A stretch of DNA of 64,000 nt from Candidatus Zhuqueibacterota bacterium (GTDB lineage Bacteria; Zhuqueibacterota; Zhuqueibacteria; Oceanimicrobiales; Oceanimicrobiaceae). Within the stretch, counting starts at the first letter, position 1. Every line of letters starts with the position of its first letter. The notes under the pieces were generated by a model. That model was not told the DNA's origin. It searched no databases and saw only the letters and a program-made list of their open reading frames with translations. Shown here piece after piece: positions 1-64,000 of this stretch. Location: positions 102,430-166,429 of the forward strand of contig JAJDAD010000034.1 of assembly GCA_029262055.1 (NCBI GenBank). Reading direction: 5' to 3'. Position numbers and translations under genes: made by a program.

Positions 1-10
1 GCATTGGTAT

Positions 11-2008
11 GTGGGATTCAAGGACAATGAAGACCTGACGATTTCTGCCGCTAACCGCCAGAGTGAAAAAGGCGACCAGGAGTGGGTCGAGATCGCGGAT
101 GCAAGTGAGGTGCACGACGGCAAAGTAGCGACGGTCAACATCGGTTCGAAAAGGCTGGCAGTGGCCAAAACCGAAAAAGGTCTCTATGCTGTCAACGCCC
201 GCTGCCCGCATCAGGGTGGGCCTTTGGGTGACGGGGAAATTTGCGGCGAGCATATCAGATGCCCGTGGCACGGCTTCAAGTTCGACCTGAAGACCGGCAA
301 GGGCGTCGGTAATGACGATGTAGTCGAAACCGTCAAAGTTCGTGAAAGCAACGGCAAGATTGAGGCGCTTGCGCCCAAGCCCAAGCGTTCCGGTTGGACC
401 GTCAGTCACGTCATGATGGAGACGCTGGTCGAGTGGGGTGTCAACACGGTCTTTGGCATGGTTGGTCACTCGAACCTGGGCGTTGCTGAGGCGCTTCGTG
501 TTCAGGAGAAGAAAGGCAACATCCGGTATTTCGGGGTTCGGCATGAAGGCGCAGCCGCATTCGCATGCTCCGGTTACGCAAAAGTGTCCGGGAAGCCCGC
601 TGCATGTCTCGCCATCGCAGGTCCGGGCGCAACAAATCTCCTGACCGGTTTGTGGGACGCCAAAATGGACCGGGCTCCGGTCATCGCGCTGACCGGACAG
701 GTCAATTCGCAAGTGCTCGGGCCTGGCGCTTTTCAGGAGATCGACCTGGCTTCTGCTTTCGCGGCGGTCTCGCAGTTCAGCCAAACCGTGCTTTCGGACA
801 GCGACCACCCCGAGCTGGCGTCACTTGCCTGCAAAACCGCCGTCGTTGAACGGAACGTGGCGCATCTCATCTTCCCGGACGAAATTCAGGTACAGGAAGC
901 AGCGGATGTTGGGCCAGGGCGGCCTGAAGGAAGAGTCAGCCAGACCAACATTACACCCCCGGACCAGGCAATTAACTATTCCATCTATCGTATTGCAAGG
1001 GCCAAAAGGCCCCTCATTATTGTCGGTTACGGTGCCGGCGATGGCATGAATGAGGTCATCGCCCTAGCCGAGAAATTCAACTGTCCGATCATCACGACTT
1101 TCAAAGGTAAAGGCCTTATCGCGGACGATCACGAGCTGGGGGGCGGTGTGTTAGGCGCGAGCGGCACTCCGGTAGCCAGTACCCTGATGAACGAATCCGA
1201 CATGCTCATTGTGTTTGGCGCATCTTTTTCCAAACATACAGGTATCGATTCGCACAAACCCATCATTCAGGTTGATTTCGACCGCATGGCTCTCGGAAAA
1301 TTTCATGCAGTTGACGAAGCGGTGTGGGGAGATGTCGGGCTCTCCGCCAAATTGATGGCCGAGCGTTTGCCGGACCAGGTTGGCTGCACCGACCAACGAA
1401 AACAGCTTGTCGACCTGAAGGACTCCTGGCAGAAAGAAAAAGCCGAGCGCGCCACCAAGGACGAAGGCAAGGGACTAAACTCGGCTATCATCTTTGATGC
1501 GTTGTCGCAGGTTGCACCCAAGAACGCCGTTCTGAGTGTGGACGTGGGCAACAACACCTATTCCTTTGGGCGCTATTTTGAGTGCCGGGGCCTGCAAAAG
1601 GTGATCCTGTCGGGCTACCTCGGTTCCATCGGGTTTGGCTTCCCTGCCGGTATGGGAGCCTGGGCGGCAGCCGGACACGATAGCAAGGTCATTGTCGTCT
1701 GCGGCGATGGCGGGTTCGGGCAGTATCTGGCGGATTTTACCACAGCGGTAAAATACAACATGGACATACTTGTCGTTTTACTGCACAACAAAGAGCTTGG
1801 TAAGATCTCCAAGGAGCAGCGTGACGGGGAATGGGACGTCTGGCAGACATCCCTGCAGAACCCGAGTTTTTCCGAATATGCCAGGCTTTGCGGTGGCAGC
1901 GGAACGAAAGTTGAAAAAGCGTCGCAGCTCAAAGCAGCTTTTGAAGAAGGTCTAAAGTCAAAAGGACCGTTCATCGTCGAAATCATTTCAGACGCTCTTT
2001 TGACCTAG
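11..2008 (+). CDS. Rieske [2Fe-2S] domain fused to a thiamine-diphosphate-dependent enzyme (pyruvate oxidase / acetolactate synthase family); probably 5'-truncated by the window edge
   Basis: N-terminal CPH-(17 aa)-CPWH Rieske motif. Downstream are a ThDP Pyr-domain (GPGATNLLTGL...) and a PP-domain GDGGFGQ...N ThDP-binding motif. The frame stays open back to nt 2 and the track start at 11 is a GTG, so the true start may lie upstream. Confidence 0.75.
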   Translation: MGFKDNEDLTISAANRQSEKGDQEWVEIADASEVHDGKVATVNIGSKRLAVAKTEKGLYAVNARCPHQGGPLGDGEICGEHIRCPWHGFKFDLKTGKGVGNDDVVETVKVRESNGKIEALAPKPKRSGWTVSHVMMETLVEWGVNTVFGMVGHSNLGVAEALRVQEKKGNIRYFGVRHEGAAAFACSGYAKVSGKPAACLAIAGPGATNLLTGLWDAKMDRAPVIALTGQVNSQVLGPGAFQEIDLASAFAAVSQFSQTVLSDSDHPELASLACKTAVVERNVAHLIFPDEIQVQEAADVGPGRPEGRVSQTNITPPDQAINYSIYRIARAKRPLIIVGYGAGDGMNEVIALAEKFNCPIITTFKGKGLIADDHELGGGVLGASGTPVASTLMNESDMLIVFGASFSKHTGIDSHKPIIQVDFDRMALGKFHAVDEAVWGDVGLSAKLMAERLPDQVGCTDQRKQLVDLKDSWQKEKAERATKDEGKGLNSAIIFDALSQVAPKNAVLSVDVGNNTYSFGRYFECRGLQKVILSGYLGSIGFGFPAGMGAWAAAGHDSKVIVVCGDGGFGQYLADFTTAVKYNMDILVVLLHNKELGKISKEQRDGEWDVWQTSLQNPSFSEYARLCGGSGTKVEKASQLKAAFEEGLKSKGPFIVEIISDALLT

Positions 2009-2238
2009 GGGAGAGTAAGCGAACCCCGCAGACCTTGAACACCTGGAAGCTGTCGACAACTGTGAATACCCGGAGCGAGGCGCGTTCCCCGAGGTGGGCT
2101 ACAACAGCGGTCTAAGTGCTGATGCCGGCATGGACGGTCACCGGCCGCCGTTCAATGTCATGTTCGCGCCGGCCATCGACGCAGCAGGTACGTTGCCGTT
2201 ATACACCGTAATGGCGTTACTACTAGAAAGGGAGGATC

Positions 2239-2892
2239 ATGAACGACAAAAATAACCAATATCTTGTTCTTACTGGTCTTGTTGGCTTAGTGGCCGCAAT
2301 ATTGGTCGGCGCGGGAGAGTTTCTGTTGCACTACGACCCGTTGGCCAGGTTTTCAGAAACGAGTTACGACTTTATGCGTGCTGCATCCGACCAGCGCCAA
2401 ACCGTTGGCCATTTTATTGGGGTCCTGGGTGTTCCGCTCTATCTCGTTGGTTGCTGGCATATGTACCTGATGTTGAAACCTGCCAACCAAACATGGGCAT
2501 TCATTACATTCCTGGTGGGTGCCTATGGATTCATAATGGGAGGCGATTGGATCAGCTCCCGGGCCAGCATAGGTGCGCTGATTCATTTACAGGACACTGG
2601 TCTACAGGTGGACTCACTGGTCGATCTGTACAGGATTCGGTATGAGAGCCTGCTAACCATTATTCGCGTGACGACCTTTGCGCTATCCTTGATGTTCATT
2701 GGCCTCACCCTGACCGGTCGCTCACACTACCCGAAATGGGCAGCCATCTTCAATCCTATCGTGTTGCTCGTTCTCAGCTTTGTGGTTTATGCGATCGCAC
2801 CCGCCATCGGGAAATATGTGATGCCTATTGCTTTGAATGTTGCGTTCTTTATCTTCTTTTCCATTTCAATTGTGCAGGCACGTAAGCTGTAA
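2239..2892 (+). CDS. integral membrane protein of unknown function (multiple predicted TM helices)
   Basis: 217 aa dominated by hydrophobic segments; strong RBS (AGGGAGG) 5-6 nt upstream of the ATG; no recognisable catalytic motif. Confidence 0.6.
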   Translation: MNDKNNQYLVLTGLVGLVAAILVGAGEFLLHYDPLARFSETSYDFMRAASDQRQTVGHFIGVLGVPLYLVGCWHMYLMLKPANQTWAFITFLVGAYGFIMGGDWISSRASIGALIHLQDTGLQVDSLVDLYRIRYESLLTIIRVTTFALSLMFIGLTLTGRSHYPKWAAIFNPIVLLVLSFVVYAIAPAIGKYVMPIALNVAFFIFFSISIVQARKL

Positions 2893-3130
2893 GCGTCCAA
2901 CAGAAGTAATGGGGAAACCGCGAACGAGAGCTTGCACGATTATCCGTGCAGGAGTTTCCTTTTGGCACGCCGGCATGTCTTCGCATGCTGATGGGCATCG
3001 CATTGATACGATGTTTCCACTGAGGAGCAGGTGTTCTCCACTTTTGCAAGATAGAAGGGAACTGTTTCAGACGCGCTTTGACTCGGATGTCACTAGTTTT
3101 CACTCAAAAGGCTAATCCCAAGGAAACAAT

Positions 3131-4747
3131 ATGAGCAGCGAACATCCTGAAGGTATGGAATTGCTTTTCAATGCCCAACACAACAAGTCGACGGCATTTA
3201 CCCTAGAGGAAAGGGCTAAGTACAAACTGCGGGGATTGCTGCCTGCGTCCATTTGCAGCCAGGAAGCTCAAACAGTTCGGACGTTAGAGAACATCCGGCG
3301 CAAGGAATACGATATCGAACGCTACATCTATTTGCAAGGGTTGCAGGGCCGAAACGAGCGCTTGTTCTATCGCCTGATCATCGATCATATCGAAGAGTTG
3401 ATGCCGATTATTTATACCCCGACTGTCGGCCAGGCCTGCCAGGAGTTTGCCCACATCTTTCGCCAACCTCGCGGTTTTTATATCACGCCCGACGACGGTG
3501 GGAACATCCGCCAAATGCTCGATAATTGGCCGGAAAAAGACGTCCGAATGATTGTCATCACCGATGGTCAGCGTATCCTGGGCTTGGGCGACCTGGGCGC
3601 GAATGGCATGGGAATACCGCTTGGTAAGCTGTCGCTGTACTCGGCGGGTGCAGGTATTCATCCCTGCCAGTGCTTGCCGGTTATGCTGGATGTAGGGACC
3701 AATAATGAAGAGCTGCGCAAGGATCCGCTCTATCTTGGCATCAACCGGGAGCGCTTGACCGGCGACGCCTATCTTGAGTTGGTGGACGAGTTTGTCGAGG
3801 CGGTGCGCGATGCATTTCCGCGGGCGCTGATCCAGTTTGAGGATTTTCTCACTCCGAATGCTTTTGCACTGCTGAATCGCTACCGTAACGATATCCTCTG
3901 TTTCAACGACGATATCCAGGGCACGGCTGCAGTCGCACTGGCCGGTGTCTATGCCTCTACCCGGATTTCCGGCATCGATTTTAAGGACCTGCGCATCATG
4001 TTTCTTGGTGCGGGATCGGCCGCCACCGGAATTGCCGATCTCATGAAGGCGGCTTTTTGTGACGCCGGCTTGAATGAGGCGGAAGCGGCCCGCAGGTTGT
4101 GGTTCGCGAACCGCAGCGGCCTGGTGGTCAAGAGTACAGAGAACCTCAAGCCGCACAACGTGCCTTATGCCCATGACCATCCGCAGCTTGACTTTCGCAG
4201 CGCCATTGAGTCTATCCGGCCGCATGTCCTGATCGGCGCGACCGGCTCGCCCGGTACTTTTACACAGGAAATCGTGGCACTGATGGCCACCATCAATCCC
4301 CGGCCGGTAATTTTTGCTTTGTCAAACCCCACCTCGCGCGCGGAATGTACAGCGGAGCAGGCCTATGAGTGGAGTGGCGGCCAGGCTATTTTTGCCAGCG
4401 GTAGCCCGTTTTCTACTGTCACTTTTCGGGGTAAAACCTATCGTCCGGGCCAGGGCAACAATGCTTATGTCTTCCCCGGTATCGGCCTGGGTGCCCTTGC
4501 CTGCAACGCCAGAGTGATCAGCGACGAGATGTTTCTGGCTGCGGCCCGCACACTTGCGGACATGGTTTCGGAGTCCCATTTGAACGAGGGTACCATCTAC
4601 CCGCCGCTCACTGACATCCGTAGCGTTTCCCTGGCAATTGCAGTTGCCGTGGCAGAGAAGGCCTATCAACAAAATCTCGCCATAGATGAACGGCCGGCGG
4701 ATTTGCACAAGTACATTGCCGATTCCATGTACGATCCGACTTACTAA
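3131..4747 (+). CDS. NAD(P)-dependent malic enzyme (oxaloacetate-decarboxylating malate dehydrogenase)
   Basis: Full-length similarity to the malic enzyme family (IYTPTVGQAC..., GLGDLGANGMGIP, dinucleotide-binding FLGAGSAATGIA); 538 aa. Confidence 0.9.
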   Translation: MSSEHPEGMELLFNAQHNKSTAFTLEERAKYKLRGLLPASICSQEAQTVRTLENIRRKEYDIERYIYLQGLQGRNERLFYRLIIDHIEELMPIIYTPTVGQACQEFAHIFRQPRGFYITPDDGGNIRQMLDNWPEKDVRMIVITDGQRILGLGDLGANGMGIPLGKLSLYSAGAGIHPCQCLPVMLDVGTNNEELRKDPLYLGINRERLTGDAYLELVDEFVEAVRDAFPRALIQFEDFLTPNAFALLNRYRNDILCFNDDIQGTAAVALAGVYASTRISGIDFKDLRIMFLGAGSAATGIADLMKAAFCDAGLNEAEAARRLWFANRSGLVVKSTENLKPHNVPYAHDHPQLDFRSAIESIRPHVLIGATGSPGTFTQEIVALMATINPRPVIFALSNPTSRAECTAEQAYEWSGGQAIFASGSPFSTVTFRGKTYRPGQGNNAYVFPGIGLGALACNARVISDEMFLAAARTLADMVSESHLNEGTIYPPLTDIRSVSLAIAVAVAEKAYQQNLAIDERPADLHKYIADSMYDPTY

Positions 4748-4830
4748 GACTTACCGGAGCCTGGCAGACCTGGACCTGCGACAAGGTCTAAGCCTGCGGT
4801 AGACCGTATACGACAGAAGGTTAGACATCC

Positions 4831-6885
4831 GTGAAGAAGCAATTTGAAAACAAAGAGATAAGTTGGCTGTCATTCAACGGCAGAGTATTGCAGGAGGCAG
4901 GCGATCCGACGGTTTCACTGATGGACCGGATCAAGTTTCTCGGCATATTTTCATCCAATCTCGATGAGTTTTTTCGCGTGCGTGTGGCCAATCTTAAACG
5001 ACTGGCGACGCTGGGGAAGAAGGCAAATGCAATTGTAGGCACTGACCCGAAGAAGACCCTCTCAAAAATCCAGGAGACTTTTCTGTTACAGGAGGACGTC
5101 TTTGAAGCCACCTATAGTCAAATCCTGGGTGAATTGCGGCAGAAAGGGATCGCCGTTATTGATGAGGAAGAAGTCAACGCGGAGCAAGGGGAATATGTCA
5201 AGAACTATTTCCTGCAAGTCGTGCGTCCAAAGCTCGTGCCGTTGATGTTGGATGGAGGGTCGACAGTACCTCACCTCAAAGATGGCTCTCTCTACTTAGC
5301 CATCCGCTTACTGAAAAACCGTGGTGGCAAACCGAAACATGCGCTTATTGAAGTACCGACGGCCTCACTGGGGCGCTTTGTCACGTTGCCGGTCTGTCGC
5401 GACAGCCAATGCATCATGTTTCTGGAAGACGTAATCCGCAATTGTCTGGGCAGTATCTTTACCATATTCAACCATGATCGCATCGAGGCATACTCGCTCA
5501 AGCTAACCCGGGACGCTGAGTTGGGTGTTGACGACGACCTGTCAGAAAGTTACATGCACAAAATCTCCAAGAGCATCAAGGGGAGGAAGTCTGGGACGCC
5601 GGTACACCTCATATACGACCGCCGCATATCGAGTGACTTTCTGAAGCTGCTGGTGACCAAACTGCAACTGAAGAAAGACAACTGCGACCTGATCCCTGGC
5701 AGGAAGTATTTGAATTTGAAAGACTTAATGAGCTTTCCGAAGCTGGATATGCTCAGTCCCAACGAGGCCGGAACCGCCCCGCTTGCACACAGAGACTTTG
5801 ACTCCAACGGTAGCATCTTCAAAGATATTCGTGAAAAAGATATCCTGCTTCATTACCCGTATCAGAGATTTGAGTATGTTATCGATTTTCTTAGGGAAGC
5901 AGCGATCGATCCAAAGGTGACCGCCATAAGAATGACGCTTTACCGCGTCGCTAAGGATTCGAATGTAATAAATGCTCTGATCAATGCCGCCAAGAACGGT
6001 AAATCGGTGACAGCCGTTGTGGAGTTAAAGGCCCGATTCGATGAGGAGCCAAACATCTACTGGGCTGAAAAGCTGCAGGAGGAGGGCGTAAAAGTCATCC
6101 ACGGCGTACCCGGCCTGAAAGTGCACGGCAAACTGATCTTGATTACCCGTCGCGAGAAAAGGGCCGACGTGCTGTACGCAAACATCGGGACCGGCAACTT
6201 CCATGAGGCGACCGCGAGAATATATTCCGATCACGGGCTCTTTACCGCAAATTCCTCAATCACCAAGGAGTTACAGAAGGTCTTCGGGCTGATCGAAAAC
6301 AACTATAAACGAGGTTCATTTAGGCATCTGCTAGTGTCCCCCTTCAATCTGCGTCAGAAATTTGTTAAGCTAATCAACGCTGAAATAAAAAACGCTCAAA
6401 ATGGCCAGAAAGCATTTATCATCGTTAAACTCAACAACCTGGTCGATAAGGCAATAATCACAAAGCTCTATCAAGCCAGTCAGGCAGGCGTGAAGATCAA
6501 ATTAATGGTGCGTGGCATGTGCGCACTGGTCCCCAACGTCAAGGGGATGAGCGAGAACATTGCGGCCAAACGCATCGTTGACAGGTTTCTTGAGCACACG
6601 CGACTGCTGGTCTTTTGCAGCGCTGGCGACCCGAAATACTACCTGTCCTCCGCAGATTGGATGTATCGCAATCTTGATCGCCGCATAGAAGTGGCTTGTC
6701 CACTCTACGATAAGGCCATTCAGGGCGAGATAAAACAATTTTTGGAAATTCAATGGGCCGATAATGTTAAGGCTACCTGGATCGACCAAAAATCTAACAA
6801 TGAAGTGGCACCAGACGAAAGAAAAGTGAGAGCGCAGGACGTCCTCTATGAGTATAACAAAGCGAGACTTCAGAAGGAATGTTGA
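4831..6885 (+). CDS. ppk: polyphosphate kinase 1
   Basis: Classic PPK1 N-terminal motifs (SWLSFNGRVLQEA, RIKFLGIFSSNLDEFFRVRV); 684 aa, typical length; GTG start. Confidence 0.9.
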   Translation: MKKQFENKEISWLSFNGRVLQEAGDPTVSLMDRIKFLGIFSSNLDEFFRVRVANLKRLATLGKKANAIVGTDPKKTLSKIQETFLLQEDVFEATYSQILGELRQKGIAVIDEEEVNAEQGEYVKNYFLQVVRPKLVPLMLDGGSTVPHLKDGSLYLAIRLLKNRGGKPKHALIEVPTASLGRFVTLPVCRDSQCIMFLEDVIRNCLGSIFTIFNHDRIEAYSLKLTRDAELGVDDDLSESYMHKISKSIKGRKSGTPVHLIYDRRISSDFLKLLVTKLQLKKDNCDLIPGRKYLNLKDLMSFPKLDMLSPNEAGTAPLAHRDFDSNGSIFKDIREKDILLHYPYQRFEYVIDFLREAAIDPKVTAIRMTLYRVAKDSNVINALINAAKNGKSVTAVVELKARFDEEPNIYWAEKLQEEGVKVIHGVPGLKVHGKLILITRREKRADVLYANIGTGNFHEATARIYSDHGLFTANSSITKELQKVFGLIENNYKRGSFRHLLVSPFNLRQKFVKLINAEIKNAQNGQKAFIIVKLNNLVDKAIITKLYQASQAGVKIKLMVRGMCALVPNVKGMSENIAAKRIVDRFLEHTRLLVFCSAGDPKYYLSSADWMYRNLDRRIEVACPLYDKAIQGEIKQFLEIQWADNVKATWIDQKSNNEVAPDERKVRAQDVLYEYNKARLQKEC

Positions 6886-6904
6886 GCTAGCTTTTTGTCC
6901 ACGT

Positions 6905-6926
6905 GCGGTCGTCAACCGCTTTTTTG
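6905..6926 (+). terminator. putative intrinsic terminator after ppk (gcggt-cgtca-accgc + TTTTTT)
   Basis: 5-bp GC-rich stem, 5-nt loop, followed directly by a T6 run 20 nt after the ppk stop. Confidence 0.35.
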
Positions 6927-7284
6927 CTGTATGGACGTTTGCACCCAAAACATCCTGCCTTTTCGGACCCACCTTCCGACCTTGAACCAGCCCGATTCTC
7001 GCAAGTCCCGCTTTTCTTCTTTAGGTTAGCACATTCTCCTATTTGCCTCTCATGGTTCAAGATTTCCCTTGAAACAACACAGAATTAGGCGTACACTATC
7101 GGAAACGTTGGGTGCGAGATGCCTTGTTGCCTGTGTGGCCTCGCAGAACCGGTATTGTGGCTTCTACGTCCCTGGCTCAGAGTCGCACTGATTTGGCAGA
7201 ATTGAGGTACGCGAGGCCTGCAAAACCGCTGGTCCGACTCTCCTTTGGTCATTATGAACTGGTACATTACGGCACCATTCGAGA

Positions 7285-8589
7285 ATGAGAACTCCGAGAT
7301 TCCTCGTTGATATCACCTGCATGTTGTTTTGGGCAGTACTGCTGTTTTGCGCCGGTTGCTCCCAACGTCCATCCGAAAGAGAAGGGGTTATCACCTATTG
7401 GTCAGCCAATAGTCAATACGAGCAGGATTTGGCTAAGGTTGTAGTGGCAGAATGGAATCAACTGCACCCTGACATACCGGTAAGGCACCAGCCGATCCCC
7501 GAAGGCCAGTCCAGTGAAGAAATAATCTTGGCAGCCGTGGTTGGCGAGAGTCCGCCAGACATCTATTCTAATATGTGGCCGGGCGATGTGGAGATTTATG
7601 TGAAAGCCAAAGCGCTGGTACCACTCAGCGACTTCAGCGACTTCGTCTCGGTTGCAGACTCCAGGTTGAAGCCTGAACTCGTGGAAGAGGCACGGTCGCT
7701 GGATGGGAAAGTCTACCAGATTCCCTGGAAAACGAACCCGATTATGATGTTGTACAACAAGGGTGTTCTGGCAGAAAATGGCTTTGCGCATCCTGCAAGA
7801 ACCTATTCGGAGTACTTGGCGCAAGCGAAAGCACTCACCGCTGATTTGGACGGTGATGGGTATACTGACCGCTACATGAGTTTGCTGGATATCCGGGCTA
7901 TCTGGTGGCAGCGTTTCTTTGATTACTATACATTTTATGTTGCCGCAACCGGTGGCAAGACCCTCATGCGTAACGGCCGGCCGACGTTTGATAATCCAGA
8001 ATCTGTTGCCGTCTTCGATTTTCTAAAGACGCTGTTTAAAGAGGAATATGCGCCGCTTGAAAAGGCCACGGGCCGTGGCGACCATTTCTTGGCGGGCCGG
8101 GTTCTTACCCGTTTTACCGGACCCTGGGAAATTACCCACGCCGAAAAATTCAAACCGGATGGATTCGAATATGACTTCGCGCCCATACCGGTGCCGGACG
8201 GATTCGAGGGGCCGGTTTACACTTATGGCGATTTCAAAAACATCGTGATATTTCGTACGAGCAACAAGGCCGAGGCAGCGTGGCAATTTGCGAAATTTAT
8301 GATTTCACGCAAGAATGATCATCGGCTCTTAACCATGACCAGCCAGATACCCATTCGGAAGAATGTTCTTGGAGATTCATTGTACCAGGAATACTTTCAG
8401 GAAAATCCCATGATGATGAGGTTTGCACGGCAGGCTGAGTATGTCCGGGGGATCGATTTAAGCAAAGCCATGAAAGAGGTTTTCGACGCTATTTCGCAAG
8501 AATACGAAGCCTGCGTGGTTTATGCAGCCAAATCGCCGGAAGCGGCGGTCCATGACGCATCCAAGAGGGTGGAGTTGATATTGAAATGA
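7285..8589 (+). CDS. ABC transporter substrate-binding lipoprotein, carbohydrate type (solute-binding family 1)
   Basis: Signal peptide with a lipobox-like LLFCAGCSQ; overall SBP family-1 character; stop overlaps the next permease gene by 4 nt (ATGA). Confidence 0.75.
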   Translation: MRTPRFLVDITCMLFWAVLLFCAGCSQRPSEREGVITYWSANSQYEQDLAKVVVAEWNQLHPDIPVRHQPIPEGQSSEEIILAAVVGESPPDIYSNMWPGDVEIYVKAKALVPLSDFSDFVSVADSRLKPELVEEARSLDGKVYQIPWKTNPIMMLYNKGVLAENGFAHPARTYSEYLAQAKALTADLDGDGYTDRYMSLLDIRAIWWQRFFDYYTFYVAATGGKTLMRNGRPTFDNPESVAVFDFLKTLFKEEYAPLEKATGRGDHFLAGRVLTRFTGPWEITHAEKFKPDGFEYDFAPIPVPDGFEGPVYTYGDFKNIVIFRTSNKAEAAWQFAKFMISRKNDHRLLTMTSQIPIRKNVLGDSLYQEYFQENPMMMRFARQAEYVRGIDLSKAMKEVFDAISQEYEACVVYAAKSPEAAVHDASKRVELILK

Positions 8590-9476
8590 AAGCCGGGCTG
8601 CACAAGAACAAGAAAGGCAAGAGCGACAAAATAGGGTACCTGCTGGTGTCGCCGTACTTGCTGCATCTCTGCTTGTTCGTTGGATTCCCGATTGTTTTCT
8701 GTTTCGTTCTGGTGTTCCACAAATGGGACATCGTGTCTGAGATGGAATGGGTCGGCCTGACTAATTTCAGTCGACTTTTTCAGGATAAACTGTTCTTCAA
8801 GGCGATTCTAAACACGCTGACTTTTCTTTTGGTACATATTCCTTTGCAGTTGATCATAGCGCTGTTCTTGGCGGAGTTGCTCAACCAGAAGCTCAAAATT
8901 CGTGGTTTCTTCCGGGCGTCTTTTTTTATGCCAGTGGTGGTTTCGGGTGTGGTGATTACGATTTTATGGGACCAAATATACGCCCAGGACACCGGAATGC
9001 TCAATCTCATACTGGCGAAATTCGGGATGCCAAAAATGCGGTGGTTGACAAGCCCGGAGCTTGCCATGCCCAGCATCGCGATTATGGCCACCTGGAAGAA
9101 TGTCGGATTATACATCGTGCTGTTCCTCGTTGGCTTGCAAGCTGTGCCGAAGTATCTCTACGAAGCAGCAGACCTCGAAGGGGCATCGCACTGGTACAAG
9201 TTCACCAGAATCACGCTGCCAATGATCAATCCGACCGTTTACATGGTGGTGATTCTGTCAACTATTGGCGGCTTCTCACTCTTTATTGAGCCGTATGTCA
9301 TGACCGGCGGCGGGCCGATGAACTCGACTCTTTCGGCGGTTCTGTATATTTATAATCAGGGCTTCTTTTTCTATCACATGGGTTATGCAGCCACGCTTGC
9401 GTTCTTCTTTGCAGCTATCATTTTCGCGGTGATCATGATTCAGAGAAAAGTAATTGAAAAGGAATCGGCGTACTAG
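8586..9476 (+). CDS. ABC sugar transporter permease (MalF/UgpA-like)
   Basis: Six TM segments; EAA loop 'EAADLEGASHWYKFTRITLP'. Confidence 0.85.
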   Translation: MKAGLHKNKKGKSDKIGYLLVSPYLLHLCLFVGFPIVFCFVLVFHKWDIVSEMEWVGLTNFSRLFQDKLFFKAILNTLTFLLVHIPLQLIIALFLAELLNQKLKIRGFFRASFFMPVVVSGVVITILWDQIYAQDTGMLNLILAKFGMPKMRWLTSPELAMPSIAIMATWKNVGLYIVLFLVGLQAVPKYLYEAADLEGASHWYKFTRITLPMINPTVYMVVILSTIGGFSLFIEPYVMTGGGPMNSTLSAVLYIYNQGFFFYHMGYAATLAFFFAAIIFAVIMIQRKVIEKESAY

Positions 9477-10283
9477 GTGAAAAAACTACAACAATATTCG
9501 CTCCTTGTTTTCTGGACGGTCCTGTTCATCTACCCTTTCTTATGGATGCTGTCCGCGACCCTTCGGCCTGAGCGAGAGATCAAGGGTTTTGGCATTTGGC
9601 CGTCGGAGGTGAGCTTGTACAATTACGCTCAGGTCTTCGAGAAGATTCCTATCTTGCGCGCGTTCCTCAACAGTATTTTTGTCGCATTAGTGGTCACTGT
9701 GGCCGTGGTGGTATTTTGCTCAATGATCGGATACGCGCTTAGCCGCCTGCATTTCAGGGGCAGGGACGCCATCTTTTATATTGTGTTATTCACCATGATG
9801 ATTCCTTTTCAGATCATCTTGATTCCGCTCTATATTCTCATGGTGAAGTTTGGTTGGGTGAATTCTTACCTGGCCCTGATTGTCCCGTGGATGGTGAGTG
9901 CGCTCGGTATTGTTCTGTTCAGGCAGTATTTTCAAAGCATTCCCAAGGACCTCCTGGAGGCGGCCCGAATCGATGGCTGTAACGAAGTGCAAATTATTTT
10001 CAGAATCATTTGGCCTAATTCGATCCCAACGTTGATCACAGTTGGGATCTTGACTTTTATGACCACTTGGAATGAAGTGCTTTGGCCGCTCATTGTTATC
10101 CGTGACACTCATTTGATGACCATGCCGCAACTGGTGACCATCTTCGCCGTGGGCGGGCAGGCGGAGAATCAGCTCGGCGTGCAGTTGGCGGCTGCAACGC
10201 TTCTGGCCTTGCCTGTGATCGTCGCCTACGCGTTTTTTCAAAAATACTTCATCGAAAGCATGGCGACTACAGGTTTGAAATGA
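9477..10283 (+). CDS. ABC sugar transporter permease (MalG/UgpE-like)
   Basis: TM protein with EAA loop 'EAARIDGCNEVQIIFRIIWP'; directly abuts the previous permease gene. Confidence 0.85.
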   Translation: MKKLQQYSLLVFWTVLFIYPFLWMLSATLRPEREIKGFGIWPSEVSLYNYAQVFEKIPILRAFLNSIFVALVVTVAVVVFCSMIGYALSRLHFRGRDAIFYIVLFTMMIPFQIILIPLYILMVKFGWVNSYLALIVPWMVSALGIVLFRQYFQSIPKDLLEAARIDGCNEVQIIFRIIWPNSIPTLITVGILTFMTTWNEVLWPLIVIRDTHLMTMPQLVTIFAVGGQAENQLGVQLAAATLLALPVIVAYAFFQKYFIESMATTGLK

Positions 10284-10308
10284 ACTCAGATAATCCCAAC
10301 TTGAGGAA

Positions 10309-11634
10309 ATGCCGATAGTGAAAACCACAATGCTCGCCCTGAAGCCAGTCCGCTTCTTCTTGTTCATCCTGTTGCTTCTGGGCTGCAACCGCGAGGCGGC
10401 ACAGCAGAAAGTGGGCCTGCAGTGGGTGAACCTTGCCCACTTGAATCACTTATATGAGGAGGTTGTGATCGATGGCAAGCCAATGGCCATCATTCACATC
10501 TATTCCGAGTATCCCGACTACGAGTGGGTGGATGCCAGTGATGAGGGCATCGCTTGCGTAGATGATGTGGCGCGGGCTGCTGTGGTCTATTTGCGCCATT
10601 TTGAAATAACAGAAGATTCTGCCAGCCTTGAGCGGGCCCGCAAGCTACTTGAGTTTTGCCGCTACATGCAGGCCGAGGATGGACAATTTTACAATTTTAT
10701 CTACCAGGACCGTTCGAGAAACACGGACGGCAAGACCAGCTTCAAGAGCTTTGGCTGGTGGGCCGCACGTGGTCTGTGGGCTCTGGGCGAGGGCTATCGC
10801 GTTTTCCTCAAAAGAGATCCGCAATATGCACGCCAGCTTGAAACGCAGATTAAAAAAACCTTCCCCCAAATCGATTCTTTACTTCGGCACTATCCTGTGG
10901 TTGAGACCACAGATGGCTTCTCAGCACCGCAATGGTTGCTTTACAATTCTGCGGCAGATGCCACTTCTGAGCTGATGCTGGGTCTAGCAGCCTATGCAAA
11001 GGCATCAGGCAATCCGATAGTCCTGAGTTATCTTGAGAAATTTGGGGAGGGCTTATTGGCGATGCAACTTGAAGCTGGGTCCTATTTCCCCAGCGGTTTG
11101 CATTTGTCATGGCAAAATACCTGGCACGCCTGGGCAAATGGCCAGACTCAGGCCCTGGGCAGGTTAGCAAGTTTGGTTGAAAACCCACAGTTCATTGAAG
11201 CCGCAAGGTTGGAATGCACGGACTTCTACCCCAAGTGGATTGAACATGGTTTTCCACGCGAGATGACCTTTGTACACAACGGAACCCCCAAGATTGACAA
11301 GATCATGCCATTCGACCAAATCGCCTACGGATTGCGCCCGGCTGTTGTTGGTGCTCTGGTTCTTGCCGACTTGACTGGAGAAGAGCAATTTTCTGAGCTG
11401 GCCGCAAAACTTGCAACCTGGTTTTTCAAGAGTAATCCGGCAATAGCACAAATGTACGACCCGAAAACCGGACGTTGCTACGACGGCATTTTGTCGGCAA
11501 CTCAGGTTAACCGAAACTCCGGTGCGGAGTCAACGATTGAAGCGCTCTACGCTCTCCTGGAAGTCGAGGCTGATCCGGTGGCTAAAGAATGGCTGATGGA
11601 CTATCTCGAAACCCAAAATAGCGGAGGGGGCTGA
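10309..11634 (+). CDS. secreted/lipoprotein with an unidentified conserved domain, possibly glycoside-hydrolase-like; shares a C-terminal motif block with the C-terminal half of the GT4 fusion at 12754-15093
   Basis: Signal peptide + LLGC lipobox. Shared block 'YDPKTGRCYDGIL...NRNSGAESTIEALYALL' vs 'YDPKTGGCRDGLT...NQNEGAESSLAWLLSLM' in the later ORF. Embedded in the GH130/GT4/ABC carbohydrate locus. Fold and function are unknown; a glycoside-hydrolase-like role is only a guess. Confidence 0.5.
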   Translation: MPIVKTTMLALKPVRFFLFILLLLGCNREAAQQKVGLQWVNLAHLNHLYEEVVIDGKPMAIIHIYSEYPDYEWVDASDEGIACVDDVARAAVVYLRHFEITEDSASLERARKLLEFCRYMQAEDGQFYNFIYQDRSRNTDGKTSFKSFGWWAARGLWALGEGYRVFLKRDPQYARQLETQIKKTFPQIDSLLRHYPVVETTDGFSAPQWLLYNSAADATSELMLGLAAYAKASGNPIVLSYLEKFGEGLLAMQLEAGSYFPSGLHLSWQNTWHAWANGQTQALGRLASLVENPQFIEAARLECTDFYPKWIEHGFPREMTFVHNGTPKIDKIMPFDQIAYGLRPAVVGALVLADLTGEEQFSELAAKLATWFFKSNPAIAQMYDPKTGRCYDGILSATQVNRNSGAESTIEALYALLEVEADPVAKEWLMDYLETQNSGGG

Positions 11635-12579
11635 ATGTCAAGTCGAGAGGATCCACGGGAGTTGTTCCAACGTTTTGAAGGTAATCCAATCTTGACTGCC
11701 AAGGATTGGCCCTATCCGGCGAATACTGTTTTCAACGCCGGGGCAACGCGTTTCAACAACCAAACTCTCTTGCTTATCAGAGTTGAGGACTTGCGTGGAA
11801 GTTCTCATTTGACTGTTGCCACGAGTAGAGATGGCGTAACCGGTTGGGAGATAAAAGGGCACCCGGCACTTCATCCTGACGATGGCCTGTCATCAGAAAG
11901 CTGGGGCATAGAAGATCCACGCATAGCTTATCTTGAAACGGATGAGAAGTACGTTATTTGTTACACCGGCTACTCGCGTGGAGGACCGGCGGTCTGTTTG
12001 GCCACGACTGACAGTTTTAGGGATTTCAAGCGGTATGGCACGATCTTGCCACCTTTCAATAAGGATGCTTCAGTATTCCCAAAGAAGATAGGCGGTCAGT
12101 ATGTGCTCATTCATAGACCGGCCTTTTCCGAAGAATCTGCGTACATCTGGCTGGCCAAATCACCGGACCTACAACACTGGGGGCAACACGGGTTGGTGAT
12201 GGAGACACGGCCGGGATTTTGGGACTCACAAAAAATTGGGATGGGCCCGCCGCCGATTGAAACATCGGAGGGCTGGTTGATTCTATATCACGGAGTTCGA
12301 TTAACGGCAGCTGGTTCAATTTATCGATTGGGCCTTGCGCTTTTGGACCTCGAAGATCCGGCGAAGGTAATCCGAAGGAGTCAACAATGGGTTTTCGGCC
12401 CGTCCACCGACTTTGAGCGAGCAGGGGATGTTGACAACGCCAATTTCCCTTGCGGACTCGTTGTCGATGAGCAAACGGATGAGTTGTATTTGTACTATGG
12501 CGCCGCCGACACCTGCCTGGCGCTCGCCACTGCGAAGGTCAGCGAGCTGCTTGAATTCGTGAGAAAGGACGGTTGTTAA
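11635..12579 (+). CDS. GH130-family glycoside phosphorylase / 'glycosidase-related' protein (DUF377, 5-bladed beta-propeller)
   Basis: Motifs typical of GH130 beta-mannoside phosphorylases (GIEDPRI, WLILYHGV); 314 aa; the start codon overlaps the stop of the upstream gene. Confidence 0.75.
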   Translation: MSSREDPRELFQRFEGNPILTAKDWPYPANTVFNAGATRFNNQTLLLIRVEDLRGSSHLTVATSRDGVTGWEIKGHPALHPDDGLSSESWGIEDPRIAYLETDEKYVICYTGYSRGGPAVCLATTDSFRDFKRYGTILPPFNKDASVFPKKIGGQYVLIHRPAFSEESAYIWLAKSPDLQHWGQHGLVMETRPGFWDSQKIGMGPPPIETSEGWLILYHGVRLTAAGSIYRLGLALLDLEDPAKVIRRSQQWVFGPSTDFERAGDVDNANFPCGLVVDEQTDELYLYYGAADTCLALATAKVSELLEFVRKDGC

Positions 12580-12753
12580 ATGAAATGAGACAGATTTTGA
12601 ATACGAACTTGAGGTGCAAGTAACTCGAAACGGTTTTTCATCAAACGGGATGTCACGCGCGTTTTGCTCTGCTATCCGGATTTATACCATTGTTAAGATT
12701 AGAAAACCGGTCCAAATCAAGCGAAATGCCGGGCTGTCTGGGACTAGCCTCCG

Positions 12754-15093
12754 GTGTCTTATGATAACAACTCAAGTAGGAGTGCTATGTCGTCTACCGA
12801 CATGAACTATGAGGAAATTGGCTCGGTTGCTGTAATCGGCAACTATTTGCCACGCCAATGCGGTATTGCAACCTTCACGACGGATCTTGTTGAAGCGTTG
12901 TCAAAGCAAGCTTCCGACGTGAATCTTGAAGCCATTGTCATGAATGACAACCCGGAAGGATACAAGTATCCTGAAAAAGTGCGATTTGAGATTCAACAGA
13001 ACAAGCTTTCCGATTACAACATTGCGGCGGAATATCTCAATATCAATCAGATGGATATTGTCTGCGTTCAACATGAATATGGCATTTTTGGAGGAACTGC
13101 CGGCAGCCATCTTTTGAAACTCCTGGGAGAACTTCGCATGCCTGTGGTGACAACGCTGCACACCGTACTTAAAGATCCCAAGCCTGAATATCGCGAAGTT
13201 ATGCTTAAGCTGACCGATCTATCTGAAAAACTGATTGTGATGAGTAGGAAAGCCGTGAATTTTCTGACCGATATCTATGACATACCGGAAGAGAAAATTG
13301 CCTTTATCCATCACGGCATTCCAGACGTTCCTTTTGTGGATCCCAACTTTTACAAAGAGAAGTTCAGGGTTGAGGGAAAGAAAGTGCTTCTCACCTTCGG
13401 ACTGCTTGCTCCCAATAAGGGCATTGAACATGTGCTGCAAGCGCTTCCAACTATCATAAAAAAACATCCCGACATTGCTTACATCATTTTGGGAGCCACG
13501 CATCCCAATATTCTAAAAGCGCATGGGGACGAATATCGTATCAGGCTGCAGCAGCTTGTTCATAAACTCAATCTCAGTGATCATGTTCATTTTCAAAACC
13601 GGTTTGTCGGACTGAATGAATTATGTGAGTTTCTTGGTGCTGCAGATGTCTATATTACTCCCTATCTGGAAGAAGCTCAGATTACTTCCGGGACGTTGAT
13701 CTATGCGATGGGATCTGGCAAACCGGTTGTCTCAACGCCGTACTGGTATGCAACAGAGATGCTTGCCGACGAAAGAGGAATAATCGTTCCGTTCCAGGAT
13801 TCTGATGCGATCGCGGAGGAAATCACCAACCTTGTCGACCAGGATATGGATCGTAATCAGATCCGAAAGAATGCCTACAGTTTCACTCGCGAGGCGGTTT
13901 GGAGTGAAGTTTCGAAAAGATATCTTGATGTTTTTTGCGAGGTCAAACTCAAACGTTCGTTACACCCCCGCCCTCGTCACTTATACTCCGATAATATCAA
14001 ATCAATCACCAATTTTGAACTACCGGAAATCAAGTTTGACCACCTGAAAATCATGACCGATGATACCGGTATTCTTCAACATGCCACCTACACCATCCCA
14101 AACAGAAATCATGGCTACTGCACCGATGACAATGCCAGAGCACTAGTGGTTACCGCTATGGCCTGCAAATACTCCTCGCCTAACAGCGTGTGGCTGGATT
14201 CTCTCAGCAACCTATATCTCAGTTTTATACTTGACGCCTATAACGAAGACAATGGCAGGTTTCGCAATTTCATGACCTACTCCCGACAATGGATGGAAGA
14301 AATGGGTTCGGAGGATTCTCACGGCAGAGCCCTATGGGGTCTTGGGAAAATCATTGTCTTCACCCACTATACCGGACAGAAGGATGTGGCGACCCTGCTA
14401 TTCAAACGGGCGTTGAATGCGGTCGAAGAATTCGCTTCTCCCCGGGCTATGGCTTTTGCGTTAGTTGGTATTCATGCTTATCTGGAAAAATTCTCGGGGG
14501 ACAGTGAGGTGCGCCGGATGCGAAAAATTCTTGCGGAAAAACTTTTTAAATTGTTTAAAAATAACACGACTCAGAAATGGCCCTGGCTTGAAAAAAAAGT
14601 CAGCTATGCCAATGGTAAATTAGTCCATGCGTTACTCCTCTCCGGCCAATGGATGCAGCGCAATGATATGATTGAGATGGGACTCAATTCGCTCAGATGG
14701 CTGCTCGACATTCAAACCGAAAAGGGACACTTTTCCCCCATTGGGAGTCATGGCTGGTATGAACAAGATCGCCCCAAAGCTCGTTTTGATCAACAGCCTC
14801 TCGAAGCCAATGCGATGATCGAAGCCTGTGTGGAAGCTTTTAACTTAACGAGGAATAGAGTTTGGCTCGATTCCGCTGTCGTGTGCTTTAACTGGTTTTT
14901 GGGACATAACGACTTGAATCTATCGCTCTATGATCCTAAAACAGGCGGCTGCCGCGACGGTTTGACGGCGGATGGAATCAACCAGAATGAAGGAGCAGAA
15001 TCATCGCTGGCCTGGCTACTTTCGCTGATGGCGTTACAAACCCTTTATTCCGATGAAATTCTAAAACAGCCAACGTCCGAATCAGTAGCTTAG
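12754..15093 (+). CDS. GT4-family glycosyltransferase fused to the unknown C-terminal domain also found in 10309-11634
   Basis: N-terminal GT-B/GT4 features. The C-terminal ~350 aa carry the same DPKTGxCxDG...NxGAES block as the standalone protein at 10309. The track start at 12754 is a GTG; an ATG at 12787 preceded by AGGAG (4-nt spacer) is a plausible alternative start. Confidence 0.7.
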   Translation: MSYDNNSSRSAMSSTDMNYEEIGSVAVIGNYLPRQCGIATFTTDLVEALSKQASDVNLEAIVMNDNPEGYKYPEKVRFEIQQNKLSDYNIAAEYLNINQMDIVCVQHEYGIFGGTAGSHLLKLLGELRMPVVTTLHTVLKDPKPEYREVMLKLTDLSEKLIVMSRKAVNFLTDIYDIPEEKIAFIHHGIPDVPFVDPNFYKEKFRVEGKKVLLTFGLLAPNKGIEHVLQALPTIIKKHPDIAYIILGATHPNILKAHGDEYRIRLQQLVHKLNLSDHVHFQNRFVGLNELCEFLGAADVYITPYLEEAQITSGTLIYAMGSGKPVVSTPYWYATEMLADERGIIVPFQDSDAIAEEITNLVDQDMDRNQIRKNAYSFTREAVWSEVSKRYLDVFCEVKLKRSLHPRPRHLYSDNIKSITNFELPEIKFDHLKIMTDDTGILQHATYTIPNRNHGYCTDDNARALVVTAMACKYSSPNSVWLDSLSNLYLSFILDAYNEDNGRFRNFMTYSRQWMEEMGSEDSHGRALWGLGKIIVFTHYTGQKDVATLLFKRALNAVEEFASPRAMAFALVGIHAYLEKFSGDSEVRRMRKILAEKLFKLFKNNTTQKWPWLEKKVSYANGKLVHALLLSGQWMQRNDMIEMGLNSLRWLLDIQTEKGHFSPIGSHGWYEQDRPKARFDQQPLEANAMIEACVEAFNLTRNRVWLDSAVVCFNWFLGHNDLNLSLYDPKTGGCRDGLTADGINQNEGAESSLAWLLSLMALQTLYSDEILKQPTSESVA

Positions 15094-15102
15094 GCCTGCG
15101 GA

Positions 15103-16137
15103 GTGCTTATGCGCATAGCAATGCTGTCACCGGTCGCCTGGCGAACTCCGCCTCGACATTACGGCCCCTGGGAAAGCGTGGTCTCTCTTCTGACTGATAA
15201 TCTTGTGGCGGAAGGTATTGAGGTGACTCTTTTTGCAACCGGCGATTCTGAAACAACGGGTAAGTTACATGCGATTTGCCCGCGGGGATATGAGGAAGAT
15301 GCCTCTATCATTCCCAAAGTCTGGGAATGTTTGCATATTTCCGAAGTCTTTGAACGCGCTGCCGAATTCGACCTCATACATAATCATTTTGACTTTTTGC
15401 CATTGTCCTATGCCAGTCTGGTCGACACACCAGTCGTCGCCACCATTCATGGTTTTTCATCGCCGGGAATTCTACCGGTTTACAAAAAATACAATGGCAC
15501 TGTGTCCTATGTTGCCATCAGCGCTGCCGACCGTTCTCCGGAACTTGATTACGTTAAAACGATTCATCACGGCATCGATATTCGGCAATTCGATTTTCAA
15601 CCAGAGCCAGACGATCATTTACTCTTTTTTGGTCGTATTCATCCGGATAAGGGAACAAGGGAAGCGATTGAAATTGCGAAGGCATGTCGTAAAAAGTTGA
15701 TATTGGCGGGAATCATTCAGGATGAAGGCTACTATCGCCAGCACGTCGAACCGTTCCTGAACAAGAGCGACGTCGTTTATGTTGGCAGCGTTGGCCCCAC
15801 CGAACGGAATCGATTGCTCGGTAATGCCTGTGCGTTGCTCCACCCCATCCGTTTCCATGAGCCTTTTGGACTGTCCATCATAGAAGCCATGGCTTGTGGC
15901 ACTCCAGTGATCGCGTTTAACAAAGGGAGTATGTCTGAACTCATAGAAGACGGCGAAAATGGCCTTCTTGTCAATACAGTAGACGAAGCCATAGACCGGA
16001 TCGCGCAAATTCGGGATATTGACCGGGCCTCTTGCCGTCGTCATGTCGAACGGAATTTCACTGTTGAACGCATGGCCAAAGAGTATATCCAGGTCTATGA
16101 GACTATTCTTGCAAAGAAGAGACAGCAGGAGAGTTGA
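15103..16137 (+). CDS. GT4-family glycosyltransferase (retaining, GT-B fold)
   Basis: 344 aa; family hallmark C-terminal region (EPFGLSIIEAMACGTPVIA) of group-1/GT4 transferases. Confidence 0.8.
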   Translation: MLMRIAMLSPVAWRTPPRHYGPWESVVSLLTDNLVAEGIEVTLFATGDSETTGKLHAICPRGYEEDASIIPKVWECLHISEVFERAAEFDLIHNHFDFLPLSYASLVDTPVVATIHGFSSPGILPVYKKYNGTVSYVAISAADRSPELDYVKTIHHGIDIRQFDFQPEPDDHLLFFGRIHPDKGTREAIEIAKACRKKLILAGIIQDEGYYRQHVEPFLNKSDVVYVGSVGPTERNRLLGNACALLHPIRFHEPFGLSIIEAMACGTPVIAFNKGSMSELIEDGENGLLVNTVDEAIDRIAQIRDIDRASCRRHVERNFTVERMAKEYIQVYETILAKKRQQES

Positions 16138-16430
16138 GAATGTCGACTCAAAAGCAAGTTGTCACGCGTTATCAAAAGAATCTCATTCTCGCCAGGGATG
16201 ATGTCCCCTATCCTGTCGCTACAGTTCGTAAGGCCGGCACCTGTTCCTGTGACTGGGTTGGGGTGGCCTGGATACCGTGATGTGCGTCGGGACCGTGGTG
16301 ACTGACGATCTGGGGCAGTTTTGTTAGACCGATTCATGCCCGCCGCTGCAGCTAATTTCAAACCGGTCGGACTCTTAACATAAAGCGTCAAGTATGAAAC
16401 ATTGACAATAATTGACAATAATAAAATAAT

Positions 16431-17894
16431 ATGGATATGGATTTGAAATTGAAAATTAAAAGAAAAAAGACAAAAATACTCAGGGACACATCACGTGTTA
16501 TAACGCGTTTACACGTTCCCCATGATAAAACGCGCATTCCCAAAATCGTTAATCGGGTCTTACATCTCACAGAAAGCGATGCAGGAGATTTGATAGAAAA
16601 GATTCTACATGAATTTTCCGATCGGCACAAGAATATCAGGCAGGTGTTGGAACGTCACTGTAACGATGTCGCGGAATATATCCCAGAGAGTGAACAGATA
16701 AGCGAAACTAAAAAACTGCTCATCGGCGCCCATTTTACCATGGAATATGCCATTGAATCCGCGGCACTTTTCAATCCCTCTATTGTACCGGATCCGGATC
16801 AAACAAATGTCCCCGAGGGCGGCATTCGTTTCATCATGAGCCTACGTGCGACCGGTGAAGGCCATATCTCTTCCATTGTCTTTCGCAGCGGGATTATTGA
16901 CAAGCAAAATTCGATTACTTTTAACTCTGCCAGCGAATTTGTCGAAACGCCCGGTCTCCGCGTCGACTCCGCTTATAATCGTCACCTGTTCCTGCTCAAG
17001 CTGATGGAAATGAATGCCTGTAATGACACCACGACTCAGGTGCTTGAACAATTGCCGGAGGAGTTTAGCTATAGCGAGCTCAAGGCAAGAATTGGCCGCC
17101 TTTTATCAGATCCCAATGTTTCAGTCAACAGTGAAGCAATCGAAATCATGCACTGGCTGGCCGATAGCAATTATGAAATAAATTTTCCCGTCGATCACAG
17201 AATATCCGAACGGGTGATTTTTCCAGTCTCAGAAAATGAAACCAGCGGTATCGAAGATGCGCGGTTTGTACAATTTTTCGATGAGAATGGCGAAGTCACT
17301 TATTATGCGACCTACACTGCGTACAACGGCATCACGATTCTACCGCAATTGATCGAAACAAAAGATTTTATTACATTTAACATAATTACCCTGAACGGCA
17401 AGGCGGTTCAGAACAAAGGGATGGCTCTTTTCCCGCGCAAGATCAAGGGTCGGTATGCCATGCTCTCGCGCCAGGACGGCGAAAACAACCACATCATGTT
17501 TTCCGACCATCTCCATTTCTGGCAGAAATCGGAAATCATCCAGGAGCCTATGAAACCCTGGGAATTCATTCAGATCGGAAACTGTGGCTCGCCACTCGAA
17601 ACCAGCGAAGGCTGGCTGGTGCTCACCCATGGCGTTGGTCCTATGCGGCAGTATTCAATCGGGGCGATGCTTCTTGACCTTGATGAACCGGCTCAGATTA
17701 TTGGCCACCTTAAATATCCCCTGCTCACTCCCAATGAAGGAGAACGGGAGGGGTATGTACCTAATGTTGTTTATTCATGCGGTGCGCTTATTCATAATAA
17801 CGAATTGATTATTCCTTACGCCATGTCTGATATCACAAGCGGTATTGCGACCGTCAGTGTGAGCGATTTGATTGACAACATGCGTCCGTTGTGA
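16431..17894 (+). CDS. GH130-like glycoside phosphorylase homologue with a ~230-aa N-terminal extension of unknown function
   Basis: C-terminal ~260 aa resemble the DUF377/GH130 fold (GIEDARF, SEGWLVLTHGVG). The N-terminal half has no recognisable motif. The gene start is AT-rich and sits after a 294-bp spacer carrying a tandem TTGACAATAA repeat. Confidence 0.65.
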   Translation: MDMDLKLKIKRKKTKILRDTSRVITRLHVPHDKTRIPKIVNRVLHLTESDAGDLIEKILHEFSDRHKNIRQVLERHCNDVAEYIPESEQISETKKLLIGAHFTMEYAIESAALFNPSIVPDPDQTNVPEGGIRFIMSLRATGEGHISSIVFRSGIIDKQNSITFNSASEFVETPGLRVDSAYNRHLFLLKLMEMNACNDTTTQVLEQLPEEFSYSELKARIGRLLSDPNVSVNSEAIEIMHWLADSNYEINFPVDHRISERVIFPVSENETSGIEDARFVQFFDENGEVTYYATYTAYNGITILPQLIETKDFITFNIITLNGKAVQNKGMALFPRKIKGRYAMLSRQDGENNHIMFSDHLHFWQKSEIIQEPMKPWEFIQIGNCGSPLETSEGWLVLTHGVGPMRQYSIGAMLLDLDEPAQIIGHLKYPLLTPNEGEREGYVPNVVYSCGALIHNNELIIPYAMSDITSGIATVSVSDLIDNMRPL

Positions 17895-18274
17895 AGCTCA
17901 TAAGTTGCAATGGAAATGATTGAAAAGTATCAGAAACATCTTAAGTCTGGCCAAAAGGAATGCGCCCCGATCTGGGAGATGCGTTTTCGTTAGTCATCGA
18001 GCAAATTTTGACAGGATACTACCCTATTCAAGTTGACCGTTCCTCCGGGCACGCGATCTAGACGTTTCCTTGGCCTCAGGAAAGCAATAAAATATCGATA
18101 GGATCGTCGGTCGAGTAGAATTTGACTTACAAAAAAGTCAAGACCTGGGTTAATCCTGGTTTCGCAACCGTCGATTTGGACGAATTACTGAATGAAATGG
18201 GCTGGCGGTATTTCGACCGTCGTTGTTACCATTCAAATCCGACATGTTTGTAACAAGAAGAATCGAGGAATTCA

Positions 18275-19384
18275 ATGGCAAAAGTAACCCTAAAAAACGT
18301 GCACAAGTACTATGATGACAATGTTGCGGCAGTCGATAACTTCAACGCTGAAATAGCCGATCGGGAATTCCTCGTGTTGGTAGGACCCTCCGGCTGTGGC
18401 AAATCAACTACGTTGCGCATGATTGCCGGATTGGAGGAGATCAGCTCCGGCGAGCTGTACATCGGTGAAAAGCTGGTCAATGATATTCGTCCGAAAGACC
18501 GGGACATCGCCATGGTGTTTCAAAACTACGCCCTCTATCCACACATGACGGTCTTTGAAAACATGGCGTTCGGGCTGAAGCTCAGGAAGTTCTCTAAAGA
18601 CGAGATAAATACGCGCGTGCAAGACGCCGCTGCCCTCCTGGACATAAGCGCTCTGCTCAACCGAAAACCGAAAGCTCTTTCAGGTGGCCAGCGCCAGAGA
18701 GTTGCTGTGGGGCGGGCAATCGTGCGCAATCCGCAGGTCTTCCTGTTCGATGAGCCCCTGTCGAATCTAGACGCCAAGCTGCGTGTGCAAACGCGTGCCG
18801 AAATCTCGAAGTTGCATTCCCGTCTGCAGACAACCATGATATATGTCACCCACGACCAGGTCGAGGCGATGACTATGGGCGACCGTATCGTTGTCATGAA
18901 AGATGGTCTGATTCAACAGGTCGACACTCCGATGAACTTGTATGATTATCCTGACAACCAGTTTGTGGCTGGTTTTATAGGAAACCCGGCCATGAACCTG
19001 ATAGCCGGCAAAATTGTGCGCGACAATGGACTGTTCTTTCAAGCGGGCACGCTGCGCATTCAACTTACGCAGAACCAGGAGAAGCTGTTGAGCAAATACC
19101 TGGATAAGGAAATGACATTCGGCATTCGTCCCGAGGACATTTACGAGGCAGGGACAAATCATGGCGTCGAAGCCCGGGCGGAAGCTCCTTTGACAGTGGA
19201 GGTAGTCGAACCCATGGGAAATGAGACCTTCCTGTACACTACCACTGGAGCGGATTCACTTACCGTGCGGCTCCGAACGGGTAGTTCCATCAAAGTTAAT
19301 GACCAGGTCGCTGTCGTTTTTGATTTGTCAAAAATTCATTTTTTTGAAACAGATACAGGCAATGCCGTGCGTGCGGCCGCTTGA
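18275..19384 (+). CDS. ABC transporter ATP-binding protein, sugar type (MalK/UgpC/MsmX-like)
   Basis: Walker A GPSGCGKST, signature LSGGQRQRVAVGRA, Walker B VFLFDEPLSNLD, and a C-terminal MalK-like regulatory domain. Confidence 0.9.
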   Translation: MAKVTLKNVHKYYDDNVAAVDNFNAEIADREFLVLVGPSGCGKSTTLRMIAGLEEISSGELYIGEKLVNDIRPKDRDIAMVFQNYALYPHMTVFENMAFGLKLRKFSKDEINTRVQDAAALLDISALLNRKPKALSGGQRQRVAVGRAIVRNPQVFLFDEPLSNLDAKLRVQTRAEISKLHSRLQTTMIYVTHDQVEAMTMGDRIVVMKDGLIQQVDTPMNLYDYPDNQFVAGFIGNPAMNLIAGKIVRDNGLFFQAGTLRIQLTQNQEKLLSKYLDKEMTFGIRPEDIYEAGTNHGVEARAEAPLTVEVVEPMGNETFLYTTTGADSLTVRLRTGSSIKVNDQVAVVFDLSKIHFFETDTGNAVRAAA

Positions 19385-19448
19385 GGTAAAGTGAGACTCT
19401 CGGGTACTATCGGCAGGACCAAAATAATCACACAAATCGAGTTCGGAC

Positions 19449-20270
19449 ATGACGCAAATCAAGGGTAAAACCGTTTTTATCACGGGAGCGAGCAGGGGCA
19501 TCGGCAAGGAAATCGGCGTACGACTGGCACGTGCCGGCGCAAATATTGTCGTCGCGGCTAAGACGGCTGAACCGCATCCGCGCCTGCCCGGCACGATTCA
19601 TTCGGCAGCGCAGGAAATCGAGCAAGCGGGTGGAGAGGCGCTTCCGCTTGCGGTGGACATCCGTTTTGAGGACCAGGTTGTAGCTGCAGTGGAGCAGACC
19701 ATCGCGAAGTTCGGTGGGTTGGACATCTTGGTAAACAATGCCAGCGCGATTTCTCCCACCGGCACACTCAAGACCGGAATGAAGCGTTACGACCTGATGC
19801 ATCACGTTAATACCCGCGGAACCTACCTGGTGTCGCGTACCTGCCTGCCGCATTTGCTTGAGGCTGCGAATCCGCATGTGCTGAACCTCTCGCCGCCATT
19901 GAGCATGCAGGAGCGCTGGTTTGCACCGCACGTTGCTTATACCATGGCCAAATACGGTATGAGCATGTGCGTGCTTGGCATGTCCGCTGAGTTCCGCGAG
20001 CAGGGTGTGGCATTTAACGCGTTGTGGCCGCGGACTGCCATCCAAACAGCGGCAATCATGAACCTGTTGGGTGGGCAGGAAGCGTACCGGCGTTGCCGGA
20101 AGCCGGCAATCGTGGCGGACGCAGCATTTGCAATTCTGAGCAGGAACAGCCGCGAATGCACGGGCAACTTCTTTGTCGATGAAGAAGTACTGCGAGCGGA
20201 AGGGGTCACGGACTTCAGCAGCTATGCCGATGTACCGGATTCGGAATTGCTGCAGGACTTCTTTGTTTAA
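19449..20270 (+). CDS. SDR-family NAD(P)-dependent oxidoreductase
   Basis: TGASRGIGKEIG Rossmann motif near the N-terminus, NNAS, YxxxK (YTMAKYG) catalytic motif. Confidence 0.85.
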   Translation: MTQIKGKTVFITGASRGIGKEIGVRLARAGANIVVAAKTAEPHPRLPGTIHSAAQEIEQAGGEALPLAVDIRFEDQVVAAVEQTIAKFGGLDILVNNASAISPTGTLKTGMKRYDLMHHVNTRGTYLVSRTCLPHLLEAANPHVLNLSPPLSMQERWFAPHVAYTMAKYGMSMCVLGMSAEFREQGVAFNALWPRTAIQTAAIMNLLGGQEAYRRCRKPAIVADAAFAILSRNSRECTGNFFVDEEVLRAEGVTDFSSYADVPDSELLQDFFV

Positions 20271-20322
20271 CCTTCCTTGAGAGAGAATAACGGTTTGCCA
20301 AAGTCCGCAGCAGGCTATTATT

Positions 20323-20370
20323 GCCGTGGCAGGCGCACGGCTTGCGGTGTCAGCTCCGTGCTTTTATTTG
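20323..20370 (+). terminator. putative intrinsic terminator region after the SDR gene
   Basis: gcacgg-(15 nt)-ccgtgc hairpin (with an alternative gccgtg/cacggc pairing) followed by TTTTATTTGCTTTT. Confidence 0.35.
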
Positions 20371-20445
20371 CTTTTCTGATGTGAAGCTGCTATCTTCTCT
20401 GATGTCGAAAGTGTTGCTTTTGGTTTCTAACAAGAGGTCTGAAAA

Positions 20446-21348
20446 ATGAATATGTCTTGGCGTATCTTCCTGCTCTCACTGATTGCATTTTCAGTTTTTA
20501 CGGAAGTAGTTGTTGCCGGTGGCAAGCCCAGACTTGCGGTGGTGGAATTCGAAGCCAAAGTACCTAAAGCTAAACGCGAGCTTGGTACGGCGATGACGGA
20601 CCTCCTCATAGACGCCCTGGTCAAAACACGACGATATGCGGTTCTGGAACGTACGGTCATAGACAAAATCCGGCAAGAGCAGGATATGACCCTGTCCGGT
20701 GAAGTTGATGCTGCAACCGGCGCTAAATTTGGCCGCATGATCGGTGCGGAGTTTCTGGTAGTCGGCGCGGTCACCAAGTTCGAGGAAAAGGGTGGAGGTG
20801 GCGTCGGCGGTTTGTTGAGCCGCAAGGTGGCAGGCGGCTTTGGGATGCAGGTCTCTGAAGTCGGGATGACGTTGCGGATCATCAACTCTACCAGCGGTGA
20901 AATAATGGCCTCAGAGAAAGTAAGCCAGAAAGAAAAGGCGATTGGAATCGCGGCCGGAACGAGCATTGGCGGCATTCCGCTTGGCGGTGTGCTCTACAAG
21001 AGCAAAGCCATGCAAACCGCCATTGACAAAGCGATCCAGAAGTCGGTGGCGATCATCGGTGACCGCCTGCCTGAGCCTGATCCCAACGCTCCTGATGTTT
21101 CAGTCATCGAGGTCGAAGTGGCGGGAGTCGATTTTAAGTTGCTGAAGATATTTGCCAAAACCATCAAAGGCCTGGATGATGTCTCCAACGTATCGCGGAC
21201 GTTCAGCGATGGCGTAGCCACGTTCGTTGTGCACTACGAAGGTACGGCCGACGAGCTGGCTGAGGCGATCGATGAAGCGAAGCCGGACGACGTGAACCTG
21301 GAGATCACAGGTTTCTCGGACCGCCGGATAGAGATGGAAGCACAGTAA
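20446..21348 (+). CDS. CsgG-family-like outer-membrane lipoprotein with an extra C-terminal domain
   Basis: Signal peptide. N-terminal region resembles the CsgG family (LAVVEFEAK...TDLLIDALVKTRRYAVLERTVIDKIRQEQ) with a Gly-rich loop. The last ~100 aa are an unrelated small domain. No csgE/F/A/B nearby. Confidence 0.5.
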   Translation: MNMSWRIFLLSLIAFSVFTEVVVAGGKPRLAVVEFEAKVPKAKRELGTAMTDLLIDALVKTRRYAVLERTVIDKIRQEQDMTLSGEVDAATGAKFGRMIGAEFLVVGAVTKFEEKGGGGVGGLLSRKVAGGFGMQVSEVGMTLRIINSTSGEIMASEKVSQKEKAIGIAAGTSIGGIPLGGVLYKSKAMQTAIDKAIQKSVAIIGDRLPEPDPNAPDVSVIEVEVAGVDFKLLKIFAKTIKGLDDVSNVSRTFSDGVATFVVHYEGTADELAEAIDEAKPDDVNLEITGFSDRRIEMEAQ

Positions 21349-21837
21349 GAGCGTTCAGGCAAAGGCGGGAACAGTGTACAGTCCGTCACCTTGCGCTTAG
21401 AATGACCTTACTTGCGACTGAGAAATAAATCACCCCGCGATGTTTTCGAACAGGCACAAGGCCCCCAATTCTTGGATTCTCAATGGACGGAAATCAGCTC
21501 AAGGTTGTTCAGCGGGCGTTGAGAGAAGGCGGATTTGATTCCTGTTTCGGTAGTTTGTTCCATGTTGTCAGCAGCGCGTGCTGCATTCTGACGTTGTTCC
21601 TGCTACACTCGCAGCCCTCCCGTGATTGGCCCAATGCCAACCCGGCAGAAATTCCACCACCCTTGCGCAACGTGACAAGCCACAGGGCACACAGCTCGGG
21701 ATTTACTTTCTTGCCAACCCTAAATACCGTACACGTCAAAATCATACGCATGGCCAGGCTAGGGCCCGAGGCTCTTTCTCTGACACCGGTCGATGCAGAT
21801 ATACGAACAGACAATGAGACAAACATGAGGTTCAATA

Positions 21838-23961
21838 GTGGGCATTAATCTGGACACTATCTTTCGGCCTTCCTCAGTAGCAGTGGTTGGAGCATCTGCA
21901 ACCAAGGGCACGTTGGGGCGCGAGATTTTCGATAAATTGCTGGATACCGATTTCAATGGCCCCGTCTATCCGGTAAATCCCAAAGCCAACTACATTCACT
22001 CGGTAAAAGCTTACACTGATTTAGCCTCTATCCCGGGCGAAGTGGATTTGGCGGTCATTGTCGTCCCAAAACAGTTCGTTCTGCAGGTGGTGAGGGACTG
22101 TGCTGACAAGGGCGTAAAGGGCCTGGTCGTCATCACCGCCGGATTCAAGGAGACAGGGGAGGACGGCGCCCGGCAACAGGCTGCCATGGTAGACATTTTG
22201 CGGGCGCACCAAATGCGCATGGTCGGCCCTAACTGCATGGGGGTGATCAACACGGAGCCGGATATTCGCCTCGATACTACGTTTGCGCCTATTGTTCCCA
22301 TGAACGGAAATGTCGCCCTGGCCTCGCAAAGCGGCGCCCTGGGTCAGACGATCCTCGAGCATGCGCACGAGCGCGACCTTGGCATTTCAATGTTCGTTAG
22401 TGTCGGCAACAAAGCCGATATTTCCGGCAATGATCTGCTCGAGTACTGGCATGACGAACCCACGATTGAAGTGATTCTAATGTATCTGGAGAGCTTTGGT
22501 GACCCCGCGAGGTTCTTCCGGTTGGCAAAAGAAGTGAGTTTAAGAAAGACCATTGTGGTGGTCAAGTCGGGCAGAACATCGTCGGGCGCGCGCGCAGCCA
22601 CATCGCACACGGGCGCGTTGGCCGGCACTGATACGGCTTACGACGCTCTGTTTAAACAATGTGGTGTCGTTCGCGCGGATACGATAAACCAGATGTTTGA
22701 TTTCGCCATGGGGTTTTCCAACCTACCGCTGCCGGCTGGCCGGCGCGTGGCCATCATCACAAACGCCGGCGGCCCCGGAATTATGGCCGCCGATGCCTGT
22801 GAGAATCACCATCTGGAGGTCATCGAGTTGGGCCAGAAGACCAGACAGGCACTGCGCGAGCGGCTGGTGCAGGATGCGTCGGTTGAGAACCCGGTCGACC
22901 TGCTTGCCGGCGCCCAGCCCGAGGAATTCCAGGTGGCGTTGGACCTGGTTCTGCATGATCCGGCGGTCGATGCAGTGATCGTCATTTTCGTTGCGCCTGT
23001 GATCACAAGTCCACCAGACGTCGCTTCCAAGATAGCGAAAGCCGCTGCTGGTTTTAACAAACCAGTGCTGGGTTGCTTCATGGGAGTACAAGGGGTAGCT
23101 ACCGGCATTGAGGAGTTACACCGGCACCGCATCCCGGCGTTCGCTTTTCCTGAATCAGCCGCACGAACGCTGGCAGCAATGGTTGACTATAAGCGGTGGC
23201 TGAGTACGGCCGCGAGCCCTGTTCCCAAAATAGACTGTAACAAGGAGCAGGCGTTGCAAGCAATCGCCGGGGCGCAAGCCGCAGGCCGCCAGCTCTTAAC
23301 CCTGGCGGAGTGTTTGCGGGTTTTGCAGGCTTACCAAGTCCCCTTTGTGAAAACAGCCATTGTAGACACCCTGGACAGTCTGTTGGCTGCCGCGGAGGAA
23401 ATGGACTTTCCTCTGGTCTTGAAATGCACCGGCGAAAAGATCGTACACAAATCCGAGTTTGGCGCCGTCAAATTGAATATTACTGACACGGAGGAACTGC
23501 GGGCAGCGCATGCAGAGCTCCTGGCCTCTCTGGGCCGGCACAACATCAAGCCGGCGGCAGTTTCTCTTGTCTTGCAAGAGATGCTGTCGGGCGGGAAGGA
23601 AGTTGTGAGCGGTGTGAGTCGGAACAGCGACCTCGGGCCTCTCGTTATGTTTGGCTTGGGTGGCATCTATGTCGAGTTCCTGAAGGATGTCACTTTCAGA
23701 CTGGCGCCGCTGACTGATTGCGATGCCAGTAACATGATGCAGGAAATACGTTCCTATCCCATCCTTCAGGGCGTTCGCGGCGAGGCGCCGGTGGCTGTTG
23801 ATTTTGCACGCGATGTTCTCCTGAAGCTCTCCCAGCTAAGTTTGGATCTGCCCCAGATTGAGGAAATAGATCTCAATCCAATAGTACTCTACCCGGAGCC
23901 AAGTCGCTGTGCTGCAGTAGATGTGCGAATCGCGATCAGATCCGAATCCGTCGCCAGTTGA
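21838..23961 (+). CDS. ADP-forming acetyl/acyl-CoA synthetase (fused alpha-beta, NDP-forming acyl-CoA ligase family)
   Basis: N-terminal CoA-binding domain (VAVVGASATKG), a succinyl-CoA-synthetase-like ligase-CoA domain and a C-terminal ATP-grasp; 707 aa as for fused ACD enzymes; GTG start. Confidence 0.8.
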   Translation: MGINLDTIFRPSSVAVVGASATKGTLGREIFDKLLDTDFNGPVYPVNPKANYIHSVKAYTDLASIPGEVDLAVIVVPKQFVLQVVRDCADKGVKGLVVITAGFKETGEDGARQQAAMVDILRAHQMRMVGPNCMGVINTEPDIRLDTTFAPIVPMNGNVALASQSGALGQTILEHAHERDLGISMFVSVGNKADISGNDLLEYWHDEPTIEVILMYLESFGDPARFFRLAKEVSLRKTIVVVKSGRTSSGARAATSHTGALAGTDTAYDALFKQCGVVRADTINQMFDFAMGFSNLPLPAGRRVAIITNAGGPGIMAADACENHHLEVIELGQKTRQALRERLVQDASVENPVDLLAGAQPEEFQVALDLVLHDPAVDAVIVIFVAPVITSPPDVASKIAKAAAGFNKPVLGCFMGVQGVATGIEELHRHRIPAFAFPESAARTLAAMVDYKRWLSTAASPVPKIDCNKEQALQAIAGAQAAGRQLLTLAECLRVLQAYQVPFVKTAIVDTLDSLLAAAEEMDFPLVLKCTGEKIVHKSEFGAVKLNITDTEELRAAHAELLASLGRHNIKPAAVSLVLQEMLSGGKEVVSGVSRNSDLGPLVMFGLGGIYVEFLKDVTFRLAPLTDCDASNMMQEIRSYPILQGVRGEAPVAVDFARDVLLKLSQLSLDLPQIEEIDLNPIVLYPEPSRCAAVDVRIAIRSESVAS

Positions 23962-23982
23962 GGTAGAAAAGGCCGTGCCGCG

Positions 23983-24651
23983 ATGTGCTGCCTTCCGGAG
24001 ATTTTCAAAAGAACTAATCCGGCGTTTACATTCTTCCCGTTCGCAACATCAATAGAAAACAAGGAATTCGTGGCCACCATCAATCTTTTCCCGGAAAACG
24101 CGCTGCTGTCCCGCATAAGGGCGAACGACCGCACCGTTCTCGGTGAGCTGTTTGCCCGCTACCGCAGACTTGTCACGAGTCATGTGAAAGCGAACGGCGG
24201 GAACCAAGCAGACGCAGACGACATGCTGCAGGAGGCGATCATTCTCTTGTGGCAGAAGGTCTGTAGCGCAGAGTTCGAGTTGACCTCGAAGCTGGGGACA
24301 TTTTTGTTGGGCGTCGTGAAGAACAAATGGCGGGCCGAGCGCCGCAAACGGTCGCGCATGGTATATGACGGCCTGCCTGCGGATACTCCTGAGTCCGGGC
24401 CGACCATGCTCGACCAGGTCATTTCTGAAGAAAAGAGCAGAGCAATCCAGCGGGCGATGACACGACTGGGATCGCCTTGTAAAGAACTTTTGACCATGTT
24501 CTACTTTGAACAACGCGATACGCGCAGCATCGCCAAAGTGCTTGGCTTTGCCAATGCTAACGTCGTGAAAACCAAAAAATACCAGTGCAAAAAGAGGCTA
24601 GGGGATATCTTGTCAAGCAGGTTGATTAAAGCGCGGGAGACACCCGAATGA
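23983..24651 (+). CDS. ECF-type RNA polymerase sigma-70 factor
   Basis: Region 2 (RTVLGELFARYRRLV...DMLQEAIILLWQ) and a region 4 HTH (CKELLTMFYFEQRDTRSIAKVLGFANANVVKTKKYQCKKRL). The first ~30 aa look non-sigma; an in-frame GTG at 24070 preceded by AAGGA is a plausible true start. Confidence 0.8.
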   Translation: MCCLPEIFKRTNPAFTFFPFATSIENKEFVATINLFPENALLSRIRANDRTVLGELFARYRRLVTSHVKANGGNQADADDMLQEAIILLWQKVCSAEFELTSKLGTFLLGVVKNKWRAERRKRSRMVYDGLPADTPESGPTMLDQVISEEKSRAIQRAMTRLGSPCKELLTMFYFEQRDTRSIAKVLGFANANVVKTKKYQCKKRLGDILSSRLIKARETPE

Positions 24652-25742
24652 GTTGTCGAAAATACACTGAGAATGATTTTGCTGAAGACTATCTTTTGGG
24701 AAAGCTGGGCCCGCAGACGAAGCAGGCGTACGAGCTGCACCTGAGTAATTGCCCGGATTGCCGCGCACGCCTGGAAAAGGAGACTGAACTTGTGGCGGCG
24801 TTTCGTGCGTTTGGACACGCAGAGATGAAGCGCGAGATAGCGCAGCAAGCCGAAGAGCAGCGTGCCGGTTCGGGCGCCTTTAGCTGGCAGGTGCTAACCC
24901 GGGCCGCCGCAGCGCTGGTGATTCTGCTACTTGGGCCGGGTCTGCTGCACCTATATTTTGATGAGGCGCAGGTGGTCGAAGTTAATTCTGTTACGCCGCA
25001 AAGGCCCGTCGCCATATCTGAAGATGAGCTGCCGGCAGATGCATTGTCCGTTGACGTGGCCGGGCCGGGCGTGGATTCCGACAGGCTACCCGCAACCCGG
25101 TCGGCGACAGTGGATGCACAGAAAAGGCCTGAGCGCCGGGCGAAAGACCTGCCCGGGTCAATGTCTGCTTCGGAACCCAGTGCAGTTCGAGAGGAGAAAA
25201 TGATGCTGAAGAAGGATGCCAAAACCGACCGTCGTGGACACACCAGCAGGGAATCGCTGAGCCTGTTTGAACTTGCCGGTACCGAGACCGAGACCGACAG
25301 GGCCGATTCAGACATGAAAATAGCTGAAAAGGCGTCTCTTCCTCCGGAACCCAGCAGGCTGGATGCTGCAGAGTCATCCGTGTTGTCCGGGATGCTGCGC
25401 AGTGCATCCACCGAATCGACCGTGATGGATTTCCAGGTTGGAAACACAAGTGTGGAAATTTATTTCAACCGGCAGGGCGGTCCGCCCGGGCTCCGCCAAA
25501 AGAGCAAGAGCGTGGCATTACCCGATTCGTTCGTGGTGCAAGTGCTCTCAGCAACCTCGGGTAAGATACTTTTGTCATTGGATGTCCCACGGGCCTTTCC
25601 CATTTTGGACCAGGAAACGGTCACAGTCACGCGGCCTGTCCCAAGCGTTCTGCGCCTGCAAATCGGGACAGAATTCTATAGAATTGAACTTCGAGATACG
25701 GCTCCCTTTACAACTTCTGCGATGAAGGAAGAACGGAAATAA
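24648..25742 (+). CDS. anti-sigma factor, zinc-finger type with a single TM helix and a long periplasmic/outer domain
   Basis: Overlaps the sigma gene by 4 nt (ATGA). N-terminal HLSNCPDCRARLEKE putative zinc-finger motif, hydrophobic helix AAAALVILLLGPGLL, low-complexity Ala/Ser/Glu-rich C-terminal region. Confidence 0.65.
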   Translation: MSCRKYTENDFAEDYLLGKLGPQTKQAYELHLSNCPDCRARLEKETELVAAFRAFGHAEMKREIAQQAEEQRAGSGAFSWQVLTRAAAALVILLLGPGLLHLYFDEAQVVEVNSVTPQRPVAISEDELPADALSVDVAGPGVDSDRLPATRSATVDAQKRPERRAKDLPGSMSASEPSAVREEKMMLKKDAKTDRRGHTSRESLSLFELAGTETETDRADSDMKIAEKASLPPEPSRLDAAESSVLSGMLRSASTESTVMDFQVGNTSVEIYFNRQGGPPGLRQKSKSVALPDSFVVQVLSATSGKILLSLDVPRAFPILDQETVTVTRPVPSVLRLQIGTEFYRIELRDTAPFTTSAMKEERK

Positions 25743-25744
25743 CA

Positions 25745-25774
25745 AAGCCGCCACCCAAATGGGTAGCGGCTTTT
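25745..25774 (+). terminator. putative terminator hairpin after the anti-sigma gene
   Basis: aagccgc-(14 nt, internally paired)-gcggctt stem starting 3 nt after the stop codon, followed by a short T run. Confidence 0.35.
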
Positions 25775-25903
25775 ACGAGGGAGGAAAGAAATGAAATTCT
25801 TTATGGGTCGTATGTTGTTTTGACTACTTTTATGTGCAATCATTGTCGCTTGCACACACTATTAGAATCGGCTGCAAACGGGTTTTCCTTTACCAGAAAA
25901 AGA

Positions 25904-25932
25904 TTGACAACCAAACAAAAATATGTTACATT
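25904..25932 (+). promoter_or_regulatory. candidate sigma70-type promoter (TTGACA-17-TACATT) upstream of the STAS gene
   Basis: Perfect -35 hexamer and a 17-nt spacer to a 4/6 -10 hexamer, ~60 nt upstream of the ATG at 25990. Confidence 0.3.
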
Positions 25933-25989
25933 TGCTCAAAATTTCCCCATGATAGCGAGTAAGTTGGTCATTTTTAGGAGGATTCCGTT

Positions 25990-26328
25990 ATGCAAATAAA
26001 CGAGCACCGCGAGGGCGATGTAGCAGTTATTGCGCTGAAAGGCAAGTTGATGGGCGGGCCGGAGACACAGGCTGTCCATGAAAAGATCAAGGAACTCGCG
26101 GAAAACCAGGTCCAGAAAGTTGTGATCGACCTGGGGAAAGTCAAGTGGATGAATAGCTCCGGCCTGGGCGCCATCATGGGATCTCTCACCACTATGAAAT
26201 CCTCGGGCGGCGACCTGAAGCTCGCCAATGTAACTGACAAAGTAAAGAGCCTGTTCATGATCACGAAGCTAGTGACCCTGTTCGACACTCACGAAAGCGT
26301 TGAAGAGGCCGTCGGCAGTTTCAGTTAA
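25990..26328 (+). CDS. STAS-domain anti-sigma-factor antagonist (SpoIIAA-like)
   Basis: 112 aa; STAS layout with the conserved phosphorylatable-Ser context 'KWMNSSGLGAIMG'. Confidence 0.8.
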   Translation: MQINEHREGDVAVIALKGKLMGGPETQAVHEKIKELAENQVQKVVIDLGKVKWMNSSGLGAIMGSLTTMKSSGGDLKLANVTDKVKSLFMITKLVTLFDTHESVEEAVGSFS

Positions 26329-26389
26329 TCCACTCATTTTGTTTCTCCACAGTCCAGGCACATTCGATTAAACTTTCACGGAAAAGGGG

Positions 26390-28057
26390 ATGTCAATGCA
26401 AAAGCGCATACTAAGCGTGAGCTTGTCCGTGACCGCCTTAATACACCTGTTAGCAGGTAGTGCTGTCACTCAGCAGGCTAATCTAAGCCGGGACCTTGAG
26501 CCAGTCATCGTCATGGGAGTGGACCTCAGCGGACTGGACGGCGTTCCGCTGGCGGAGTTGTTTCTGTACAAATATGATAGCGCCGCCGGCTGGCAACAAA
26601 TTCCTTTTCAAATAGATGAAAAAGGGTCAATCGATGGCGGGGCGCCTGACTACTTCGTGCCTGATGACGGGCTTCTGGACGCCGATGACGAGCTTTCATT
26701 CATGGCAAAAGACGGGGGAGACCTCGCAGCAAACAGTTGGATCGAAGATCCCGCTTCACAGACCTTTGGCCGGTACCAAATAGAAGTATCTAACCCTTTG
26801 GCGGCAGGCGAGGCCAACTGGGTCTATCTTTACCGCTCATCTTCACTGACAACAGATCCGAATCTCGCAGACTATATTTCGTGGTCACCTTCGGCGAATC
26901 CCGCAAGTCCGGGCCAGGACCGGATCAGCAGCCAATTCTACGAGATAGGACATGGCGAAAATGGTTTCCCGAACGACCTGCTTATCACGCAGGCCGGCGG
27001 TGGCAACGGGCAAGACATAATGGATCGCCTCAAGTTCAGGGCGACCATCCCCTTTCTTGGCTCCAGCTTGCCACTAGATGAAGATGACATCCAATTCCTT
27101 GCGAGTGAAAATGATTCCCTCCGCATCATAGACGGTAAAATACGTATCATACGAGAACTCAACGCTTCCATTAATTTCCTGGGCGCCCTCCCGTTCAGTT
27201 CCCCGCCATTGTTCTACTATCCATACTCGCTGGAGTTTGATGTCAGGGTTCCCACGGTTGCCGGTCTTCTGACTTCTTTGAATAGTGGCCGAGTCTCCCT
27301 GGATCTGAACAGCAATGCGTCGGGCATGAACCTGGTCAGCGCCAACAATTCTGTCCCGGGTTTCACTGTCGATGGCACTGCGGATCCAGTTGATCGGACC
27401 GTAGATAATGTCTTACCTGGCGGCAACTGGTTCTACCTGAATGGCCCACAAGGTACGGTGGTTCACCTCTTTCCGCTTGGCACAAATGTCGGTGATACGC
27501 GTCTGCTCTATTACGAAGACAGCAACCCGACACCCGGCTCGGATGATACCGGCGACGGCCAGTCTTTCGGAGATACCGGGATCGACATTATTGGGAATAT
27601 TGCCCTGCCGCTGACCATGGGGTATCGTGGCTACTTTTTGGATAGCAATCGTTCCAGCCAGGTTGGCGCAGAAATCGCGTCGTATGAAGCGAACAAGCTC
27701 GTTACCGCTGCCAGCAACCAGAGCTTCGGCGATGTCACGTCTGTCCGGGAGACCGGTGGCACTGAATTGCCTAAATCTTTCACCCTGTTTCAGAACCATC
27801 CGAATCCGTTCAATCCATCTACCGAAATCCGCTATTCGATCGATCGTACTTTCAAGGGCGCTGTCATTCTGAAGATCTATAATCTGCTCGGGTATGAACT
27901 GAAGACCCTGGTAAACGAACCGCAAACCCGGGGGAGTTACGAGGTACGTTGGGACGGCAGCGATAGCAAGGGCAGACAAGTCGGCTCTGGTGTTTACATC
28001 TACCGTCTGCAAGCCGGCGACTTGCTCGAGTCGCGCAAAATGTTGCTCATCAGATAG
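26390..28057 (+). CDS. secreted protein of unknown function with a C-terminal T9SS sorting domain (Por secretion tail)
   Basis: N-terminal signal peptide. C-terminal ~80 aa 'FQNHPNPFNPSTEIRYSI...VYIYRLQAGDLLESRKMLLIR' match the type-A T9SS CTD. The N-terminal ~450 aa are paralogous to the next ORF. Confidence 0.8.
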   Translation: MSMQKRILSVSLSVTALIHLLAGSAVTQQANLSRDLEPVIVMGVDLSGLDGVPLAELFLYKYDSAAGWQQIPFQIDEKGSIDGGAPDYFVPDDGLLDADDELSFMAKDGGDLAANSWIEDPASQTFGRYQIEVSNPLAAGEANWVYLYRSSSLTTDPNLADYISWSPSANPASPGQDRISSQFYEIGHGENGFPNDLLITQAGGGNGQDIMDRLKFRATIPFLGSSLPLDEDDIQFLASENDSLRIIDGKIRIIRELNASINFLGALPFSSPPLFYYPYSLEFDVRVPTVAGLLTSLNSGRVSLDLNSNASGMNLVSANNSVPGFTVDGTADPVDRTVDNVLPGGNWFYLNGPQGTVVHLFPLGTNVGDTRLLYYEDSNPTPGSDDTGDGQSFGDTGIDIIGNIALPLTMGYRGYFLDSNRSSQVGAEIASYEANKLVTAASNQSFGDVTSVRETGGTELPKSFTLFQNHPNPFNPSTEIRYSIDRTFKGAVILKIYNLLGYELKTLVNEPQTRGSYEVRWDGSDSKGRQVGSGVYIYRLQAGDLLESRKMLLIR

Positions 28058-28140
28058 CGTTACTAACAACCACATAAGTTTCCCGATAGGCTTTTGCGCC
28101 TACTGCTACAACACCTGCTCGGGGCAAAAGGAGGAGGAGA

Positions 28141-30060
28141 ATGCTTAGATGTTTTCCTGCACCGAGGCTTGTTGTATTACTCTTGCTAGGGTTGCTGGCA
28201 TCAAAAGCCTTTGCTGAGAACTTTGACCGCAACTTGGAGCCGGTGGTCGTTTCCGGGGACGCTTTTTCTTTCCTGGCAGAGCATCCGGTCTCCGCGTTGT
28301 TCTTGTACGCTTTTCGGGCCGAAAGTCAGACCTGGCAGCAGATACCTTTTCAAATTGATGAGAGGGATGCCAGCGGGAGTTTTTTCAATGCCGGCGGAGA
28401 CGAGACGTTGGGCCTGGACGCAAACGACGATTTGGTTTTCATGACAAAAGACGGAGGCAGCAAGAACGACTTCTCTTGGATTGCAGACCTGGACTCACGC
28501 AATTTCGTTCGTTACGAGATTGGTGTAAAGGACCCACTGAGCGGCGGGGTGGTTTTTGCCTACCTGTACGCCTCCAATCAACTGCTACCGGATCCAAATC
28601 TCACGGATTATGTGACATATAACCCGGCTCCGTCGGGGAGCCCCGGAGAGGATGGCGTGGCTTCAATTTTTTATGATATGCAACACGGCGCCAACGGTTT
28701 GCCCGAGGACATCAGTGTTACTGCCCTGGGTGGCGGCAGCGCCGTGGACCTTCTCGACCGGCTTAAGTTCAGGGCCGGGGCGTCTCTCATCATCAATGTA
28801 AACGTCACTGAGGATGCTCTCCGGTTTGAGGACGGCGACTTTGTCAGGGCGCGCGATGGTATGATCAGGGTCATCCGCGAAGTGAAAGCAACCATGAACA
28901 TCCGACTTGGCTTTTTTGGCAGCTTAAATGTGGACATGCCGATTATGCCGACCGTATTCTATCCCTACTCCAGCTCTTTGAGCATTCGCATACCTGAAAT
29001 CGGCAGCGCCTCCGTGTCCGACGGCCGGATCTCACTGGATCTTAACTCAAGCGCAAACGGTATGAAATTCGTCAGCGCCAACAACCCGGAACCGGGGTTC
29101 GCGATCGACGGTCAGCCGGACGAACACGTGCGTGAAGTGGATAGCGTGCTGCCCTCAGGTAATTGGATTCACACGGGCGGAACCGCAGGCACGATTGTCA
29201 GCCTTTTCCCGATAGAGCTAACGGTCGGCGGCCGGCGGGAATTCTACTACAAAGATGATTCGGGCAACGATGGCGACGATACCGGCGATGGTCGAAGTTT
29301 CGCGGACGCCGGCATTTCAATGCTAGATGGTGTGGCGACGCCATTCACAATCGGGTACAAGGGCTATTATCTTGCCCGGGATCTGCCGAGTACAACCAGC
29401 AGCGATATTGCATCTTTTGAAGCGAATCCGTTCCAACTTACCGTGATTCCTGAAGATTTTGCCACAGTGCCGGTAGAACTGGTGAGTTTCTCCAGTCAGG
29501 TTCTCGATGAAGAAATTTTGCTAACCTGGGACACTGCCACAGAAAGCAACAACCTGGGCTTTGAAGTCGAGCGCAGGTTCGCAGAAGCGGAAGCGTGGCA
29601 GAACCTGGGGTTTGTCCGCGGGAAAGGGACTACCAGCGTGCCGCAGGCGTACGAGTTTGCCGACCGCGATCTCAGCGCGGGACTGCGGGAATACCGGCTA
29701 AAACAAATTGACACTGACGGGAGCTTCGAATACTCAAATATGATCCAGGTGACGGTTACCAGACCGGTGGTATTCGCACTGCATCAGAATTTCCCTAATC
29801 CCTTCAATCCTGCGACGATCATTAATTTCGAGGTGTCAGACAAGGCGGGTTCGCAGGCAATCCAGACGTCTTTGACTGTATTTGATGTTCTTGGCCGTGA
29901 GGTTGCCGGTTTATTGAATGACAGCTTGCCCGCCGGCACGCACTCGGTTATCTGGGATGGTACTGGAAGTGACGGACTACCGGCCGCTTCCGGACTGTAC
30001 ATATATCGTTTGCAGTCAGGGAATTCCGTGCAAACCCGGAAAATGCTGCTTTTGCGTTAG
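28141..30060 (+). CDS. secreted protein, paralogue of 26390-28057, with an extra Ig/FN3-like module and a T9SS C-terminal sorting domain
   Basis: Signal peptide. Shared blocks with the upstream ORF (LEPVVV..., WQQIPFQIDE, DRLKFRA, RISLDLNS, VSANN..PGF, DDTGDG.SF). Extra module VELVSFSS...LTWDTATESNNLGFEVERR...YRLKQIDTDGSFEYS. CTD LHQNFPNPFNPATIINFEV...LYIYRLQSGNSVQTRKMLLLR. Confidence 0.8.
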   Translation: MLRCFPAPRLVVLLLLGLLASKAFAENFDRNLEPVVVSGDAFSFLAEHPVSALFLYAFRAESQTWQQIPFQIDERDASGSFFNAGGDETLGLDANDDLVFMTKDGGSKNDFSWIADLDSRNFVRYEIGVKDPLSGGVVFAYLYASNQLLPDPNLTDYVTYNPAPSGSPGEDGVASIFYDMQHGANGLPEDISVTALGGGSAVDLLDRLKFRAGASLIINVNVTEDALRFEDGDFVRARDGMIRVIREVKATMNIRLGFFGSLNVDMPIMPTVFYPYSSSLSIRIPEIGSASVSDGRISLDLNSSANGMKFVSANNPEPGFAIDGQPDEHVREVDSVLPSGNWIHTGGTAGTIVSLFPIELTVGGRREFYYKDDSGNDGDDTGDGRSFADAGISMLDGVATPFTIGYKGYYLARDLPSTTSSDIASFEANPFQLTVIPEDFATVPVELVSFSSQVLDEEILLTWDTATESNNLGFEVERRFAEAEAWQNLGFVRGKGTTSVPQAYEFADRDLSAGLREYRLKQIDTDGSFEYSNMIQVTVTRPVVFALHQNFPNPFNPATIINFEVSDKAGSQAIQTSLTVFDVLGREVAGLLNDSLPAGTHSVIWDGTGSDGLPAASGLYIYRLQSGNSVQTRKMLLLR

Positions 30061-30177
30061 GATGATCGGTGTGTTCATGTTAGCCTGCATAATTCATAAA
30101 TCACCTAATCATCCTGGAAGGATCTTCTCCGACAAAGTTTGTGCTTATCGAACGTCACTGGGCTTTATGGTGCCAGA

Positions 30178-30217
30178 GAGATTAACCCCGATTTCCCGCG
30201 AGTTCATGAATTATTCA
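30178..30217 (+). repeat. 40-bp intergenic direct repeat, copy 1 (gagattaacc...agttcatgaattattca)
   Basis: 34/40 identical to the copy at 30417-30456; immediately followed by three tandem NNCACGAAG 9-mers. Confidence 0.6.
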
Positions 30218-30368
30218 CCACGAAGTTCACGAAGGGCACGAAGAAAAAACCTGTATTCGCCGAGGAGTGGTCATCCTCAAGTACTTAGATCCATGAAGAT
30301 TACAGTGCCATGGTGCACAAGATTTCAAATCTCTTTTTCTTCCTTCGTGAACTTCGTGTGCTTCGTGG
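30218..30368. repeat. inverted pair of triple 9-bp iteron arrays (3x NNCACGAAG at 30218-30243; 3x inverted at 30343-30368) flanking ~100 bp
   Basis: Arm 1 is ccacgaag-ttcacgaag-ggcacgaag. The reverse complement of arm 2 is ccacgaag-cacacgaag-ttcacgaag. That gives six CACGAAG heptamers in 150 bp. Confidence 0.55.
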
Positions 30369-30416
30369 TTAAGAACTAATCCGAATTGCACGCTTTTATA
30401 TGTTATTGCTCTCAAG

Positions 30417-30456
30417 GAGATTAACCTTGATTCTCTGCAAGTTCATGAATTATTCA
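30417..30456 (+). repeat. 40-bp intergenic direct repeat, copy 2
   Basis: 85% identical to 30178-30217; lies 60 bp upstream of the radC start. Confidence 0.6.
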
Positions 30457-30515
30457 GGTAGATGAAGGAGGGCATCTTGCGATGATCGTCAGGCTCACTA
30501 ATCCCGACTTCTGCT

Positions 30516-31223
30516 GTGTCGGCGGGTATTAACTTGGCAAGATACACACCGAAAATTCCCGACTGGCCCGAAAGCGAACGCCCACGCGAACGCCTGATCA
30601 AATTTGGCGCTGCCGGCCTGTCGGATGCCGAGATTCTGGCGATTTTGCTAAGAGTCGGAAATCATGAGACCACCGCAATCGATCTTGCACGTCACATCAT
30701 AAACGATTTCGGCGGATTTCGTGGCCTGGACTCGCGATCAGTGGCGGAACTGTGCGAAGTGGCTGGCGTCGGACCGGCCAAAGCAGCGCAAATAAAGGCT
30801 GCAATCGAACTGGGGAAACGCTTATTTCTTGAGGAAGCTGCACCCCAAAGTAAAGTAGAGAGCAGCGAAGATGTTTTCAAACTTGTCAGCCCACATCTAC
30901 AGAATTTGAACCACGAAGTTTTCAGGATTCTGCTGCTTACCAGCCGCAACGCGGTCATCGCCGACAAAGTCATGTTTGCAGGCAGTTTGACTGAGAGCAT
31001 CGTCAGCCCGCGTGAGATCATAAAAGAGGCAATCAATCAGGCAGCGGCTTCCGTGGTTTTTGTCCATAATCATCCCTCGGGGGACCCTGCACCGAGCAAT
31101 GAGGACAAGCGCGTAACCAGCCATCTCAAGCAAGCTTGTGAAATGGTCGGCGTAAATGTGCTGGACCATATTATTGTGGCAAATTCAAAGTACTATAGTT
31201 TTGCTGATTCAGGCTTGTTCTAA
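30516..31223 (+). CDS. radC: RadC-family JAB/MPN-domain protein
   Basis: N-terminal helix-hairpin-helix region (ERPRERL...LSDAEILAILLRVG) and a C-terminal JAMM motif HNHPSGDPAPSNED. Confidence 0.85.
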   Translation: MSAGINLARYTPKIPDWPESERPRERLIKFGAAGLSDAEILAILLRVGNHETTAIDLARHIINDFGGFRGLDSRSVAELCEVAGVGPAKAAQIKAAIELGKRLFLEEAAPQSKVESSEDVFKLVSPHLQNLNHEVFRILLLTSRNAVIADKVMFAGSLTESIVSPREIIKEAINQAAASVVFVHNHPSGDPAPSNEDKRVTSHLKQACEMVGVNVLDHIIVANSKYYSFADSGLF

Positions 31224-31326
31224 ATCGTACCCCGCTGTACTTTTCAAAAAAAGCATTATATTGACTGACTTGTCACAGTGGACAACTCGGCGCATTTAGC
31301 TAATTCAATACACAACGGGAAAATCA

Positions 31327-32715
31327 ATGAAACTGCTCAAGACACTTGGCCTGCGTGACATCGTTTTGCTTAACGTTACCGCAATCGTGGGATTGCGCTG
31401 GATTTCGCTTGCCGCGGCAGGCGGAAACTCTTCGATGGTTTTGTGGTTTGCGGCGCTCGGGCTTTTTTTTCTGCCCCAGGCGTTTGCCGTCATCGAGTTG
31501 ACCCGTCGGCTTCCGGGCGAGGGCGGCGTTTACCTCTGGACCAAGACTGCTTTTGGGGATTTTCACGGATTCATGTCCGGCTGGTGTTACTGGACCAACA
31601 ATCTGGTTTATTTCCCGAATCTACTGGTCTATGTTGCAGGTATCTCGGTGTTCGTTGCCGGCAGCGGGTATCAGGCCGTGGGCGAAAACAAAATCTACGT
31701 GGTTTGCTTTTCGCTGGCCATGTTGTGGGCAGTGATGATTTTTAACGTGTTGGGTTTAAGGCTTGGCAGGTGGGTCCACAATCTGGGTGGCGTGGGCACC
31801 TGGATGGCCGGTGCAGCTCTCATCGTGTTCGGCTGCATTGCGTTGTTTCGTTTCGGTTTGGCAAATCCAATGCCGGCGGATTCGTTCTTTGCAGGCATTT
31901 TGACCGGAGACAAGCTATCATTTTGGGCGTCGATGTGCTTTGGCTTTGCCGGGCTGGAACTGGCTTCGGTGCTGGCTGGAGAGGTGAAAGACGCGCAACG
32001 CACCATCCCCAGGGCCGTGATATTGTCTGGTGTAGTGATCGCGGTGATTTATGTCATAGGCACGTTTGCGCTTCTGGTGGCGCTGCCCGCAAGTGAAATC
32101 AGTATCGTCGCCGGTATCCTGCAGGGGATTGCCAGCGTGGCGCACAAGGTTGGTTTCGGCTGGGCGTCAAACATCATAGCTTTGTTCATCACGCTTGGCG
32201 GAATGGGTGGCTTGATGGCGTGGTTTACAGGAGCAGCGCGCATACCGTTTGTGGCAGGCGTGGACAAGTATCTGCCGGAAAAGTTCGGGAAAATTCACCC
32301 GAAGTACGGGACGCCTTATGTCGCAGTCGTGGTGCAGGGATTGATCGCGACTCTTTTCATCATTATGAGTTTCATTGGTTCAACTGTCGAAGAGGCCTAC
32401 CTAATTCTCATCGACACGACATTGTTGGTCTATTTCATTCCGTATGTCTACATATTTTTGGCGTATATCGTGCTGAGAATGCGCGGAACAAGCGACTCCA
32501 ACGTTGTGACTGTTCCGAAGAGCCATGCTCTGGCATATTTGCTGGGCGTTTGCGGATTCGCGACGGCCGTCGCCGCCATGGTTTTTTCTCTGATACCATC
32601 AGCGGATGTGGGAAACGTTCTGCTTTACGAAACAAAAGTTGTCGGCGGATTCCTGATGTTCGTCGTGGTGGGAGCCGTCATCTACTGGAGTAAGTCTCGT
32701 AAACAAGCACGCTAA
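31327..32715 (+). CDS. APC-superfamily amino acid permease
   Basis: 462 aa, ~12 TM segments, typical APC N-terminal consensus (FFLPQAFAVIELTRRLPGEGGVYLW). Confidence 0.85.
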   Translation: MKLLKTLGLRDIVLLNVTAIVGLRWISLAAAGGNSSMVLWFAALGLFFLPQAFAVIELTRRLPGEGGVYLWTKTAFGDFHGFMSGWCYWTNNLVYFPNLLVYVAGISVFVAGSGYQAVGENKIYVVCFSLAMLWAVMIFNVLGLRLGRWVHNLGGVGTWMAGAALIVFGCIALFRFGLANPMPADSFFAGILTGDKLSFWASMCFGFAGLELASVLAGEVKDAQRTIPRAVILSGVVIAVIYVIGTFALLVALPASEISIVAGILQGIASVAHKVGFGWASNIIALFITLGGMGGLMAWFTGAARIPFVAGVDKYLPEKFGKIHPKYGTPYVAVVVQGLIATLFIIMSFIGSTVEEAYLILIDTTLLVYFIPYVYIFLAYIVLRMRGTSDSNVVTVPKSHALAYLLGVCGFATAVAAMVFSLIPSADVGNVLLYETKVVGGFLMFVVVGAVIYWSKSRKQAR

Positions 32716-32733
32716 GCTAACGCGAGGACAAAA

Positions 32734-33000
32734 ATGTGCCGCAACATAAAGACGCTGTTTAACTTCGAGCCACCCGCCACTGATGACGAAATCCGGGCGG
32801 CATCCGTGCAATTTGTACGCAAGCTGAGCGGTTTCACGAAACCGTCCAGAGCCAACGAGGCTGTTTTCGAGCAAGCCGTGCTCGACGTTGCCGAGATTGC
32901 GAGTCATCTTCTAAACTCCCTGGTAACAAACGCTCCGTCCCGCAACCGCGAAGCAGAAGCGGCCAAAGCGCGAGAGCGCAACGCAAGACGATTTGCTTGA
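32734..33000 (+). CDS. DUF2277-family small protein
   Basis: From memory, this family begins MCRNIKTLFNFEPPATD[D/E]EIRAA...FVRK.SGF.KPS.ANE; the ORF matches that pattern; 88 aa. Confidence 0.55.
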   Translation: MCRNIKTLFNFEPPATDDEIRAASVQFVRKLSGFTKPSRANEAVFEQAVLDVAEIASHLLNSLVTNAPSRNREAEAAKARERNARRFA

Positions 33001-33315
33001 CACGGCCTGGCCCTCCCTTTTGCCCCGCACTCTTTTCCCGCACGGTTCGACTCCCCTATTTTCAGGATTTGAAGAAAACGACATTTTAGGAAGTTCGGCG
33101 GGCTTTTACACGATGTATCATTAAGAGAATCAGGCCAGTCAGATTCAATGAAGTGCTGTGCCGCACCGTGTGCATATTTCTCGTGAGTACATAGTGTGAG
33201 CGAGTCCTGGCATTTTCACGAAAACTCTTCTGGCTATACGCCAAGCAATTTCCAATTAATACTGTTCTGTTGACCGGGAACAGGAGCCGCAATGCCACAG
33301 TGAGGCGGTTGGCGG

Positions 33316-33693
33316 TTGCGACTTTTCCCGTGTTGTGGAGATAAGCAAAAAAGAATGACTGGCATCAAGATCAACGATTTGCAGCTGGGGATGGAGCTGG
33401 ATGAACCTGTCCGGAACTTACAGGGCAAAGTACTGTTCGATGCCGGCAGTGCGATAACGGAAAAGCACGTCAAGGCGCTCAAGGCCTGGGGTGTCACCGA
33501 GGTCCAGATCGTTGATTTCAGTGCAAGGGATACGGCGTTGCCTGGTGACGTCAAAGACGAGGAAGAAACCGAGGCTAAGCAGGGGTCAATGATAGAGGCA
33601 CGAGTGCAGGATTTGTTTAAAATGACAGACTGTGAGGATCCCGTGATTCAGGAACTATATCGCCTTGCGCTTGCGCGTGCAGGTGCGGAGTAG
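33316..33693 (+). CDS. small DUF3391-like domain protein (N-terminal module of HD-GYP/HDOD signalling proteins)
   Basis: Pattern I.I.DLQLGMELDEPV....GKVLFDAGSAITEKHVKALKAWGVTEVQIV resembles DUF3391. The track start is a TTG; the ATG at 33355 (MTGIK...) is the more likely start. Sits 10 nt upstream of the HDOD gene. Confidence 0.45.
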   Translation: MRLFPCCGDKQKRMTGIKINDLQLGMELDEPVRNLQGKVLFDAGSAITEKHVKALKAWGVTEVQIVDFSARDTALPGDVKDEEETEAKQGSMIEARVQDLFKMTDCEDPVIQELYRLALARAGAE

Positions 33694-33702
33694 GACAACA
33701 AG

Positions 33703-34548
33703 ATGGACGATGTGAAAACCCTTGTTCGTAGTGTCAAGAGTATATCCAGTTTACCCACTGTGTTCATCAAAGTGGGCGAGTTGATAGAAGACCCGGAAAG
33801 TTCTGCAGTGCAGGTGGGTCAGGTGATTGAGAATGACCCGGCCCTGACTTCCAAGTTACTCCAGTTGGCGAACTCGGCGTTTTACGGATTTCGAGGGCGC
33901 ATAGAAACGGTGACCAGGGCGGTGTCCATTATTGGTTTCAAGCAACTCAAGGACCTTGTCCTGGCAATATCGGTGCGATCCACCTTCGGAGAGTTTGAAG
34001 ATAACAGCATGCTGACCATGAAAAAATTCTGGGAGCATTGCATTGCCAGCGGGATTGCCTGCAGGGTGTTGTCGGTCTATCAGGGCAATCGCGCCTGCGA
34101 AAGCGCATTTGTCGCCGGATTCCTACACGACCTCGGGCGTCTGCTCTTGTTGGAACGTTATCCGGAAAAATGTCTGCGGATCTACGAAATTGCCCGGGAG
34201 GAAGGCAGAGCACCCGAGGAAATCGAAAGAGAGGTTTTCGGTTTCACACACGCTGATGTCGGGTCCGAGCTGGTGCGGACCTGGAATCTCCCGGCTTCGC
34301 TCGCCGCCGCCATCGCTTTCCACCATTGCCCTTCGCAAGCGAACGAGCACGCGAAACTGGCATCGATTGTACACGTTGCAGACGTCATCGTGCATTCATG
34401 CGAAATGGGGACAAGCGGCAACTTCCGTGTTCCAGCGCTCGATAAGGAGGCATGGAAGGCAACCGGACTCAAAAGCAGTGCCTTAAACCCAGCAGTCCTA
34501 AAACTACATGAGCAATTCGAAGAAACAACCGCTTTCTTCCTGAACTGA
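33703..34548 (+). CDS. HDOD-domain signalling protein
   Basis: HDOD consensus over the first ~200 aa (PTVFIKVGELIEDPESSAVQVGQVIENDPALTSKLLQLANSAFYGF...VSIIGFKQLKDLVLAISV). Confidence 0.75.
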   Translation: MDDVKTLVRSVKSISSLPTVFIKVGELIEDPESSAVQVGQVIENDPALTSKLLQLANSAFYGFRGRIETVTRAVSIIGFKQLKDLVLAISVRSTFGEFEDNSMLTMKKFWEHCIASGIACRVLSVYQGNRACESAFVAGFLHDLGRLLLLERYPEKCLRIYEIAREEGRAPEEIEREVFGFTHADVGSELVRTWNLPASLAAAIAFHHCPSQANEHAKLASIVHVADVIVHSCEMGTSGNFRVPALDKEAWKATGLKSSALNPAVLKLHEQFEETTAFFLN

Positions 34549-34580
34549 GCTGAGTTTTTTACCAAAAGAATCCTTATGGC

Positions 34581-36887
34581 ATGGGCGATTCTAAAATAAA
34601 ATATCTTGAAAAGAGAGTGGCACACCTGGAAAAGGTCAACCAGAAGGTGCTTGCCGCCCTTGAATCCATAAAGAGTATTGCCAGATTTCAGAGTAAAATC
34701 GGTAACAAGTATGACCTGTCTCGAATTTTGGAAGAGAGCAGAGACGAAATACTGCACCTGATCAATTTTAAGAGTGTGACCTTTTTTCTTTATGATGAAG
34801 AATCTGTCGAGTTCATCCCGCAGCACTTTTATCCTGCTTTCCTGAAAGAAGATCTGCAAAAGGAAATTGACAAACAAATCGAGCAGGGTATGTTTGCCTG
34901 GGCTCTGGGCCAGAATGCTCCGGTGGTGACCAAGCCACTGCATCTGGATACGGGTCATGAGATTGTCCTGCATGCCCTGGCGGCTGACAATGATACGTTC
35001 GGGATGTTTGTGGGGCAATTGTCAGTTGCGAAAAAACATATCGACAGTGAGACTCTGGATGTCCTGAACATCGCCCTGATGACTACCTCCCTGGCGGTGG
35101 AAAATGCCCGGCTCTACCACGGTATTGAAGAGGCCAACAGCAGCTTGCAACGCAGGGTGGAAGCGAGAACAGCGGCGCTCGCTCAGCTGAATAGCGAACT
35201 ACAGGACGAGATTGCCGACAGGAAACGAATAGAAGAAGAATTGCAGGCGGCCAAAGATCAGGCGGAGTCCAGCAGCAAAGCCAAGAGTGAATTTCTGGCC
35301 AATATGAGCCATGAAATCCGCACGCCAATGAACGCGATCATCGGCATGACGGACCTCACCCTGGAAACGGACTTGACTCAGGAACAAAGAGAGAACGTCG
35401 ACGTTGTCGCATCTGCTTCAGAGGGTCTGCTCAACCTCATCAACGATATCCTGGATTTTTCAAAAATTGAAGCTGGTCAGATAGAGTTGGAGGATGTGGA
35501 TTTCAGTGTGGCTGATCTCGTGACCGAGGTGGTCAAGATTCTCGCGGTCGGAGCTGAAAAGAAGAACTTAAGACTGCTTTCCGATGTCGCCTCTGACATT
35601 CCTGATAAGGTTGTTGGGGACTCGACCAGGATACGGCAGATACTATTGAATCTTGCCAACAACGCGATCAAATTCACCGACACGGGTGAGGTTGCCCTCG
35701 AAGTTAAGATAAATCAGACGGTGGTCGGTCCAGCCCGACCTGACGCTGAACTGGATCTGCACTTTTCAGTACGCGATACAGGCATAGGGATTTCGACCGA
35801 GAATCTTCAGAAAATCTTCGACAAGTTCTCTCAAGCTGACAGCTCGATGAATCGCAGATTCGGCGGGACCGGGCTGGGTTTAAGTATTTCCAAGCGGCTG
35901 GTTGGGCTAATGGGCGGCGAAATGTGGGTGGAAAGCCAACCGGAAAAGGGAAGCACATTTCATTTTAACCTGATTCTCCCTGCCGTGCACGGCCAGGAGT
36001 CAAAGGCATTGGAGCCGCTGGAACGAACAGCCCTGGTTGTTAGCGCGAATGACACGAATCGTCTCATTCTTGCCAGGACCCTGAACAGGCAAGAATTCAA
36101 AGTGTATCAGGGAACAAGCATCCAAAGCGCTCTTTCTGTTTTGAAGAAGTCATCACCACAGGTTAACGTCGCTTTCTTGGATCATGACATGCCCGCAATG
36201 GATGGTATCGAGCTTGCGAAGAAAATCCGAGCAGATGAAAGCTACTCCGCTTTGCGAATCATCATGCTCTGCCCGGGTGATTCGGCAAGCCGGGAGGAAT
36301 TAGAGGGAGTTGCTATCTCGGATTGCTTAATCAAACCGGTTAAGCAGGCGAAGCTGCTCGATTGTATCAAAGATCTCAGCGCTAAACCGAAAGCACCAAA
36401 GATAGTTGCGGCGGGTAGGAGTGACAAAAAGAACACAGCGTCTCAGGCCGGCTTGATCCTCGTCGCGGAAGACAGTCCGGTGAGCCAGAAAATTGCCTGT
36501 AAGGTTTTGGAAAAAGAAGGATATTCCGTGGATCTGGCAGAGAACGGTAAGAAGGCTGTCGGACTGGCGCGCGACCGAACCTATGACTTGGTCCTGATGG
36601 ATGTCTGCATGCCTGTCATGGATGGTCTGGAAGCGACACAGGAGATTAGGGAGTTTGAGCGAACTTCAGGCAAAAGCCCGGTTCCCATTGTCGCGTGGAC
36701 GTCACAGACCATAGCCGAGTATCGTGAACAGTGCCTGAGCCACGGCATGGATGACTACCTGTCAAAAGCGGTGCACCAGGCCGGTTTGCTGGAAATGGCA
36801 AACAAGTGGATTGGCAATCCGGTCGCAGTACGGGTAGTCAACGATGTAACAGAAGGGAGGACCTTACGGCAGGTTGCCGACAGGTGA
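34581..36887 (+). CDS. hybrid sensor histidine kinase / response regulator (N-terminal GAF-like sensor, HisKA, HATPase_c, two receiver domains)
   Basis: H-box [21 protein letters not shown]-boxes ([26 protein letters not shown]), two REC domains with conserved Asp ([10 protein letters not shown]; [11 protein letters not shown]). Confidence 0.9.
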
Positions 36888-37104
36888 AGACCCCGGCAGC
36901 CGCTGCACTACCACGACACAGAGTCCTGCCCGCGCCAGCCGCACCCTTTCCATTCAAGATTCCTTCAATTTTATTCTCTATGGACGTGGTTTGAGCGGTA
37001 GGCACGCGTCCTAAAACTCAATCCCCGTTTTTTCATCCTCAGTTCGTGGCTTTTCAGGCACGAATGACAAGTAGTTTTCAGGAACATTTATTTCAAAATA
37101 CCGC

Positions 37105-37133
37105 TTGAAATTTAAGGCCTCGTTCTTTATAAT
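37105..37133 (+). promoter_or_regulatory. candidate sigma70 promoter TTGAAA-17-TATAAT upstream of the aconitase-family gene
   Basis: 5/6 -35, 17-nt spacer, perfect -10; 45 nt upstream of the ATG at 37179. Confidence 0.4.
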
Positions 37134-37178
37134 GGTGCGGTCTTAACCAGCGAAAGAATTCGCGGAAGAGGAATCACA

Positions 37179-38453
37179 ATGGGCATGACATTAACTGAAA
37201 AAATTCTGGCAAATCGGGCAGGCATAAGCGAAGTCAAGCCAGGAGATTTGGTGATTTGCAAAATTGATATCGCGATGGCGACAGATATTTCGTCGCCCCT
37301 GACAATAAAGGTGTTTGAGGAAATGGGCGGCAGCCGGGTTTTCGACCGTGAGAAAGTACCGTTGGTGCACGACCACCTGGTACCCGCAAAGGACATCAAG
37401 TCCGCGGAATTTTCGAAGATGATGCGCAATTTTGCCGCGCAACAGGACATAGAGTACTACTACGAAGTAGGGCGCTCCGGGATTTCCCACCAGCTCTTGC
37501 CGGAACAAGGTTTGATTCATCCCGGTGATGTCGTGTTTGGCGCTGATTCCCACAGTACTACCTATGGCGGACTGGGGTGTTTTGCTACTGGCGTCGGCAG
37601 CACGGATATGGCGGCGGCATGGATTCTGGGAGAAAGTTGGCTGCGCGTGCCTGAGTCTATCAAAATCCGCTTCACCGGGAAACTGCAGGAATGGGTTTCC
37701 GCAAAAGATATGATGCTGCTTGTTTGCCGCGATTTGGGTTTGGAAGGCGGCACCTACCGCGCGCTGGAGTTCGGCGGACCAACCATCTCCGCCATGCCCA
37801 TGTATGACCGTTTTGTTTTTGCCAACATGACAATCGAGTGCGGCGGCAAGAACGGCGTCGTCATCCCGGATGACACGGTCCGGGAGTATCTGACCGGCCG
37901 GGCCAAAAAGCCCGCCGACGAGTGGGACTTTTTTGAGCCGGATGCGGATGCAACGTATTATCAGGAATTGAATTACGACATCAGTGATTTGCAGCCCATG
38001 GTGGCCAAACCAAATCTGCCGGGTAATGTCGTTTCCGTGTCAGAGGTTGACCCTGTGCCGGTCGACCAGGTTTACATCGGGTCGTGCACTAATGGTAAGA
38101 TCGAGGACCTGCGCATCGCAGCCAGTATACTCAAAGGTCAAAAAGTCAACAAGACAACTCGCATGGTTGTAGTCCCTGCAACCGAGCAAATATACCACGA
38201 AATGCTGACAGAAGGACTTGCCGAAGTCTTTCATGAAGCCGGCGCTTCTGTTGGGCCGCCGACCTGTGGCGCATGTTTCGGCGCGCACATGGGAGTGATG
38301 GCAAAGGATGAAGTCGGTGTCTTTACCACAAATCGGAATTTTGTAGGGCGCAACGGAGATACATCGGCACAGGTCTACCTGGTCAGCCCGGCCGTCGCGG
38401 CCGCAACCGCAATCCGTGGAGTCATCACCGACCCGCGCGACATTATGCATTAG
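37179..38453 (+). CDS. aconitase-family dehydratase large subunit (3-isopropylmalate dehydratase / homoaconitase LeuC-type, short archaeal-like form)
   Basis: 424 aa; aconitase catalytic-domain motifs incl. the Fe-S ligand region (GSCTNG, CGACFG); no LeuD/small subunit adjacent. Confidence 0.8.
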   Translation: MGMTLTEKILANRAGISEVKPGDLVICKIDIAMATDISSPLTIKVFEEMGGSRVFDREKVPLVHDHLVPAKDIKSAEFSKMMRNFAAQQDIEYYYEVGRSGISHQLLPEQGLIHPGDVVFGADSHSTTYGGLGCFATGVGSTDMAAAWILGESWLRVPESIKIRFTGKLQEWVSAKDMMLLVCRDLGLEGGTYRALEFGGPTISAMPMYDRFVFANMTIECGGKNGVVIPDDTVREYLTGRAKKPADEWDFFEPDADATYYQELNYDISDLQPMVAKPNLPGNVVSVSEVDPVPVDQVYIGSCTNGKIEDLRIAASILKGQKVNKTTRMVVVPATEQIYHEMLTEGLAEVFHEAGASVGPPTCGACFGAHMGVMAKDEVGVFTTNRNFVGRNGDTSAQVYLVSPAVAAATAIRGVITDPRDIMH

Positions 38454-38506
38454 CCTCGGACACAACAGGCGTATCCGGGGCAAAATGGAAAGGTTCTGGC
38501 ATTCAG

Positions 38507-39487
38507 TTGGCATCTCAGGAGGAAGTTAACGACCTCGTCATCATCGGCGCGGGTCCCAGTGGATTGGCCTGCGCCATAGCTGCTCATGAAAACGGCCTGC
38601 AATACGTGCTGTTGGACAAAGGCTGTCTGGTCAATGCTATTTTCAATTTTCCGCCGAATCTTATCTTCTTTTCAACTGCTGATTTACTGGAAATTGGGAG
38701 AGTACCCCTCATCATTTCCGACGAGAAACCCACTCGGACCGACTTGCTCAAGTATTACCGGTTGGTTAGCGAGCACTACGGGTTGAACATCAAGCTGTTC
38801 CACAATGTTTTGGCCGTCGCAGGGGACCATCCTCGCTTCGTCATCAATGTGGAAGACCGGCCGAACTTGGTGGCAAAGAATGTAGTGATTGCTACCGGAC
38901 AGTATGACCGGCCTAATCTGCTGGGAATTCCCGGGGAAGATCTCGACAAAGTGAGTCACTATTACACGGAGCCGCATAGTTTTTACAAAAAGAAGGTAGC
39001 CATTATCGGGGGGAAGAATTCTGCTGTTGAATTTGCGCTGGACCTTTATAAGAACAGCGTGGACGTGACTTTGATTCATCGGGGAGAGACCTTCGGGAAA
39101 TCGGTAAAATACTGGATCCGCCCGGATATTGAAAACCGCGTCAAGGAAGGAAAAATCAAAGCCATCTTCAACGCAACGGTGAAAGAGATTAGACCCGGGA
39201 GTATTGTTGTGGCGGACAGTGACGGAGAACAGGTGCTGGAAAACGATTTTGTGTTTGCCATGACGGGCTACCACCCGGACACGGATTTCCTGCAGCAGAT
39301 GGGAGTTGTGATTGGAGAAAGGCACACGCCTAAGCACGATCCGGAGACACTTGAAACTAATGTGCGCGGGATCTACGTTGCCGGCGTGGTCACCGTCGGA
39401 TCCGAAGGCAGCAAAGTCTTCATCGAAAACTCACGTGCGCATGGCAATCAAATCATAGGACATATACTAAATGGCCGCCAAGACTGA
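38507..39487 (+). CDS. YpdA-family FAD/NAD(P)-binding oxidoreductase (putative low-molecular-weight-thiol disulfide reductase-like)
   Basis: GAGPSGLACAIAA FAD motif; the block LVNAIFNFPPNLIFFSTADLLEIG closely matches the YpdA-family N-terminus as I remember it (no search run); second dinucleotide motif IIGGKNSAVEFA; 326 aa; TTG start. Confidence 0.65.
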   Translation: MASQEEVNDLVIIGAGPSGLACAIAAHENGLQYVLLDKGCLVNAIFNFPPNLIFFSTADLLEIGRVPLIISDEKPTRTDLLKYYRLVSEHYGLNIKLFHNVLAVAGDHPRFVINVEDRPNLVAKNVVIATGQYDRPNLLGIPGEDLDKVSHYYTEPHSFYKKKVAIIGGKNSAVEFALDLYKNSVDVTLIHRGETFGKSVKYWIRPDIENRVKEGKIKAIFNATVKEIRPGSIVVADSDGEQVLENDFVFAMTGYHPDTDFLQQMGVVIGERHTPKHDPETLETNVRGIYVAGVVTVGSEGSKVFIENSRAHGNQIIGHILNGRQD

Positions 39488-40871
39488 CAGTTTCGACCTC
39501 GCTGTAATTGGGGGTGGACCCGGTGGGTATGTAGCAGCAATCCGGGCTTCGCAATTGGGCATGAAGACGTGCGTGATCGAGAAGGACCGCCTTGGTGGCC
39601 TTTGCCTGAACTGGGGCTGTATCCCAAGCAAGGCCTTACTGCGCAGCGCCGAGGTGTATCACCTGGTGCAGCAGGCTGACGAGTACGGCATACAGGTTGG
39701 GGCAGTGAATTTCGATGCGAGCAAGATTATCAAACGCAGTAGAGCCACTGCGGATAAACTCAGCAAGGGCGTCTCGTTTCTTCTAAAGAAGAACAAGGTG
39801 ACGCACATCTCCGGACACGGCTCTCTTGCCGGTGATGGACAGATCACAGTCGTCAATGACGGCAAGACAGAGAGTATTCAGGCGCGCAATATTGTCGTGG
39901 CCACGGGTGGTTTCACGCGTTCTCTGCCGGGTGTCACCATCGACGGCAAGAAGATCATCTCCAGCAGAGAAGCGCTTGTTCTCGACAAGCTTCCGAAATC
40001 TATCATTATTATTGGGGGCGGCCCTATCGGCGTGGAGTTTGCGTATTTTTACAATGCCTTTGGGGTGAAATGCTCGATTGTAGAAATGCTGTCTCACATC
40101 CTGCCGTTTGAGGATAAAGAAATTGCTACCACTCTGCAGCGCAGTTTCAAGAAGAAAAAGATGGCGATCCTGACGGAGACCAGGGTCGAGAGCATCAAGA
40201 GCAGCGCCAAGGGCGTGACGGTTGACGTGTCAACCAAGTCCGGCAGCAAGACGCTGACCGGTGACCTGGCGCTGATGGCCGTTGGATTCGGTGGCATGGT
40301 CGAGAATGTTGGATTGGAGAAGGTCGGTGTAAAAATTGAGAAGACTTTCATCAAAGTAGACGAGAATTACCAAACCAACGTCCCCGGTGTCTTTGCCATC
40401 GGTGATGTGATCGGACCGCCGCTATTGGCGCATGTCGCCTCTGCCGAAGCCATTTTCATGGTGGAAAAGTTGGCAGGTCATGACGCCGTGCCGGTCGACT
40501 ATGCCAACATCCCCGGGTGTACCTATTGCCAGCCACAAGTAGCCAGCGTAGGCTTAACCGAACAGAAAGCCATCGAGGCCGGTTACAGCGTGAAAGTCGG
40601 CAAGTTCCCGTTCCAGGCGAACGGCAAATCTATCGCCATCGGCGAGACCGAAGGTATGGTAAAGTTGATTTTTGAGGAGAAATACGGGGAGTTGCTTGGT
40701 GCCCACATCATCGGCGTCGAAGCAACGGACATGATTGCAGAGCTCGGCCTTGCCAGATCTCTGGAAACGACTTACACCGAGGTTCTCAAAACCGTGCATG
40801 CGCATCCGACGCTTTCGGAAGCCGTCATGGAGGCTGCGGGCGACGCGTTGGGTGAGGCAATACACATTTAA
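39471..40871 (+). CDS. lpdA: dihydrolipoyl dehydrogenase (E3)
   Basis: GGGPGGYVAAIRASQLG FAD motif, redox-active disulfide GGLCLNWGCIPSK, C-terminal dimerisation domain with the HAHPTLSE His-Pro-Glu motif. Confidence 0.9.
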   Translation: MAAKTDSFDLAVIGGGPGGYVAAIRASQLGMKTCVIEKDRLGGLCLNWGCIPSKALLRSAEVYHLVQQADEYGIQVGAVNFDASKIIKRSRATADKLSKGVSFLLKKNKVTHISGHGSLAGDGQITVVNDGKTESIQARNIVVATGGFTRSLPGVTIDGKKIISSREALVLDKLPKSIIIIGGGPIGVEFAYFYNAFGVKCSIVEMLSHILPFEDKEIATTLQRSFKKKKMAILTETRVESIKSSAKGVTVDVSTKSGSKTLTGDLALMAVGFGGMVENVGLEKVGVKIEKTFIKVDENYQTNVPGVFAIGDVIGPPLLAHVASAEAIFMVEKLAGHDAVPVDYANIPGCTYCQPQVASVGLTEQKAIEAGYSVKVGKFPFQANGKSIAIGETEGMVKLIFEEKYGELLGAHIIGVEATDMIAELGLARSLETTYTEVLKTVHAHPTLSEAVMEAAGDALGEAIHI

Positions 40872-40928
40872 TCGTAGTGCGAGTTACTGTTCGGCCAAAC
40901 TCATTTTAGGGCTCAAAGGGCTGAGGAT

Positions 40929-41645
40929 TTGCAGAACGCTACGCTTTTGACAACCGGCTTGCTCGACTACCAGTCCGCCTGGGATTTGCAGAAATCGATC
41001 ATTGCGGACCGGATTGCCGGAAACGTTCCGGACACTCTGATTATGACGGAACATCCGCACACGTACACGCTCGGCAAGACCGGGCGGGAAGACCACCTGG
41101 TCGCGGATGAACTGAGCCTGCAGAGAAGAGGAATCACCGTATACCGTATTGACCGTGGCGGGGATATCACCTACCACGGGCCGGGGCAGATAGTGGGATA
41201 TCCGATTCTTGATTTGCACAATCATTTCCTTGATTTGCATAAATATTTGCGTGCGCTGGAGGAAGTGCTGATTTTGACCTTGTCCGATTATGGCATCGCG
41301 GCCGGCAGGGAAGAAGGCATGACAGGGGTCTGGATCGATGGCGCCAAGATAGCAGCAATCGGAGTAAAAGTAAGCCGTTGGGTTACCATGCACGGCTTCG
41401 CGTTCAACGTGAACACTGATTTAAGCTATTTTAATAATATTGTTCCGTGCGGCATAAGCGACAAGCCTGTGACTTCACTCGCTCAGCTTCTGGGCCGGGA
41501 GCCGGACCATCTGGAAGTAGAGGAAGTCGTGGCCAGCCGCTTTGCCGAGATTTTTCACTTAAAGTGGCTGACTGCCACAGAGATACCGACATCCATGAAA
41601 GCTGCAAGAGATTACCTCGTGGCCCCGCGAAGGGTGGTGGCCTGA
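40929..41645 (+). CDS. lipB: lipoyl(octanoyl) transferase
   Basis: RGGDITYHGPGQIVGYPIL and the catalytic-Lys region AAIGVKVSRWVTMHGFAFNV. Confidence 0.85.
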   Translation: MQNATLLTTGLLDYQSAWDLQKSIIADRIAGNVPDTLIMTEHPHTYTLGKTGREDHLVADELSLQRRGITVYRIDRGGDITYHGPGQIVGYPILDLHNHFLDLHKYLRALEEVLILTLSDYGIAAGREEGMTGVWIDGAKIAAIGVKVSRWVTMHGFAFNVNTDLSYFNNIVPCGISDKPVTSLAQLLGREPDHLEVEEVVASRFAEIFHLKWLTATEIPTSMKAARDYLVAPRRVVA

Positions 41646-41646
41646 G

Positions 41647-43194
41647 ATGGCGAGATTACACGAATATCAAGGCAAAGAAATCCTGCGGCAATTCAAAGTG
41701 AAGACGCCGATGGGCTTTCTTGCGTCGACGCCCGAGGAAGCCGCGCAGGCGGCCAAAAAAGTGGGTGGGCGCACAGTTGTGAAGGGGCAGGTTTGGCTTA
41801 CATCCCGGGCCGCGCTCGGTGCGATTCAATTCGCTGAAGATGAGACCGAAGCAAAAACACGGGCCGCGAGTATCCTCGGTCTGAAGTTGAATGATTTCGC
41901 AATAGAGCAGGTTCTGGTCGAAGAAGTCATCGACATCCAGCGCGAATTCTATGCCGGCATTATCATCGACGACTCTGCCAAGGCGCCGGTCATGATCTTT
42001 AGTTCCATCGGTGGTTCCGGCATTGAGGAGATCGCGGAGGAGCATCCGGATAAAGTTGCAAAGGCCACCATCGATATCGGAACGGGTCTGCGCGATTACC
42101 AGGCGCGCAACTTGATCCGGCGCACCGGCATCGGCGGCAAGCTTCAGATGCAGCTGGCCAATGTCCTGGTGAAGCTTTGGCAGGCCGCCCGCAAGTACGA
42201 AGCTCGTTCCGCAGAGATCAACCCGCTGGTCCTCACCGGCGCAGGTGATGTGCTGGCCGCGGATTGCCGGATTACGGTTGACGATTATGCTGTGTTCAGG
42301 CACCCGGATCTCGGCATAGAGATTGCCCGAGAGTTGAACCGTCCGCCTTCACGGCTGGACAAGATTGCCTACGACGTTGAAAAAGACGACTACCGCGGTA
42401 CCTTCTATTTTATCCAAATGGAACAAGGGTTTGAGGCCGGACAGGGCTTCGTTGGGTTCCACGGTGCGGGTGGTGGCGGCTCCATGATGTCCATGGACGC
42501 CTTGCACGCGCAAGGATTCAAGCTGGCCAACTTCACCGACACCAGCGGCAATCCGGCTGCATCGAAAGTCTACCGGGCGGCTCGCATCATTTTGGCACAA
42601 AAGAACATCGATGCTTATTTCGGCTCCGGCTCCGGAGTTGCGAGCCAGGAACAGTTCCACTCGGCGCGGGGCCTCGCAAAGGCGTTTATTGAGGAAAACC
42701 TGTCTATCCCCGCAGTCATCCGCCTGGGCGGCAACTCGGAAGACAAAGCCATCGATATTCTGGAAAAGTGTACCGAGCATCTGCCGGTGCCGGTGGAAGG
42801 CTACAAAAAAGATGACTCCGCTCACTTTTGCGCTGAGCGGCTGACGCAGCTGGTGAAGGAGTTTGACGGGTCGCAGGCTGCGGGACAAGGCTTCAGCAAA
42901 CCGGAATTTGATAAACCGTACCGGTTCGAGTCTATAACCGGCTCCATCACGTTTGACCACGGCGTGTGCGCTGACTGTGACCACAAGGCTTGTGTTGAGA
43001 GCTGTATTCCTGAGATTTTGCGTCTCGACGATGACGGTTTGCCGGTTCTGGCAATCAGCGCCGAGGAAGCGAAGGCAGGCAAATGCATCGAGTGTCTTGC
43101 CTGTGAGATGGAGTGCATTTATCATGGCAAGCGTGGCGCGTACATCGACTTGCCCATCGCAGGTTTGGACGAATACCTGGAGGAGGCGACCTGA
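41647..43194 (+). CDS. SucC-like ATP-grasp subunit (succinyl-CoA synthetase beta / citryl-CoA synthetase large-subunit family) with a C-terminal ferredoxin-like 2x[4Fe-4S]-motif extension
   Basis: N-terminus MARLHEYQGKEIL matches the SucC/AclA start. ~390-aa ATP-grasp + CoA-ligase body, then ~125 extra aa with CADCDHKACVESCIP and CIECLACEMECIY cysteine clusters. Confidence 0.6.
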   Translation: MARLHEYQGKEILRQFKVKTPMGFLASTPEEAAQAAKKVGGRTVVKGQVWLTSRAALGAIQFAEDETEAKTRAASILGLKLNDFAIEQVLVEEVIDIQREFYAGIIIDDSAKAPVMIFSSIGGSGIEEIAEEHPDKVAKATIDIGTGLRDYQARNLIRRTGIGGKLQMQLANVLVKLWQAARKYEARSAEINPLVLTGAGDVLAADCRITVDDYAVFRHPDLGIEIARELNRPPSRLDKIAYDVEKDDYRGTFYFIQMEQGFEAGQGFVGFHGAGGGGSMMSMDALHAQGFKLANFTDTSGNPAASKVYRAARIILAQKNIDAYFGSGSGVASQEQFHSARGLAKAFIEENLSIPAVIRLGGNSEDKAIDILEKCTEHLPVPVEGYKKDDSAHFCAERLTQLVKEFDGSQAAGQGFSKPEFDKPYRFESITGSITFDHGVCADCDHKACVESCIPEILRLDDDGLPVLAISAEEAKAGKCIECLACEMECIYHGKRGAYIDLPIAGLDEYLEEAT

Positions 43195-44099
43195 TGTCAA
43201 TCCTAATCGACGATGATACCAGAGTGCTCGTGCAGGGCATCACGGGCCGCGAAGGATACACACGCGCCAAGCTCATGATGGAATATGGCACCAAAGTGGT
43301 CGCAGGGGTCACACCGGGAAAGGGCAACCAGACCGTCCTGGACGTGCCGGTCTATGACACGGTAGAGCAGGCCGTGGAAGCCGCACCGGAACTGAACACT
43401 TCCGTGATATTTGTTCCGGCGCCACTGGTTAAGAATGCTGCTCTTGAGGCCATCGATGCCGGTATCAAACTGCTGGTCATCGTGCCGGACCGCGTGCCTA
43501 TTTACGATGTTCTCGAAATTGCGAGTGCAGCCCGGCTGAATGGCGCCAAATTTGTCGGCCCGAACACTTTGGGTTTGCTATCCGTCGGCAAAGGTGTGTT
43601 GGGCATGATTGGCGGCAGGGCTGAGACCGCCCGCGCCTGGTTCAAGCCGGGCGACGTTGGCGTTACCTCGCGCAGCGGCGGCATTACGTCCTCTATCTCT
43701 TACTACTTAAGCAAAAGTGGAGTCGGTCTCAGTTCCATTGTCCACGTCGGGGGTGACGCCATCGTCGGGACGCCACATCCCGAAGTGATCAGGCTCTTTC
43801 AGGAGGATGACGCCACCAGGGCGGTGGTCATGTTCGGCGAGATCGGCACCACACAGGAAGAACAAGTGGCGGACCTGATCGAGCAAGGCATCTTCACCAA
43901 ACCGCTCATTGCGTTCATCGGCGGTAAGGCCGCGAAGTCCGGCACCAGGTTTTCACATGCCGGCGCCATCGTGGAAGGCAACCGCGGCACACACGAGAGC
44001 AAAGTGAAGCGACTGAAAGAGGTGGGTGCACATATTGTTGACAATTTTGATGATATTCCAACAGTAACACAAGAGGTTTTAAGGAAGTTGAAAACATGA
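43194..44099 (+). CDS. SucD-like CoA-binding subunit (succinyl-CoA synthetase alpha / citryl-CoA synthetase small-subunit family)
   Basis: Start ATG overlaps the upstream stop (TGATG) behind a GGAGGAGG RBS. CoA-binding motif VLVQGITGREG; phospho-His loop region GxxGxIxxSGG (SRSGGITSSISYY). The track's 43113 start is an upstream in-frame artefact. Confidence 0.65.
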   Translation: MSILIDDDTRVLVQGITGREGYTRAKLMMEYGTKVVAGVTPGKGNQTVLDVPVYDTVEQAVEAAPELNTSVIFVPAPLVKNAALEAIDAGIKLLVIVPDRVPIYDVLEIASAARLNGAKFVGPNTLGLLSVGKGVLGMIGGRAETARAWFKPGDVGVTSRSGGITSSISYYLSKSGVGLSSIVHVGGDAIVGTPHPEVIRLFQEDDATRAVVMFGEIGTTQEEQVADLIEQGIFTKPLIAFIGGKAAKSGTRFSHAGAIVEGNRGTHESKVKRLKEVGAHIVDNFDDIPTVTQEVLRKLKT

Positions 44100-44890
44100 C
44101 TGACAAGAGTTTGCATTGGAAAACTGCCGTGTCCAAGATTGGACCGAACGAGGTTCGGTTGCGCGGTTACAGGATAGATGAACTGATGGGACGTACGACT
44201 TTTGGCCAGGCCGTCTACCTCGCGCTGAAAGGTGAGTTGCCAACAGAGAATGCCGGTAGGATCATCGACGCGATTCTGGTCTCCTCCATTGACCACGGTG
44301 CGACGCCGCCGTCGGCGCTGGCCGCCATGACCGTGGCATCAACAGGTTCGCCGCTCAATGCGGCTGTCGCCAGCGGCATCCTGGCAATCTCAAAGTACCA
44401 CGGCGGCGCCATTGAGGATTGCATGGGGGCCTTGCTGCAAGTACAGGACAAGATCAAAGCACGACAGTTGGAAATAGGCGTAGCCGCAGAAGAGCTGGTG
44501 GGCGAATATAAGCAGATTCGCCGCAGAATATCGGGTTTCGGCCACCGGTTGCACACGAAAGATCCCCGCACCGAGCGTCTGTTCACATTAGCTGATGAGC
44601 TCAATATAGGGACGCACTACCTCGAGATCGCGCAGGCGATCGAAAGTGAGCTGGAAAAACAATCAGGTAAGAAGCTACCCATCAACGTTGACGGCGCCAT
44701 CGCTGCGGTGCTCTGTGAGTTAGAGTTTTCTCCAAAGCTGGCCAACGCATTTTTCATGATTGCGCGCCTGCCGGGCCTGGTGGCGCATGTGTACGAAGAG
44801 CAAAACCGGCACCGGCCCATGCGTGCGATTCACCCAAAAGACCATGAATACGACGGACCTGAAGACAGGAGGATGCAAGATAATGGATAA
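44096..44890 (+). CDS. short citrate-synthase-family protein, citryl-CoA lyase-like
   Basis: 264 aa (citrate synthase is ~430). Citrate-synthase motifs YHGGAIED and GFGHRLHTKDPR. Overlaps the upstream gene by 4 nt. Confidence 0.6.
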   Translation: MTDKSLHWKTAVSKIGPNEVRLRGYRIDELMGRTTFGQAVYLALKGELPTENAGRIIDAILVSSIDHGATPPSALAAMTVASTGSPLNAAVASGILAISKYHGGAIEDCMGALLQVQDKIKARQLEIGVAAEELVGEYKQIRRRISGFGHRLHTKDPRTERLFTLADELNIGTHYLEIAQAIESELEKQSGKKLPINVDGAIAAVLCELEFSPKLANAFFMIARLPGLVAHVYEEQNRHRPMRAIHPKDHEYDGPEDRRMQDNG

Positions 44891-45422
44891 AAAAACTTTG
44901 CTGGAAGTCATTCCCGAGTTTAATCTGATTAAAGATGAAGAGCTGCGGGAAAACACAATTGCGATCTGGGAGGAGGCGACCAATTACCGCAATTGGACGG
45001 TGGAAGAGCTGCTGAATATTCCGTTTACTCTACTGGCGGATAATGTCAAAATCACCTACTTAGAGCATGTTCGCACTGTTTGTAAAATGTGCGTTGCCTG
45101 CGACGACGTTCTCACCGAAGCCTACCATGAGCGCAAGACACCGGTTAACCGCGACTACCTTGTGGCAGGCGCAATGCTGGCGGATGTCGGCAAGCTTTAT
45201 GAATACGACAAAGAGGACGGGAAGGTCGTGAAGAGTAAGCACGGCAAGTATCTGCGCCACCCGTTCAGTGGCGTTGGCTTGTGTTTTAAATACAACATCC
45301 CTGAAGAAGTCATGCACATTGTCGCAGTACATTCAAAGGAGGGTGACCATTTCCCCAGGTCACCCGAAGCAATCATCTTACACCACGCAGACTTTATCGA
45401 CTTCGATCTGGTCCGCATATAA
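44883..45422 (+). CDS. HD-domain phosphohydrolase
   Basis: ATG at 44883 (MDKKTLLEV) overlaps the previous stop by 8 nt; H...HD...H...D metal-binding pattern (AYHERK...LADVGK...HSKEGDH...HHADFID); 179 aa. The track start at 44760 is an upstream in-frame extension. Confidence 0.6.
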   Translation: MDKKTLLEVIPEFNLIKDEELRENTIAIWEEATNYRNWTVEELLNIPFTLLADNVKITYLEHVRTVCKMCVACDDVLTEAYHERKTPVNRDYLVAGAMLADVGKLYEYDKEDGKVVKSKHGKYLRHPFSGVGLCFKYNIPEEVMHIVAVHSKEGDHFPRSPEAIILHHADFIDFDLVRI

Positions 45423-45463
45423 GTAAACAAGGCACTTTAACGACAAAGATAGGATAACATACG

Positions 45464-46582
45464 ATGGCAAAATACAAAATCGCGTGGTTGCCCGGTGACG
45501 GGGTTGGTGTCGATGTAATGAATGCGGCCCGGGTCGTTTTGGACGCACTGAAACTCGACGCTGATTATGAGCACGGAGACATCGGATGGGAATTCTGGAA
45601 AACGGAAGGAAACCCGCTACCGGATAGAACCATCGACTTGCTGAAACGGACTGATGCTTGTCTTTTCGGCGCTATCACGTCGCTGCCCAAGGAAGAGGCA
45701 CAGTCGCAACTGGTCCCGGAGCTGCAGTGTAAAGGCTTGACTTACTCAAGTCCAATCGTGCGCTTGCGGCAGGAATTCAACCTGCACACGAACTTGCGTC
45801 CGTGCAAGGCGTTTGCCGGTAACCCGCTTAACTACAAGGATGACATTGACCTGGTCGTCTTTCGTGAGAACACTGAAGACATGTATGTCGGCATCGAATT
45901 CCATCCCGTCCCGGACGAGGTCGTGGATGTTCTGGTTAAGCATCAGCCGAAGATGAAGCGCTTCGCTGCCACGCCCACAGATGAAATGGCGATCACCTTG
46001 CGCATCAATACCATCAAAGCTTCAGAATCGATCGTGAGGCAGGCTTTTGAGTACGCGAAAAAACACGGCTACAAGACTGTCACTATCGTTGAAAAGCCCA
46101 ATGTACTACGTGAGACTGGCGGTCTTGTCCTGCGCACCGCACGTAAGGTTGCCGCCAAATACCCTGGCATCGATCTATGGGAAACCAACATAGACGCCAT
46201 GTGCATGTGGTTGGTCAAGAACCCACAGGATTACGGTGTACTGGTCGCCACCAACATGTTCGGCGATATCGTGTCGGACCTTTGTGCACAACTGGTGGGT
46301 GGCCTCGGCTTCGCTTCCAGTGGCAACATCGGTGATAATTACGCAGTTTTTGAGCCCACGCATGGGTCCGCGCCGAAGTATGCCGGACAAAACAAAGTGA
46401 ACCCAATGGCCATGCTGTTGACCGTCAAGTTGATGTTGGACTGGCTTGGAGAGCTGGACATGGGTGGCAGGCTGGAAGAGGCCATCGCCCACGTGATCCA
46501 GGCAGGAGAGGTGAAGACTTACGACATGGGCGGCAATTCGTCCACGCTTGATGTTGCAAAAGAAGTCAGCCGAAATCTCTAA
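45464..46582 (+). CDS. isocitrate/isopropylmalate dehydrogenase-family beta-decarboxylating dehydrogenase
   Basis: N-terminal KIAWLPGDGVGVDV, the metal/substrate motif region (NMFGDIVSDLCAQLVGGLGFASSGNIG); 372 aa. Substrate cannot be assigned from sequence alone. Confidence 0.8.
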   Translation: MAKYKIAWLPGDGVGVDVMNAARVVLDALKLDADYEHGDIGWEFWKTEGNPLPDRTIDLLKRTDACLFGAITSLPKEEAQSQLVPELQCKGLTYSSPIVRLRQEFNLHTNLRPCKAFAGNPLNYKDDIDLVVFRENTEDMYVGIEFHPVPDEVVDVLVKHQPKMKRFAATPTDEMAITLRINTIKASESIVRQAFEYAKKHGYKTVTIVEKPNVLRETGGLVLRTARKVAAKYPGIDLWETNIDAMCMWLVKNPQDYGVLVATNMFGDIVSDLCAQLVGGLGFASSGNIGDNYAVFEPTHGSAPKYAGQNKVNPMAMLLTVKLMLDWLGELDMGGRLEEAIAHVIQAGEVKTYDMGGNSSTLDVAKEVSRNL

Positions 46583-46651
46583 TATCGGCAACGGACTCTT
46601 CCTGATTTGGTAGATGTCCACAGTCCCCTAAAACGTAATCGTAGGAGCATC

Positions 46652-48025
46652 ATGGATTCCATTGCAAGGCAAATAGCACGCTTCTCATTAGGCCTGAAAT
46701 ATGATGATCTGCCGGCAGAAGTCGTGCACGAAGTCAAACGCTATCTTTATGATTCAATTGGTTGTGCTTATGGCGGTTACTCAACGCATGATGTCGGAAT
46801 TATCAAGAAAATCTATGCGGACATGGGCGGGAAGGCCGAGGCCACCGTCATTGGCTCGTCAGACAAGATGCCCGCGTACAACGCGACATTCCTGAACAGC
46901 CTAATGGTGCGTGCACTTGACTTTAATGACATCTATTGGAAAGAGGATCCAAGCCATCCGAGTGACATCATTCCTGTCGCCCTCGCGGTAGGAGAGCGGG
47001 AGGGCAAATCCGCGAAGGAGATTATCACCGCCATCGTACTCGCTTATGAGTTCGAGATGCGCCTGTGCGAGTTCGCCAAGCCGGGCGTGCGCGAACGCAA
47101 GTGGCACCACGCCACCCTGACGCAATTTGTCTCGCCCATCGTGGCCGGCTATTTGATGGACCTGACCGAAGACCAGATGGTACACGCAATCGGCATTTCC
47201 GGCTCCCACAATCTCACACTGGGTGCGGTGACCGCCGGTCAGTTGACCATGATGAAAAATACGGTTGACCCAATGGCGAGCCAGAGCGGTGTCATGGCCG
47301 CCCTGATGGCAAGGGAAGGGTTCACGGGTACGGAACAGATTTTTGAGGGGAAAGAAGGACTGATGCAGACGCTCGGTCCGGCGTGGGATGAAAACGAGCT
47401 GGTGGGCAATCTCGGCGACGCGTACAAGATTCTTGATTGTTCGATGAAGGCATTCCCGTGTGAAGCCTTAACCCACTCGCACATCTCAGCCACGCTCAAA
47501 GTGATCACTGAAAACGACATCCATCCGGATGACATCGAGGAGATCACGGTAACAACCATTGCGCGCGCGGTCGACATTCTTTTTGATGCTGAAAAATACC
47601 GGCCCACCTCACGCGAAACGGCAGACCACAGTTTGCCCTATTGTATTGCGGCTGCCGTGGTAGATCGCAAAATTACGACAGACCAGTTCAGTGATGAGAG
47701 AATCCCTGACCCTCAGATCCAGAGTGTTCTGGCAAAAATCAAGGGGGAGGCCAGTGAGGAATTTGAGAAAATGTTCCCTGCCAAACAACCCTCGAAGGTT
47801 CGTGTCAGGCTGAAAAGCGGCGCGGAGCATTCGGCACAGTTGGACTACCCGAAAGGTGACCCACGCGAGCCCATGACTGAAGAGGATTTGGACAACAAAT
47901 TCAGAAGCCTGAGCTCTGGTCTCCTGAGTGCCGAAGGCTGTGATCGCGTAAAGTCAGCCATCTGGAACCTGGAAGATTTCCAGGATCTCGGGCGCTTCAT
48001 GGCAGTGCTGAAAATCGATAAATAA
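46652..48025 (+). CDS. MmgE/PrpD-family protein (2-methylcitrate dehydratase-like)
   Basis: Family N-terminus MDSIARQIARFSLGLKYDDLPAEVVHEVKRYLYDSIGCAYGG; likely ATG at 46652 after AGGAG; ~457 aa. Confidence 0.8.
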   Translation: MDSIARQIARFSLGLKYDDLPAEVVHEVKRYLYDSIGCAYGGYSTHDVGIIKKIYADMGGKAEATVIGSSDKMPAYNATFLNSLMVRALDFNDIYWKEDPSHPSDIIPVALAVGEREGKSAKEIITAIVLAYEFEMRLCEFAKPGVRERKWHHATLTQFVSPIVAGYLMDLTEDQMVHAIGISGSHNLTLGAVTAGQLTMMKNTVDPMASQSGVMAALMAREGFTGTEQIFEGKEGLMQTLGPAWDENELVGNLGDAYKILDCSMKAFPCEALTHSHISATLKVITENDIHPDDIEEITVTTIARAVDILFDAEKYRPTSRETADHSLPYCIAAAVVDRKITTDQFSDERIPDPQIQSVLAKIKGEASEEFEKMFPAKQPSKVRVRLKSGAEHSAQLDYPKGDPREPMTEEDLDNKFRSLSSGLLSAEGCDRVKSAIWNLEDFQDLGRFMAVLKIDK

Positions 48026-48060
48026 AAGAAGCCGGGAGGGACAAAACGCGGTGAAATTGT

Positions 48061-48089
48061 TTGACTTATAGCATCGCAGTCTTTATATT
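48061..48089 (+). promoter_or_regulatory. candidate sigma70 promoter TTGACT-17-TATATT upstream of nuoA
   Basis: Good -35/-10 hexamers with 17-nt spacing, 39 nt upstream of the nuoA ATG. Confidence 0.4.
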
Positions 48090-48127
48090 GCGACGTCTCA
48101 AACAGACCTGTCTCCGGCATATCTCAA

Positions 48128-48481
48128 ATGAATGAACTGATTGCAGTCTTAATAATGTTTCTGGGCACTGGCGCTCTGGTTGCGGTGATGCTTTCCCTCT
48201 CAAACTGGCTCGGGCCGAAGAAGATGAACCCGGTCAAAAGCGAGACCTTTGAGTGCGGCAATATCCCTATCAGCGTAACCTCCAACCGTTTTCCGGTTAA
48301 GTTCTACACCGTCGCCATTCTGTTCGTCTTGTTTGACATAGAAATCGTCTTTCTGTTCCCCTGGTCGGTTGTTTTTCAAAGCCTGGGCATGCAGGCCTTT
48401 GTTTCCATGGTGTTGTTCATCGGGGTCCTGGTTCTCGGCCTTGCTTACGCCTGGAGGAGGGGGGCGTTGCAATGGGACTGA
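48128..48481 (+). CDS. nuoA: NADH-quinone oxidoreductase subunit A
   Basis: 117 aa, 3 TM helices, conserved FDIEIVFLFPW. Confidence 0.9.
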   Translation: MNELIAVLIMFLGTGALVAVMLSLSNWLGPKKMNPVKSETFECGNIPISVTSNRFPVKFYTVAILFVLFDIEIVFLFPWSVVFQSLGMQAFVSMVLFIGVLVLGLAYAWRRGALQWD

Positions 48482-48948
48482 GAGGACTGTTCGGCGGCGA
48501 CAACGTGGTTACCACCAAGCTGGATGACGCCATTGGCTGGGCCAGGAAATTTTCCCTTTTTCCCTATCCATTTGTTACAGCCTGTTGCGGCATGGAGTAT
48601 ATGTCCGCCTCGTCTTCACACTACGATCTCGACAGGCTCGGCGCGGCTTTTCCCCGGTTTTCGCCACGTCAGGCCGACATGCTCATGTGCGTCGGGACTG
48701 TGAGCCAGAAGATTGCGCCGGTCTTGCGTCGTGTTTATGACCAAATGTGCGAGCCTAAATACGTGGTTGCTTTCGGGGTTTGCACCTGTACCGGTGGTTT
48801 TTACAATGATTATTCGACTGTGATGGGCATTGATACCATTCTGCCTGTCGACGTCTATATTCCAGGCTGTCCTCCCCGGCCGGAAACTGTCATTCAGGGT
48901 TTGATGCTGCTTCAGGACAAAATTCAAAAACAGAAGCAGGAATACTAA
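48472..48948 (+). CDS. nuoB: NADH-quinone oxidoreductase subunit B
   Basis: N2-cluster ligands: CCGMEYM, GVCTCTGGFY, GCPPRPE. Confidence 0.9.
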   Translation: MGLRGLFGGDNVVTTKLDDAIGWARKFSLFPYPFVTACCGMEYMSASSSHYDLDRLGAAFPRFSPRQADMLMCVGTVSQKIAPVLRRVYDQMCEPKYVVAFGVCTCTGGFYNDYSTVMGIDTILPVDVYIPGCPPRPETVIQGLMLLQDKIQKQKQEY

Positions 48949-48955
48949 GTTCAGC

Positions 48956-50821
48956 ATGATGCACATTTTCCGGGATTTGCAGAAAGAGCTTGGGGATTTC
49001 GTCTACGATGCGTACACCCATCATGGTGATGCGGTTGCGATCATAGACAGAAAGGCCATTCATGAGGTCTGTTCCTACCTGCGCCAGCAAAAAAACTTCG
49101 ATTTTCTGTTCGATTTGACCTGCGTCGACTACCCCGACCGCACTCCCAGATTTGAAGTGGTTTACCAGCTCCACAGCTTTGCCACCGGTGAACGTTTAAG
49201 ATTGAAAGTCCCGGTTGACGAGCGCGATCCGCAAGTCATTTCTGTGTCTGATATTTGGGATATTGCCAACTGGTACGAGCGCGAAGTGTGGGACATGTTT
49301 GGTGTCCGGTTCAAAGGGCACCCGGACTTGCGACGCTTGCTCATGTACGACGAGTTCAAGGGCCACCCTTTGCGGAAAGACTATCCCATTACCAGGCGCC
49401 AGCCGCTGGTCGGTCCGGATAAGACAAACAATAGCGTCATCAGCCCGACCCTGGAGCAGAGCAGGCAGGCGATGGATGAGTACGTCACCGAGGAAAACGG
49501 CCTCAAAGTCAAACACATGTTTCTGAATGTGGGGCCGTCGCATCCGGCAATGCACGGCGTTGTCAGAATTGTCGTGGAGCTCGATGGTGAAAAAGTCGTG
49601 GGCTCTGACCTCGGCATCGGCTATTTGCATCGCTCGTTTGAAAAGCACTCGGAGAGCATTTACTACAACGGCGTCTTTCCTTATACCGACAGGCTTAACT
49701 ACGTTTCACCCCTGATCAATAATGTTGGATACGCCCTTGCGGTCGAAAAGCTGCTCGGCATCGAGACCACGGAACGCTGCAAGTTCATTCGCATGATCAT
49801 GTGTGAAATATCGCGCATCGCCGACCACTTGACCTGCATCGGCGCTATGGCCATGGAGTTGGGGGCGATGACGGCGTTTCTCTATTTCATGGAAGCGCGC
49901 GAGGCCATGTACCAGCTCATCGAAGAGGTTACCGGAGCGCGTGTAACCATCTCTTATGTCAGGGTCGGCGGCGTTAAAAGTGAGTTTCCGGATAATTTTG
50001 AAAAGCGCGTTCGCCTGCAACTGAAGAGCGTGGAAGAGCAAATAGACCAGGTCCACAGATTGCTGACGCGCAACCGTATTTTCGTGGACCGGGTCCGCGA
50101 TGTTGCCGTAATTTCGTTGGACGACGCGATTTCATATGGATTTACGGGACCGATGCTGCGTGCGTGCGGCAGTGACTACGATGTGCGCAAGCAATTCTCC
50201 TACTGCAATTATGACCAAATAGACTTTGAAGTACCGGTCGGAGAAAACGGTGACGTTTTTGACCGCTATCTTGTCCGAATGGAAGAGATAGAGCAAAGCA
50301 TCCGCATCATCGACCAGGCTTTCGAAAAGATGCCCGCCGGCGCCATTATGGTGGATTTCGAAGGTCAGGAAATTCCGGCTGATAAAATGGCCGATCTGGG
50401 CAAATTCGGCCAGACCAGCGGTTTGCTCAACCAGGTCGCCGTCACTGATCCGACTTTACTGGGGAGCAACGCCGCCTTTCACTCGCAAGTGTACACGGCA
50501 GACAAGCGTGTCGCTTTGCCTGCAAAAGAAAAGACATACGGCAGCATCGAAGGCCTGATAAATCACTTTATGCTGATTATGGAAGGCTACGGCATTCGTC
50601 CACCTGGTGGCGAAGCGTACGTGCCGGTTGAGGGTGCAAACGGCGAGTTGGGGTTTTATGTGGTCAGCGATGGCAGCGACAAAGCCTATCGGGTGCGCTG
50701 CCGGCCGCCGTGCTTTTCGTTTGTTGCCGGTTTTAGCAAGTTGATTCAAGGTGGGCAACTGGCGGATATCGTGCCCGCTTTCGGCTCGATAAATATGATT
50801 GCTGGAGAGCTAGACCGATGA
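48956..50821 (+). CDS. nuoCD: NADH-quinone oxidoreductase fused subunits C/D
   Basis: NuoC (30 kDa) region ...WYEREVWDMFGVRFKGHPDLRRLL... continuous with the NuoD (49 kDa) region NVGPSHPAMHGVVRIVVELDGEKV; 621 aa; no hydrogenase-type CxxC pairs. Confidence 0.9.
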   Translation: MMHIFRDLQKELGDFVYDAYTHHGDAVAIIDRKAIHEVCSYLRQQKNFDFLFDLTCVDYPDRTPRFEVVYQLHSFATGERLRLKVPVDERDPQVISVSDIWDIANWYEREVWDMFGVRFKGHPDLRRLLMYDEFKGHPLRKDYPITRRQPLVGPDKTNNSVISPTLEQSRQAMDEYVTEENGLKVKHMFLNVGPSHPAMHGVVRIVVELDGEKVVGSDLGIGYLHRSFEKHSESIYYNGVFPYTDRLNYVSPLINNVGYALAVEKLLGIETTERCKFIRMIMCEISRIADHLTCIGAMAMELGAMTAFLYFMEAREAMYQLIEEVTGARVTISYVRVGGVKSEFPDNFEKRVRLQLKSVEEQIDQVHRLLTRNRIFVDRVRDVAVISLDDAISYGFTGPMLRACGSDYDVRKQFSYCNYDQIDFEVPVGENGDVFDRYLVRMEEIEQSIRIIDQAFEKMPAGAIMVDFEGQEIPADKMADLGKFGQTSGLLNQVAVTDPTLLGSNAAFHSQVYTADKRVALPAKEKTYGSIEGLINHFMLIMEGYGIRPPGGEAYVPVEGANGELGFYVVSDGSDKAYRVRCRPPCFSFVAGFSKLIQGGQLADIVPAFGSINMIAGELDR

Positions 50822-51294
50822 GCAAAGTAGCGTTTTCTCAGGAATCGCTGTCGGAATTTGAGCGAATTGTCGCGCAATATCCCGAGCGTCGGGCAGCCAT
50901 GCTCCCGACATTGTATCTCGCGGAGAAAGAATTTGGACACATTTCCCCCGAAGTCGAGGTCTACGTCGGTGAGTTGTTGCAAGTGCCGGCTATCAAAGTG
51001 CGGGAGGTGCTGACCTTTTACACGCTTTTTGCCAGCAAGCCACGCGGTAAACTGCACTTTCAGGTTTGCCGGGGGATTTCGTGTGATTTGCGCGGCTGCA
51101 CCAAGATCATAGAGCATTTACAAGAAAAGCTGAATTTGAATTCGGAAGAAACGAGCGCCGACTTGGCGTACACTTTGTCAGAAGTCGAATGCCTGGGTGC
51201 CTGCGAGACTGCACCGATGATGCAGTTGAACGACGATTATCACGGCGATCTGACGACAGAAACGGTAGATCTTATTCTGGACGAAAAGAAGTAG
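50818..51294 (+). CDS. nuoE: NADH-quinone oxidoreductase subunit E (24 kDa, [2Fe-2S])
   Basis: Cys ligands CRGISCDLRGC ... ECLGACETAP. Confidence 0.9.
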   Translation: MSKVAFSQESLSEFERIVAQYPERRAAMLPTLYLAEKEFGHISPEVEVYVGELLQVPAIKVREVLTFYTLFASKPRGKLHFQVCRGISCDLRGCTKIIEHLQEKLNLNSEETSADLAYTLSEVECLGACETAPMMQLNDDYHGDLTTETVDLILDEKK

Positions 51295-51301
51295 CCCGAA
51301 T

Positions 51302-52597
51302 ATGGCCGGCAAAATAATCTCAAAGTTCTTCGACATCGATGGCGGAAACACTATCGATGTTTATGAACGCCACGGTGGCTACCAGAGCATTCGCCGCGTC
51401 CTTAAAAAAATGGCGCCGGGACAGGTGACCGACGAGGTTCTGAAGTCCAACCTGCGTGGATTAGGCGGCGCCGGTTTTCCGGCGGGCCGGAAGTGGTCCT
51501 TCATCCCTAAGGACAGTCCCAAACCGAAGTTTCTGGTGGTCAACGCCGATGAAAGCGAACCTGGTACTTTCAAAGATCGCTACATCATGGACAGGTACAC
51601 GCATGGTCTGTTCGAAGGGATCATGATCGCCTCTTATGCCATCGGCGCAAACAAGGCATTTATCTACATTCGGGGCGAATACGTCCGACAGGCGGAGAAT
51701 CTGGTCGAGCAGATCAAGTGTGCCTATGACCGCGGCTACCTGGGAAAGAGAATCTTCGGTACGAATTTCAATCTCGATTTGGTCGTGCATCGCGGCGCAG
51801 GGGCTTACATTTGCGGAGAAGAGACCGCGCTGTTAGAGTCTCTCGAAGGCAAGAAGGGCTGGCCTCGGATGAAGCCACCGTTTCCCGCCATCGAGGGGGC
51901 GTTCAAGTGTCCGACCATCGTCAATAACGTTGAAACCATCGCCTATGTCCCGACCATTCTGCAGGAGGGCGGCGAGTGGTTTTCCGAGCTAGGTTCGGAA
52001 CGCAACGGTGGACTTAAACTGTATGGTGTCAGTGGTCATGTGAAGAAGCCCGGCGTGTACGAGTTGCCCATGGGAACATCGCTGCGTGAGATAATCTACG
52101 AACACGCCGGTGGCCTGCAGGACGGCAGAAAGCTAAAAGCGGTTGTGCCCGGCGGTTCGTCCGCTCCGGTTTTGACCGCCGACGAAATTGACGTGAAAAT
52201 GGATTACGACTCGCTGGCAAAAATCGGTTCCATGCTGGGAAGCGCCGGCGTCATTGTGATGGACGACACCACTGACATTGTTCGAGCACTATACGTCGTC
52301 ACCCGCTTCTATCATCACGAGTCATGCGGTCAGTGCACACCGTGCAGAGAGGGGACCGGCTGGGCCGAGAGGATCTTGAAACGCATTCTGGACGGAAATG
52401 GCAGGAGCGTGGACATAGATAATTTACTCAATATCGCGGGCAATATCATGGGCAACACCATTTGTCCGCTCGGCGATGCCGCAGCCTTGCCGCTGAAAAG
52501 CTACCTGACTAAATTCCGGGCCGACTTCGAAGCCGCAGTATCCGACAGAAACGGGGTTGGAAAAGTCGCAGATGAACCTGTTTCTTTGTTGAATTAG
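51302..52597 (+). CDS. nuoF: NADH-quinone oxidoreductase subunit F (51 kDa, FMN/NADH site)
   Basis: GLGGAGFPAGRKW, FMN/NADH motifs, N3 cluster ESCGQCTPCREG. Confidence 0.9.
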   Translation: MAGKIISKFFDIDGGNTIDVYERHGGYQSIRRVLKKMAPGQVTDEVLKSNLRGLGGAGFPAGRKWSFIPKDSPKPKFLVVNADESEPGTFKDRYIMDRYTHGLFEGIMIASYAIGANKAFIYIRGEYVRQAENLVEQIKCAYDRGYLGKRIFGTNFNLDLVVHRGAGAYICGEETALLESLEGKKGWPRMKPPFPAIEGAFKCPTIVNNVETIAYVPTILQEGGEWFSELGSERNGGLKLYGVSGHVKKPGVYELPMGTSLREIIYEHAGGLQDGRKLKAVVPGGSSAPVLTADEIDVKMDYDSLAKIGSMLGSAGVIVMDDTTDIVRALYVVTRFYHHESCGQCTPCREGTGWAERILKRILDGNGRSVDIDNLLNIAGNIMGNTICPLGDAAALPLKSYLTKFRADFEAAVSDRNGVGKVADEPVSLLN

Positions 52598-52606
52598 GGA
52601 AGCTCA

Positions 52607-54256
52607 ATGGTCAAAGTTACGATTGATGGAATCGAAATAGAAATCCCGAAGGGAACGACCGTCATCCAGGCGGCTGAACAGGCGGGCATCGAGATTCCGC
52701 GGTACTGTTATCATCCGGGACTGAGCATCGTCGGTGTGTGCCGAATCTGCCTGGTCGAGATTGAACGCATGCCCAAGCTGCAGGTGGCGTGCTACACGCC
52801 GGCTACAGAAGGCATGGTCGTGCACACCAACACGGAGCAGGTTTTGGAGGCGCGGCAAGCAGTGATGGAGTTCCTCCTGGTGAATCATCCGCTCGATTGC
52901 CCGGTCTGTGATCAGGCAGGCGAGTGCTGGCTGCAGAATTTTTACATGCAGCATGCCTTGCACGACAGCAGGATGTTCGAGAACAAGGTCAAGAAAAGCA
53001 AAGCCCTGCAAATCGGTCCCAACGTCATGCTCGACTCGGAGCGTTGCATATTGTGCTCGAGATGCGTGCGCTTCTGTGACGAAATCAGCAAATCGAATGA
53101 GCTGGGTATCTTCAACCGGGGCGACCGTGCGGAATTGCAGCCCTATCCCGGCACCGAGCTTGACAACGACTACTCCGGTAATACCATCGACATCTGTCCG
53201 GTGGGCGCGCTGACCGACCGGGACTTTCGCTTTCGCACGCGGGTCTGGTACTTGAGCGAAACCGAGTCAATCTGTCCCGGATGCAGCACGGGCTGCAACA
53301 TCAACGTACATCACAACGACCAACGTACCTACAAGGCGGGCGGCAGCCGAGTTTCCAGATTGAAGCCGCGCTACAATCCCGATGTTAACGAATGGTGGAT
53401 GTGCGACGCCGGCAGGTACGGTTTTACGCATGTAGATGCCGACAGCCGTATTCTGGCGCCAACCCGCAGCATCGGCGAAGAACAGGAAATGTCCTGGGGT
53501 GAAGCTGCCTCCGAGATAATGACCAAACTCAGGGAGGTCATCTCAGTCCACGGAAAAGAGAGTGTCGGTGTTATCCTGTCCCCACAAATGACAAATGAAG
53601 ACTTGTTTGTTGCCCGGCGTTTCTTCCGGGATGGACTTGGGTTGAAGCACATCGATTTTGAGGTCGCACCGTTGACTACAGGCGCAAAGGACGATTTCCT
53701 GATCAAAGCGGATAAGAACCCAAACACAGCCGGCGCGCGCCTTTTGGGAGTTGGAGCAAGACAGGGTTCCGGCATGACCGTTGCCGAGATGCTGGAGGCA
53801 GCGAGAAAACGCAAGTTGCGCGCGCTGTACATTTGCCACCATGACCTTGCCAATGGCTTTGCTGTTGACGTCGTGGAGGAAGCCCTCACGGCGCAGGATC
53901 TGGTCGTATTCCAGGGACCAAACACGAACTCGACATCAGCGCTTGCGCATTATGTGTTGCCGGCGGCGGCTTTCGTAGAGAAAACCGGCAGCTTCACCAA
54001 CTATGCCGAGCGCGTGCAGATGATTCACACTGCGGTTACGCCCTTGGGTGAATCAAAAGCTGATTGGCAAATATTCAGAAGCCTGGCGAAGGAAGCAGCT
54101 ATTTCGGTGCCGTACTTCGAGGCAGAGGATGTCTTTCAGGCGCTAACTGCGGAAGTAGAGGCGTTTTCCGGGCTGCCCTACGCCGGCCTCGCAGGACAGG
54201 GGATTGCCCTCCGTGACGGACAGGCACTTCCGGAATCAGAAACTGTGGTTGCATAA
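52607..54256 (+). CDS. nuoG: NADH-quinone oxidoreductase subunit G (short, 549-aa form)
   Basis: N-terminal [2Fe-2S] (CYHPGLSIVGVCRIC) and [4Fe-4S] motifs (HPLDCPVCDQAGEC; CILCSRCVRFC); shorter than the molybdopterin-domain-bearing forms. Confidence 0.85.
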   Translation: MVKVTIDGIEIEIPKGTTVIQAAEQAGIEIPRYCYHPGLSIVGVCRICLVEIERMPKLQVACYTPATEGMVVHTNTEQVLEARQAVMEFLLVNHPLDCPVCDQAGECWLQNFYMQHALHDSRMFENKVKKSKALQIGPNVMLDSERCILCSRCVRFCDEISKSNELGIFNRGDRAELQPYPGTELDNDYSGNTIDICPVGALTDRDFRFRTRVWYLSETESICPGCSTGCNINVHHNDQRTYKAGGSRVSRLKPRYNPDVNEWWMCDAGRYGFTHVDADSRILAPTRSIGEEQEMSWGEAASEIMTKLREVISVHGKESVGVILSPQMTNEDLFVARRFFRDGLGLKHIDFEVAPLTTGAKDDFLIKADKNPNTAGARLLGVGARQGSGMTVAEMLEAARKRKLRALYICHHDLANGFAVDVVEEALTAQDLVVFQGPNTNSTSALAHYVLPAAAFVEKTGSFTNYAERVQMIHTAVTPLGESKADWQIFRSLAKEAAISVPYFEAEDVFQALTAEVEAFSGLPYAGLAGQGIALRDGQALPESETVVA

Positions 54257-55339
54257 ATGACTGAAAGTATCGGCATTGTTCTCGGTAAGTTGGCGTTCGT
54301 GCTTTTGTTCGTCCTCAATTTTGGCGGCGTCCTTACCTGGGTCGAGCGCAAGCAGAGCGCTTTGATGCAGGACCGCATCGGCGCCAACCGCGCCGCGATT
54401 TTTGGTTTCAGAGCGATCGGCCTGTTTCACGGTATCGCGGATGCTGTCAAGATGTTCACCAAGGAGAGCTTTCGCCCGGCAAATGCGGAGAAGTTCATCT
54501 TTACTTTGGCTCCCGCCATTTCGGTCTTTTTCGCGCTCATCGGTTTTGCCGTTATCCCTTTTGGTGACAAATTGCTTCTCGGCGGTACGGAAATTAACTT
54601 GCAGCTCGCGCCCCTTAACGTCGGCGTGCTCTATCTGTTTGCGGTAGCTGGCATGGCCGTTTATGGTGTCGTGCTCGGCGCCTGGGCTTCGCGAAATAAT
54701 TATGCCCTGCTCGGTGGTTTGCGCGCCGCTGCGCAGATGATCTCCTATGAGGTCGCGCTCGGCGTTTCGATTTTCGGCTGCATCATGATTTACCAAACGG
54801 TAGACTTGCAGGAAATTGTCAGGTGGCAAGGCGGTTACTGGGGCGGCTGGCTGCCTGCCTGGGGTGTCTTTCTGCAGCCGGTTGGCTTCATTCTGTTTCT
54901 AACCGTGGGCATCGCTGAGACCAAACGCATTCCGTTCGACGCACCGGAAGGCGAGTCTGAAATCATCGGCTACAATCTGGAATACAGCGGCATGGGGTTC
55001 GGGATGTTCCTGCTGACGGATTTTATCGAGACCGTAATGATCGCGGCCATCACCGTCACGTTGTTCTTTGGCGGCTGGCAGGTGCCGTACCTGATGCCCG
55101 ACGGCTTTCATTTTCCGTGGGGAGGCACGGTCGAGTTAGCCAACTGGGCGGTTGCGATTTTGCAGGTGGTTTCCTTTACCTTTAAAGTCATCTTTTTTCT
55201 CTGGTTGCAGATGACGATTCGCTGGACACTGCCAAGATTCAGGTATGACCAGATTATGCGCCTGGGCTGGAAATATCTGCTGCCGATTTCTCTCGCGAAT
55301 ATCGTTATCACTGGATTTCTGATTTTGATGCTGAAATGA
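54257..55339 (+). CDS. nuoH: NADH-quinone oxidoreductase subunit H
   Basis: 8-TM ND1 homologue with the conserved N-terminal VERKQSALMQDRIG...GLFHGIADAVKMFTKE. Confidence 0.9.
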   Translation: MTESIGIVLGKLAFVLLFVLNFGGVLTWVERKQSALMQDRIGANRAAIFGFRAIGLFHGIADAVKMFTKESFRPANAEKFIFTLAPAISVFFALIGFAVIPFGDKLLLGGTEINLQLAPLNVGVLYLFAVAGMAVYGVVLGAWASRNNYALLGGLRAAAQMISYEVALGVSIFGCIMIYQTVDLQEIVRWQGGYWGGWLPAWGVFLQPVGFILFLTVGIAETKRIPFDAPEGESEIIGYNLEYSGMGFGMFLLTDFIETVMIAAITVTLFFGGWQVPYLMPDGFHFPWGGTVELANWAVAILQVVSFTFKVIFFLWLQMTIRWTLPRFRYDQIMRLGWKYLLPISLANIVITGFLILMLK

Positions 55340-55938
55340 TCAACGTTCACGACAAACACAAACCCCTGACTTTCATAGAGAAGACCTATCTGCCGGCAAT
55401 CGTCTCCGGTGTATTGCTGACTTCCAGGCATTTCTTTGTAAATCTGACACGCCATATCCTCAGGGCATTTGGCGTCAAACTGAAAAACATGGCGGCGGTC
55501 ACGATTCAATACCCTGAGTTTTTGCGGCCGCTGTTTCCAAGACTACGCACCATGCACCGCCTTACACGGCGCGAAGATGGTACGCCCAGGTGCGTTGCCT
55601 GCATGATGTGTGAAACCGTTTGTCCCGCCAAGTGCATTTACATTATTGCCGATGAAAAGCTGGAAAACCCGCAGATCGAAAAAATGCCCAGGAGCTTCGA
55701 TATCGACCTCGGCCTTTGCGTCTTTTGTGGCTATTGTGTCGAAGCCTGTCCGGAAGATGCCATCCGCATGGACACGGGAATCCTTGAGATTTCAAATTAC
55801 ACGCGGAACGGCATGATTCTGGACTTGGAGACAATGCTTAGCCTTGAACCTATGAGTAGCCGGTACGTCCAGTACGACCGTGGCGGCGAGGTAGTGTCTG
55901 CTGACTATATTGACGAAAGACACCGATCGGATGCTTAG
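55336..55938 (+). CDS. nuoI: NADH-quinone oxidoreductase subunit I (2x[4Fe-4S])
   Basis: CVACMMCETVCPAKCI and CVFCGYCVEACPEDAI. Confidence 0.9.
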   Translation: MINVHDKHKPLTFIEKTYLPAIVSGVLLTSRHFFVNLTRHILRAFGVKLKNMAAVTIQYPEFLRPLFPRLRTMHRLTRREDGTPRCVACMMCETVCPAKCIYIIADEKLENPQIEKMPRSFDIDLGLCVFCGYCVEACPEDAIRMDTGILEISNYTRNGMILDLETMLSLEPMSSRYVQYDRGGEVVSADYIDERHRSDA

Positions 55939-55947
55939 AGTCCTGCC

Positions 55948-55987
55948 GGTATGATTTTGCTCATGATCAGGCCCATACCTTGTTTTT
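55948..55987 (+). terminator. weak terminator-like hairpin between nuoI and the second nuo set
   Basis: ggtatg-(20 nt)-catacc followed by TTGTTTTT, 10 nt after the nuoI stop. Confidence 0.3.
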
Positions 55988-56051
55988 AAGAAAAAAACAG
56001 CTATATTAATTTCATTAAGTCTTACAGGATTTCTAACGAGGGAAGGACCAG

Positions 56052-56600
56052 ATGGCGAACAACCTCCGTCCATTTGTTGGCAAGGAACAACAATTTCTGC
56101 AGGAAGGCACCTACGGTGAGAATTTCATCATTACATCGGTAGACCGCATCTTGAGCTGGGCGCGTTTGTCTTCAATCTGGCCGATGACATTCGGCTTGGC
56201 TTGCTGTGCTATCGAAATGATGGCAACCGCTGCCTCACGGTACGACCTGGATCGGTTTGGGGCAGGCGTCATGCGCCCGAGTCCCCGTCAAACCGACCTT
56301 ATGATAGTCGCCGGCACCGTCACGCTCAAGATGGCAGACAGGATTAAACGGCTTTACGACCAAATGCCTGAGCCGAAGTATGTCCTGGCGATGGGGAGTT
56401 GCGCCACCAGCGGCGGCCCCTATTGGCAGCACGGCTACCACGTCCTGAAGGGCGTCGACCTGATCGTGCCAGTCGACGTGTATGTCACCGGTTGCCCGCC
56501 GCGTCCGGAGGCTCTGATCGACGGTGTGCTCAAGATCCAGGAGAAAATCCGCAAGGAAAGCAATTTTGCGCGTAAGAAGCAGGAAAGGGCGAACGTATGA
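56052..56600 (+). CDS. nuoB: second NuoB homologue (complex I Q-module, N2-cluster subunit)
   Basis: [25 protein letters not shown]; clearly diverged from the first NuoB. Confidence 0.85.
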
Positions 56601-57229
56601 ACCCAGAGGAGATTCACCAGAAACTCCAGGCCAAATTCGCTGATGAGATCATCGCTGTCAATACGGACGCACTCGATCCGTACATCCAGGTGGCACCTGC
56701 ACGCTTCCTTGAAATAGCCACCTTTCTGTGCGAGGATCCGGCTCTGAGTTTCAAGTCGTTGATGTCCCTGAGCGGCATGGACTACGGTGCAGAGACAGAA
56801 TTGGGCGTGGTGTACAGTCTGCATTCCCTGGCGAAGAAACACAAGATCACCATTCGCATCAATGTCGACCGCACGGATGCGCATATCCCTTCCGCTGAGA
56901 CGGTGTGGCGCACTGCTGACTGGCATGAGCGCGAGGCCTATGATCTGTTCGGCATTCACTTTGATGGCCACCGCGATTTGCGCCGAATCCTCTGCCCGGA
57001 GGACTGGGAAGGGTGGCCGTTGCGCAAGGACTACATTGTGCAGGAATACTATCACGGCATGCGTGTTCCGTACCAGGAAGACTGGCAGAAATACGAGACT
57101 TTTTCCAGGAATCCCGAACGGGGCCACCACGTTTTTGAATTCGAATCGAAAGTTCCGGGTTTGCTGAACGGCTCCCAGGAGAACGGCGACGACAGCGCCG
57201 GCAAATCGGAGGACCGAACCGATGGGTAA
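56597..57229 (+). CDS. nuoC: second NuoC homologue (30 kDa subunit), unfused
   Basis: [26 protein letters not shown] core motif; overlaps the upstream gene by 4 nt. Confidence 0.85.
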
Positions 57230-57794
57230 CTATTTCAATAATATCTTTCGGGCAATCTCAACTATCGCAGTGGGCATGGCGGAAACCTGGAAGGCTATGT
57301 TCCGCCCCCCCATCACCTTGCAGTACCCGAACGAGCGCTGGCAACTACCCGTTAATGCGCGCGGCATTCTCTTCAACAATGTCGACGATTGCATCGGCTG
57401 CTTCAAGTGCGCCCGGATTTGCCCGGTGCAGTGCATTTATATCGATACGGTGAAGGCCCTGCCTGACGAAGATCTGGGCAAAGCTTCCATGGGCAACCCC
57501 ATCCGGCAACATTTGGTGCGCTTCGATATTGACATGTTCAAATGTTGCTATTGCGACTTTTGTACAACGGTCTGCCCAACCGAGTGCTTGTACATGACGG
57601 AGGAATATGAGAATGGTGTGTTCAGCCGTGAAAACGGTATTTATCATTTCTCTAAATACTCGCCGCCAGAAGCGATGGCATTGCGCCGACGAGAGCAGGA
57701 GGAGACGATGACCAAGGCGCTCGCAAAAGAAGCAGCGCTGGCCGCGAAGAAAAAGGCCGCGGCGCAAAAAGGCAAGGAAACTGCTGAAGCTTAG
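57222..57794 (+). CDS. nuoI: second NuoI homologue (2x[4Fe-4S]) with a Lys/Ala-rich C-terminal tail
   Basis: CIGCFKCARICPVQCI and CCYCDFCTTVCPTECL; C-terminal ...KALAKEAALAAKKKAAAQKGK. Confidence 0.8.
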   Translation: MGNYFNNIFRAISTIAVGMAETWKAMFRPPITLQYPNERWQLPVNARGILFNNVDDCIGCFKCARICPVQCIYIDTVKALPDEDLGKASMGNPIRQHLVRFDIDMFKCCYCDFCTTVCPTECLYMTEEYENGVFSRENGIYHFSKYSPPEAMALRRREQEETMTKALAKEAALAAKKKAAAQKGKETAEA

Positions 57795-57848
57795 AAATCG
57801 ATTGCAGCAATAGCGCACAAATTTACTACGAAACCGAAGGAACCCAGA

Positions 57849-59099
57849 ATGTTTGGCAATCTCTTTAAAAAGAGACGTTATATCTTCGAAGACGAAAGCA
57901 CCATGGTCTTTGACATGGACCAGACCGCTGGTCGCTACTACGATGAAGCGATGAAGAAGCTCGAAATCGAGGCTTATGAAGGCGATGAGATGATCGTCAA
58001 CATGGGGCCGCAACATCCAAGCACGCACGGTGTGCTGCGGCTGGAATTGGTTCTCGACGGAGAGCTGGTAAAAAAGGTGACGCCTTATCTTGGCTATCTG
58101 CATCGCAACTTTGAGAAACATGCGGAAAATACCAGCTACAACGAAGTCATCCCTTTCTGTGACAGGCTGGACTATCTGGCCTCGATGAACCAGGACCTGG
58201 CCTACGCCCTGGCGGTGGAAAGGCTAATCGGGCTGAATGAGTTGCCGGAAAAAGTTGAATATGCGCGCGTTCTGTGTTGTGAGCTGAACCGGATCGCCAG
58301 CCACCTTGTGGCAGTTGGGACGTTTGGACTGGATGTCGGCGCTTTTACGCCGTTTCTTTGGGCCTTTCGTGACCGTGAAAAAATCCTCGACCTGTTAGAG
58401 TGGCTGTCCGGCGCCCGTATGTTGTACAACTATATTTGGGTTGGCGGTTTGGCCAGAGACCTTCCTGGCGGCTGGCTCGCCAAAGTGCGGGAGTTCCTCG
58501 ACTACTTTGAACCCAAAATGGTCGAGTTCAACAAAGTCCTGACCAGCAATCACATCTTTATCGAGCGAACCGCCCACGTCGGCATCCTGGATCCCGATGT
58601 GGCTGTAAGTTATGGATGCACCGGTCCGGTTCTGCGCGGATCAGGTGTCAAGTTCGACCTGCGCAAAGACGAACCTTACTCTTACTATGACAAGTTCGAG
58701 TTTGATGTTCCGGTAGGAGACGGCCAGTTTGGGCCCCTCGGTTCTGTCCTGGACCGCTTTGTTGTACGGATTCAGGAAATCACGGAGTCAGTCAAAATCA
58801 TCCGTCAGGCGTTGGATGGTATTGAGCCATTCACGGATCAGGATGTTAAGCAAGCAATACCGCGCCGCATCCGGCCTGCCGCAGATGCGGAAATGTATGT
58901 CAGGAGCGAGACGCCGCGCGGCGAATTAGGATTTCTGATCAGAAGCGACGGCTCTGATGTGCCGTCCCGGGTCAAGGCCCGCTCTCCTTGTTTCAGCAAC
59001 ATCAATGTTGTCGATGATTTGTCGCGTGGCGGTCTGCTGGCCGACCTGGTAATCATTATCGGGAGCCTGGATATCGTGCTGGGATGCATCGACAGATAG
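57849..59099 (+). CDS. nuoD: second NuoD homologue (49 kDa subunit), unfused
   Basis: MGPQHPSTHGVLRLELVLDGE start and C-terminal ...SPCFSNINVV...; lacks [NiFe]-hydrogenase CxxC ligand pairs. Confidence 0.85.
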   Translation: MFGNLFKKRRYIFEDESTMVFDMDQTAGRYYDEAMKKLEIEAYEGDEMIVNMGPQHPSTHGVLRLELVLDGELVKKVTPYLGYLHRNFEKHAENTSYNEVIPFCDRLDYLASMNQDLAYALAVERLIGLNELPEKVEYARVLCCELNRIASHLVAVGTFGLDVGAFTPFLWAFRDREKILDLLEWLSGARMLYNYIWVGGLARDLPGGWLAKVREFLDYFEPKMVEFNKVLTSNHIFIERTAHVGILDPDVAVSYGCTGPVLRGSGVKFDLRKDEPYSYYDKFEFDVPVGDGQFGPLGSVLDRFVVRIQEITESVKIIRQALDGIEPFTDQDVKQAIPRRIRPAADAEMYVRSETPRGELGFLIRSDGSDVPSRVKARSPCFSNINVVDDLSRGGLLADLVIIIGSLDIVLGCIDR

Positions 59100-59125
59100 T
59101 GTCAACAATTAACGAGGTTTAATTG

Positions 59126-59161
59126 ACGCCGGCCGGATTTTATGGCTGGCGTTGCGTTTTT
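59126..59161 (+). terminator. putative intrinsic terminator after the second nuoD
   Basis: acgccggcc-(9 nt)-ggctggcgt stem (one G-U pair) followed by TGCGTTTTT, 27 nt after the stop. Confidence 0.45.
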
Positions 59162-59189
59162 GGGCTACTAAAAGAAAAGCGGGCTCGCA

Positions 59190-61193
59190 ATGCAGAACAA
59201 AGAGATAATACTCACTCTGCTGATTCTGAGCAGTATGTCTTTCTTTCTTTGGAGTGTTTACCGGCTTTATCGCCTGGTGTCTTTAGGTAGGGATTCCCAT
59301 GATCCGGTAGAGCATTTTGGTTGGCGCCTGAAGTCGGTTCTCAGGTTTTTTTTCGGCCAAAGGTCCGTGGTGCGGGAACCGTCCGGCTGGGGCCATTTCT
59401 GTATTTTCTGGGGCTTCATGATCTTGGGAATGGCGACCATCGAGATGTTTGTGCGCGGTTACAGTCCCACTTTCCATTGGGGCGTGATTCTTGGTGAGCA
59501 GCTGGATGCCGTGCTGGCAACTGCTTTTGACTTCTGCGGATTGGCGGTCCTGATCGCTATCCTGGTTGCCCTGATACGGCGGTATGCGATCCAACCCGAC
59601 CGCCTGCGCAAGGATTTTGCCGCACGTTTTGACGCAGGCCTTATCCTGGGTATGATTTTCACGCTCATGCTGTCGATGTTCATTGCCAATGGCTACATCA
59701 TAAACAATGAGCGCGCCCTGGCCGGCTTCACTCCGGTTTCCAACCTCTTTTCTACCTTCGTAGTGACCTCCAGTGACGGAGCAATGCCGACGGGATATGA
59801 TATTGCGTGGTGGGTTCATAATCTGATCATTCTGGCATTCTTGTCCTACATTCCACACTCCAAACACGTGCATCTCGTCGGCGCTTTTCCGAACATATTG
59901 CTTAGACGGGATTCGGAGAGAAACCGCAAGCGCGGTGTGCTCAAGAAAATCGATTTCGAAAACGTAGATTTCGAATCTGAAGATGCAACAATCGGAGTGG
60001 GCAAGCTTCAGGATTTCACCTGGCCACAACTGCTTGATCTCTACGCGTGCACGGAATGTGGACGCTGCCAGGACAATTGCCCGGCCTACCATTCCGGAAA
60101 AGCACTGAATCCAGCGCTTGTGATTCACGACCTGAAGGAACATCTGAACGACGTCGGCCCGGCTCATCTTTCAGGCAGTGAGCCTGCCAACGGCAAAGTC
60201 ATGGTCGGTGACGTAATTCCTGAAGAGGTTGTCTGGGCTTGTACAACCTGCCTGGCCTGCGTGGAGCATTGTCCGGTGTTCATAGAACATGTCGATACTC
60301 TGCAGGACATGCGACGGTTCCTCGTGATGGACCAGGGCAGTGTGTCGGAAGAAGTAGCGAAAACTCTGGAAAACATGGAGAATATCGGTAATCCGTGGGG
60401 AATGCCCAATCAAAACCGTATGAAGTGGTGCGAGGATCTGGATGTGCCTTTGATGAAGGATAAAAAAGAAGCTGAGTATTTGTACTGGGTCGGGTGCGCG
60501 GCGGCTCTGGATACAAAAAATCAAAATGTCGCACGCTCCCTGGTGAAGGTTCTGCAGGCCGCGGATATCGACTTTGGCATTTTGGGAACTGAGGAGAGCT
60601 GTACAGGTGATTCCGCCAGGCGCTTAGGCCAGGAATACCTGTTCCAAATGATGGCGGAAAACAACATTGAAACGCTGGGAAGGTACAATTTCCGCAAGAT
60701 CATCACGACCTGTCCGCATTGCTTCAACACACTGGGAAACGAGTATCGTGACTTTGGCACAGATTACGAAGTCATCCATCACTCGGAATTTCTGGACGAA
60801 CTGATCGCGTCAGGAAGAATCAAGCCAAACAAAGTTGATGCAGCAAAAGTAACTTACCACGACGCATGCTATCTGGGCAGGCATAACGGCAATTATGAGT
60901 CACCACGTAATGTGGTTACTGCCACCGCAAATGGTGAACTGGTCGAAATGGAGCGCAACCGCGGCAAAGCCCTTTGCTGTGGCGCCGGCGGTGGCATGAT
61001 GTGGACTGATGAAGATTCTGACAAAAGAGTGAACATGGTGAGGTTCGGGGACGTTGAAGAGTCCGGTGCTGACCTTGTCTGTACCGCATGTCCGTTTTGC
61101 AACATCATGCTCGACGACGCCAGAAAAGTGCGCGGTGTGGAAGATGAGGTACAAGTAAAGGATATCGCGGAGCTAGTCGCGGACGCACTCTAG
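59190..61193 (+). CDS. membrane-anchored HdrD/GlpC/DsrK-like Fe-S oxidoreductase (N-terminal ~6-TM NarI/HdrE-like domain fused to a 2x[4Fe-4S] + two CCG-motif domain)
   Basis: Hydrophobic N-terminal ~230 aa; CTECGRCQDNCPAYHSG and CTTCLACVEHCPVF ferredoxin motifs; CCG-type motifs (ITTCPHCFNTLG; ALCCGAGGGMMW) and CTACPFC. Confidence 0.7.
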   Translation: MQNKEIILTLLILSSMSFFLWSVYRLYRLVSLGRDSHDPVEHFGWRLKSVLRFFFGQRSVVREPSGWGHFCIFWGFMILGMATIEMFVRGYSPTFHWGVILGEQLDAVLATAFDFCGLAVLIAILVALIRRYAIQPDRLRKDFAARFDAGLILGMIFTLMLSMFIANGYIINNERALAGFTPVSNLFSTFVVTSSDGAMPTGYDIAWWVHNLIILAFLSYIPHSKHVHLVGAFPNILLRRDSERNRKRGVLKKIDFENVDFESEDATIGVGKLQDFTWPQLLDLYACTECGRCQDNCPAYHSGKALNPALVIHDLKEHLNDVGPAHLSGSEPANGKVMVGDVIPEEVVWACTTCLACVEHCPVFIEHVDTLQDMRRFLVMDQGSVSEEVAKTLENMENIGNPWGMPNQNRMKWCEDLDVPLMKDKKEAEYLYWVGCAAALDTKNQNVARSLVKVLQAADIDFGILGTEESCTGDSARRLGQEYLFQMMAENNIETLGRYNFRKIITTCPHCFNTLGNEYRDFGTDYEVIHHSEFLDELIASGRIKPNKVDAAKVTYHDACYLGRHNGNYESPRNVVTATANGELVEMERNRGKALCCGAGGGMMWTDEDSDKRVNMVRFGDVEESGADLVCTACPFCNIMLDDARKVRGVEDEVQVKDIAELVADAL

Positions 61194-61328
61194 CGAGCGC
61201 GATTACAGTACGGGTTGTGAACACAAATGAGGTGAAATGACCAGAGCTTCCTTTTTATATTTGGAAGCTCTAAAGCAAGAACAGTTTAAAAACGAATTCA
61301 ACATTTATTGCATTAAGGATAATAGAAC

Positions 61329-63002
61329 ATGGCCAAGGTTGACATGCCCATGCCACAAATGGGTGAAAGCATTACTGAAGGTACCATCATCAGATGGCTG
61401 AAGAAGGAGGGTGAAAATGTCGAGCGGGACGAAATTATTGTAGAAATAAGCACCGACAAAGTCGATTCTGAAATACCTGCTCCCTTTTCGGGAAAACTGC
61501 TGCATATCCTGGCAAGCGATGGCGAAACCGTCGAGGTCGGGACCGCGATTGCCAGCATCGAAACTGACGGAGGTGACGACGCTCAGCCGGCTGTGGCCGC
61601 GCCGGTAGAAGATGAGGTGGCTGCGCCGCAAGAATCGCCTCCAGCCGCCGCGGAACCGGTGGAGAGTCCACCGCCATCGGAGCCGGCAGCAACGCCAGCA
61701 CAGCCCACATCCGGAGCACAAGTCGAGCTAGTTATGCCCCAGATGGGAGAGGGGATCACTGAGGGAACCGTGATTCGCTGGCTGAAGGCCCAAGGTGACG
61801 CCATAGAAAGAGATGAGATAATCATCGAAATAAGCACAGACAAAGTAGATTCGGAAATTCCCTCCCCGCACGCTGGGGTCATAGCTGAGATGCTCGTCGC
61901 AGAGGGCGAGACTGTGCAGGTTGGCACGGTCATCGCCAGAATCGACAGCGCTGGCACCGCCCAGGCCGCTGCGTCTGAAAAAGTAGGCGCGGCTTCTGCA
62001 CCTCCGGCTGTCGAAGAAGTGACTGTTGCGCCCGCGTCTGAAGCGACTGGGCCTGCACCAACGCCCGCGAAGTCGGTTAAGAGTAGGGATGGTAGGAGGT
62101 TCTATTCGCCTCTTGTCCGCAGCATTGCGGCTGCCGAGGGCGTCTCTCATGAGGAATTGGTAAAAATCGACGGAACCGGAGCGCTCGGCAGGGTGACTAA
62201 GAAAGATATTTTGAATTACTTGGAATCGCGTTCCGCAGGGACACCCTCCACTCTGCCGGCTCAGCCGGTGGTACAAGCTTCGAGGCCAGGCGTGGGCTCC
62301 GGGGAGCGGGTAGAGGTCATTCCAATGAACACCATGCGCAAAAGTATTGCCAGGCACATGGTAGCAAGTGTGCAAACATCTCCGCATGTATTTATGATGA
62401 CTGAAGCGGATATGACCGATTTGGTCGCTTATAGAAGCCAGAATAAAGACGCGTTCTTGGAACGCACAGGGACAAAACTTACTTATATGCCATTCATTGT
62501 GAGCGCATGTGTCAAGGCGCTACGGGATTATCCAATGGTCAATAGCTCCATTGATGGCGACAACATGGTTTTGAAGAAGTATATTAATGTAGGTATCGCG
62601 GTTGCCCTTGAAAACAGTGGACTGATTGTTCCGGTGGTCAAGAACGCCGACGAACTCAATGTGGTCGGGCTTGCTCGGGCCATAAACGACCTGGCACAGC
62701 GCGCACGATCAAAGAAGCTGAAACCTGATGAAGTGCAGGATGGAACATTTTCAATCACCAACATGGGTTCCTTCGGGAGTCTTCTTGGTTTTCCTATCAT
62801 CAATCAACCGCAGGTGGCAATTCTTGGTATGGGGACAATTCAGAAGCGACCCGTCGTCGTAAATGACGCTATTGCGATAAAGAGCATGCTTTATTTGACA
62901 TTATCCTTCGACCACCGTTTGGTCGATGGGGCACTGGCGGGCCAGTTCCTTGAACAGGTGGCGGGCTATTTGACGAATTTTGACACTAGCACAATAATGT
63001 AG
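61329..63002 (+). CDS. dihydrolipoyllysine-residue acyltransferase, E2 of a 2-oxoacid dehydrogenase complex (two lipoyl domains)
   Basis: Two lipoyl domains with ISTDKVDSEIP lipoyl-lysine motifs separated by Ala/Pro linkers, an E3-binding domain (RFYSPLVRSIAAAEGV) and a catalytic domain with SFDHRLVDGA. Confidence 0.9.
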   Translation: MAKVDMPMPQMGESITEGTIIRWLKKEGENVERDEIIVEISTDKVDSEIPAPFSGKLLHILASDGETVEVGTAIASIETDGGDDAQPAVAAPVEDEVAAPQESPPAAAEPVESPPPSEPAATPAQPTSGAQVELVMPQMGEGITEGTVIRWLKAQGDAIERDEIIIEISTDKVDSEIPSPHAGVIAEMLVAEGETVQVGTVIARIDSAGTAQAAASEKVGAASAPPAVEEVTVAPASEATGPAPTPAKSVKSRDGRRFYSPLVRSIAAAEGVSHEELVKIDGTGALGRVTKKDILNYLESRSAGTPSTLPAQPVVQASRPGVGSGERVEVIPMNTMRKSIARHMVASVQTSPHVFMMTEADMTDLVAYRSQNKDAFLERTGTKLTYMPFIVSACVKALRDYPMVNSSIDGDNMVLKKYINVGIAVALENSGLIVPVVKNADELNVVGLARAINDLAQRARSKKLKPDEVQDGTFSITNMGSFGSLLGFPIINQPQVAILGMGTIQKRPVVVNDAIAIKSMLYLTLSFDHRLVDGALAGQFLEQVAGYLTNFDTSTIM

Positions 63003-63016
63003 TAGCAGGGGGGATT

Positions 63017-63892
63017 TTGTTCGAAGAAACAACTGAGACTGCGCCACTATCGGTTCGAACCAGGCGCCCGGATTGGCTGAAAGTCCGATTGCCTTTTGGC
63101 GACGGATTTACGGAAACCAGAAGGATCGTGACGCAGCATGGATTGAACACCGTCTGTGAAGAGGCCCGCTGTCCCAATCTGGCTGAATGCTGGGAGCGTC
63201 GAACGGCCACTTTCATGATTTTGGGCGATGTGTGCACCCGAAGCTGCGGTTTCTGTGCGGTCAAAACCGGGCGCCCTGTAGTTCTGGACCGGGATGAGCC
63301 CAGACGAGTAGGGCTGGCAGTCGCCAATCTGAACCTGAAACACGCGGTCATTACTTCGGTGAATCGCGATGAACTGCCCGACGGCGGTAGTGGAATTTTT
63401 GCAAACACTATTTCCCACATTCGGACTCAGGCGCCCCAGTGCCGAATTGAGGTCCTGATCCCCGACTTCAAGGGGAATCCGGAGCCCCTGCAAAAGGTTC
63501 TCGACGCTTGCCCGGACATTTTGAATCACAACACTGAAACTGTACCGAGGCTTTACCGGCAGGTCCGGCCCCAGGGTGATTACCAGTGGAGCCTCGATGT
63601 TCTTCGTATTTCCAAATCGAACAAGATGGTTACCAAAACCGGTTTGATGCTTGGATTGGGAGAGTCAAGCCAGGAAGTACTTGAAGTGATGAATGAGTTG
63701 GCGCAGATTAAAGTCGATATATTGACGCTTGGCCAATATCTTCAGCCAAGCACCGCTCATCTTCCCGTTCATCGTTTTGTGTCCCCGCATGAGTTTGCCG
63801 AATATCGAACTGCCGGCCTGGGCATGGGCTTCAGGCATGTTGAATCCGGGCCATTGGTACGAAGTTCGTATCATGCCGACGAGCACTGCTGA
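63017..63892 (+). CDS. lipA: lipoyl synthase
   Basis: Auxiliary-cluster Cys (CEEARCPNLAECW), radical-SAM CTRSCGFCAV; TTG start in the track. Confidence 0.9.
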   Translation: MFEETTETAPLSVRTRRPDWLKVRLPFGDGFTETRRIVTQHGLNTVCEEARCPNLAECWERRTATFMILGDVCTRSCGFCAVKTGRPVVLDRDEPRRVGLAVANLNLKHAVITSVNRDELPDGGSGIFANTISHIRTQAPQCRIEVLIPDFKGNPEPLQKVLDACPDILNHNTETVPRLYRQVRPQGDYQWSLDVLRISKSNKMVTKTGLMLGLGESSQEVLEVMNELAQIKVDILTLGQYLQPSTAHLPVHRFVSPHEFAEYRTAGLGMGFRHVESGPLVRSSYHADEHC

Positions 63893-63920
63893 GTATCACA
63901 TCAGTGCACCGCTATACAGC

Positions 63921-63941
63921 GTCAAAAAGACTTGACTTTTT
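63921..63941 (+). terminator. weak terminator-like hairpin after lipA
   Basis: gtcaa-aaagac-ttgac followed by TTTTT; short AT-rich stem. Confidence 0.25.
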
Positions 63942-64000
63942 AGGGCTTCAATGTTAAATTGGAATTTCGTATACCTGCGAAGGTGCCAGGTGTTACTCGC

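Follow-up and report, generated by a model that had tools for sequence, protein, structure and literature searches.

A 64,000-nucleotide stretch of DNA from Candidatus Zhuqueibacterota (hereafter, the window) contains three overlapping genes that appear to encode a split ATP-citrate-lyase-type system, in which an iron–sulfur (Fe-S)-bearing citryl-CoA synthetase (CCS) and a citryl-CoA lyase (CCL) would interconvert citrate with acetyl-CoA and oxaloacetate in a heterotrophic, oxidative context. Judging from sequence comparisons, we give this reading a probability of roughly 60%. In the first step, the alpha and beta subunits would act together as an ADP-forming citryl-CoA synthetase (citrate + CoA + ATP <-> (3S)-citryl-CoA + ADP + Pi), and in the second the lyase would convert citryl-CoA to acetyl-CoA and oxaloacetate. 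Both steps would lie near equilibrium; the reaction energies given for CCS (−5.9 ± 3.9 kJ/mol) and CCL (−2.1 ± 3.9 kJ/mol) indicate that they are reversible (PMC13147460, Table 1). We found no description of the Fe-S-tailed variant in the searchable literature; public records carry it as succinyl-CoA synthetase (SCS).

The three genes lie on the forward strand at positions 41647–44890. They encode the SucC-like beta (large) subunit of the putative synthetase (41647–43194; 515 residues), the SucD-like alpha (small) subunit (43194–44099; 301 residues counted from ATG) and a CCL homolog with a truncated citrate-synthase fold (44096–44890; 264 residues). The original prediction had proposed this overlapping trio, and its boundaries are reproduced by the open reading frames and by a separate gene call for an identical contig in public records. 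Because the homology E-values are extreme, the pattern is not due to chance. The beta/alpha junction reads ...ACCTGATGTCA, with one base shared between TGA and ATG, and the alpha/lyase junction, ...ACATGACTG, is an ATGA overlap. Both junctions are as predicted, while the coupling is wider than had been noted: upstream, the beta-subunit ATG is preceded at a distance of 1 nt by the LipB stop (41645), and downstream, an HD-domain gene starts at 44883 and shares 8 nt with the lyase gene.

The trio belongs to a string of ten genes (37179–48025, forward strand). The first encodes an aconitase/isopropylmalate-isomerase-family large subunit of the LeuC/HacA type (37179–38453; 424 residues; NCBIfam NF001614, 585 bits), beside which no small-subunit gene was found within the window. 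It is followed by genes for a YpdA-like flavoprotein disulfide reductase (38507–39487; TIGR04018, 432 bits), dihydrolipoyl dehydrogenase LpdA (39471–40871; TIGR01350, 568 bits) and lipoyl(octanoyl) transferase LipB (40929–41645; NF010925, 213 bits). Downstream of the trio lie genes for a conserved HD/HDIG-domain protein (44883–45422; 179 residues; Pfam HD; NCBIfam HDIG, 27.5 bits), a beta-decarboxylating dehydrogenase assigned to the Iso_dh family by a family match (45464–46582; 372 residues) and an MmgE/PrpD-family protein (46652–48025; 457 residues; Pfam MmgE_PrpD_N and MmgE_PrpD_C), which is distant from characterized 2-methylcitrate dehydratases (101 bits to the NCBIfam PrpD model; cut-off 950). 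With a malic enzyme (3131–4747) and an ADP-forming ACS (21838–23961) elsewhere in the window, every metabolic neighbor named in the original prediction was recovered. Promoter-like sites precede the string (37105–37133, forward strand, 11 of 12 consensus positions) and follow it (48061–48089, 10 of 12); both are candidates from a consensus scan, which in itself is not evidence of function.

Species-representative genomes contain at least 581 stretches that encode relatives; the variant occurs in hundreds of bacterial species, mostly uncultured. The main carriers are Chloroflexota (Anaerolineae), Calditrichota, KSB1, Ignavibacteria and Marinimicrobia, and the loci, classified by record title, include KSB1, Calditrichota, Bacteroidota, Gemmatimonadota, Marinimicrobia, Acidobacteriota, Zixibacteria and Chloroflexota. 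Public records name the relatives “succinyl-CoA synthetase subunit beta”. The next gene after beta is SucD-like in 71 of 72 loci, and in 40 of 54 the lyase gene is followed by one for the HD protein. A LeuC-like gene lies downstream of the trio in 30/47 loci and upstream in loci of the KSB1/Calditrichota type, and an Iso_dh-family gene lies downstream in 26/40. The order YpdA-like–LpdA–LipB–trio recurs in KSB1, Calditrichaceae and unclassified “bacterium” MAG loci (L006, L007 and L012), and a Cytophagia locus (L011) shares it except for the YpdA-like gene, which is missing.

By sequence, the lyase is a CCL homolog in which every catalytic and oxaloacetate-binding residue is intact, including the His/His/Asp triad and the His and Arg residues that contact oxaloacetate. 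Its match to Pfam Citrate_synt (5.3e-41) is confined to the C-terminal half of the profile. It lacks the N-terminal ~40% of a citrate synthase and contains the YHGGA and GFGHRLH motifs. The top PDB match is H. thermophilus CCL (6hxp; 216 bits, 45.7% identity, all active-site residues shared), whereas citrate synthases reach at most 73 bits. Residues H67, H102, H150, R151, R158, D199, R224 and R243 are invariant in 47/47 orthologs. The proposed gene architecture, that of H. thermophilus CcsA/CcsB and Ccl (6hxq, 6hxp) with a SucC-like protein, a SucD-like protein and a truncated citrate-synthase-fold lyase, is upheld, with that organism’s CCL as the best solved relative of the lyase. The NCBIfam “citryl-CoA lyase” model NF004869 also accepts a citrate-synthase-like protein from a glutamate-mutase cluster (248 bits; cut-off 212), and so the name of the model does not fix the substrate.

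The identity of the substrate is relevant to an alternative that we consider unlikely, in which the thiokinase and lyase would handle another hydroxy acid (2-methylcitrate, made of propionyl-CoA and oxaloacetate, or citramalate or homocitrate) and feed a 2-oxoacid chain-elongation or methylcitrate-type pathway through LeuC-, PrpD- and Iso_dh-like enzymes. Split members of the clade, whose ferredoxin-like module is a separate protein, occur in methylaspartate/glutamate-mutase clusters and beside CitE-like lyases, where citrate is an unlikely substrate, and the Caldithrix abyssi genome paper describes homologs of lysine enzymes of the alpha-aminoadipate pathway in a “TCA cycle locus” (PMC5317091). 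The neighbors at the present locus point the same way. The Iso_dh-family protein falls under every NCBIfam equivalog cut-off, has NAD-dependent isocitrate dehydrogenases (IDHs) as its nearest PDB relatives (6ltf/6m3s, 236 bits) followed by Thermus homoisocitrate dehydrogenase (211 bits), and carries a conserved insertion and a hydrophobic Ile at the gamma-carboxylate-binding Asn115 position of IDH; we take it as a candidate for an isocitrate dehydrogenase from a separate subfamily. Given this Ile and the LeuC/HacA-type aconitase family, the downstream pathway may not be citrate to 2-oxoglutarate. Against the alternative, the residues that bind oxaloacetate and citrate in citrate synthase and CCL are all invariant in the 47 lyase orthologs, whereas the glutamate-mutase-cluster protein deviates at such positions (IDYG, GFGHP, NADS), with one of these binding residues lost (His to Tyr) and adjacent positions changed. 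A 2-methylcitrate version would use oxaloacetate as well and is compatible with these residues. PrpD-like genes, moreover, accompany the trio in just 13 of 39 loci.

The alpha subunit combines a CoA-binding Rossmann domain with the phosphohistidine loop RFSHAGAIV (His255, codon 43956–43958), found as RFSHAGAI(V/I) in 49/49 orthologs, and matches Pfam CoA_binding (1.2e-25), Ligase_CoA and Succ_CoA_lig. The beta subunit, whose AF2 model has a pLDDT of 90.8, consists of an ATP-grasp domain (residues 3–195; ATP-grasp_2, 7.7e-52), a CcsA/ACL-type substrate-binding domain (~231–400), a linker and a ferredoxin-like tail (~424–515). The fold, subunit organization, ATP-grasp domain and phosphohistidine loop are those of SucC/SucD. 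A Pfam profile search gave no Ligase_CoA match in the beta subunit and a match to Citrate_bind (PF16114) just above the cut-off (27.7 vs 26.8 bits). When the C-terminal domain is searched alone, CcsA (6hxq_B) is the top PDB match. This domain shares DD(Y/H)RG, GGGGS and GNP(P/A)AxK(V/M)Y with CcsA, such CcsA-like motifs replacing the NGAGLAM, GGGA and NIFGGI of the SucC substrate domain, and its 60-column core is 42% identical to CcsA vs 30–35% to four SucCs.

The likeness to CcsA is confined to the substrate-binding domain of beta, however; by sequence similarity, the whole synthetase subunits are closer to SucC/SucD. The complete beta subunit scores 227 bits (35% identity) with Thermus SCS beta and 123 bits with CcsA, and alpha scores 294 bits with an archaeal SCS alpha, its top PDB match, and 173 with CcsB. 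That both resemble genuine SCS more than they resemble H. thermophilus CcsA/CcsB speaks against our preferred reading. Profile searches against SucCD, suggested with the original prediction, did not refute it: SucC and SucD are the top NCBIfam models, and the whole proteins lie nearer to SucC/SucD than to CcsA/CcsB, but both subunits stay below the equivalog thresholds (252.8 vs 370 for SucC; 290.9 vs 336 for SucD). The resemblance, together with the naming of relatives in public records and the TCA-like neighbors, would suit a regular succinyl-CoA synthetase of the host that happens to bear an unusual tail, encoded beside a minimal citrate synthase in a TCA-cycle operon, with no citryl-CoA exchanged between the enzymes. 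We regard this as improbable, given the missed cut-offs, the replaced substrate-domain motifs and a lyase gene downstream of beta and alpha in 56 of 59 loci, an obligate link that, like the ferredoxin-like tail, sets the trio apart from SucC/SucD. Among the four settings in which a ferredoxin gene stands alone, three place the thiokinase with an acyl-CoA lyase, and these lyases have one or the other of two folds. In addition, the 264-residue protein, without the N-terminal part of a citrate synthase, is closest to an enzyme characterized as a lyase.

Our preferred reading of a split citrate-cleaving system also invites comparison with ATP-citrate lyase (ACL; Chlorobium AclB/AclA, human ACLY). 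The same overall chemistry would be expected, the beta C-terminal domain matches Citrate_bind, and the GGG(A/G)S and S-G-x-P motifs of beta presumably resemble those of ACLY. In ACL, the alpha and lyase parts form one polypeptide and no Fe-S domain is known, whereas here the lyase has its own gene and a ferredoxin-like domain is present; beta scores only 79 bits with AclB, with 16–20% identity in structure alignments. Malate thiokinase (MtkAB) with malyl-CoA lyase, and CitE-type citryl-/citramalyl-CoA lyase systems, likewise couple a SucCD-like thiokinase to an acyl-CoA lyase, and CitE-like lyases are the partners of this clade’s split members. Beta, however, reaches only 190 bits with the NCBIfam MtkA model (cut-off 604), and we know of no ferredoxin-like subunit in MtkAB.

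For the host, we envisage a heterotrophic role, oxidative or amphibolic. In its likeliest version, acetyl-CoA would enter a citrate-to-2-oxoglutarate branch run by the aconitase-family, PrpD-like and Iso_dh-family neighbors, with the thioester energy kept as ATP. Such a direction has a precedent in the ATP-citrate lyase of Desulfobacter postgatei, which, reportedly from work of Moller, Schauder, Fuchs and Thauer in 1987, runs oxidatively and would serve this energy-limited anaerobe as a citrate synthase that yields ATP. That enzyme is said to be a conventional ACL without an Fe-S module, unlike the split trio described here.

We consider a part in autotrophic CO2 fixation less probable. The original prediction had framed the trio in terms of Aquificae-type autotrophs and the reductive TCA cycle. 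On such a reading it would perform the citrate-cleaving step of that cycle, with the ferredoxin tail tying it to a low-potential ferredoxin pool. The gene architecture is indeed that of Aquificae CCS/CCL, but this framing finds no support at the locus, and we judge it very unlikely. No genes for 2-oxoglutarate:ferredoxin oxidoreductase (OGOR), pyruvate:ferredoxin oxidoreductase (PFOR) or fumarate reductase occur within the 64-kb window, an absence that is weak evidence given this limited span. LpdA and LipB appear to share a transcript with the trio, in one gene string flanked by complex I, E2 acyltransferase and LipA. The carrier lineages are, by record title, mostly heterotrophic groups, and Anaerolineae, Calditrichota, Ignavibacteria and Marinimicrobia, the main carriers, are known as heterotrophs. 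Both the overlapping genes in one string and this heterotrophic, oxidative context distinguish the trio from the autotrophic H. thermophilus system. The reversibility of the reaction (PMC13147460) would permit the cleaving direction, and a SucCD-like plus citrate-synthase-like trio of Planctomycetes OTU-14 has been proposed as a citrate-cleaving enzyme, placed in a tree between Aquificae CCS/CCL and type II ACL (Thiel et al. 2017; PMC5459899). The accessible portion of that paper mentions no Fe-S domain in the OTU-14 trio, which we compared by description rather than by sequence.

The ferredoxin-like 2x[4Fe-4S]-type domain (42916–43191, forward strand) consists of a beta-hairpin and two Cys motifs, CxxCxxxxCxxxCP (CADCDHKACVESCIP; C441/444/449/453; 42967–43005) and CxxCxxCxxxC (CIECLACEMEC; C480/483/486/490; 43084–43116), and probably binds two [4Fe-4S] clusters. 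CcsA, at 429 residues, has no room for such a ~90-residue domain. The two clusters on the SucC-like tail had been predicted, with loss of the tail in homologs named as the finding that would speak against them; the module is conserved, and all eight Cys are invariant in the tail; some relatives (P0241, P0166) have kept the domain and lost most of the Cys. Neither Pfam nor NCBIfam matched the tail at their thresholds. The module also occurs as a separate gene of 83–98 residues directly after tail-less SucC-like beta genes, as holds for each of the five stand-alone copies inspected. These copies span four types of gene neighborhood and belong to other carboxylate-catabolic clusters. The ferredoxin-like domain is thus a genuine third component, an integral module of the enzyme clade. 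Because thiokinase and lyase chemistry is not redox, the Fe-S module would most likely be a structural or docking element, or one that regulates in response to redox state or O2, rather than a catalytic one. That it would instead be a working electron carrier, with a 2-oxoacid:ferredoxin oxidoreductase docking on the thiokinase and passing acyl-CoA and electrons within one complex, is highly improbable, as neither reaction has a redox step, an oxidoreductase neighbor occurs in only one of the contexts examined with no conserved one among 80 fused-type loci, and the Cys-poor relatives fit a structural role better.

For the HD protein encoded after the lyase, a sequence search of the PDB gave no meaningful relative, the sole match being ribosomal protein S7 (E 0.007). 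The His of its “HD” dyad is replaced by Ala, here and in most orthologs.

The three genes of the trio are genuine open reading frames on the forward strand. They encode a SucC-like beta subunit (41647-43194, 515 aa), a SucD-like alpha subunit (43194-44099, 301 aa) and a lyase with a citrate-synthase fold (44096-44890, 264 aa), and an independent gene call on the identical public contig agrees with the coordinates of the original prediction. The coupling described there is likewise seen: the stop codon TGA and the start codon ATG share one base at the beta/alpha junction, and the alpha/lyase junction is an ATGA overlap. Translational-type coupling extends beyond the trio, as a single nucleotide separates the LipB stop codon from the beta ATG and a fourth gene, encoding an HD-domain protein (44883-45422), overlaps the lyase gene by 8 nt. 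These genes belong to a ten-gene string on the forward strand that comprises a LeuC-like large subunit, a YpdA-like reductase, LpdA, LipB, the trio, the HD-domain protein, an Iso_dh-family dehydrogenase and a PrpD-like protein. The string is bracketed by the top two sigma-70-like matches of the region (37105-37133 and 48061-48089; consensus matches only), and the trio appears to share a transcript with LpdA and LipB.

The lyase has a truncated citrate-synthase fold, with its match to the Pfam Citrate_synt family confined to profile positions 165-355. Its best solved relative is the citryl-CoA lyase (CCL) of Hydrogenobacter thermophilus (PDB: 6hxp_A), at 216 bits and 45.7% identity, while citrate synthases score at most 73 bits. 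Using the E. coli GltA criteria quoted in PMC13147460, we found H67, H102, H150, R151, R158, D199, R224 and R243 to be present in the lyase and invariant in all 47 orthologues. These eight positions take in the catalytic His/His/Asp and the oxaloacetate-binding His and Arg residues of citrate synthase. The NCBIfam model for citryl-CoA lyase (NF004869) also matches the protein, with 273 bits against a cut-off of 212. However, this model does not discriminate between substrates, because it accepts, with 248 bits, a citrate-synthase-like protein from a glutamate-mutase (methylaspartate-pathway) cluster, and the match was dropped as proof of what the lyase acts on. By sequence, the third protein of the trio is a homologue of citryl-CoA lyase. 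Its gene is separate here and in the related loci examined, whereas in ATP-citrate lyase (ACL; AclAB/ACLY) the lyase module is fused to the alpha-type subunit.

Both synthetase subunits match the Pfam domains of SucC and SucD homologues, including the ATP-grasp domain in beta and the phosphohistidine loop in alpha. This loop, RFSHAGAIV, retains His255, and the motif is found in 49 of 49 orthologues. The synthetase lies outside the SucCD equivalog families, with beta scoring 252.8 against the SucC model NF001913 (cut-off 370) and alpha 290.9 against the SucD model NF004230 (cut-off 336). In the C-terminal domain of beta, PF16114 (Citrate_bind) gives a marginal match (27.7 bits, cut-off 26.8), and Pfam finds no match to PF00549 (Ligase_CoA) in this subunit. 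When this domain is used alone, CcsA, a subunit of citryl-CoA synthetase (CCS), ranks first in the PDB, and a 60-column core of the domain is 42% identical to CcsA, compared with 30-35% to four SucCs. The domain and CcsA have the motifs RPPxx...DD(Y/H)RG, GGGGS and GNP(P/A)AxK(V/M)Y in common; the SucC motifs NGAGLAM, GGGA and NIFGGI are replaced in beta by AGGGGSMM, SGNPAASKVY and GSGSGVASQEQ.

The original prediction had likened the trio to the CCS/CCL architecture, and for whole proteins this likeness does not extend to orthology. Over their full length, both subunits are nearer to SucC and SucD than to CcsA and CcsB: beta scores 227 bits with succinyl-CoA synthetase (SCS) and 123 with CcsA, alpha 294 with SCS and 173 with CcsB, and Foldseek aligns beta at 35% identity with Thermus SCS and 27% with CcsA. 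These scores argue for a synthetase that probably works like CCS without being orthologous to its Aquificae counterpart. A search of a 5.8-billion-protein collection for full-length CcsA outgroups, with a CcsA fragment taken from a PDB alignment as the query, returned no candidate.

The beta subunit ends in a tail (approximately residues 424-515) that consists of a beta-hairpin followed by the motifs CxxCxxxxCxxxCP, which has one atypical spacing, and CxxCxxCxxxC, which is canonical. The eight tail cysteines and C395 are 100% conserved in the best 120 homologues (61-78% identical), and every one of the 71 orthologues taken from genome loci shows the eight-cysteine pattern. Among 65 tail relatives with both motifs, 57 have eight cysteines and 8 have seven; two tail relatives, P0241 and P0166, keep the domain and have lost most of the cysteines. 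Family models recognize the tail poorly: Pfam Fer4_7 gives 16.9 bits, below its cut-off of 27, and NCBIfam models yield nothing beyond faint matches to ArrB and OorD. AlphaFold models the whole beta protein with a pLDDT of 90.8 and the tail with 96.9, and the tail is assigned a ferredoxin fold. Given the conserved cysteines and the confident models, the earlier suspicion of an Fe-S-type tail was right: an ATP-grasp CoA ligase here carries a module of the dicluster-ferredoxin type.

To survey the family, we used two peptides specific to it, DTSGNP[PA]AS and SGSGVASQE, to scan a single genome for each GTDB species, which gave at least 581 confirmed relatives. The best 80 of these loci are all full length through the tail. 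According to their record titles, about 54 of the 80 are Chloroflexota, mostly Anaerolineae and including Thermoflexus and Aggregatilinea; the others comprise 6 Calditrichota, 4 Ignavibacteria, 3 Marinimicrobia, 3 MAGs titled "uncultured Deferribacteres", 2 Cytophagia, 2 Acidobacteriota, 2 unclassified "bacterium" MAGs, and 1 each of KSB1, Gemmatimonadota, Zixibacteria and Deltaproteobacteria. Judged by these titles, Caldithrix, Aggregatilinea and Thermoflexus are likely to be cultured genera with relatives of the system. The closest relative among the matches listed is a KSB1 MAG (78% identity), in which the entire ten-gene order is conserved. Among those of the best 80 of the at least 581 loci that have enough downstream sequence, a SucD-like gene follows in 71 of 72 and a CCL-type lyase gene in 56 of 59. 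The HD-protein gene (40/54), a LeuC-like gene (30/47), an Iso_dh-family gene (26/40) and, at the cluster end, an MmgE/PrpD-family gene (13/39) are found less regularly. In KSB1-type loci, the LeuC-like gene lies upstream of the trio instead. On inspection of the sequences, about eight Anaerolineae loci (L035, L074, L075, L077 and others) have EtfA/EtfB-, HdrA- and CCG-domain (HdrB/D)-like genes upstream of the trio.

The tail alone, searched against 1.84 billion representative proteins, gave 130 hits. These include other SucC-like proteins of about 500-540 aa that carry the tail, and complete proteins of 83-106 aa that correspond to the hairpin and both cysteine motifs. All five of the stand-alone ferredoxin-like genes looked up (83-98 aa) lie directly after a gene for a tail-less SucC-like protein (407-420 aa) and beside a SucD-like gene. 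The surroundings of such genes vary. Loci L092/L093 (L092:4817-11412) encode glutamate mutase, methylaspartate ammonia-lyase, a class-I fumarase-like enzyme and a citrate-synthase-like protein of 309 aa, and L088-L091 carry two methylaspartate ammonia-lyase genes and a CitE-like lyase. GntR, the TctCBA transporter, a CitE-like lyase, a TPP enzyme resembling acetolactate synthase and a Zn-dependent alcohol dehydrogenase are encoded at L098/L099, a four-subunit 2-oxoacid:ferredoxin oxidoreductase at L086, and L097 has the split beta/ferredoxin/alpha arrangement on a short contig. The split beta subunits of L097 and L098 have the invariant loop motifs of the window protein, FHGxGGGGSMM and S-GSGVASQEQ; the other three differ.

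That the module is now fused and now a separate gene shows it to be an integral partner of the beta subunit, a place that it keeps throughout a clade of thiokinases. The thiokinases that bear it are predicted to work mostly with acyl-CoA lyases, and these are of two unrelated folds. For the split forms, the gene neighborhoods suggest an undescribed ATP-dependent, citramalate-type cleavage route that would take the place of citramalate lyase in glutamate fermentation clusters.

For the thiokinase/lyase pair of the window, citrate is the best-supported candidate substrate. A CCL-type lyase requires a second enzyme that provides or uses up citryl-CoA, for which the obligately linked thiokinase is the sole candidate, and the lyase keeps every oxaloacetate-binding residue. 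The glutamate-mutase-cluster protein instead reads IDYG, GFGHP and NADS at the corresponding motifs and would be expected to act on citramalyl-CoA. Furthermore, the conserved neighbors are an aconitase-family hydro-lyase and a beta-decarboxylating dehydrogenase nearest to solved NAD-isocitrate dehydrogenases. Caveats to this assignment are the breadth of the NCBIfam model, which takes in the glutamate-mutase-cluster protein, the Ile at the IDH Asn115 position and the conserved insertion in the Iso_dh-family dehydrogenase, and the hydro-lyases, which are of LeuC/HacA type with small-subunit loop motifs that fit no characterized class.

The Iso_dh-family dehydrogenase (45464-46582, forward strand) falls under every NCBIfam equivalog cut-off; its insertion is about 20 aa long (SxPKEEA..EL.PEL.GKG), and it has a conserved Y.SPIV.LRQ motif, with Ser at the position of E. 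coli IDH Ser113 and Ile at that of Asn115. The LeuC/HacA-type large subunit (37179-38453, forward strand) has no adjoining small-subunit gene in the window; many Anaerolineae loci (L023, L032, L037, L065 and others) have two large/small-subunit pairs after the trio. The LeuD-like small subunits of related loci are of two types, with the loop motifs PGKYTY(S/T) and H(N/G)xYLxxTD, which we take to differ from the YLRT and YLVY of characterized homoaconitase and isopropylmalate isomerase. Determinant positions were tried as a guide to the specificity of the Iso_dh-family enzyme and the small subunits; since the residues match no characterized class, we draw no conclusion on specificity from them.

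Neither the CCS nor the CCL reaction step is redox, and the predicted Fe-S module may act as a structural, docking or redox/O2-sensing element rather than as an electron carrier. Such a role fits better because the module always accompanies the beta subunit, because it sits at the beta C-terminus and because some relatives keep it after losing the cysteines. In fused ACLY, the topological counterpart of the beta C-terminus is presumably the linker that joins the beta-like part to the alpha-like one. An electron carrier tied to a 2-oxoacid:ferredoxin oxidoreductase is suggested by the gene content of L086, but this is the one locus that points to it.

Published estimates for the cleavage direction are -5.9 +/- 3.9 kJ/mol for CCS and -2.1 +/- 3.9 kJ/mol for CCL (PMC13147460, Table 1). 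Both steps are therefore near equilibrium, and their direction cannot be fixed from sequence alone. The genomic context favors an amphibolic or oxidative role: LpdA and LipB are part of the string, the trio is flanked by complex I genes, a lipoylated E2 acyltransferase and LipA, and no 2-oxoglutarate:ferredoxin oxidoreductase (OGOR), pyruvate:ferredoxin oxidoreductase (PFOR) or fumarate reductase is encoded in the 64-kb window. In this role, the trio would convert acetyl-CoA and oxaloacetate to citrate with conservation of ATP, and the citrate thus made would feed a branch from citrate to 2-oxoglutarate. There is a precedent in Desulfobacter postgatei, which uses ATP-citrate lyase oxidatively. 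A possible alternative to the amphibolic or oxidative role is that the trio cleaves citrate as part of heterotrophic catabolism, with glutamate or citrate as examples of what is degraded. The same context speaks against autotrophy of the Aquificae type, which the original prediction had evoked.

A more far-reaching, possible reading is that the ferredoxin-like module marks a previously unrecognized clade of three-component Fe-S hydroxy-acid thiokinases, likely acting on citrate, citramalate or malate, that partner acyl-CoA lyases of two unrelated folds. The fused form would gate the interconversion of citrate with acetyl-CoA and oxaloacetate in response to redox state or O2. In many uncultured Chloroflexota and FCB-group bacteria, a "citrate synthase" that yields ATP, or citrate cleavage under regulation, would thereby replace or accompany the classical enzyme. 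We regard this reading as tentative, with a probability of roughly 0.3. Searches of the open-access literature turned up no enzyme of the SCS, CCS or ACL type described with an Fe-S or ferredoxin module. Nor did they yield an account of the split form encoded by three genes, of CCS/CCL in Chloroflexota, FCB-group or KSB1 lineages, or of a citramalyl-CoA synthetase. As the coverage was of open-access sources, an earlier description of the module on such an enzyme is conceivable. A trio of SucCD-like and citrate-synthase-like proteins in Planctomycetes has been proposed as a citrate-cleaving enzyme, and the excerpted text of that paper does not mention an Fe-S domain (PMC5459899).

The citrate cleavage or synthesis step sets the direction of the TCA cycle and also serves as an autotrophy marker in metagenome-assembled genomes. 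The carriers belong to lineages that are abundant and for the most part uncultured, and they number at least several hundred genomes at species level; sources that name the enzyme usually call it succinyl-CoA synthetase. If the proposed clade is real, annotations as "succinyl-CoA synthetase" and "citrate synthase" would be systematically wrong in hundreds of genomes, as would calls for or against a reductive TCA cycle. Within the SucCD/ACL superfamily of NDP-forming acyl-CoA synthetases, the window protein would, as far as we could find, be the first to have a predicted Fe-S module. The evolutionary series that leads from SCS by way of CCS/CCL to ACL would gain an intermediate. The variant also offers a directly testable hypothesis, in which Fe-S or redox status is coupled to the flux of central carbon at citrate.

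Several other genes of the window deserve mention. In the HD/HDIG-domain protein (179 aa), which has no meaningful sequence relative in the PDB, the His of the "HD" dyad is Ala, as in most orthologues; some Anaerolineae have His at this position, and Arg or Cys occurs in other orthologues. The MmgE/PrpD-family protein (46652-48025, forward strand) scores 101 bits against a cut-off of 950, far from characterized 2-methylcitrate dehydratases. Upstream of the trio, the gene for a YpdA-family putative bacillithiol-disulfide reductase (38507-39487, forward strand; 432 bits) runs 17 nt into the dihydrolipoyl dehydrogenase gene (39471-40871, forward strand). Loci from KSB1 (L006), Calditrichaceae (L007) and an unclassified "bacterium" MAG (L012) likewise have this YpdA-like/LpdA pair ahead of LipB and the trio. 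At the window start, an ORF beginning at base 11 (11-2008, forward strand) encodes a 665-aa protein in which an N-terminal Rieske [2Fe-2S] domain is joined, in an unusual fusion, to a complete thiamine-diphosphate enzyme (TPP_enzyme_N, M and C). Downstream of the string, the forward strand (48128-59099) carries a complex I set (nuoA, nuoB, a fused nuoC-D, and nuoE, F, G, H and I), directly followed by a second, partial set with nuoB-like (56052-56600), nuoC-like (56597-57229), 4Fe-4S protein (57222-57794) and nuoD-like (57849-59099) genes, all on the same strand. The region 59190-63892 (forward strand) encodes an HdrD-like protein of 667 aa with two CCG domains and a 4Fe-4S dicluster domain, then a 2-oxoacid dehydrogenase E2 with two lipoyl domains and the lipoyl synthase LipA. 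As E2 and LipA lie apart from LpdA and LipB, lipoate-related genes occur in two places of the window.
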